A stretch of 24,000 nucleotides of DNA, taken from the NCBI RefSeq assembly GCF_001971585.1, contig NZ_CP019323.1:400053-424052 (forward strand), in the 5' to 3' direction. The DNA comes from Companilactobacillus allii (GTDB taxonomy: Bacteria; Bacillota; Bacilli; Lactobacillales; Lactobacillaceae). The notes under the pieces are model-generated. The model had not been told where the DNA came from. It did no database searches and was given only the letters and a program-made list of their open reading frames with translations. The translations under genes were made by a program, and so were the position numbers. Positions 1 through 24,000 of this stretch are shown here, piece by piece; within the stretch, counting starts at the first letter, position 1; each line of letters begins with the position of its first letter.

Positions 1-3
1 TTT

Positions 4-17
4 TGTAATCGATTACA
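4..17. promoter_or_regulatory. Candidate catabolite-responsive element (cre, CcpA/HPr-Ser-P operator)
   Basis: TGTAATCGATTACA is a perfect 14-bp palindrome. It matches the Firmicute cre consensus TGWAANCGNTNWCA at every constrained position. It sits at the window edge, so the target gene is unknown. Confidence 0.5.
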
Positions 18-259
18 GCTGAAGTGTAGCATTGCGGTATAGTCCCATTCAAGAAGTAAATATAAATTTATTGATTTTTGATATATTTATAATGCTTACA
101 ATCCCGTAATTTGGGTATCGAATTGATATTATTTTTTTTATTAAATTTATTTTCTAATTTATAGTTATCTCACTATTCGTGATTAATTTGAACCATAAAG
201 TGATGAATTGAATTCAGGCAAATAATCTAACATCGAGCAAAACTTTTATTAGAAAATTC

Positions 260-288
260 TTCACTTTTCTAATGTATCGCTGTATTAT
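260..288 (+). promoter_or_regulatory. Putative sigma-A promoter for the DUF969-DUF979-pcp operon
   Basis: TTCACT (260-265), a 17-nt spacer, then TATTAT (283-288), about 75 nt upstream of the ATG at 365. This is a by-eye match in AT-rich DNA. Confidence 0.25.
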
Positions 289-364
289 TAGAACAATATT
301 AACAATAAGAAAGGCGAACATTATAACTTTCGAGTTTTAATTTGTTCGCTAGAGGCAAAATTAT

Positions 365-1021
365 ATGGAATATCTCAAATTAATCGGCATTGTAATCATT
401 ATATTAGGTTTTGCCCTCCATTTTGATACATTGGCCGTTGTTATTACAGCAGCTTTGGCAACTGGATTGGCATCTGGAATGTCAATTACTCACTTGCTTT
501 CATTACTCGGACAAGGATTCATGGACAATAGAATGGTCTCACTTTTCCTAATAACTCTTCCAATGATTGGAGTCGTTGAAAGACATGGCTTAAAGCAAGC
601 TGCAGTAAACGGAATATCCAAACTCAAGCACCTTTCACCGGGTAAAATTTTGAATCTTTATCTAGCTATCAGAGAGATAACTTGTGCCTTTGGTATTGCA
701 CTGTCTGGTCAAGTTCAGTTCATTCGTCCCTTGATTAATCCTATGGCACAAGCTTCTGCCAGTGTTAAAGGAGCTTTATCTCCAAAAAAGGTCGATTTGA
801 TAAAGGGCCAGTCAGCCGCAATTGATAATATTGGTAACTTTTATGCCCAAAACCTCTTCATTGCATCCAGTGGCGTATTGTTGATGTCTAGCACGATGAA
901 ATCCCTAGGACATGCAGTCTCACCAAATGAGATTGCTCTATATTCAATTCCTGTAGCTTTAATCGCTTTTGTTCTAACATTTTATTACAATATGAGATTT
1001 GATAAGAAGCTACAAAATTAA
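365..1021 (+). CDS. DUF969-family integral membrane protein (putative 5-oxoproline transporter subunit)
   Basis: 218-aa ORF with an AGAGG RBS about 9 nt upstream. The protein is hydrophobic with multiple TM segments. Size, sequence character and the DUF979 plus pcp context fit the DUF969 family. The family assignment is from memory and was not searched. Confidence 0.7.
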   Translation: MEYLKLIGIVIIILGFALHFDTLAVVITAALATGLASGMSITHLLSLLGQGFMDNRMVSLFLITLPMIGVVERHGLKQAAVNGISKLKHLSPGKILNLYLAIREITCAFGIALSGQVQFIRPLINPMAQASASVKGALSPKKVDLIKGQSAAIDNIGNFYAQNLFIASSGVLLMSSTMKSLGHAVSPNEIALYSIPVALIAFVLTFYYNMRFDKKLQN

Positions 1022-1041
1022 TTTTAAGGGGATCATCTCTA

Positions 1042-1959
1042 ATGAACACAAATAATATTTTAGAGTTTTTCTACATGTTGATCGGTTTGATTATGTTATT
1101 TTCTAGTATCGAATCATTCCGTGATAAAGAGAATCCTGCCAGAATTGGTACAGGTCTATTTTGGTTGATACTAGCTGTCATATTCGCCTTTGGTGAAGCA
1201 ATACCAAGTTTTATCGTTGGAATCTTAGTTGTTTTGATTGGGGTCCTTTCATTATTCAAACAAGTAAAAGTCGGACGTATCAAGGAAGTAGACAGCAAAG
1301 TAGCTGAGAAATCTGCCAAAAAATTGGGTGCTTGGTTGTTCTTTCCAAGTGTTGTTTTAGCAATCTTGTCCGTCTCGATCGGACAATTTACTTCACTTGG
1401 TGGACAAGTCGGTATTGGTATTGCCTCAGTTGTTTCGTTGATCATCGCTATAATCATGACCAGATCCAGTGGTAAAACTGCTTATCATGATAGTGAGAGA
1501 ATGGTTAGATCAGTTGGTACTGCCGGTATTCTACCGCAACTACTGGCCACTTTAGGTGTTATCTTCACCGCTTCTGGAATTGGGGACTTAATTTCCAAAT
1601 CTATTTCAGGAATTTTCCCAGTTGGTAATCATCTACTCGGAGTCATCTTATACGGTGTTGCCATGGCTGTATTTACAATGATCATGGGGAATGCTTTCGC
1701 TGCCTTTGCGGTTATCACGGCTGGTATCGGTATACCGTTCATAGTCATGCAAGGTGGTTCACCCATTGTTGTTGCCGCATTGGGGATGACTTGTGGATAT
1801 TGTGGTACTTTACTGACACCAATGGCTGCCAATTTTAATTCACTGCCAGTGGCTTTAATGGAAATGAAAGATAATCTCGGTGTCATAAAGCAACAGATAC
1901 CAATTGCCTTCTCATTATTAGCTATTCAAATAGTTCTCATGTATGTACTAGCATTTTAA
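1042..1959 (+). CDS. DUF979-family integral membrane protein (putative 5-oxoproline transporter subunit)
   Basis: 305-aa polytopic membrane ORF starting 20 nt after the DUF969 stop, with an AAGGGGA RBS. It is followed 19 nt later by pcp. DUF969-DUF979-pcp is a recurrent conserved triad. Confidence 0.7.
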
Positions 1960-1978
1960 AAAATTAAGGAGAAAATTT

Positions 1979-2626
1979 ATGAAAATTTTAGTTACAGGCT
2001 TTGATCCATTCGGTACCGACAAAATCAATCCAGCTATTGAAGCAGTCAAAAAACTTCCTGACAATATTTCTGGTGCAGAAATTATCAAACTGGAGATCCC
2101 AACGATTTTTAATAAATGTGCTGAAGTAGTACACAAAAAAATTGAAGAAGTTAAACCAGACTACGTCTTAGATATCGGACAAGCCGGTGGACGCTTTGCG
2201 TTAACACCTGAACGAGTAGCTATTAACTTTGACGATGGAAGAATCAAGGACAACGCCGGATATCAACCTAGAAATACTCCAATCCATGAAGACGGTCAAA
2301 ACGCCTACTTCACACAATTGCCAGTTAAAGCTATGGCAACTGCCATTCAAAATGCTGGACTGCCCAGTTATGTCTCAACTACTGCCGGCACATATGTCTG
2401 CAATCACATCATGTATCAAGTCCAATACTTCATTGATAAGGACTTCCCTGACTTAAAAGCTGGATTTATGCACATTCCATTTTTGCCTGATCAAGTTGTT
2501 GACAGACCAGGTACAGCTTGCTTGTCGCTGGACGATGATGTCCGTGGTATCACTGCTGCTATTGAGGCTATTGTTCAACGTGATGGTAAGGGTGATCTGG
2601 ATGTTATTGGTGGTAGTGTTGATTGA
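1979..2626 (+). CDS. pcp: Pyroglutamyl-peptidase I (pyrrolidone-carboxylate peptidase, peptidase family C15)
   Basis: 215 aa with an AAGGAG RBS. Hallmark motifs are the [13 protein letters not shown]-terminus, [15 protein letters not shown] (Glu), AGTYVCNH (catalytic Cys) and GFMHIPF (His). Confidence 0.93.
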
Positions 2627-2660
2627 TTAGATGATAGTAATAGTTTTGAATACTTGAAAT

Positions 2661-2700
2661 AAAAAAGATTCTCATCGTTTTTGATGAGAATCTTTTTATT
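2661..2700. terminator. Bidirectional rho-independent terminator shared by pcp (+) and the SemiSWEET operon (-)
   Basis: Arms AAAAGATTCTCATC (2663-2676) and GATGAGAATCTTTT (2683-2696) form a perfect 14-bp stem with a 6-nt loop. The flanking A-run and T-run give a U-tract on either strand. Confidence 0.85.
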
Positions 2701-2722
2701 TCTTACGGATATTAATTGTAAA

Positions 2723-3004
2723 TCATAGTGCCGTTACAAAAGTTAAAATGCCTAAAACAATTCCAGGTAGATTAGCGATTATTACTGGCCAATCCTTTTT
2801 TCTTTTCAATAATCCGTAAGAAACCCACAAAGTGCTGTTCAAGGCGGCACATAACGGCTGTAAAGGGCTGCCTTTACTACCAGCCAAATTATTCATTATT
2901 TGTGGAATATAAGAAACATACATTAGTATCGAGAAGATTGTTGCTAGTCGACTAACATAAAACAACATATTTTTATTTGCTCTTTGAATTTTTGGTTGAT
3001 TCAT
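2723..3004 (-). CDS. SemiSWEET / PQ-loop family small sugar transporter (3 TM)
   Basis: The ATG at 3004 is preceded by GAGGGA. The ORF-track start at 3016 is a TTG four codons upstream. The 93-aa protein has three hydrophobic helices and a PQ motif in YVSYIPQIMNNL. It starts 8 nt after the GH1 stop. Confidence 0.7.
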   Translation of the reverse strand: MNQPKIQRANKNMLFYVSRLATIFSILMYVSYIPQIMNNLAGSKGSPLQPLCAALNSTLWVSYGLLKRKKDWPVIIANLPGIVLGILTFVTAL

Positions 3005-3012
3005 ATTTTCCC

Positions 3013-4485
<1,473 letters not shown>

Positions 4486-5394
4486 TTATACACTACCTAC
4501 ACTTTTAAATTCTTTGTCACCTATTTCAAATTTTGAAATAGCACCGTATAAATTAGCATTATTATAAAATTTTGAACTGACAATTTTAGGCTTTTCTAAA
4601 GTTTGATCAACAAACTCATTCTCAGACCTTAATTCGTCAAAAGCTTGTTTTATACCTTCCACAACAATTTTTTGACGTGAAATCCCTCCACCAATAACAT
4701 ATTGATCTACATCCAATACTGTTTGCATATTGTGAATTAATAATGCAATACTCCAGCAAAAATCTTTAAATCGAGCTTGAGCAAAAACATCCTTATTTCT
4801 AATTAATTCAAATACTTGTGGACCATCATTTTGATCTACTAAATTATAATGACTAGCAATATCTTGAACTAGCCCTACTGCAGATCCTTTTCCACCCATT
4901 AAATTATCTTTATCAAACTTGCCACAACTCATGAAACTAACTTCACCAGCTTGGCAGTGGCTTCCATAAACTAAGTGATGATTCAAAACTATTCCAGAAC
5001 CTACGCCAGTCCCTAGAACCAACATAACTCCATTATTAATGTCCTCCAATGAACCTTGCCACATTTCAGCTAAAGCAGCAGCCTTAGCATCATTTTCAAC
5101 AAAGATGGGCAACTTTGTATCAAGTGCCTCTCCAAATGAGATGCCATCTAAAAAGGGAAGTGAACCTCCAAAGCTAACCCTTTTGTCTTTAGCATTAACT
5201 TTTCCAGGAACACTAATACCGATACCAGACGCTTGATGGAATTTTTGAATAATTTCATTAAGTCTCTTTAAGAATTCACTTTGCGAAGTCTTGATAGTAT
5301 CTTCAGAATATTTCTTCAAAAGTTGTCCTTGATCGTTGATCAAGGCATATTTTAGTTTGGTTCCACCAATATCAAAGGCTAAATAGGTTTTCAT
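4486..5394 (-). CDS. ROK-family sugar kinase (candidate beta-glucoside kinase, BglK-like)
   Basis: 302 aa with an AGGAG RBS. It has the N-terminal ATPase motif AFDIGGTKLKYALI and the ROK-type LGTGVGSGIV ... GSHCQAGEVSF region. Its stop TAA abuts the GH1 ATG directly (TAAATG). Confidence 0.85.
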   Translation of the reverse strand: MKTYLAFDIGGTKLKYALINDQGQLLKKYSEDTIKTSQSEFLKRLNEIIQKFHQASGIGISVPGKVNAKDKRVSFGGSLPFLDGISFGEALDTKLPIFVENDAKAAALAEMWQGSLEDINNGVMLVLGTGVGSGIVLNHHLVYGSHCQAGEVSFMSCGKFDKDNLMGGKGSAVGLVQDIASHYNLVDQNDGPQVFELIRNKDVFAQARFKDFCWSIALLIHNMQTVLDVDQYVIGGGISRQKIVVEGIKQAFDELRSENEFVDQTLEKPKIVSSKFYNNANLYGAISKFEIGDKEFKSVGSV

Positions 5395-5514
5395 TTATCT
5401 ATCTCCTACTCTATTTACTATTACCATATTTTTTATTATCGTGATTCTGTTATTATTAATTTGTTAGTTATCACTTTTTTTTAACAAATAAAGCTTTTTA
5501 ATTGAGGTACAAAT

Positions 5515-6627
5515 ATGAACTTTAAAACAATTACTGACTATTTCCATGATGCAACTAATCTATCGATCTTTATTTTTAACATCCAAAATAAAGATATTTA
5601 TTTATCTAAAACTCCCATTACCCCGATGCTACCGAATAATCTCAAAATAAAATTACTTAATAATATCAATAAAGAAATAACAATCTCAATTTTTTCAAAT
5701 ATTGGTGCCATTGCTACTTTTCAACTGAATAATACAAAGTTCATTATTTGGGCCACTTCAAATGCCATTACAGGTAATGGAAAATACGATGATAAAATTC
5801 CATTAATTGACTTTAATACTTTTAAATCACAGTTGACTCTCTTCTACATATCCTTAACTCAAGACACCCCTACATTCTCTAGTAATCAACTAGATTTAAT
5901 TGATTATGATATTATTGATCGTCCCAACCAACAAATCGAATCATTCAATGAACATAAGCCATCACACAATGGTTATCTAGCTGAACAAAAAATGTTACTT
6001 GGAGTTGAACATGGTAATCTCAATGAATTCAACGACAATTACGTTAATTTCATGAATAAAGGTAACTTCGGAGTTCTATCTCCTGATGATCTACGAAGTA
6101 AAAAGAATATTACTGTGGCTGCAACAACCTTATTTACCCGTGCTGCCATTCGTGGTGGTATGTTTGCTGAAGATGCCTATAATTTGAGCGACGAATGTAT
6201 TAAAAAGACCGAGTCCATCAGAAATATCACTAATATTTACGAATACACACGAACGATTGGTGAGAGATTTGTTAAAAATGTTGCTCAAATCAAGCGTCAG
6301 AACATTCCCTCAATCATTTATCGTGCTCAAGAGTATATTTATGATAATTTATCTACTGTAGAAGATGTCGGAGAAATTGCCCAAAGTGTGGGCTGCAGTA
6401 AATCTTACTTGATGCATCTCTTTAAAGACACCACCGGTATTAGCGTTATAGAATTTCTAACGGCTCAAAAGATACTTTCGGCTAAGCAATTGTTAATCTT
6501 CACACAATTACCAATCAATGAAATTGCCACCTTAATGGGTTATAAAAATCAGTCACAACTATCACGTACTTTCAAAAAAATGACCGGAGTATCACCCATT
6601 AACTTCAGAAAAAGCCAACATATTTAA
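5515..6627 (+). CDS. AraC/XylS-family transcriptional regulator with a long non-canonical N-terminal domain
   Basis: 370 aa with a GAGG RBS. The C-terminal roughly 100 aa carry the double HTH (IAQSVGCSKSYLMHLFKDTTGISVIEFL and INEIATLMGYKNQSQLSRTFKKMTGVSPINFR). It is read divergently from the ROK-GH1-SemiSWEET operon. Confidence 0.88.
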   Translation: MNFKTITDYFHDATNLSIFIFNIQNKDIYLSKTPITPMLPNNLKIKLLNNINKEITISIFSNIGAIATFQLNNTKFIIWATSNAITGNGKYDDKIPLIDFNTFKSQLTLFYISLTQDTPTFSSNQLDLIDYDIIDRPNQQIESFNEHKPSHNGYLAEQKMLLGVEHGNLNEFNDNYVNFMNKGNFGVLSPDDLRSKKNITVAATTLFTRAAIRGGMFAEDAYNLSDECIKKTESIRNITNIYEYTRTIGERFVKNVAQIKRQNIPSIIYRAQEYIYDNLSTVEDVGEIAQSVGCSKSYLMHLFKDTTGISVIEFLTAQKILSAKQLLIFTQLPINEIATLMGYKNQSQLSRTFKKMTGVSPINFRKSQHI

Positions 6628-6660
6628 AAATACTCGATTCGTTTTGAATCGAGTATTTTT
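6626..6660. terminator. Bidirectional rho-independent terminator between convergent AraC and esterase genes
   Basis: AAAAATACTCGATTC (6626-6640), loop GTTTT, then GAATCGAGTATTTTT (6646-6660). The stem is perfect with A and T runs on both sides. It overlaps both stop codons. Confidence 0.85.
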
Positions 6661-7522
6661 ATTTGAGAAAGTTAGCAATCTTATTCAAAGCTTGATTTGT
6701 CTCAGGCATATCGAATAAAACAAATACGTGGAATAAATCTTGCCAAACATTCCAAGTAACATCCACACCAGCTTTTTGGCAGAGATAATTCAATATTTTT
6801 GAATCATCATATTTAACTTCTTCACTACCACAATTGATCATTAATGGTGGAAAGTCAGTAAAGTCTCCATAAATTGGTGAAACTAGTGGATTTTTAGCAT
6901 AAGGATTGTCAAAATATGGAACTGGATCGCCAGCTCCTAAAAGCATTGGGTCACGTTCTTGCATCAAAAACTCTGAGGCTACTGTATTAATCTGCGTAAT
7001 AACTGGTGAAAAGACCGCAATTCTATCAGGCAAATCTTCACCAGCGGCTTTTAATTGCAGCGTTAGAGTTAACGCCAACGTAGCCCCAGCGGACTCACCG
7101 AATACGACAACATGTTGATACTTTTCTTTCAAGAATTTATACGCTGCAACTACATCCTCTTGAGCAGCGGGATGCTTAGCCTCAGGCCATTGTCGATAGT
7201 CGACTGAGAAACCGTCATAATTTAATCTATTTAACAGTCCAAAACAAAGATTTCTTCTTGATTTAACTGAACCTGTCGCATACATACCACCATGAATGAA
7301 TAACAATACTGTGTCATCCTTACTATTATCTAATTGATAATATTCACCTTTAACTTCATCATGATATTCTTCTAATTTCATATTATTGGGAATTGGTACA
7401 CCATTATGATTATCGGCATCAGTTCTCAAGAATGCCACCTGATCAGCTTTCAGACTGTCAGTTTGTTGTTGCTTAATAGTTTTAGCAATTTCAATTGCTT
7501 GTTTTGCCTGTTCACTTAACAT
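6659..7522 (-). CDS. Alpha/beta-hydrolase, HSL-like (family IV) carboxylesterase
   Basis: 287 aa with an AGAGGT RBS. It has the oxyanion motif HGGMY, the nucleophile elbow GESAGA and a C-terminal DLFHVF (catalytic His). No signal peptide. Confidence 0.85.
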   Translation of the reverse strand: MLSEQAKQAIEIAKTIKQQQTDSLKADQVAFLRTDADNHNGVPIPNNMKLEEYHDEVKGEYYQLDNSKDDTVLLFIHGGMYATGSVKSRRNLCFGLLNRLNYDGFSVDYRQWPEAKHPAAQEDVVAAYKFLKEKYQHVVVFGESAGATLALTLTLQLKAAGEDLPDRIAVFSPVITQINTVASEFLMQERDPMLLGAGDPVPYFDNPYAKNPLVSPIYGDFTDFPPLMINCGSEEVKYDDSKILNYLCQKAGVDVTWNVWQDLFHVFVLFDMPETNQALNKIANFLK

Positions 7523-7532
7523 GTTTTTACCT

Positions 7533-8744
7533 CTAATTTTGAGTTTTTATATTATTGGATAATTTATCAATTTCTTTATATTCCAATTTCGAATAATTAA
7601 TACCTGCTACAGCTGAAAAAATGAACAATACTGCAAAGATAACTAAACCGGCTTCGAAAGTGAAACCAGGCTCTAAATTGTTAAATAATGACGAAATTCC
7701 TTTAGCAAAGTAAGGCGAAATTAATGTACCAACATTTGCACAAGTCATAACTACAGACGTTGAAAAAGCAACTTGACTCGCAGATGTCATTCTATTGATA
7801 TTAGCAATCATTGATGACATAAAGACTGATACAGAAATACCTAACAAAATAACTCCAATTGCACTTACAAATAAAGAATGCGAAATACTTAATAGTAAAA
7901 ATGATACTGTTGAAAATCCTAATCCGAATGTACTTGTGTATTTAAACCAATGCTTTTGAATATACATAAACAAGAATCCACCCGCAACCATTGCAAAGGC
8001 CATTAATCCAAGCAAGGTACTTGCATCAGACGCCGTTCCATAGTTTCTTGAAACAACTAACAAAGCAAACTTAATTGAAATGAAGGCAAATGTTGCATTG
8101 AAAAGGAAAGCAAATGTAGCTAATAACCAAATTTTTCCATCAACTTTTTTACTGCTCTTACTTTGACCACTATCAGTTACTGTTTCTGAAACCATTCCAA
8201 TTGTCTTTGGTACATAAATACCAACTAAAAGAATAATTGGTAGAACAATTAAATAGACCCAATATGACATTTGCCAACCACCATTCAATAAAACACCAGC
8301 TGCAAAAGTCATGATAAACATTCCTAATCCTTGACAAACACTTGATAATCCAAGCATTTTTTGTTGATCACGTCCCTTATATAATTGAATAATTAAAGAT
8401 TGTGAGAAAGACATCAGTAGACCAGTACCCAACCCTAGGACAACTCTTGACACAAGAATCAATGAGAAATTCATTGTAATTGCTGGAACAATTCCACCGA
8501 TAAATATCAAAACCAACCCAGACATAATAGTTCTTTTGATGCCGATAAAATCTGCCACAATATTACTAATGGGTGTAAAAATAATAATTCCCAATGACGG
8601 AATTGTCATCAATAACTCAATAGTTGTAGGACTAATATTCGAAAAGCTCTTCATCATTAATGGTATGGTAGCAGCCGTTGCACCTGTACTAACCGTAAAG
8701 ACAGACAATATCAAAATTGCAAAACGTGTCATTATTTTTTTCAT
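7533..8744 (-). CDS. MFS-type permease (12 TM)
   Basis: 403-aa highly hydrophobic ORF with about 12 predicted helices split by a central hydrophilic loop (SETVTDSGQSKSSKKVDGK). It starts 2 nt after the GH78 stop. Confidence 0.8.
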   Translation of the reverse strand: MKKIMTRFAILILSVFTVSTGATAATIPLMMKSFSNISPTTIELLMTIPSLGIIIFTPISNIVADFIGIKRTIMSGLVLIFIGGIVPAITMNFSLILVSRVVLGLGTGLLMSFSQSLIIQLYKGRDQQKMLGLSSVCQGLGMFIMTFAAGVLLNGGWQMSYWVYLIVLPIILLVGIYVPKTIGMVSETVTDSGQSKSSKKVDGKIWLLATFAFLFNATFAFISIKFALLVVSRNYGTASDASTLLGLMAFAMVAGGFLFMYIQKHWFKYTSTFGLGFSTVSFLLLSISHSLFVSAIGVILLGISVSVFMSSMIANINRMTSASQVAFSTSVVMTCANVGTLISPYFAKGISSLFNNLEPGFTFEAGLVIFAVLFIFSAVAGINYSKLEYKEIDKLSNNIKTQN

Positions 8745-8746
8745 AA

Positions 8747-11548
8747 TTACTTATCCTTTTTTATTTGTTCAATTTTATAATCCATGAACATCTGATTAAT
8801 TCGGTCAATCTGTGTTTGAGTTAATGGTGAAAAACCAATGCCTTTCATTTCTTGACTCAACTGCAAAATCGAATAATCTTTGAAATGTTCCATATTGCCA
8901 GGTAAATTGAGAAAACCCCAGAATGGAACCAGTTTATTTAACTTATTCGTAATATCTTTATTTCCAATGAACTTAGCCAATGCTGTATGGATGTCAAAGT
9001 TGTTCACCAACGGAGTTGTGGTTTGATAACTAATTTCATGGTGGCCATTTGTTAAAATATCTCCGTTCTCATGCTGCACCCCATCGGCTAGCCATGTTTT
9101 GGTCTTGGGTAATTCAACCACGGCAGACTGATTATAAGGTAAGTCCAGTATTACTTTGACTACACTACCTGAACTAGATATCTTCCAAGCCACTCTGACT
9201 TGTCCAGTAGTTAATTGTGTATAGCCTTCCATAGAACTAAACTTCGGACTAATTTCTGGTTTGATGACCAGTTGGTTGCCTTGTTTAATTCCTAATAAAT
9301 ATTCATAAGCCCACTGCATCACGGCACCAGTCGAATAATGATTTAATGAATTCATCCCATTATCATTAATTTTTCCATCTGGGTTAACCGAATCCCAACG
9401 TTCCCAAATAGTTGTAGCACCTAATTTGACCTGATAAAGCCAGCTAGGGTAATCCTCATTTAAAAACAATTGTACGGCTAGTTCATTTTGATTATTTTGT
9501 GATAATGCTGGTAGTAATGCCGGAGTTCCAACAAAACCAGTTGTTAAATGATTTCGATCTTTCTCAATTCTTTCTACCAATTTATCTGCTAATTTTCTTT
9601 GATCACCATGTGGGTATAGTCGTAGATTTAAACATATGGATAAAGCAGTTTGAGTATCTGTAATTAAACGACCACTTCCGGTAAAGAACTCAGTAATAAA
9701 GGATTCTTTTATCTTTTCTGATAGTAATTGATAATATTCATGTTCTCGTTTGGCATTTAAAACTTCAGCACTGTCAGCAACTATTTTGACCGATTGATAA
9801 TAATAAGCACTGGCAATTAATTCATCTGGAGTTTTGCCTTTCAAATGCATAATATCTTCAGTATCTAAAGCCAACCAATCTCCTAGTTGATCTGCATCTA
9901 ACCATAGAAATTCATTACGTGTTTGCTTAGCATAGTCATGAACCCAATCGACCCATGACATCATTGCTCCAAAATTCTGAAGTAAAACCGATTTGTCCTT
10001 GGTCCTGAGATAACTTATCCATGGAATAATAGTTGCAACATCACTCCAAACGGCTTTTCCACCATCGTCACCGTCAACAGCTGGTACGTAAAGTGGAACT
10101 TTTCCATTGTTGATGCTCTGCTCAACCGCTATATCATAAGAATATTTACGATTAAATTGGTAAGTATCCATGTTGTAACTAGCCGTTTTAGCAAAAATTG
10201 CTGCATCTCCGGTCCAACCTAATCGTTCATCACGTTGTGAACAGTCTGTCGGAACATCCATAAAATTACTCCGTTGCCCCCATTGAACATTACTGAATAA
10301 TTGATTAACTAACTTATTATCTGATTTGATATTGCCAATTGATTCCATATCTGAATACAAGGCTCTGGCTTGAAAATTATCTACGTCAAAATCATTAGGA
10401 AAACCAATTAGTTTGACATATCTAAATCCAAAATAACTAAAATGTGGCCTTACTGGATGTACTTGTCCATCACTGACATAAGTAAAGGTGGCTCGAGCAG
10501 ATCTTAAATTACCTCGATATAATTCACCATTTTGAATGATTTCACCATACTCTAATTCAACCTTGGTACCTTTAGGTAGTGTATTTTTGAAAGTAACCCA
10601 ACCAGCCATATTCTGACCAAAATCTAGTACAACTCCATTACTTGGTGTGATGATTTTTTCTTTAACCCTAAATGATTCATGTTCTTTGATCGGTAAACTG
10701 AGGCGATCTTTTAAATGCTTGCTTGGTTGCTCAAAAGTCTTTAATAGTAATTTGTTTGCTAGGACTGTTTGATCAAGATCTTCACCATAATAAATTCCCG
10801 AATGAGTAATCTGCGAAGATTGAGCCTGCCAAGAATCATCCGTGCCAATATTGTGTTCAACTCCAGCATTATCGCTATAATCAATTTCAGCATTCGCCAT
10901 CAAGGCATTACCATATTGGTTTGCCTTGCCACCATGCTCCTTGATACCTAATTTTCCTCGATACCAACCATCACCTAAACTAATCCTTATCGTATGCACC
11001 CCTGGTGATTGAAGGAACTTAGTAATATCATGAGTCGCAATTTGAACGTAATAATTATAATTAGTAAAACCTGGTGCTAAATATTCAGTTCCAATTTTTT
11101 GATCATCAATATAAACTTCATAAACACCTAAACCACTAACATATAGTCTTCCTTGAGAAACTTCCTTAGGTACATTTATTTGTTTAATTAAATTTAGTCC
11201 ATGAATACTGGCATCATCAGTTCCAATCCATTGACTATTGTTAAACCCCGTCATCAATCCTGTTTCAAAAAACGCGCTTTTTGAAATTATTTCTTGGGTA
11301 TCTTTTAATTCAAATTTCACATTATATCTGGTTTTACTTTGTAATTGAAAAACTGGTTTAAAAATTAAATCTTCGGCAATTTGCCATTCTGTTTTAAAAA
11401 CAATTTCATTATCAGTAGTGATTATTAATCTTTTTTTCAAATTGTCGGGATATTTATCTGCATGAATCGTCCCATTAATGAATAGATCATTTAATTCAAA
11501 TCCAATAGGATTGTTCATGTGGTTTATTCTTATTTGTTCAATCTCCAA
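8747..11548 (-). CDS. GH78 alpha-L-rhamnosidase (intracellular)
   Basis: The roughly 933-938 aa ORF has an N-terminus (EIEQIRINHMNNPIGFEL) typical of bacterial GH78 enzymes. Size and internal motifs such as DCSQRDERLGWTGDA and WERWDS also fit. The ORF track starts at the TTG at 11563. I prefer the TTG at 11548, which has GGGGGAA 6 nt upstream. No signal peptide. Confidence 0.88.
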   Translation of the reverse strand: MEIEQIRINHMNNPIGFELNDLFINGTIHADKYPDNLKKRLIITTDNEIVFKTEWQIAEDLIFKPVFQLQSKTRYNVKFELKDTQEIISKSAFFETGLMTGFNNSQWIGTDDASIHGLNLIKQINVPKEVSQGRLYVSGLGVYEVYIDDQKIGTEYLAPGFTNYNYYVQIATHDITKFLQSPGVHTIRISLGDGWYRGKLGIKEHGGKANQYGNALMANAEIDYSDNAGVEHNIGTDDSWQAQSSQITHSGIYYGEDLDQTVLANKLLLKTFEQPSKHLKDRLSLPIKEHESFRVKEKIITPSNGVVLDFGQNMAGWVTFKNTLPKGTKVELEYGEIIQNGELYRGNLRSARATFTYVSDGQVHPVRPHFSYFGFRYVKLIGFPNDFDVDNFQARALYSDMESIGNIKSDNKLVNQLFSNVQWGQRSNFMDVPTDCSQRDERLGWTGDAAIFAKTASYNMDTYQFNRKYSYDIAVEQSINNGKVPLYVPAVDGDDGGKAVWSDVATIIPWISYLRTKDKSVLLQNFGAMMSWVDWVHDYAKQTRNEFLWLDADQLGDWLALDTEDIMHLKGKTPDELIASAYYYQSVKIVADSAEVLNAKREHEYYQLLSEKIKESFITEFFTGSGRLITDTQTALSICLNLRLYPHGDQRKLADKLVERIEKDRNHLTTGFVGTPALLPALSQNNQNELAVQLFLNEDYPSWLYQVKLGATTIWERWDSVNPDGKINDNGMNSLNHYSTGAVMQWAYEYLLGIKQGNQLVIKPEISPKFSSMEGYTQLTTGQVRVAWKISSSGSVVKVILDLPYNQSAVVELPKTKTWLADGVQHENGDILTNGHHEISYQTTTPLVNNFDIHTALAKFIGNKDITNKLNKLVPFWGFLNLPGNMEHFKDYSILQLSQEMKGIGFSPLTQTQIDRINQMFMDYKIEQIKKDK

Positions 11549-11572
11549 ATCATATTCCCCCAATCCATTTTA

Positions 11573-11586
11573 CGTAATCGCTTACA
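11573..11586. promoter_or_regulatory. Candidate cre box upstream of the GH78-MFS-esterase operon
   Basis: The minus-strand reading TGTAAGCGATTACG matches 13 of 14 cre consensus positions (TGWAANCGNTNWCA). It lies about 25 nt upstream of the rhamnosidase start. A weak TTAAAC-17-CATACT promoter candidate ends just upstream of it. Confidence 0.5.
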
Positions 11587-11664
11587 ATGAGTATGATATT
11601 CGTTATTCAAACGTTTAATTACTATATCGTGTTATTTTTTGGCTTATAGTGCTTATATCTTCGT

Positions 11665-11696
11665 AAAAAAAACCTCATTCTGTTTGGAATGAGGTT
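11665..11696 (-). terminator. Rho-independent terminator ending the yhf-like operon
   Basis: On the minus strand, AACCTCATTC, loop CAAACA, GAATGAGGTT, followed by TTTTTTTT. It lies about 73 nt downstream of the stop at 11769. Confidence 0.85.
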
Positions 11697-11768
11697 GAAG
11701 TATTTTATTTAGTTTTGGGGAATATATCTTATTTCTAATTAAAATCATGAATTATAGGGTTCAAGTGA

Positions 11769-12998
11769 TTATTCATCTAGATCAGTACCATCAATAATTC
11801 TATGTAAAAAACTTTTGCCATTTTCTGGTGGTTCAATATCAAAGTATTCTGCACCAGTAGCCCCAACATCGGATAATGTTGATCGATCCCCGACGTACTT
11901 ATTATGTGTGCCTTCCTTATAAATCATTAATGGTGTACGTTCTCTTGTATGCAAAGTGGAACCTATCGTTGGATCATCCCCATGATCTGCCATAACAATT
12001 AAAATATCATCACCTGTATATAAGGGTAGGACTTCATTTAGCTTTTTATCAGCTTTTTCAAGCACATCTGCATAACTCAACGGATCTTCAGCATGACCGG
12101 CTAAATCCGTTTCTTGAATATTCATAAACAGTAATCCATTTTTCATATTCTTTGATTGTTCAATAAACTTATCAAACAAATAATTGGTATCAACACCAGG
12201 AAATTTTCTATCCGTATTTACATTAATAATATCGGATGTTTTCCCTATCAAAGATACATCAATATTATTTTCATGCAACATAGTCGGTAATTGTACTTTA
12301 GGGTCAATTCCGTATCCTAGATGTATAACATGATAATCTTTATTATATACACCGGATTCTGGAGCTGACACACCAACATATTTTCCATGTTCTATTTTAC
12401 GTGCCTTTAAAATATTTTTAAGATTTACCCCTCGACCTCCAAAGGCAATAACACGTGAAACTTTAACAACACTTCGAACTGAATCACCTAACCTAGTTAT
12501 CTCATCGAATGACATCTCATCTAAAGCTGCCGTCACGTTATATACTTGACCCGGATCTGCTTCCAAGTTATCACCTATAGTTGCACAATTATTTACTAAT
12601 AATAATTGATATCCCGGATCGCCATATCTCTCAATTTCAAAACCATCTTTTTTCACTTGATTTTCAATGGTATCAATAACCTCATTAAATGGCTGTAATA
12701 ATGGCATCTTAGGTTTAGTCCCCATAATTTCTTGGTGGGCCAAATATGAATCTGCACCATGATGCATCAAATTAGAGGTACCCCAGTTTGCAGTATTAGA
12801 GAATTTTTTATCTCCTCTTTCTTCACCAATAGAATTCATTAATCCCAATTTTACTAGATTGGGGATTTGGATCTGTGGAACTGCCTTAATAATATTTAAG
12901 GCAGTGTTTGAACCAATATCATCTGGACGAACATTAGGAACATCGTCCATTGCACCTACTCCAAAACTATCTAACACAATTATTCCAAATTTACCCAT
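11769..12998 (-). CDS. yhfW: YhfW-like phosphopentomutase-family (alkaline-phosphatase superfamily) metalloenzyme
   Basis: The preferred start is the ATG at 12998, with GGGAG 8 nt upstream and 1 nt after the upstream TGA, giving 409 aa. The track start at 13049 would overlap the previous gene by 50 nt. The DeoB-type core is present as IIVLDSFGVGAMDD, GADSYLAHQEIMG (compare E. coli DeoB GKDTPSGHWEIAG), QETDLAGHAEDP and MADHGDDPT. Confidence 0.85.
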   Translation of the reverse strand: MGKFGIIVLDSFGVGAMDDVPNVRPDDIGSNTALNIIKAVPQIQIPNLVKLGLMNSIGEERGDKKFSNTANWGTSNLMHHGADSYLAHQEIMGTKPKMPLLQPFNEVIDTIENQVKKDGFEIERYGDPGYQLLLVNNCATIGDNLEADPGQVYNVTAALDEMSFDEITRLGDSVRSVVKVSRVIAFGGRGVNLKNILKARKIEHGKYVGVSAPESGVYNKDYHVIHLGYGIDPKVQLPTMLHENNIDVSLIGKTSDIINVNTDRKFPGVDTNYLFDKFIEQSKNMKNGLLFMNIQETDLAGHAEDPLSYADVLEKADKKLNEVLPLYTGDDILIVMADHGDDPTIGSTLHTRERTPLMIYKEGTHNKYVGDRSTLSDVGATGAEYFDIEPPENGKSFLHRIIDGTDLDE

Positions 12999-12999
12999 A

Positions 13000-14166
13000 T
13001 CATTTAACTCCCTTCGGTAATTCTCTACCTTGACTATCATATAAACCAACCAGTCTTGGATTGCTTGTGTGTAGTCCTCTAACTAATGCAATTGTGCTTC
13101 TGGTTACGAACATTTGAGTTCTATATGCCATTACAACTGGTAAACCAGATTTAAATTCTTTATTTAGTTCCAAATAGTAATCAATACTCGAATTATCTAG
13201 TGGAAAAACTTCTGCATGCTCAATCTCATTACCATTCTTTACTATTACATTCTTCAAATGACCTCTTCTGTAATATCCGCCACCAAAAACAAAGCTATGG
13301 TTTTTAAAACTATGTGATATTTCACTTACATAACAATATGCTGGCTTTTCTGGCAATTTTTTTACAGCATGCATAGGTGTGGTCCCAGTAATGGAATGCC
13401 CTGGCTCTCCTTCTGTACCACCCAGTTCCTTAATTAATTTAAGCGATTTAGTAGCGGTTGCTGAGGGTAAACTAACGACAGAACAATTTAGTTCATGCTT
13501 ATTAAAAATATCCTTAGAAGCCTTTATCGTTGTCATATTAGAGGTCTTCTCATACTCACATTTTTTTTCATCAAAAAGAATAGCGGGAAATGTCGTGATA
13601 CCGACAATCTCAAGATTCGATAATTGTTTCAATTTCTCTAACTGATTGTCCAATTGCTTCAAAGTAAAACCACCAACTTGACCAGGATATATATCATCTT
13701 TATCATCTTGGATTTTTAAAATAATTTTTTGAACTTTATTACTGGATCTTGCAGCCTCATTCAAATCAAAGGCATTTTCATACGAGAATATTGTGAAATA
13801 CTTAGTTCCGTAATCAATAATCTTTTTGAGTAACATTTTTGGTACCTGTACTAAATGACCAACATTTCCTAATTTCAAATTATTGTTCATAAATACTTCA
13901 GCTTCTCTATAATCAACAACGACAGCATTTTCTATCCCCGCTGATTCAATTTCTTTTGCTATTATTGGATTTCTGCCTAATTGTTTTGTCATATAAAGCA
14001 ATTCGATTCCATACTTTTTTGCTTCGACAACCATTTTTTTTGTGTTTTCACTTATCATGTCTAGATCTATGACATATGTGTCTGGTAATATTTGACCAGT
14101 TTTATGTAAATCAAAGGCAAAATCAATTAATTCCGGATTTAATTCTTCAAGTTTTTTTAAAAACAT
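13000..14166 (-). CDS. yhfX: YhfX-like putative PLP enzyme of the alanine-racemase-fold (fold type III) family
   Basis: 388 aa (E. coli YhfX is about 387 aa) with a GAGGTGG RBS. The start ATG overlaps the upstream TAA (TAATG). Assignment rests on size, position beside the yhfW-like gene and overall resemblance to the predicted amino-acid racemase family. It is the least motif-supported call in the cluster. Confidence 0.65.
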   Translation of the reverse strand: MFLKKLEELNPELIDFAFDLHKTGQILPDTYVIDLDMISENTKKMVVEAKKYGIELLYMTKQLGRNPIIAKEIESAGIENAVVVDYREAEVFMNNNLKLGNVGHLVQVPKMLLKKIIDYGTKYFTIFSYENAFDLNEAARSSNKVQKIILKIQDDKDDIYPGQVGGFTLKQLDNQLEKLKQLSNLEIVGITTFPAILFDEKKCEYEKTSNMTTIKASKDIFNKHELNCSVVSLPSATATKSLKLIKELGGTEGEPGHSITGTTPMHAVKKLPEKPAYCYVSEISHSFKNHSFVFGGGYYRRGHLKNVIVKNGNEIEHAEVFPLDNSSIDYYLELNKEFKSGLPVVMAYRTQMFVTRSTIALVRGLHTSNPRLVGLYDSQGRELPKGVK

Positions 14167-15263
14167 TATCCCACCACCTCATTAATACTACTTTTAAGAA
14201 TCCGAATTATAGTATCAGCACCACAACGATATGGATTAATTCTTATAGTGGTTTTTAATAGATTGGGATCGTACTCTTTAAATGTTCCTGAAACTCTGTA
14301 GAACATTGGTACAATTTCATATTTAGATTCAGCACCCACTGGATTAGGTGCTGCACCAAGAGAACTTGTATATTTCAATACCTCTTCAGCTATTGGTTTT
14401 TTAAATTCTACTAATAAAACCTTAGACTGGGCATTGGCAATATATGCATAAGAAATTTCTGATATTTCTTTATTATTAAGTCGTTGAACTAACTCATTAA
14501 CAACATTTGCTTGATTTGCTAATGCAACCGGAGCATATGTCAATCCACGTAATACATCCAGAGCCTCATGTCCCTGTACCTGTGAACCACCAGAATAATT
14601 CTCTTTTTTAAGTAATTCTATTTTCTCCTTATCACCCACAATACATCCGATACCTTCAGGGCCTAATAGCTTAAAGGTTGAAAAGCAGCTTAGATTAGCA
14701 CCTAATTCGACACCAATTTTTTTTACTTTCATTACTGCATAATTGTCATCTGTAATTATTGGAATATTAGGATACTTATTTTTAAAAAACGAAATAACTT
14801 TTTCTATTGAATATGAGTCTTCTGGCTGTTGTCTTGTATATTGAATTAAAATCGCCGAAATATTATTGGGTAATATTTGATTCTCAATATCGTTATAATC
14901 TATTTCAATGGTTTTTATTCCCATACTCTCTATTGATACTTTTGTAGTTGGATATACTGGCGCTCTATGAACAAGTACTGTATCTCCAGGATGTAGTACT
15001 GAATGAAGTGCCAATCTAATTGCCGCTGTTCCCGATCCTCTAACTAGCATTGCCGCATCTGTTCCAAAAAAACTAGCTAAAATTTCTTCCACTTTCTTTG
15101 TATATCTTGGTTGGTTTAACCCAGGAACAACACCTAGATCACCTCGGCTTAGCATTTCATTTCCCATGAAATAGCGTGTCATAATATCAACTAATTTAAA
15201 TTGTTTTTTTAACGCTTCCTCTATGGATATGCTCTCTAGTGGGTATGTTTTAAATTTAGGCAT
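14166..15263 (-). CDS. yhfS: YhfS-like PLP-dependent enzyme, SelA/DgaE-like (fold type I)
   Basis: The preferred start is the ATG at 15263 (MPKFKTYPLESI, paralleling the E. coli YhfS N-terminus). The track start at 15275 is four codons upstream. The PLP-lysine box NLSCFSTFKLLGPEGIGCIVGDKE closely parallels SelA [24 protein letters not shown]. It overlaps the php stop by a few nt. Confidence 0.8.
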   Translation of the reverse strand: MPKFKTYPLESISIEEALKKQFKLVDIMTRYFMGNEMLSRGDLGVVPGLNQPRYTKKVEEILASFFGTDAAMLVRGSGTAAIRLALHSVLHPGDTVLVHRAPVYPTTKVSIESMGIKTIEIDYNDIENQILPNNISAILIQYTRQQPEDSYSIEKVISFFKNKYPNIPIITDDNYAVMKVKKIGVELGANLSCFSTFKLLGPEGIGCIVGDKEKIELLKKENYSGGSQVQGHEALDVLRGLTYAPVALANQANVVNELVQRLNNKEISEISYAYIANAQSKVLLVEFKKPIAEEVLKYTSSLGAAPNPVGAESKYEIVPMFYRVSGTFKEYDPNLLKTTIRINPYRCGADTIIRILKSSINEVVG

Positions 15264-16140
15264 TAAAATCACCATAGATTCTTTGTGGATTATCTATTAA
15301 CATCTTATTAATAAATTCTTCTGAAACATTGTTCTTTTTTAATTCGGGAATAAACTTATCTAATAAATATGAATAACCATTACCACCATTTTCTTTGAGA
15401 TGTGATTTTCTTGTAATATCCATAGACATAACGACTTGGTCCGTATACCCTGCTTTTTCAATATCTTTAAGCATCTTGGTTCTCACTGTATCTGATAAAT
15501 AGTTATTTTTACCAATTGTGTCAAATTCGACATTTATTCCAGCTTTTAGCATATCGATAACATAGTCAGAGTTTGCGGATAGATCAACATGTCCAATGAC
15601 AATTTTACTTAAATCAGCTTGTTTTCTAGCAAAATAATTAACTTGTTCATGTCCTAACGTCCCAATAGATGTATGCGTACTAATTGGACATCCAGTTTCC
15701 TTCTGAGCAATAACAGCCGCGTTGAATACCTTTTCTTCACCTATGGTCCATTTGTTCTGAGTCGTGGCAATTTCACCAATAACACCGGCTTTTACATTTG
15801 TACCCTTAATTCCTTTCTGAATATCCTCTATCATACCTTCTGCCAATTGATTTACTGACAATCTAAAAACTTCAACTGGCAGAAAAGCATCTTGGTAAAA
15901 CCCTGTAGATTGAACAATATTTATTTTGGATTTCTCAGCCACAGTTTGCGCGTATGGAATATTTCTTCCCATACCTCTATTGCTCATATCAATAACATTC
16001 CTTACACCTTTTACATAGAGATCCTTAAATTCTTGAATAACCAATTCTTGGGAATCAAGATGACAGTCCTCATTGTGTTTAACTTCTGACAAATCAATTG
16101 GAATATGCTCATGTGAATAAACCATACCAGGTACTAACAT
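15256..16140 (-). CDS. php: Phosphotriesterase homology protein (amidohydrolase superfamily, Php/YhfV)
   Basis: 294 aa with an AAGAGGA RBS. The protein is collinear with E. coli Php throughout. All metal ligands are present: YSHEHIPIDLS (HxH), VIGEIAT (Glu replacing the carbamyl-Lys), ISTHTS, IGHVDLS and VMSMDITRKSHL. Confidence 0.93.
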   Translation of the reverse strand: MLVPGMVYSHEHIPIDLSEVKHNEDCHLDSQELVIQEFKDLYVKGVRNVIDMSNRGMGRNIPYAQTVAEKSKINIVQSTGFYQDAFLPVEVFRLSVNQLAEGMIEDIQKGIKGTNVKAGVIGEIATTQNKWTIGEEKVFNAAVIAQKETGCPISTHTSIGTLGHEQVNYFARKQADLSKIVIGHVDLSANSDYVIDMLKAGINVEFDTIGKNNYLSDTVRTKMLKDIEKAGYTDQVVMSMDITRKSHLKENGGNGYSYLLDKFIPELKKNNVSEEFINKMLIDNPQRIYGDFNA

Positions 16141-16165
16141 TTATAAAATCCTCTTTCTGTTCAAA

Positions 16166-17458
16166 TTAAAATAACATTATTAATCTCAATATATTCAATA
16201 AAACTCCCAAAACAATTGCCGCAATTGGCCCAACTGCCATGTCTACTAAAGGTTTCTTGGCTTTCTTATTTAAAAGCCAAAAACCTATTACCCAAAAATA
16301 TCCCAAATTGGGTGCCATCTTATTACATGCCAATGCAGCACCAATAAGTAATGCTATCGCTATTGTGTCTTGTAACGATGTTCTGATATGTTCTCCCATA
16401 TCTCTTAATCCAGGGAATTTATCCAATCCTTTAGCAGTAGCTGAAAGAGCTTGAACCTCAATCCACATCCAAACAAATCCAGCTAAAAACGCAAGAATTG
16501 GTTGTCCTTTTAATAGCAAACCAATAACAAAGATAATGGTTGTTCCAGCCATACCATAAACGCCAGTTACAATAGCAGTTGAAAATACCAACGGAATAAA
16601 TCCAATAGCACGTGCAAATGTCGCAATAGCCGCTTCCATAACTTGGTTTTTAACCAATAATTGTTGTGGTAATACATCAACAGCGATTATCAACATACTT
16701 GATGAAGCAGTAATCAAACCTCCCATAATGGACAACCAGATCCAATTACTCTTAATTCGACCCACACGTTTTGAAAATACGTTCACCAGTCCAGCGTTTG
16801 AATTACCATCACCCTTGATTTGTGCAGCAAAGTAAATCATCGCTATCATTGCAACTAATAAAGACATGCCAATTGCATTCAATGTAACCGTCATACCATC
16901 AACTTTGAATGTACCGAATTTTGTGGCTAAAAGATAAGCTAAAAATGTTAGGCCAAAAGTAATCATTCCCTTTTTAGGCCCATGTTGACTTGCAACCGAA
17001 AGTGCTGGAAACGCACAAAAAGCTAAAAGGATCGGACCACCTAATAATGAAAGTGCTGGCAAGAAATTAAATGGCAACATCTTAAATAATGAAACGATTG
17101 TGGAAAGTCCAAATAACAATCCAATACCATAAATGGCACCAACTACACCTGCCATTGCTGTACCCCATTTAGTATCCGGGGTCCATGTACCAATAATATC
17201 TGCTGCAAGCAAAATACTATGTGCAACCAGGATTGTTGATCCAATTGAAACTGGTATACCAAAGCCTATAATCAGTCCAAAACTAACTGCAAAACTAGTA
17301 GCTGCTAGTTCCTTCCTGGTTATTTTTCCTTCCAGATATTCGGGCATAATCGGTCTTAATCCATCGTTAAAAACAGCAATACCACGGTTAGCCAAAATAG
17401 ACCCAACACCTCCAACCGCGGCAATTAATACATAGTTAATCAACGTAGTAACGTTCAT
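16166..17458 (-). CDS. yhfT: YhfT-like polytopic inner-membrane protein (putative transporter)
   Basis: 430 aa (E. coli YhfT is 434 aa) with at least 10 hydrophobic helices and an AAGGATGG RBS. It lies directly downstream of the yhfU-like gene, as in E. coli. Confidence 0.8.
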   Translation of the reverse strand: MNVTTLINYVLIAAVGGVGSILANRGIAVFNDGLRPIMPEYLEGKITRKELAATSFAVSFGLIIGFGIPVSIGSTILVAHSILLAADIIGTWTPDTKWGTAMAGVVGAIYGIGLLFGLSTIVSLFKMLPFNFLPALSLLGGPILLAFCAFPALSVASQHGPKKGMITFGLTFLAYLLATKFGTFKVDGMTVTLNAIGMSLLVAMIAMIYFAAQIKGDGNSNAGLVNVFSKRVGRIKSNWIWLSIMGGLITASSSMLIIAVDVLPQQLLVKNQVMEAAIATFARAIGFIPLVFSTAIVTGVYGMAGTTIIFVIGLLLKGQPILAFLAGFVWMWIEVQALSATAKGLDKFPGLRDMGEHIRTSLQDTIAIALLIGAALACNKMAPNLGYFWVIGFWLLNKKAKKPLVDMAVGPIAAIVLGVLLNILRLIMLF

Positions 17459-17483
17459 TTTTATACCATCCTTTTTTTATTTT

Positions 17484-17507
17484 CAATATACTGTATAATG
17501 TATATTG
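17484..17507. promoter_or_regulatory. Palindromic operator-like element CAATATA-N10-TATATTG (copy 1, yhfU-yhfT gap)
   Basis: This lies in the only sizeable intergenic gap inside the operon (72 bp). Here the palindrome extends to 11-bp arms, TTTCAATATAC (17481-17491) and GTATATTGAAA (17500-17510). An identical 7-N10-7 core recurs at 19193-19216. Confidence 0.45.
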
Positions 17508-17530
17508 AAAGATAATTAAATATAAAAAAA

Positions 17531-17896
17531 TTATTTCACTAGATATTTCACTAAAATGGGTAACACTGTGTCTTTTGTATTTATAGTGAATCCAAATGCA
17601 ACTTTACCTTTACCGTTAATTTCTTCTGCAATTTCTTCCTCAGATAATACCTTGGATGGAGATGCGACTGTAACAGTATGAGTTGATCCTAGTAATGCTG
17701 TTGCCATTGCAAGAGCTCCACCTGCACCAGTTTCACAAGCACCAATATAATAATCTGCTTCTCCATTTTTAATTGCCATTGCTGCATCCAAATCATTTTT
17801 GATAAAAATATCAACCTCCTTATCACCAATCAATTTTACTAGTGTTTTTTTTATATCATCTTTCCCCATTTGCCCACCAATAACAATTCTAATCAT
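17531..17896 (-). CDS. yhfU: YhfU-like small soluble protein (DUF2620)
   Basis: 121 aa (E. coli YhfU is about 117 aa) with a strong AAGGAGGAA RBS. The start overlaps the yhfY-like stop by 8 nt (ATGATTAG). It carries the conserved Cys/Gly-rich loop DYYIGACETGAGGALAMA. Confidence 0.8.
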   Translation of the reverse strand: MIRIVIGGQMGKDDIKKTLVKLIGDKEVDIFIKNDLDAAMAIKNGEADYYIGACETGAGGALAMATALLGSTHTVTVASPSKVLSEEEIAEEINGKGKVAFGFTINTKDTVLPILVKYLVK

Positions 17897-18248
17897 TTTG
17901 ATTCCTCCTTAATATATTTAAAACATGTAATAGTATATATTGTGTTTCATCTTCATTAAACTTTACTGGTGCTTTAAATTTTAAATCATTCCAGACTGAT
18001 ATGGCAATTTTATACTCTGGTTTACCACTTATTTGTTTCCACATTTCATCTGGCATTCTATCAACAAGTTCATTATCTAGTACCCTACCAATTGCGACCG
18101 ATAAATGGATCAATAACATTTCATTATCATTACTGTAATAATTTGTTTCAAAATAATCATCAACATCAACTAAAAATTCAAAGGAATCTGAATCTAATTT
18201 TCCCATTTCCTTTAAAAGATTTAACTTTTTCTCTGTAGTTTCTTCCAT
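17889..18248 (-). CDS. yhfY: YhfY-like stand-alone PRD-domain protein
   Basis: The preferred start is the ATG at 18248, 8 nt after GGAGG, giving 119 aa (E. coli YhfY is 120 aa). The track start is a GTG at 18257. It has two PRD-type helices with conserved His residues (LLIHLSVAIGR and YILLHVLNILRR). There is no RNA-binding or DNA-binding domain. Confidence 0.78.
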   Translation of the reverse strand: MEETTEKKLNLLKEMGKLDSDSFEFLVDVDDYFETNYYSNDNEMLLIHLSVAIGRVLDNELVDRMPDEMWKQISGKPEYKIAISVWNDLKFKAPVKFNEDETQYILLHVLNILRRNQND

Positions 18249-18261
18249 ATATATCACCTCC

Positions 18262-19176
18262 TCAATATTCAGGTAGAATCTCCCCAGATATCACCTCTTT
18301 TTGAACAAGAGTGATTTGATTATCATCCGCGTATCTTTGTACAATTTCTTTAATAAACGAATTGTTCTTTTTACAAAGTAATGCTGCACGAGACGACTTA
18401 TTTACCAAATCGCTATCAATTGAATCGTAAGATACTGGGTAATTCTTTTCCTCCACCTCGTCTCTATTCCAGATAGCAGCGTCAATTTCCCCATTCTCAA
18501 TTCTTTGTACAATTTGATTGTATGGCGTTTCAATTAATTGGACATTATGATTTTTTACAATTTCTTGTGTCAAAATTTTATAATCTATCGAATGGGAATC
18601 CACACCAATACTCATTCCGTCATAAATAAAGTTATTTTTACCTTTTTTATGTACAATTACATGTTCTGAGACATAAGTTTTTTGTGGAAATAAGGATATT
18701 AGATCCACATCGTTATTCTTCAATAAATAATCTGCAGTTAATCCAGAAGTAACTATAAAATCATATCGATTACTCTTTAAACCATTTAATCTATTTATTG
18801 ATCCGTTAACATAGGCTAGATTAAGATTAAGCTTTTTATCTTCAAAGGCCCTATAAAATCCTGTACTGAGTCCTTCATAATACTTGGTATAGGGTAACGG
18901 CATAGCACAAACAATATTTCTATCGTCCAAATAATTAAGTAATTTGTCTTGATTTTGATCAACCAAATACGTACCCATATGCCCCTTGGATAATGTCTTA
19001 ATTGCCCCATCATTTTTTAAAGTTTCCAGAGCACTTTGCATGGTTCCTCGTGAGGTATTTGTTTCCAGACATAATTCATCTACAGTAGGTACTTTATCCC
19101 CAATTCCTAATGTAAAAAATTTCTTTGCTAAATAAATCAAAGCAATACCTTTTTTTTGATATTGTGTTTCCTTCAT
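18262..19176 (-). CDS. yhfZ: YhfZ-like transcriptional regulator (N-terminal GntR-like wHTH plus C-terminal ligand-binding domain)
   Basis: 304 aa (E. coli YhfZ is 301 aa). It has an N-terminal HTH (VPTVDELCLETNTSRGTMQSALETLKNDGAIKTLSKGHMGTYLV). It is the first gene of the cluster, as in E. coli. Confidence 0.78.
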   Translation of the reverse strand: MKETQYQKKGIALIYLAKKFFTLGIGDKVPTVDELCLETNTSRGTMQSALETLKNDGAIKTLSKGHMGTYLVDQNQDKLLNYLDDRNIVCAMPLPYTKYYEGLSTGFYRAFEDKKLNLNLAYVNGSINRLNGLKSNRYDFIVTSGLTADYLLKNNDVDLISLFPQKTYVSEHVIVHKKGKNNFIYDGMSIGVDSHSIDYKILTQEIVKNHNVQLIETPYNQIVQRIENGEIDAAIWNRDEVEEKNYPVSYDSIDSDLVNKSSRAALLCKKNNSFIKEIVQRYADDNQITLVQKEVISGEILPEY

Positions 19177-19192
19177 TATTGCATCTCTTTTC

Positions 19193-19216
19193 CAATATAC
19201 AGTTTTTAATATATTG
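19193..19216. promoter_or_regulatory. Palindromic operator-like element CAATATA-N10-TATATTG (copy 2, yhfZ leader)
   Basis: Same 7-N10-7 core as 17484-17507. It lies between the candidate promoter (-10 at 19231-19236) and the yhfZ-like ATG at 19176, roughly +8 to +31 of the predicted transcript. Confidence 0.45.
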
Positions 19217-19230
19217 CTTTCAACGACATA

Positions 19231-19259
19231 AGTGTATGCCCTTACATCACTGTTGTCAA
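19231..19259 (-). promoter_or_regulatory. Putative sigma-A promoter of the yhf-like operon
   Basis: On the minus strand, a perfect -35 TTGACA (19259-19254), an exact 17-nt spacer, then a -10 TACACT (19236-19231). This leaves a leader of about 48 nt. Confidence 0.45.
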
Positions 19260-19435
19260 TATTCTTTTTTTTAATATAATTTTTTATAACACAAAAAGAA
19301 TATCTATCCTTTCAACATTAATGAATTCATTACAATCCATTTACAAAAAAGAGGTTAGATATTCCTTAATAATTGTACTGTAAAATTGTTATTATTCATA
19401 GATGTAAATCACCTAGAAATAATTCGGTATTACTT

Positions 19436-20239
19436 TTATCTTTTCAATATATTCTCTGACTGTACCCACTTACTGATATTTCCCTTATGTTTTTTCACAT
19501 ATTTAGAATAAATAATATCCAACTGAATGAGCACAGGAATCTGAGGTGAAATATTTCCCAAAGCTTCGTCTGCTGAAAAGTTCGCTGCATAGACTGTTTC
19601 CTCACAATAATCAACAATTGGAGAATCCTCATTCGAAGTAATCATTAAAAACTTAGCTCCTTTTGTTCTTCCCACTTTAACAGCTTCCAACATATCCTTG
19701 TCCTGACCGCGAAGGGATGCAATTAGTACCAAATCTCCTTTTTGTAAAGAACTAGCCGATAAAGATATAGAGTGTTGGTCACTATAAACCTGTATCACTT
19801 TACCAAATCTTGCAAATTTGAATTCAAAATCATTACCAGCAAATGAGTTAAATCCTAATCCCCAAAACATGATAATCCTTGTAGCATCGATAAGATCACA
19901 GAAGTTCTCTACTGCTTGACTACGATATGCGGCATCACTTCTCGTGGCCAGAGCATGATAACTAGCGGTAACTGGGGTGGATATATTACTAGCATCCTCA
20001 GTTTGATCATTTAAAGAAAGACTATATAAAAAGATCAGTTCTTTGAAGTTATTTAATCCCAATTTCTTACAAAATCTTGTAATTGATGGCGGTGAAACCG
20101 AAATTTTTTTTGCTAATTCACTAATACTTAATACTTCTTGTTTACTGATAAAATAATCAGCAATATTTTGTTCTACCGATGTAAAACTATTTCGATGGGA
20201 TTCAATTAATAAGAATAAGTCGTCAACCTTGTTTTCCAT
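19436..20239 (-). CDS. MurR/RpiR-family transcriptional regulator (HTH_6 plus SIS domain)
   Basis: 267 aa. It has an N-terminal HTH (ISELAKKISVSPPSITRFCKKLGLNNFKEL) and a C-terminal SIS-type sugar-phosphate-binding region (IIMFWGLGFNSFAGNDF ... LVLIASLRGQDKD). It starts 16 nt after the GH38 stop. Confidence 0.88.
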   Translation of the reverse strand: MENKVDDLFLLIESHRNSFTSVEQNIADYFISKQEVLSISELAKKISVSPPSITRFCKKLGLNNFKELIFLYSLSLNDQTEDASNISTPVTASYHALATRSDAAYRSQAVENFCDLIDATRIIMFWGLGFNSFAGNDFEFKFARFGKVIQVYSDQHSISLSASSLQKGDLVLIASLRGQDKDMLEAVKVGRTKGAKFLMITSNEDSPIVDYCEETVYAANFSADEALGNISPQIPVLIQLDIIYSKYVKKHKGNISKWVQSENILKR

Positions 20240-20255
20240 ACAGTTACCTTCAATC

Positions 20256-22877
20256 TTATTTATTAATTTTTATCGTTTTGACCTCACCAGGCTTAAAATC
20301 ACCACATGAAATATTTTTCATTTTGCCCATGCTTCTTTTTAGTCTTCCAACAAAGTCAGTTTCACTAATAAAATAGAAGTCATTTAATAATACCAAATCA
20401 TTTCCTCCACATGAATGCTTACTTGGATTATAAACCCTTAAGAGCCATCCTGACTCGTCTTGACTCTCAGTTAAGCTACTAAAAATAAGATTCTTATTTT
20501 TAATTTCTAGAAACGGATTACTTTCAATCTGCTTGTCGAGTGGCTGCATTACAAAATACTTCAGAGTATTAGTAAATAAATTTAGATTTTGTTCCTGATA
20601 AAACGGCTGACTTATCGCATATATTTGGAAATTCTTCATCATTTCAGCAGGCATGAATCTATCATTTAATTGCAACGCAAATTTAAAATGAAGTTTCTCT
20701 ATTAATTGACTATCAGGAGTAGGTATATAGGTAAATTGATTACCTGATGCGACACCTGGTCTCCTGATCAAATCTGGTCTACCTAAAAATCCAACAGAAC
20801 GGAATAACGTAAGTGCAATCTGATTATAATTTTTACCGATAATTTGATACTCTTTATTACCTTTAGCCATAACAGTCCAGCTAGAGTCATCATTATGAAC
20901 ATTTACGTAATGGAGCATAGGGAAAATTGCTGTCGGCTCTTCCTTCCAGCCGAGTTCTTTCCAATCCCTTAAATGAGGATCTACTACTGAACGTCTAATA
21001 TATCCAAACCCAGTATCTGCATATGAATATTGTGATTCAATATCAGAATTAAAAATTGCACGCATGCGATGATCTTTAACGTCATTCTCAATATCTAGAT
21101 GAAACTGAATTTGATTATCTCTATCTAGAGTTAATTCTAGTTCATAATTAACGATTCCAGAATTGGTTTTGTTGGCTCTTTCGTCTAAGTCTTTAGGTAA
21201 ATTCCATTGACCAGTAAGTATCATTTTTTGACCAACTTTACCGTTTTGAACTTTAACTGTGGCATCATTGTAATTCAAATAAATTATATTATCTTTATAC
21301 GCTGGTGAGTAGTCGTAAGTGTCACCTTCATCTCCGCCATCTTCAAAGATCAAAAGTTTTTCAAATTCTTTATTATTTTTTAAATCCAGTAATGTTAAAT
21401 CGCCGTTTGAATATTTAATTCTAAGATCACCATTTGAAATTGAATTAGATTCTGTATGGCCTATTACCTCAGCATTACCCATTTTGGGAACTAATTTTAA
21501 CTTTTTCCACTGCAATGATGGCAACGTTATTTTAGCCTGACAATGAAAAATATAATAGTAATCTGTCTCTTTATACTGAGATTCATCTCTTTTTATCTGG
21601 CCATTATATTTCTTCTCAATATCTAAGATATCCACCAATATCTTTTTATCATTATCATATAAATCAAAGTCTTTATTCTTTAATGATACGTTGAATTTTA
21701 CTATTTTTTCAGTGTTAAAAGGTAGTGTATTAAAAAAGGTTAAATCATTGGGCTCCTTATTCTTTTGAGATTCAGAAATTTTTCTAGTTAAATAATCAAC
21801 TGCAGAGTACGATAGTTGGTCTGCCTCTTGTAATCGATCCAAAATGATTTTATTAGTTTTATCACTATTACATCCCCCAGCACTATCGTGGGCATGATTT
21901 CTTACAATTAATTTCCATATTTTATTTAATAATGATTTTTTATATTCTATTCCCACTCTATCAGCCATGACCATTAAAGGTTCCAGTTGGTAGATCATTC
22001 TACGTTCTACTTTGTCATTTAAATACTTTTGATCATATCGTGAAGAATATATAGATCGATGTATTTTGGATACTGAACTATTAATGAACTCACCAGAAAC
22101 ATTATCCAAAGCATTTCTTTTCATATTCATTTTAATGAATAAGGCAGGATAATTACTTTCAAAAAGTTGGATATCTTTATCTTTCAAAGCGTCATTATAG
22201 AATTTGATTCTATCTTTTAAATTATAATCAACATATCTTTGATCTCCACCCACTGGCAGGGCAATATCATCAATCGTTGTACCACTAATAACTGTTTTCA
22301 TCGTGGAGTCTACATTGTCGTCGTCAATTAAACCAACACCAACAAAATATCCATCTTTGATATTCAACGTAGTTACATTTGATCCATCTTCAGAATTCCA
22401 AACAAATTCACGATTCCTCGTTTTATCTTCTGACAAACCCCTCCAAAATAATGCATTAGTAATACCCATACCATTATAGATTTTAGGCATATCAGCAGCT
22501 TGACCAAAAGAATCAGGTAAATATCCTATTCTTTGACTTCCACCTAATTTATCAGCCATCTCCATCCCTAAGGACAAATTTCTTACAATTGATTCACCGG
22601 TAACAATCATCTCATCTGTCTGCGTATACCATGGCCCAATAAATAAACGGCCGTTTCGTACCCACTTAGATAATTCTTCTTTTTTTTCAGGATAGGCATC
22701 CAAGTAGTCATCCAAAATACTCATTTGACCATCCAACAGATAATAATCAACAATCTGATCTTCCAGTGCTTTAAAGACTTCATCCATATGATATACAAAC
22801 TGAATTATTGCCTCATTCCTAGTAAAATACCATTCAAAATCCCAATGTGTATGTTGAATAACATGAATATTTTTCAT
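20256..22877 (-). CDS. GH38 alpha-mannosidase (MngB-like, intracellular)
   Basis: 873 aa (E. coli MngB is 877 aa) with a GAGGAG RBS. It has the N-terminal GH38 metal-site motif IHVIQHTHWDFEWYFT and the downstream YLPDSFGQ motif. There is no signal peptide. Fructose-family PTS genes lie immediately upstream. Confidence 0.9.
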   Translation of the reverse strand: MKNIHVIQHTHWDFEWYFTRNEAIIQFVYHMDEVFKALEDQIVDYYLLDGQMSILDDYLDAYPEKKEELSKWVRNGRLFIGPWYTQTDEMIVTGESIVRNLSLGMEMADKLGGSQRIGYLPDSFGQAADMPKIYNGMGITNALFWRGLSEDKTRNREFVWNSEDGSNVTTLNIKDGYFVGVGLIDDDNVDSTMKTVISGTTIDDIALPVGGDQRYVDYNLKDRIKFYNDALKDKDIQLFESNYPALFIKMNMKRNALDNVSGEFINSSVSKIHRSIYSSRYDQKYLNDKVERRMIYQLEPLMVMADRVGIEYKKSLLNKIWKLIVRNHAHDSAGGCNSDKTNKIILDRLQEADQLSYSAVDYLTRKISESQKNKEPNDLTFFNTLPFNTEKIVKFNVSLKNKDFDLYDNDKKILVDILDIEKKYNGQIKRDESQYKETDYYYIFHCQAKITLPSLQWKKLKLVPKMGNAEVIGHTESNSISNGDLRIKYSNGDLTLLDLKNNKEFEKLLIFEDGGDEGDTYDYSPAYKDNIIYLNYNDATVKVQNGKVGQKMILTGQWNLPKDLDERANKTNSGIVNYELELTLDRDNQIQFHLDIENDVKDHRMRAIFNSDIESQYSYADTGFGYIRRSVVDPHLRDWKELGWKEEPTAIFPMLHYVNVHNDDSSWTVMAKGNKEYQIIGKNYNQIALTLFRSVGFLGRPDLIRRPGVASGNQFTYIPTPDSQLIEKLHFKFALQLNDRFMPAEMMKNFQIYAISQPFYQEQNLNLFTNTLKYFVMQPLDKQIESNPFLEIKNKNLIFSSLTESQDESGWLLRVYNPSKHSCGGNDLVLLNDFYFISETDFVGRLKRSMGKMKNISCGDFKPGEVKTIKINK

Positions 22878-22896
22878 CGTCTTTTCTCCTCACTAT

Positions 22897-22928
22897 TAAA
22901 AAAATGGGAAGACACGTCCTTCCCATTT
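22897..22928 (-). terminator. Intrinsic terminator or attenuator hairpin between PTS EIIA and GH38
   Basis: On the minus strand, AAATGGGAAG, 7-nt loop GACGTGT, CTTCCCATTT, followed by TTTTTT. The GH38 RBS and ATG follow within about 20 nt. Confidence 0.7.
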
Positions 22929-22936
22929 ATCATTTT

Positions 22937-23383
22937 CTATATACCTTCAATCGTTTCTGTCAAAATTTTGGAATCATTATTTTTTAAAACATTTTCTCTA
23001 AATTCATCATCCATTAATTTCCTAGCAATTTTGCTCAACAATTTTAAATGTTCCTTAGCTCCATCTTTAGGAATAGTTAAAAAGAATCCAACTTGAATTG
23101 GTTCACCATCTAGTGCTTCCCAATCGATCTTATTATCGAATTTAACTAGGAACAATCCTGGTTCAAGTACACTTTCATCATTACTATGTGGAATTGCTAT
23201 ACCATTCTTAAATCCAGTAGTTGCCTCAATTTCACGAGCCTTCAATCCTTGATAAAAAACTTCATAGCTATTGACATATCCACAATTCTCGATAAATTTT
23301 GCAACATTTAAAAATGCTTCATCCTGTGTTTTGCTTTCATGGTCATAAAAGATATGTTCTTGATTAAAAATACTAGTTTCCAT
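22937..23383 (-). CDS. PTS EIIA component, fructose/mannitol family (PTS_EIIA_2)
   Basis: About 148 aa. The ATG at 23383 has GAGGT 6 nt upstream, and the track TTG at 23386 is one codon earlier. The active-site region is GFKNGIAIPHS (phospho-His). Confidence 0.88.
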   Translation of the reverse strand: METSIFNQEHIFYDHESKTQDEAFLNVAKFIENCGYVNSYEVFYQGLKAREIEATTGFKNGIAIPHSNDESVLEPGLFLVKFDNKIDWEALDGEPIQVGFFLTIPKDGAKEHLKLLSKIARKLMDDEFRENVLKNNDSKILTETIEGI

Positions 23384-23404
23384 CAAAATACCTCATTCTA
23401 TAAA

Positions 23405-24000
23405 TTATTCAGTTTCAGAACTGTCGAACTGCTCCGCAGCCTCAAGTACCGCATCACTTCTAGTTAGACCTATGATGAGCGCTGTAACAGCAATTCCTGC
23501 AGACACACAAAGTATCCATGTAATAAACGGAATTGGTTGTTCGATATATCCAATAAAAGTACCTAAAGGAGAACCGATCCCTCCGTAAAACTTACATCCA
23601 GTTGCGGCTACTAATCCACCAGCAACCGCTGATCCTGTGACATTAGCTATAATCATTCTGATTGGATCGGCGGCAACAAACGGAATTGCACCTTCAGTTA
23701 CACCAACTAACCCCATACCTAATGCGGCACTAGCGGCTGTCTTTTCATCCTTGGAAAACTTCTTCTTCCAAATAATTGTGGCTAACCAAACACCTAAAGG
23801 TGCAACTGATATTGCTGCTTGTGAAGCAGTTTGAGGAACGAAGTTAGCATGAGTTGGTCCAAATTTAGCCATGGTATCAGTAAAAACAGCTGTACCAAAA
23901 ATCAAAGCTGTTTTGTTAACTGGTCCACCTAAATCAAATCCCATCATGGCACCAATAACCGCCCCAAGAACAATAGGAGCACTAGTTGAATTTTCATTTA
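23405..24000 (-). CDS. PTS fructose-family EIIC (or EIIBC) component, C-terminal part; the gene continues beyond the window
   Basis: Hydrophobic ORF containing the EIIC-Fru signature GFDLGGPVNKTA. The reading frame stays open up to position 24000, so the Met at 23947 is internal and not the true start. Confidence 0.85.
   Translation of the reverse strand, partial: NENSTSAPIVLGAVIGAMMGFDLGGPVNKTALIFGTAVFTDTMAKFGPTHANFVPQTASQAAISVAPLGVWLATIIWKKKFSKDEKTAASAALGMGLVGVTEGAIPFVAADPIRMIIANVTGSAVAGGLVAATGCKFYGGIGSPLGTFIGYIEQPIPFITWILCVSAGIAVTALIIGLTRSDAVLEAAEQFDSSETE

Follow-up and report, generated by a model that had tools for sequence, protein, structure and literature searches.

A yhfZ-yhfS-type operon of Companilactobacillus allii with a possible role in amino-sugar breakdown

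Eight adjacent minus-strand genes of Companilactobacillus allii almost certainly represent, judged from their sequences, one operon orthologous to the yhfZ-yhfY-yhfX-yhfW-php-yhfU-yhfT-yhfS cluster of Escherichia coli, arranged in a Firmicutes-typical gene order. The operon is tentatively read as a PTS-responsive system for the breakdown of a substituted amino sugar ending in glucosamine-6-phosphate (probability about 0.4). The analysed stretch, termed the window, comprised 24,000 nt (contig NZ_CP019323.1, positions 400,053 to 424,052) and contained the following features:

19194..19259, minus strand: two overlapping sigma-70-like promoter candidates 5' of yhfZ (consensus scan)
18262..19176, minus strand: yhfZ-like regulator, GntR-type HTH plus YhfZ_C domain (NF041241 YhfZ_full, PF14502, PF14503)
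17889..18248, minus strand: yhfY-like, PRD domain alone (PF00874, E 2e-8); ORF extends to GTG 18257
17531..17896, minus strand: yhfU-like (DUF2620) small protein, predicted RpiB-type fold (PF10941, E 2e-40)
16166..17458, minus strand: yhfT-like polytopic membrane protein, presumed transporter (PF10797, E 1e-152)
15256..16140, minus strand: php-like binuclear-metal hydrolase, PTE family, Glu-bridged type (PF02126, E 1e-87)
14166..15263, minus strand: yhfS-like fold-type I PLP enzyme (PF22475, YhfS-like_C, E 1.5e-41); ORF extends to 15275
13000..14166, minus strand: yhfX-like fold-type III PLP enzyme, alanine-racemase-like N-domain plus YhfX_C (PF21279, E 9e-34; PF01168, E 3e-16)
11769..12998, minus strand: yhfW-like phosphomutase, DeoB / alkaline-phosphatase superfamily (NF009049); ORF extends to TTG 13049
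11671..11696, minus strand: intrinsic-terminator-like hairpin followed by a T-run (consensus scan)

Each of the eight ORFs (window 11769-19176) was paired with one E. coli K-12 protein at 23-53% identity, and family profiles agreed with this one-for-one match, which the first-pass annotation had already recognised. All eight were placed in the corresponding families by profile search, YhfY by its PRD domain alone. The gene order is Z-Y-U-T-P-S-X-W (P, php). The longest minus-strand ORFs have the coordinates listed, except for those of yhfY (17889-18257), yhfS (14166-15275) and yhfW (11769-13049), for which starts with a ribosome-binding site are likely the true ones (ATG 18248, preceded by GAGGAGG; ATG 15263; and ATG 12998, respectively). 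The seven junctions measure -8, -8, -1, +1, +13, +25 and +72 nt, so most genes are translationally coupled, but not all eight, contrary to the earlier description. Every catalytic residue checked in the window proteins was present. The promoter candidates (TTGACA-17-TACACT, 19259-19231; TTGAAA-18-TATATT, 19223-19194; both minus strand) sit inside the 259-nt gap separating an rpiR-like gene from yhfZ and are candidates only, the site count in this region being no higher than in shuffled controls. The terminator-like hairpin lies 73 nt past the yhfW stop codon and can also be read as a hairpin on the plus strand. No kinase, aldolase or recognisable EII was found within the cluster by profile search and structure search of the YhfT model, as previously noted. 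Annotation pipelines already give names to all window yhf genes; those in RefSeq and NCBIfam (2026) remain generic, and no paper defining or testing a substrate for the Yhf/Php cluster was found in the literature, in line with the initial view that no substrate or pathway is established.

At least 303 species genomes encode a relative of YhfT. Neighbourhoods were sampled at the 80 best-scoring of these 303 (a sample skewed towards Firmicutes), and about 90 related loci were compared overall. The window order, one of the two commonest, was found in 24 of the 80 fetched loci; the cluster is not rare, and this copy is not unusual. Of the 5426 complete E. coli genomes, 5062 (about 93%) carry the cluster, which is also found in Fusobacteriota, in Thermotogota and on a spirochaete plasmid. 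Gene orders across the 80 loci bear out that the pairs ZY, UT and XW move as modules. All eight families stand together in most of these loci, but the idea that the full content is always kept did not hold: S is absent from a Vibrio locus and W from a Xenorhabdus locus, a divergent variant has neither Php nor Z, and many loci add genes. The S and W steps are thus dispensable in some hosts.

The proposed end point was deduced from genes recurring beside other copies. A true NagB (TIGR00502, 293-314 bits, cut-off 236.9) directly follows the final gene of the cluster, in the same orientation, in 14/80 loci (Bacillaceae, Clostridium, Lachnospiraceae, Acidaminococcales, Thermotogota), after W or X according to local gene order, and neither NagA nor a ROK kinase was found within 10 kb in any of the 80; this combination points to glucosamine-6-phosphate. 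A hydrolysable substituent and a cell-wall link are suggested by an amidase-signature gene in 45 of the 80 loci (four different positions), a PBP4B/AmiE-like serine hydrolase adjoining the cluster in ten of the 80 (three positions) and the divergent variant, which carries PF00144-anmK-murQ-Y-U on two independent metagenome contigs and, on the longer contig L089, continues with T-S-X-W in overlapping genes. Comparison of neighbourhoods, suggested early on as a source of clues, thus yielded recurrent amidases, NagB and PBP4B/AmiE-like hydrolases, but no recurrent kinase among the loci compared. Family clustering, which included no dedicated aldolase search, revealed neither an aldolase nor another further enzyme family recurring beside the cluster in the 80 loci. 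Near the window cluster, no NagB, amidase, PBP4B-like gene or anmK/murQ was found; a nagB gene is present elsewhere in this genome.

In the proposed pathway, YhfT would import an amino-sugar conjugate, a 2-amino-2-deoxy-hexose with a substituent of the acyl, aminoacyl, ester or lactone type, possibly derived from cell-wall material. YhfU would work together with YhfT, either as a Cys-dependent sugar-phosphate isomerase/epimerase or as a Cys-phospho relay. Php would strip the substituent, helped in other species by one of two recurrent neighbours, the amidase-signature protein and the PBP4B/AmiE-like hydrolase. YhfW would then shift the phosphate to give glucosamine-6-phosphate for deamination by NagB, whose gene is part of the operon in many species and, in this genome, lies at another site. 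The released amino-acid-like part would be racemised by YhfX and then deaminated or transaminated by YhfS. Expression would be tied to the PTS phosphorylation state through YhfY, with YhfZ as substrate sensor.

The enzymes themselves were assigned by profile and structure-based comparison. YhfW scored 585 bits against NF009049 (PRK12383; cut-off 254) and aligned along its entire length with B. cereus phosphopentomutase (3M8W), keeping the motifs D; D..GH; DH; H, which we take to be the phosphopentomutase metal ligands. The alignment agrees with the DeoB-like core described earlier, with the Ser of GADS opposite the Thr of GKDT. This column holds Ser in 57/76 and Thr in 19/76 orthologues (Thr in E. 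coli YhfW), and the Ser, judged from this alignment column, is a lineage variant, neither a family trait nor diagnostic. YhfX matched the E. coli YhfX structure 4KBX with 314 bits, and its K61 is invariant among orthologues. YhfS matched the E. coli YhfS structure 4J8L with 398 bits. Its K202, found in FSTFKLLGPEG, is invariant; it falls opposite the TK lysine of a Cys/Met-family enzyme and is presumably the PLP lysine. The SelA/DgaE-type lysine box assigned in the first-pass annotation is reflected in a local match to SelA and TIGR00474 around this lysine, which stays below threshold (SelA 20.0, gathering score 22.8). YhfX is classed as racemase-like and YhfS as lyase- or aminotransferase-like; like Php and YhfW, both have intact active sites.

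Php matched the E. coli Php structures 1BF6/4LEF with 288 bits. All metal ligands noted earlier (H10, H12, E123, H156, H184, D241) were confirmed, and K211, Y214, R220, R244 and Y256 are invariant among orthologues. Its PTE-family relatives include phospho-furanose lactonases (NF045706, 97 bits; Lmo2620, 3PNZ, 106 bits), and Lmo2620 was reportedly characterised by Xiang and co-workers in 2012 as a phospho-sugar lactonase. These relatives and the local SelA/TIGR00474 match would suit a route in which Php opens a phosphorylated amino-sugar-acid lactone, YhfW shifts the phosphate, YhfX epimerises and YhfS deaminates in the manner of DgaE, giving a 2-keto-3-deoxy sugar-acid phosphate. A parallel orphan operon of E. 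faecium (PMC11934601) adds to its appeal: there, genes for a DgaE-family lyase and a KDGP aldolase stand with those for an amidohydrolase, membrane proteins and a small glycine-rich Cys protein. This route is nevertheless improbable: Php is far nearer to E. coli Php than to the lactonases, YhfS remains under the SelA gathering score, the family clustering of the 80 loci yielded no aldolase, and the enzyme that does recur, NagB, acts on an amino aldose phosphate and not on a sugar acid. Of the chemistry first suggested, the phosphorylated amino sugar fits the neighbourhoods; DgaE-type sugar-acid or lactone deamination is not favoured, because NagB recurs without NagA and no aldolase recurs.

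In the proposed amino-sugar pathway, Php may possibly act as an N-acyl hydrolase on an anionic substrate, by analogy, because PTER, an enzyme of the same Glu-bridged type, hydrolyses N-acetyltaurine (PMC11374699). Cleavage of N-acetyl amino compounds by PTER-type enzymes would equally suit an amino-acid derivative as substrate (stem-peptide fragment, D-amino acid, lactam or N-acyl amino acid), hydrolysed by Php with or without the amidase, racemised by YhfX and degraded by YhfS, with YhfW and YhfU serving a side product. Two PLP enzymes, the weak ornithine racemase match of YhfX, the amidase-signature and PBP4B/D-aminopeptidase-like neighbours, which suit a peptide or amide, and the resemblance of the YhfZ_C sensor domain to periplasmic amino-acid-binding proteins (weak SBP_bac_3 match, E 4e-4) are consistent with such a substrate. 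We consider it doubtful, since it leaves no role for the almost universally kept phosphomutase and RpiB-fold protein and explains neither the NagB linkage nor the fusion with anmK-murQ.

The uptake step concerns YhfU and YhfT, whose genes form an invariant pair with yhfU directly upstream of yhfT in every locus examined. The PF10941 match agrees with the earlier label 'DUF2620-like', which left the fold unassigned. YhfU is predicted with confidence to fold like the sugar-phosphate isomerase RpiB: the top 8 PDB matches of its AF2 model (pLDDT 93.9) were all RpiB (Foldseek, TM 0.63-0.72), and C54/T56 of the invariant loop C54-x-T56-G-x-G-G aligned onto C66/T68 of the RpiB catalytic loop (hhalign). 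The score against Pfam LacAB_rpiB was 14 bits (gathering score 24.7). YhfT, noted at the outset as a membrane protein, has invariant charged residues D32, R35, D87, R231, R283, E334, R352 and R359; its AF2 model (pLDDT 84.4) matched no similar solved structure and no EIIC (best Foldseek E 0.02, TM below 0.3).

YhfU and YhfT could together form a previously unrecognised PTS-type permease, in which Cys54 is phosphorylated by HPr/EIIA like an EIIB and YhfT imports and phosphorylates the substrate, which would account for the PRD protein and for the lack of a kinase. The invariant adjacency of the two genes, the lack of a recurrent kinase, the invariance of Cys54 in a glycine-rich loop at the N-terminus of a helix, the two histidines kept in YhfY and the weak co-linear matches of YhfU to the SFCGS / EF_0830 family (E 0.15 and 0.22), which belongs to the parallel PRD-linked operon, are in its favour. 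These matches lie below every threshold, however, no EIIB was among the top 50 PDB matches of the YhfU model, the YhfT model resembles neither EIIC nor any other solved transporter, and the variant operon has its own kinase, AnmK, with an Opp-type ABC importer also on contig L091. Such a permease is thus rather unlikely; covering uptake, it would be compatible with an amino-sugar or a sugar-acid pathway.

The proposed PTS control of amino-sugar breakdown is based on YhfY, in which no domain besides PRD was found by profile search, as previously described, and in which H51, R58, E104 and H111 are invariant (60 orthologues). The distance of ~60 residues between the invariant H51 and H111 is, we assume, the spacing of PRD phosphorylation sites. 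Identity to the E. coli protein was 23% for YhfY and 31% for YhfZ, the latter scoring 348 bits against NF041241 YhfZ_full (cut-off 260).

Several observations count against the amino-sugar pathway. The window copy itself has no informative extra gene, and the 80 supporting loci are the best-scoring, Firmicutes-skewed part of the 303. NagB, linked in just 14 of them, could serve a second product instead. The anmK-murQ variant, with neither Php nor YhfZ, comes from two metagenome contigs only, and S and W are absent from the Vibrio and Xenorhabdus loci, respectively. No source of the phosphate is apparent: there is no kinase, and YhfT and YhfU are unlike EIIC and known EIIB folds, respectively. 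We know of no precedent that explains two PLP enzymes in such a pathway.

Compared with known systems, the window cluster is closest to that of E. coli K-12 (b3383-b3376), likewise functionally uncharacterised, with which it shares eight co-directional, tightly packed families and the same active-site residues. The two differ in order (Z-Y-X-W-P-U-T-S in E. coli), in the YhfW nucleophile and in their neighbours, frlABCDR in E. coli and rpiR/GH38/PTS and GH78 genes in the window. Php shares the PTE-family TIM barrel with mammalian PTER and the phospho-sugar lactonases, and the Glu-bridged binuclear centre with PTER, whose basic residues bind the anionic substrate tail; matches to these relatives reach only ~106-119 bits, whereas E. 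coli Php gives 288 bits. YhfU resembles RpiB/LacAB in predicted fold, strand order (TM about 0.7) and the Cys-x-Thr-Gly-x-Gly loop after strand 3, but is shorter (121 aa versus about 150), has no counterpart of RpiB D9/H10 and is in every case partnered by a membrane protein. Its alignment stops at RpiB residue 128, beyond which the C-terminal phosphate-binding Arg/His of RpiB presumably lies. In the dga pathway of Salmonella, DgaE is a D-glucosaminate-6-phosphate ammonia-lyase and DgaF an aldolase. In common with this pathway and the EF_0829-0839/SFCGS operon, the cluster has two kinds of enzyme, a metal amidohydrolase and a SelA/DgaE-like PLP enzyme, together with a PRD-linked regulator and with membrane protein(s) accompanied by a small glycine-rich Cys protein; it differs in the sub-threshold YhfS and YhfU matches, in having no aldolase found and no mannose-type PTS, and in its extra phosphomutase and fold-type III PLP enzyme. 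The nag/mur routes (NagA-NagB; AnmK-MurQ; AmiE/PBP4B) have no counterpart of the PTE-family hydrolase, the DeoB-like mutase and the two PLP enzymes, no nag/mur gene adjoins the window cluster and NagA is never linked; the likeness lies in NagB, PBP4B/AmiE-like hydrolases and anmK-murQ, which recur at the copies of other species.

Eight consecutive minus-strand ORFs of the window (11769-19176) were compared with Pfam and NCBIfam profiles, and all eight families of the E. coli K-12 cluster were matched: YhfZ, PRD-only YhfY, DUF2620 (YhfU), YhfT, PTE/Php, YhfS, YhfX and YhfW.

Profile matches of the eight cluster proteins
YhfZ: NF041241 (GntR family equivalog), 348.5 bits against a cut-off of 260, full length
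YhfY: PF00874, PRD domain alone
YhfU: DUF2620, E 2e-40
YhfT: PF10797, E 1e-152
Php: PTE family, E 1e-87
YhfS: YhfS-like_C, E 1.5e-41
YhfX: YhfX-like_C, E 9e-34, plus an alanine-racemase N-domain
YhfW: YhfW-type phosphopentomutase model NF009049, 585 bits against a cut-off of 254

By BLASTP, window and K-12 proteins were paired strictly one-to-one (23-53% identity, E 3e-8 to 1e-137), a correspondence that, judged by sequence, is far beyond chance. The complete eight-gene yhf/php cluster claimed by the first-pass annotation is borne out by these profiles and BLASTP pairs. The profile searches that it had proposed placed every ORF in the corresponding Yhf family, among them the DUF2620-like protein (YhfU) and the PRD-only protein, which matched PF00874 and no other domain (YhfY). 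The cluster in the window is genuine, intact and had been identified correctly; it adds one more member to a known, widespread, functionally orphan kind.

The genes are contiguous and run in one direction in an operon-like layout, with junctions of -8, -8, -1, +1, +13, +25 and +72 nt. Judged by the best ribosome-binding sites, likely starts are ATG 18248 for yhfY, ATG 15263 for yhfS and ATG 12998 for yhfW. The cluster is preceded by a promoter-like site and followed by a terminator-like hairpin, each a consensus match alone:

19259-19194: promoter-like hexamers
11696-11671: hairpin and T-run

GC content of the cluster equals that of its flanks. No riboswitch or RNA leader was matched at the Rfam gathering score in the whole window.

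The YhfU of the window has 100% identity to a protein of Companilactobacillus allii. For comparison across genomes, one genome per species was scanned. At least 303 genomes with a YhfT relative were found, and the best 80 loci, a sample biased to Firmicutes, were taken with 10 kb flanks. Gene orders are written with single letters for the yhf genes, P for php and A for an amidase-signature gene. The inspected E. coli K-12 region, beside frlABCDR, has the order Z-Y-X-W-P-U-T-S and differs from the window order Z-Y-U-T-P-S-X-W. The latter was found at 24 of the 80 loci, U-T-P-S-Z-Y-X-W at 26, and Z-Y-U-T-P-S-W-X in Bacillaceae. The description of the window copy as shuffled holds relative to E. 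coli only; with so many loci of the same order and content, it is typical of a cluster that is itself common. ZY, UT and XW had been proposed to move as modules, and among these best 80 of 303 loci U-T adjacency is invariant while ZY and XW (or WX) travel as pairs. All eight families are present in nearly all complete loci of this set; the claim that the full gene content is kept stands to that extent and fails at one Vibrio locus without yhfS and one Xenorhabdus locus without yhfW. On a B. thuringiensis plasmid, the annotation of the cluster shows neither yhfZ nor yhfW. Further copies were seen in B. halodurans, in a Thermotogota MAG, on a Cetobacterium megaplasmid (Fusobacteriota) and on an Entomospira plasmid, and 5062 of the 5426 complete E. 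coli genomes (~93%) carry the cluster.

On an unrelated contig (L092:4891-12806) the cluster is split: W-X-Y-Z and U-T-P-S diverge from a common 440-nt intergenic region, and U-T-P-S and Z-Y-X-W are thereby confirmed to be separable as transcription units. Three database proteins appear to be fusions: P0373 (413 aa, PTE-DUF2620), P0424 (267 aa, DUF2620-PRD) and P0423 (294 aa, DUF2620-YhfT fragment). These could be real fusions or artefacts of frameshifts or gene calling.

Extra genes at other loci are the most informative new evidence. An amidase-signature protein of ~340 aa, of which the core alone is retained (Pfam Amidase 34 bits; GSSSG...GGGS), is encoded at 45 of the 80 loci. Its gene occupies four positions (U-T-A-P-S, U-T-P-A-S, X-W-A and divergent upstream) and is absent from the window, other Lactobacillaceae, Bacillaceae and E. 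coli K-12. True NagB (TIGR00502, 293-314 bits against 236.9) directly follows the last cluster gene on the same strand at 14 of the 80 loci, drawn from five distant groups, while neither NagA nor a ROK kinase was found within 10 kb of any of the 80. A PF00144 serine hydrolase gene directly adjoins the cluster, co-oriented, at ten of the 80 loci and in three positions. The hydrolase matches E. coli PBP4B best (238-240 bits, under the cut-off of 385). The PBP4B gene lies beside murQP in E. coli, and PBP4B has a B. subtilis homologue in the MurNAc-L-Ala amidase AmiE. A divergent variant cluster, which lacks Php and YhfZ, was found on two independent metagenome contigs (L089 and L091), fused there through overlapping genes to the PBP4B-like hydrolase gene, anmK and murQ, with AnmK at 478 bits and MurQ at 397 bits; the last gene of L089 and of a third contig, L090, belongs to the MttB family (trimethylamine-methyltransferase-like).

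Partner genes and variant clusters
L086:17060-18097, L094:10345-11376 and 45 of the loci L002-L081: amidase-signature gene
L089:1-10308: PF00144-anmK-murQ-Y-U-T-S-X-W-MttB-like, overlapping genes, 69% GC, without Php or YhfZ
L091:289-8946: OppA-OppB-OppC-GNAT-PF00144-anmK-murQ-Y-U, contig ending after the next gene
L090:80-7169: Y-U-T-S-X-W-MttB-like, contig ending just upstream of Y

A PTS-dependent Dha kinase beside the E. gallinarum cluster was considered as a partner and dropped, as it is not recurrent.

The recurrent partner genes all belong to amino-sugar and peptidoglycan turnover. The linkage of NagB without NagA points to glucosamine-6-phosphate as the pathway end product. We infer, with a probability of roughly 0.4, that an anionic substituted amino sugar is processed to glucosamine-6-phosphate by the Yhf enzymes. 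The first-pass annotation had favoured a DgaE-type route for a phosphorylated amino-sugar acid or lactone; this is less likely, because no aldolase is among the families that recur beside the cluster at the 80 loci, and NagB is.

For processing to glucosamine-6-phosphate, Php would act much as NagA does and strip the anionic amino sugar of an acyl, ester or lactone-type substituent. All six metal ligands of E. coli Php are present in the window protein, as had been claimed (H10, H12, E123, H156, H184 and D241, with Glu bridging). It scores 288 bits against the E. coli Php structures 1BF6/4LEF and 337 bits against the NF007373 equivalog, below its cut-off of 486, and easily passes the Pfam PTE gathering score. 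Php falls in the Glu-bridged branch of the PTE family. The N-acetyltaurine amidohydrolase PTER of mammals (PMC11374699) is a member of that branch, and Php is also related to phospho-sugar lactonases. Relatives of these two kinds suggest Php as a possible substituent remover.

YhfW would reposition the phosphate. The claimed DeoB-like core was recovered in a full-length alignment with B. cereus phosphopentomutase 3M8W, in which GADS stands opposite GKDT and the central cap domain aligns poorly. The motifs that we take to be the DeoB metal ligands are kept in this alignment, so that YhfW shares with DeoB both metal ligands and a Ser/Thr phospho-acceptor. Its scores are below the equivalog cut-offs for true DeoB (TIGR01696, 137 against 341 bits; NF003766, 171 against 256 bits). 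Ser in place of Thr was rejected as a hallmark of the YhfW family: the nucleophile column of 76 orthologues holds Ser in 57 and Thr in 19, with Thr also in E. coli YhfW.

The amino-acid-like part would fall to YhfX and YhfS. YhfX scores 314 bits against structure 4KBX, and its K61 is invariant. YhfS scores 398 bits against the E. coli YhfS structure 4J8L, and its invariant K202, which stands opposite the TK lysine in an alignment with a Cys/Met-family enzyme, is taken as the probable PLP lysine. The SelA/DgaE-type box reported for YhfS was seen as a local match to SelA PF03841 (20.0 bits against 22.8, residues 189-226 alone); at the family level thresholds were missed (TIGR00474, 21.8 against 267.9). 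A purely amino-acid or lactam route would leave YhfW and YhfU without a role.

Expression would be controlled by the YhfZ sensor, which has a weak likeness to amino-acid-binding proteins, and by the PRD protein YhfY. In YhfY, two histidines (H51 and H111) do not vary among 60 orthologues; they lie 60 residues apart, the spacing of PRD phosphorylation sites, and both are taken as putative phosphorylation sites. A PRD with two conserved histidines is shared with BglG/LicT-type regulators; unlike these, YhfY (~120 aa, PRD the sole match) has no RNA-binding (CAT) or DNA-binding output domain.

An AlphaFold2 model of YhfU was built from 63 sequences (mean pLDDT 93.9) and compared with the PDB by Foldseek. 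The best eight matches were all type-B ribose-5-phosphate isomerases (RpiB; TM 0.63-0.72). By hhalign, the YhfU family profile aligned with E. coli RpiB over 112 columns, and the invariant C54-x-T56-G-x-G loop of YhfU fell on RpiB C66-G-T68-G-x-G, where C66 is the catalytic base and T68 its partner. The match to PF02502 (LacAB_rpiB) is sub-threshold (14 bits against a gathering score of 24.7, E 0.05). The remaining active-site residues of RpiB are D9/H10 and the C-terminal phosphate-binding Arg/His. D9/H10 face a gap in YhfU, and the alignment stops at RpiB residue 128, short of the C-terminal residues. The predicted YhfU fold is therefore of the RpiB type and keeps the Cys/Thr loop, but YhfU is not a standard RpiB. 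A Cys-dependent isomerase or epimerase is one possible role; alternatively, because of its invariant pairing with YhfT, YhfU could be a Cys-phospho relay. DUF2620 thereby gains a predicted fold and a candidate catalytic loop. When the DUF2620 profile was compared with 1.84 billion representatives, only DUF2620 proteins were among the matches scanned.

For YhfT (window 16166-17458), no database protein of exactly the same sequence was found. It was modelled confidently with AlphaFold2 from 47 sequences (pLDDT 84.4), and no significant PDB match was found by Foldseek (best E 0.02, best TM 0.27). The membrane fold may be undescribed, and YhfT is flagged as a membrane protein without a solved structural relative. 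The charged residues D32, R35, D87, R231, R283, E334, R352 and R359 are invariant, and an anionic substrate would be in keeping with the five arginines. An internal repeat was unconvincing (N-half against C-half, hhalign E 0.01, probability 4%). A new PTS-type permease, with YhfU as the EIIB-like and YhfT as the EIIC-like component, would account for the missing kinase but is unsupported by fold comparison. On the YhfU side, the invariant Cys within a Gly-rich loop would suit an EIIB-type phospho-Cys carrier, but the predicted fold matches RpiB and not EIIB. YhfT as an EIIC was rejected, with no EIIC among its PDB matches and no Pfam EIIC match even at E 10.

Neighbouring genes in the window were as follows:

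365-2626, plus strand: DUF969-DUF979-pyroglutamyl-peptidase (Pcp) trio, two function-unknown membrane proteins then Pcp
2723-5394, minus strand: ROK-family gene, GH1 glycosidase gene, then a 97-aa MtN3/SWEET-type (SemiSWEET-like) half-transporter gene directly downstream of the GH1 gene with a 4-nt overlap
5515-11563: AraC regulator divergent from an esterase (Abhydrolase_3), an MFS transporter and a 938-aa GH78 alpha-L-rhamnosidase
19436-23947, minus strand, directly upstream of the cluster: RpiR regulator, MngB-like GH38 alpha-mannosidase and fructose-type PTS EIIA/EIIC genes

The ROK, GH1 and half-transporter genes could form a small sugar-uptake and hydrolysis unit, and 5515-11563, which adjoins the yhf cluster on its downstream side, resembles a unit for rhamnoside utilisation. 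The GH38 protein scores 753 bits against the MngB model, below its cut-off of 1138. The cluster has a GH38 and PTS EIIABC pair as neighbours once more, on contig L092 (1-2131), the only other place where such a pairing was seen; GH38 occurs at none of the 80 loci, and the adjacency of the GH38, PTS and RpiR genes is therefore treated as coincidental. In E. coli K-12 (L001:5911-10784) the cluster is convergent with the fructoselysine operon frlABCDR, ~150 nt apart, an arrangement that may be coincidental or may point to glycated amino acids as related substrates.

Literature searches in full text, paywalled work aside, found no study defining the substrate or function of the cluster; matches to 'b3379' concerned a strain name. 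RefSeq and NCBIfam names for the cluster genes are still generic in 2026. The yhf/php genes are among the better-conserved function-unknown blocks of E. coli, with three proteins found among solved structures. The window holds the same unit intact in a food-associated lactobacillus. Taken alone this is ordinary, because many Firmicutes carry the cluster; the window itself adds little, and the main value lies in the comparison across loci. NagB without NagA, together with the amidase, PBP4B/AmiE-like and anmK-murQ links, narrows the search to glucosamine-yielding conjugates. These leads make the substrate question more testable and reduce an annotation problem to a few defined experiments.

A broader reading, which we regard as improbable, joins these leads: YhfT, with no solved fold relative, and YhfU, with its predicted RpiB fold and Cys-loop, would form a new uptake module, and the whole operon an undescribed salvage route for glucosamine conjugates. 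PRD-only YhfY would sense the module through PTS phosphorylation. Gut and food bacteria, E. coli included, would salvage a cell-wall- or glycation-derived glucosamine conjugate by means of a PTE-family deacylase, a DeoB-like mutase and two PLP enzymes. The SFCGS / EF_0830 orphan operons may have a distant relative of the module. Homology of DUF2620 to this family was rejected as a finding and kept as a lead, with sub-threshold matches alone (E 0.15 and 0.22). A parallel orphan operon of E. faecium has the order SFCGS-DUF4312-DUF4311-DUF4310-amidohydrolase-DgaE-like-KDGP aldolase (PMC11934601). YhfU matches the small-protein family of that operon at E 0.15-0.22 only; in architecture, the operon is like the Yhf cluster.

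Follow-up and report, generated by a model that had tools for sequence, protein, structure and literature searches.

Two copies of one palindrome in the yhf operon of Companilactobacillus allii, here called O1 and O2, are very probably where YhfZ, the regulator encoded in the operon itself, binds the DNA. From sequence comparison, we put at roughly 0.8 the probability that both are YhfZ operators, with autoregulation, a roadblock at O2, and release by an inducer. As an element, a dyad operator for a local repressor is of an ordinary kind.

In a pattern check of the window (the whole 24,000-nt stretch of DNA that was analyzed), CAATATA-N10-TATATTG occurred exactly at O1 and O2 (Table 1), where an earlier note on this DNA had placed the same inverted repeat. 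The note had also seen no third full copy in the window, and the only other match, at 22045-22068 within a GH38 coding region, needed 2 mismatches. A search of the whole 2,534,178-bp genome returned the exact pattern in these two places only, showing that the motif is not common genome-wide, and allowing 1 mismatch added two further matches, compared with one for a reversed control pattern. Two exact genome copies, both in the yhf operon, do not make an interspersed repeat of the REP or MITE-like kind. Read in the operon sense, O1 is CAATATATT-AAAAAC-TGTATATTG, with 16 of 18 positions agreeing with the consensus described below, and O2 is CAATATACA-TTATAC-AGTATATTG, with 17 of 18. Against this 9-N6-9 consensus, which was drawn mainly from other taxa, O2 and O1 ranked first and joint second genome-wide. 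The other genome matches of at least 15/18 were rejected: six were inside long open frames and were attributed to chance, and two intergenic ones had the wrong spacing or a weak half-site. O1 starts 14 nt past the -10 hexamer and ends 16 nt short of the yhfZ ATG. O2 lies in the 72-bp yhfU-yhfT gap (17459-17530) and ends 25 nt ahead of the yhfT ATG; its arms extend to a perfect 11 bp, as had been described, with TTTCAATATAC at 17481-17491 and GTATATTGAAA at 17500-17510 around an 8-nt center.

Table 1. Putative operators, promoter elements, and genes of the yhf operon (window coordinates).
Feature	Position	Strand	Basis or remark
O1, YhfZ box of the yhfZ leader, putative operator	19193..19216	-	Exact copy; genus footprint; position kept across 81 loci
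O2, YhfZ box in the yhfU-yhfT gap, putative operator	17484..17507	-	Exact copy; best genome match
-35 hexamer TTGACA, yhfZ promoter candidate	19254..19259	-	10/12 together with -10; ATTGAC invariant in 8 genus species
-10 hexamer TACACT, yhfZ promoter candidate (17-nt spacer)	19231..19236	-	TTACACT invariant in 8 genus species
yhfZ, regulator: winged-HTH HTH_41 (residues 25-71) and YhfZ_C periplasmic-binding-protein-like sensor domain	18262..19176	-	Pfam, NF041241
yhfY, PRD-only protein	17889..18257	-	PRD, 34.7 bits
yhfU (DUF2620), last gene upstream of O2	17531..17896	-	Domain match
yhfT, downstream of O2	16166-17458	-	Gene and domain calls
php/PTE, downstream of O2	15256-16140	-	Gene and domain calls
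yhfS, downstream of O2	14166-15275	-	Gene and domain calls
yhfX, downstream of O2	13000-14166	-	Gene and domain calls
yhfW-like (metalloenzyme), downstream of O2	11769-13049	-	Gene and domain calls
Genes downstream of O2, jointly	11769..17458	-	

The box was then followed through 81 orthologous yhf loci (670 kb) from Lactobacillaceae, Clostridia, Erysipelotrichaceae, Paenibacillus, Thermoanaerobacter, and others. The recurring box has the consensus CAATRTACA-N6-TGTAYATTG, a 9-N6-9 dyad, and this is the conserved unit in place of the 7-N10-7 palindrome first described. Matches of at least 16/18 numbered 99 in the 81 loci, compared with 0.2 in shuffled sequences. Among the 123 matches of at least 15/18, one fell inside a recognized yhf gene, and the rest preceded either yhfZ or the first structural gene (yhfY, yhfU, or yhfT), which is the placement of a GntR-type operator. 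Most of them were a few tens of nucleotides from the next gene; where no yhfY was detected, the distance to yhfU was about 0.4 kb, and a few boxes were 0.8 to 3.4 kb upstream of a gene. In Lactobacillaceae loci the box precedes yhfT, and it scored at least 14/18 in 9 of the 10 distinct loci. The position is kept in orthologous loci from Firmicutes to E. coli, so that all the computational checks proposed in the earlier note turned out in favor of its reading. The arms of the 7-N10-7 unit are 17 bp apart, about 1.6 helical turns and not the two turns that had been suggested; for the best-conserved cores, TACA and TGTA, the center-to-center distance is 10 bp, which is one helical turn.

Within the genus, the exact pattern AATATAC-N8-GTATATT was found once in each of the eight yhfZ-positive genomes and in 1 of 33 yhfZ-negative genomes. 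Across 40 relatives it was present in 0 to 1 copies per genome, tracking yhfZ. O1 was conserved block-wise in 8 genus species, where the box, the -35 hexamer, and the -10 hexamer formed the conserved blocks, and neither the flanking intergenic DNA nor the DNA further upstream was conserved. O2 was the sole strongly conserved block of the yhfU-yhfT gap.

The gene names proposed earlier for YhfZ, YhfY, YhfU, and YhfT were upheld by domain matches. YhfZ belongs to the NCBIfam equivalog family NF041241, scoring 348.5 bits (cutoff, 260) over residues 4 to 304, and its Pfam scores were 48.6 for HTH_41 (cutoff, 25) and 209.5 for YhfZ_C (cutoff, 35). The C-terminal domain matches PDB 2ozz, a type-II binding-protein fold. 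NCBI names the family "GntR family"; the score against Pfam GntR (PF00392) was 23.6 bits, below the cutoff of 27, and the HTH region aligned weakly with GntR/FadR-family domains in the PDB (E = 0.1 to 0.3). In the Pfam and NCBIfam profiles, YhfY showed a PRD domain only, with no DNA- or RNA-binding domain and no CAT domain. One of its histidines was kept in all readable alignment rows, E. coli included, and YhfY is a possible PTS-dependent modulator of YhfZ.

The proteobacterial loci carry a variant of the same arrangement. Boxes of the form TTCA-N6-TGAA occur in E. coli K-12 and in three further proteobacterial loci, both ahead of yhfZ and between yhfY and yhfX. In the K-12 locus (L088), two boxes lie upstream of yhfZ (9349-9372 and 9373-9396), and a perfect box lies between the regulator and the structural genes (8007-8030). 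The K-12 cluster, yhfZ-yhfY-yhfX-yhfW-php-yhfU-yhfT-yhfS, has the same gene set as the operon described here, the same two-position box layout, and the same AT-rich flanks (AAATAT...ATATTT). The gene order differs, with the second box ahead of yhfX in E. coli and ahead of yhfT here, and the core is TTCA/TGAA with Val in the recognition helix in E. coli, whereas it is TACA/TGTA with Arg here. More broadly, the recognition-helix motif S-R-G-T-x-Q accompanied TACA cores, and Gln or Leu (Lactobacillus) or Val (Proteobacteria) at the Arg position accompanied TTCA cores. This correlation was found in two independent lineages, with one exception, in which a change from Arg to Asn keeps TACA. We therefore propose a specificity rule in which Arg in the recognition helix goes with TACA and Gln, Leu, or Val goes with TTCA. 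A further independent Arg-to-Gln lineage (P0053, locus L105) does not bear on the rule: yhfZ starts 14 nt after yhfW there, and the 3.7-kb contig carries no box. No paper describing the E. coli boxes was found.

The placement of O1 relative to its promoter bears on the sign of the regulation. O1 lies between the yhfZ ATG and the TTGACA-17-TACACT promoter candidate (19259-19231, minus strand), as had been noted; the candidate matches 10 of 12 consensus positions, and both hexamers are conserved. At 34 of 47 first sites in orthologous loci with recognizable promoters, the -10 hexamer ended 0 to 14 nt ahead of the box. On positional grounds, a box just past the -10 hexamer is in the position of a repressor.

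The situation at O2 was different, and here another arrangement has to be considered, in which YhfZ is still the binder and O2 serves a separate internal promoter as its operator, so that yhfT-php-yhfS-yhfX-yhfW would form its own transcription unit. We regard this as possible, although rather unlikely. In several lineages (L046, L064, L081, L033, and L042) a promoter of 11 to 12 of 12 positions precedes the second box, which lies 0 to 11 nt downstream, so that an undetected weak promoter at O2 is possible. In Carnobacteriaceae and Enterococcus the boxes stand at the front of the entire unit, ahead of yhfU, and a short block with conserved T positions (GTTT..T.TCTTT) lies ahead of the O2 box in the genus. 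Reproduced operon tables for E. coli also list php-yhfSTUWX apart from yhfZY (PMC4448311). However, two consensus scans found no promoter of at least 9/12 preceding or overlapping O2. The best candidate was TTTATA-18-TACATT (8/12), and the candidate -10 hexamers inside the box (TATACA, TATTCA, and TATTTA) lack the final T. The gap DNA before the box was otherwise not conserved between species whose YhfZ proteins are 72 to 92% identical, and no terminator follows yhfU. The earlier proposal of YhfZ autoregulation plus separate control of the transporter and enzyme genes is supported, the motif being rare and its position kept, although the scans gave no sign that the separate control works through an internal promoter. 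Because no credible promoter was found before O2, a transcriptional roadblock within one long transcript is favored.

Both sites lie in transcribed DNA near ribosome-binding sites and may have an added role at the RNA level. A reading of the palindromes as RNA hairpins in the first place is very improbable, whether O2 is taken as a processing or 5'-stabilizing stem-loop that uncouples the yhfT-yhfW mRNA from yhfZYU or the two sites as targets of a PRD antiterminator. For its composition, the O2 hairpin was stable (-10.9 kcal/mol; z = -5.5), the A-richness of the spacer is limited to the sense strand, and a PRD protein is encoded next door. However, the O1 hairpin was weak (z of about -2), and extension of the stem beyond the box was confined to close relatives. 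Among 106 unique sites, arm mismatches in the sense strand comprised 43 G.U and 50 A.C, with no covariation and no preference for G.U, and the R and Y positions (5 and 20) formed Watson-Crick pairs in 59 cases, compared with about 58 expected under independence. Because the arms vary independently, the constraint is on DNA half-sites and not on an RNA stem. The arm sequence itself, not just its pairing, was kept in loci whose regulators are 35 to 40% identical, and no Rfam family matched within an E value of 1. An RNA hairpin at 17484-17507 is thus disfavored; the earlier note had offered a hairpin as its alternative. Its statement that the palindrome is not a terminator agrees with our scan, which found 0 terminator-like sites in 17300-19500, none after yhfU and none following O1 or O2; the AT-rich stem is followed by AAAATAAAAAAAGG in the operon sense. 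The RAT hairpins of BglG/LicT/SacY-type PRD antiterminators are similar in that a palindrome lies in a transcribed leader beside a PRD gene, but the palindromes here do not overlap a terminator, YhfY lacks a CAT domain, and the arms do not covary, and the sites were rejected as members of that class.

The A-rich bias of the 6-nt spacer is not explained by a purely two-fold protein site. A -10 element within the spacer was considered as its cause and rejected, because the clear promoters have their -10 hexamer upstream of the box and no -35 signal lies at the required distance from the spacer either.

Also very improbable is that the box only accompanies the operon and is the site of some other protein, such as a global regulator or one whose gene lies elsewhere. 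In favor of this reading, the N-terminal domain of YhfZ is only weakly GntR-like by sequence. Against it, the box goes with yhfZ from Firmicutes to Proteobacteria, two groups with few global regulators in common, and it lies upstream of yhfZ itself, as is usual for autoregulation. The box is also found in loci without a detected yhfY (L033 and L042), its core changes along with the YhfZ recognition helix, and the genome holds no further good intergenic copies. To our knowledge, it does not match the consensus of the cre, CodY, AraR, or ARG boxes.

The comparisons establish that the box exists, is unique in the genome, keeps its position, occurs together with yhfZ, and is constrained as DNA and not as RNA; YhfZ as its binder, the sign of the regulation, the roadblock, and the inducer are deduced from them. 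With YhfZ as the binder, regulation could proceed as follows. In a YhfZ dimer, each recognition helix would contact one TACA/TGTA core, the two cores being 10 bp apart on the same face of the DNA helix. O1 lies at roughly +8 to +31 of the conserved promoter, 14 nt downstream of the -10 hexamer, so that bound YhfZ would be expected to block promoter escape or early elongation and repress yhfZ-yhfY-yhfU. O2, the better consensus match, would be a second block ahead of the transporter and enzyme genes, yhfT-php-yhfS-yhfX-yhfW, and a loop to O1, at a distance of 1709 bp, may strengthen it. The pathway genes would then be tightly shut off while a basal level of the regulator was still made. A substrate or pathway intermediate bound to YhfZ_C would release both sites, and the PRD protein YhfY would perhaps add input to the release.

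This scheme has counterparts in known systems. Autoregulated local repressors of the GntR superfamily (FadR, HutC/NagR, and AraR types) likewise have an N-terminal winged HTH followed by an effector domain, and their dyad operators likewise lie at or just after the -10 of their own promoter and before catabolic genes. AraR boxes also contain TGTAC/GTACA, and the S-R-G-T-x-Q motif of YhfZ aligns weakly with S-R-x-x-V-R, where the GntR recognition helix starts. In contrast to these repressors, the effector domain of YhfZ is a type-II binding-protein fold and not FCD, UTRA, or LacI-like, the half-site cores are 6 nt apart whereas those of AraR and HutC boxes abut, the Pfam GntR score is below the cutoff, and the operon also encodes a separate PRD protein. 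Intra-operon roadblock operators (lac O2 and the CcpA and CodY sites inside transcription units) similarly combine an operator far downstream in the transcribed unit with a second operator at the promoter, and O2 may likewise stop elongating RNA polymerase or loop; O2 differs in lying in an intergenic gap and not inside a gene. In the literature on yhfZ, the other yhf genes, the Pfam names, and php, no published YhfZ operator or binding study was found, and no paper gave the yhf cluster a substrate or a regulator site. The matches retrieved (a BIME attenuator list, a sigma-54 prediction table, and riboswitch-screen tables) were judged irrelevant to YhfZ binding.

A more elaborate model, which we offer tentatively and consider unlikely as a whole, is that YhfZ and the PRD-only YhfY form a split PTS-controlled factor. 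Phosphorylation of the YhfY histidine by HPr or an EIIB-like partner (perhaps YhfU) would set box occupancy, the O2 roadblock would fix the ratio of regulator to pathway expression, and the Arg-to-Gln/Val switch would re-specify TACA to TTCA. If true, a winged HTH joined to a binding-protein fold and working with a separate PRD protein would make up a regulator of a kind that is not known to have been described. The yhf cluster takes its name from the E. coli genes yhfZ to yhfS and is widespread. A defined operator would provide handles on it, such as an inducer-reading reporter and a target for ChIP or EMSA, and would make regulon members predictable in any yhfZ-carrying genome and the protein-DNA specificity rule testable.

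The palindrome CAATATA-N10-TATATTG was found without mismatch at 17484-17507 (O2, in the yhfU-yhfT gap) and at 19193-19216 (O1, in the yhfZ leader; CAATATATTAAAAACTGTATATTG in the operon sense). These are the two copies claimed in the earlier note, which was also right that the window holds no third full copy: the next-best match (22045-22068) carries two mismatches and lies within a GH38 gene. The 72-bp length of the yhfU-yhfT gap and the arms of 11 perfect pairs (17481-17491 with 17500-17510) were confirmed as well. Genome-wide (2,534,178 bp in two contigs), the two copies were the only exact ones, and allowing one mismatch added two matches, versus one for the reversed control pattern.

Features of the yhf operon, with window positions
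Feature	Positions	Strand	Length	Domain or family
yhfZ	18262-19176	-		HTH_41 + YhfZ_C; NCBIfam equivalog NF041241 (348.5 bits, cutoff 260)
yhfY	17889-18257	-		PRD only
yhfU	17531-17896	-		DUF2620
gap with second palindrome (O2)	17459-17530		72 bp	
yhfT	16166-17458	-		YhfT family
php	15256-16140	-		PTE family
yhfS	14166-15275	-		YhfS-like_C
yhfX	13000-14166	-		YhfX-like_C
yhfW-like	11769-13049	-		Metalloenzyme superfamily

The close homologues of YhfZ carry Companilactobacillus species names. Upstream of the ATG (19177-19311), the yhfZ frame continues without a stop for about 45 codons, giving a 349-codon open frame versus the 304-aa ORF; this extension lacks an ATG, GTG or TTG start, crosses O1 and its promoter, and is probably due to chance in AT-rich DNA. 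The operon (11769-19259) is patchily distributed: 8 of 41 genus genomes have it, as do 3 of the 201 sampled family-wide (the window's own included), a pattern suggestive of gain and loss or of horizontal transfer.

Among the 41 genus genomes, the exact sequence AATATAC-N8-GTATATT was found once in each of the eight carrying yhfZ, always approximately 1.7 kb from the yhfZ start, and in one of the 33 lacking it, there with a G-rich spacer. Because these genomes are related, the counts are read as co-occurrence and not as statistical proof. In the eight-species alignment, the few conserved blocks were ATTGAC, TTACACT, a short stretch just 5' of the box and the box itself, and conservation in the yhfU-yhfT gap was essentially confined to the box.

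A search of genome contigs with a YhfZ alignment, with genes placed by tblastn, yielded 80 orthologous loci. The positions of the palindromes proved to be conserved in Lactobacillaceae, with related copies both in the leader of yhfZ and between yhfU and yhfT, and the letters at the two positions drift in parallel: AATATAC...GTATATT is the form in Companilactobacillus and Lacticaseibacillus, and AATATTC...GAATATT is mostly that of Lactobacillus. The consensus of all loci, here called the YhfZ box, was CAATRTACA-N6-TGTAYATTG. When its 18 specified positions were scored over 670 kb of loci, 99 matches reached at least 16 (shuffle mean, 0.2) and 53 reached at least 17 (shuffle mean, 0). Of 123 matches scoring at least 15, one lay within a recognised yhf gene, and the others stood 5' of either yhfZ or the first structural gene. 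The distance to the following gene was mostly a few tens of nucleotides, rising to about 0.4 kb (measured to yhfU) when yhfY was undetected; a few boxes were 0.8-3.4 kb upstream. The first structural gene behind the box is yhfY in most Clostridia and yhfT in Lactobacillaceae and some Erysipelotrichaceae; in Carnobacteriaceae and Enterococcus it is yhfU, and the boxes head one long unit containing yhfZ. Boxes outside the two standard positions, one before yhfX, others as pairs 1-3.4 kb upstream of yhfZ or as triple tandems upstream of yhfZ (L072:7940; L076:2791 and 2951; L077:2743 and 2903; L024:539 and 629; L020:1746/1785/1852; L067:48/112/209, numbered by locus), may mark further regulon members or cooperative arrays.

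Against this cross-phylum consensus, O2 scored 17 and O1 scored 16 of 18, and only one further site in the genome, located within a 758-codon open frame, reached 16. An intergenic palindrome at G000:C1:2243609-2243632 in the same genome, CAGTATTCAC-N4-GTGAATATTG, scored 15 with a different internal spacing (TTCAC-N4-GTGAA) and probably serves another factor.

At 34 of the 47 first sites with recognisable promoters, the -10 element ends 0-14 nt before the box, and several second sites show the same arrangement with promoters of 11-12/12. Judged from sequence, this location just downstream of the -10 is a repressor position. O1 fits the pattern, starting 14 nt past the -10 hexamer of a putative promoter (TTGACA-17-TACACT, a 10/12 match). 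No promoter scoring at least 9/12 was found preceding or overlapping O2, and O2 is therefore read, at about even odds, as a site that would block elongation within a single yhfZ-to-yhfW transcript. The main alternative, a weak internal promoter at O2, where the best candidate scored 8/12, is considered rather unlikely. The better match of O2 to the consensus would suit a system in which the pathway genes are controlled more tightly than the regulator. A perfect TATAAT lies on the plus strand within the O2 spacer (17492-17499), antisense to the operon; it is probably incidental because the spacers of other Lactobacillaceae differ.

The RNA hairpin that the earlier note had offered as an alternative was not supported by the 106 unique sites. 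In an RNA stem, G.U pairs are favoured and covariation is expected; over all arm positions on the sense strand there were 43 G.U-type versus 50 A.C-type mismatches. Positions 5 and 20 (R and Y), the only pair to vary, did so independently on the two sides: 59 pairs were Watson-Crick (approximately 58 expected under independence), 20 G.U-type and 26 A.C-type. Arm positions 2-3 and 6-8 and their mirror positions were near-invariant, thereby indicating conservation of letters beyond mere pairing, and the arm variation matches that predicted for two independent protein half-sites. The predicted hairpin was weak at O1 (z of about -2) and stronger at O2 (-10.9 kcal/mol, z = -5.5), where the stem extension past the box is confined to close relatives. 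No terminator was found after O1 or O2, no Rfam family matched, and no CAT domain was found in YhfY. The spacer (box positions 10-15) is asymmetric in the 106 sites (loci L007-L087), reading AAAWAW in the operon sense and A-rich on that strand only (at positions 10-12, 77-93% of sites have A, and at position 14, 71% do), a bias that a two-fold protein site alone would not suffice to explain.

Lineages ranging from Firmicutes to Proteobacteria have the box ahead of yhfZ itself, as is usual for autoregulated genes, which makes YhfZ its probable binder; the box is also present in two loci without a detected yhfY (L033, L042). The S-R-G-T-x-Q of YhfZ aligns weakly with S-R-x-x-V-R, the start of the GntR recognition helix, and the YhfZ_C domain matches the solved C-terminal domain of E. 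coli/Shigella YhfZ (2ozz). Arg at the recognition-helix position accompanies TACA/TGTA cores, and TTCA/TGAA cores occur with Gln or Leu in Lactobacillus and with Val in Proteobacteria. With two independent switches and one exception (Asn with TACA kept), this correlation is suggestive only. A YhfY His (LLIHLS in the window protein) is kept in every readable alignment row, E. coli included, as would suit PTS input. Firmicutes also retain a second His (ILLHVL), where the proteobacterial sequences have Asn.

E. coli K-12 follows the same plan as the Firmicutes loci with the core TTCA-N6-TGAA, which is shared by three further proteobacterial loci. Two boxes stand just 5' of its yhfZ, one abutting the ATG, and the yhfY-yhfX gap holds a perfect box, AAATATTCA-N6-TGAATATTT. 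The second yhfZ-upstream box (L088:9373-9396), ATATCTTCA-N6-TGAAGATAA, adjoins the ATG-abutting one, making three in the cluster. The sequence ATCTTCA-N6-TGAAGAT upstream of yhfZ is common to E. coli, Limnobaculum (L108) and locus L107.

The YhfZ box is an element of a well-known kind, and no YhfZ operator was described in the papers searched. The present analysis adds the TACA version of the box in Firmicutes, the test of the box against an RNA role, the correlation between the YhfZ helix and the core, and the finding that in Lactobacillaceae the second box has shifted into the yhfU-yhfT gap.
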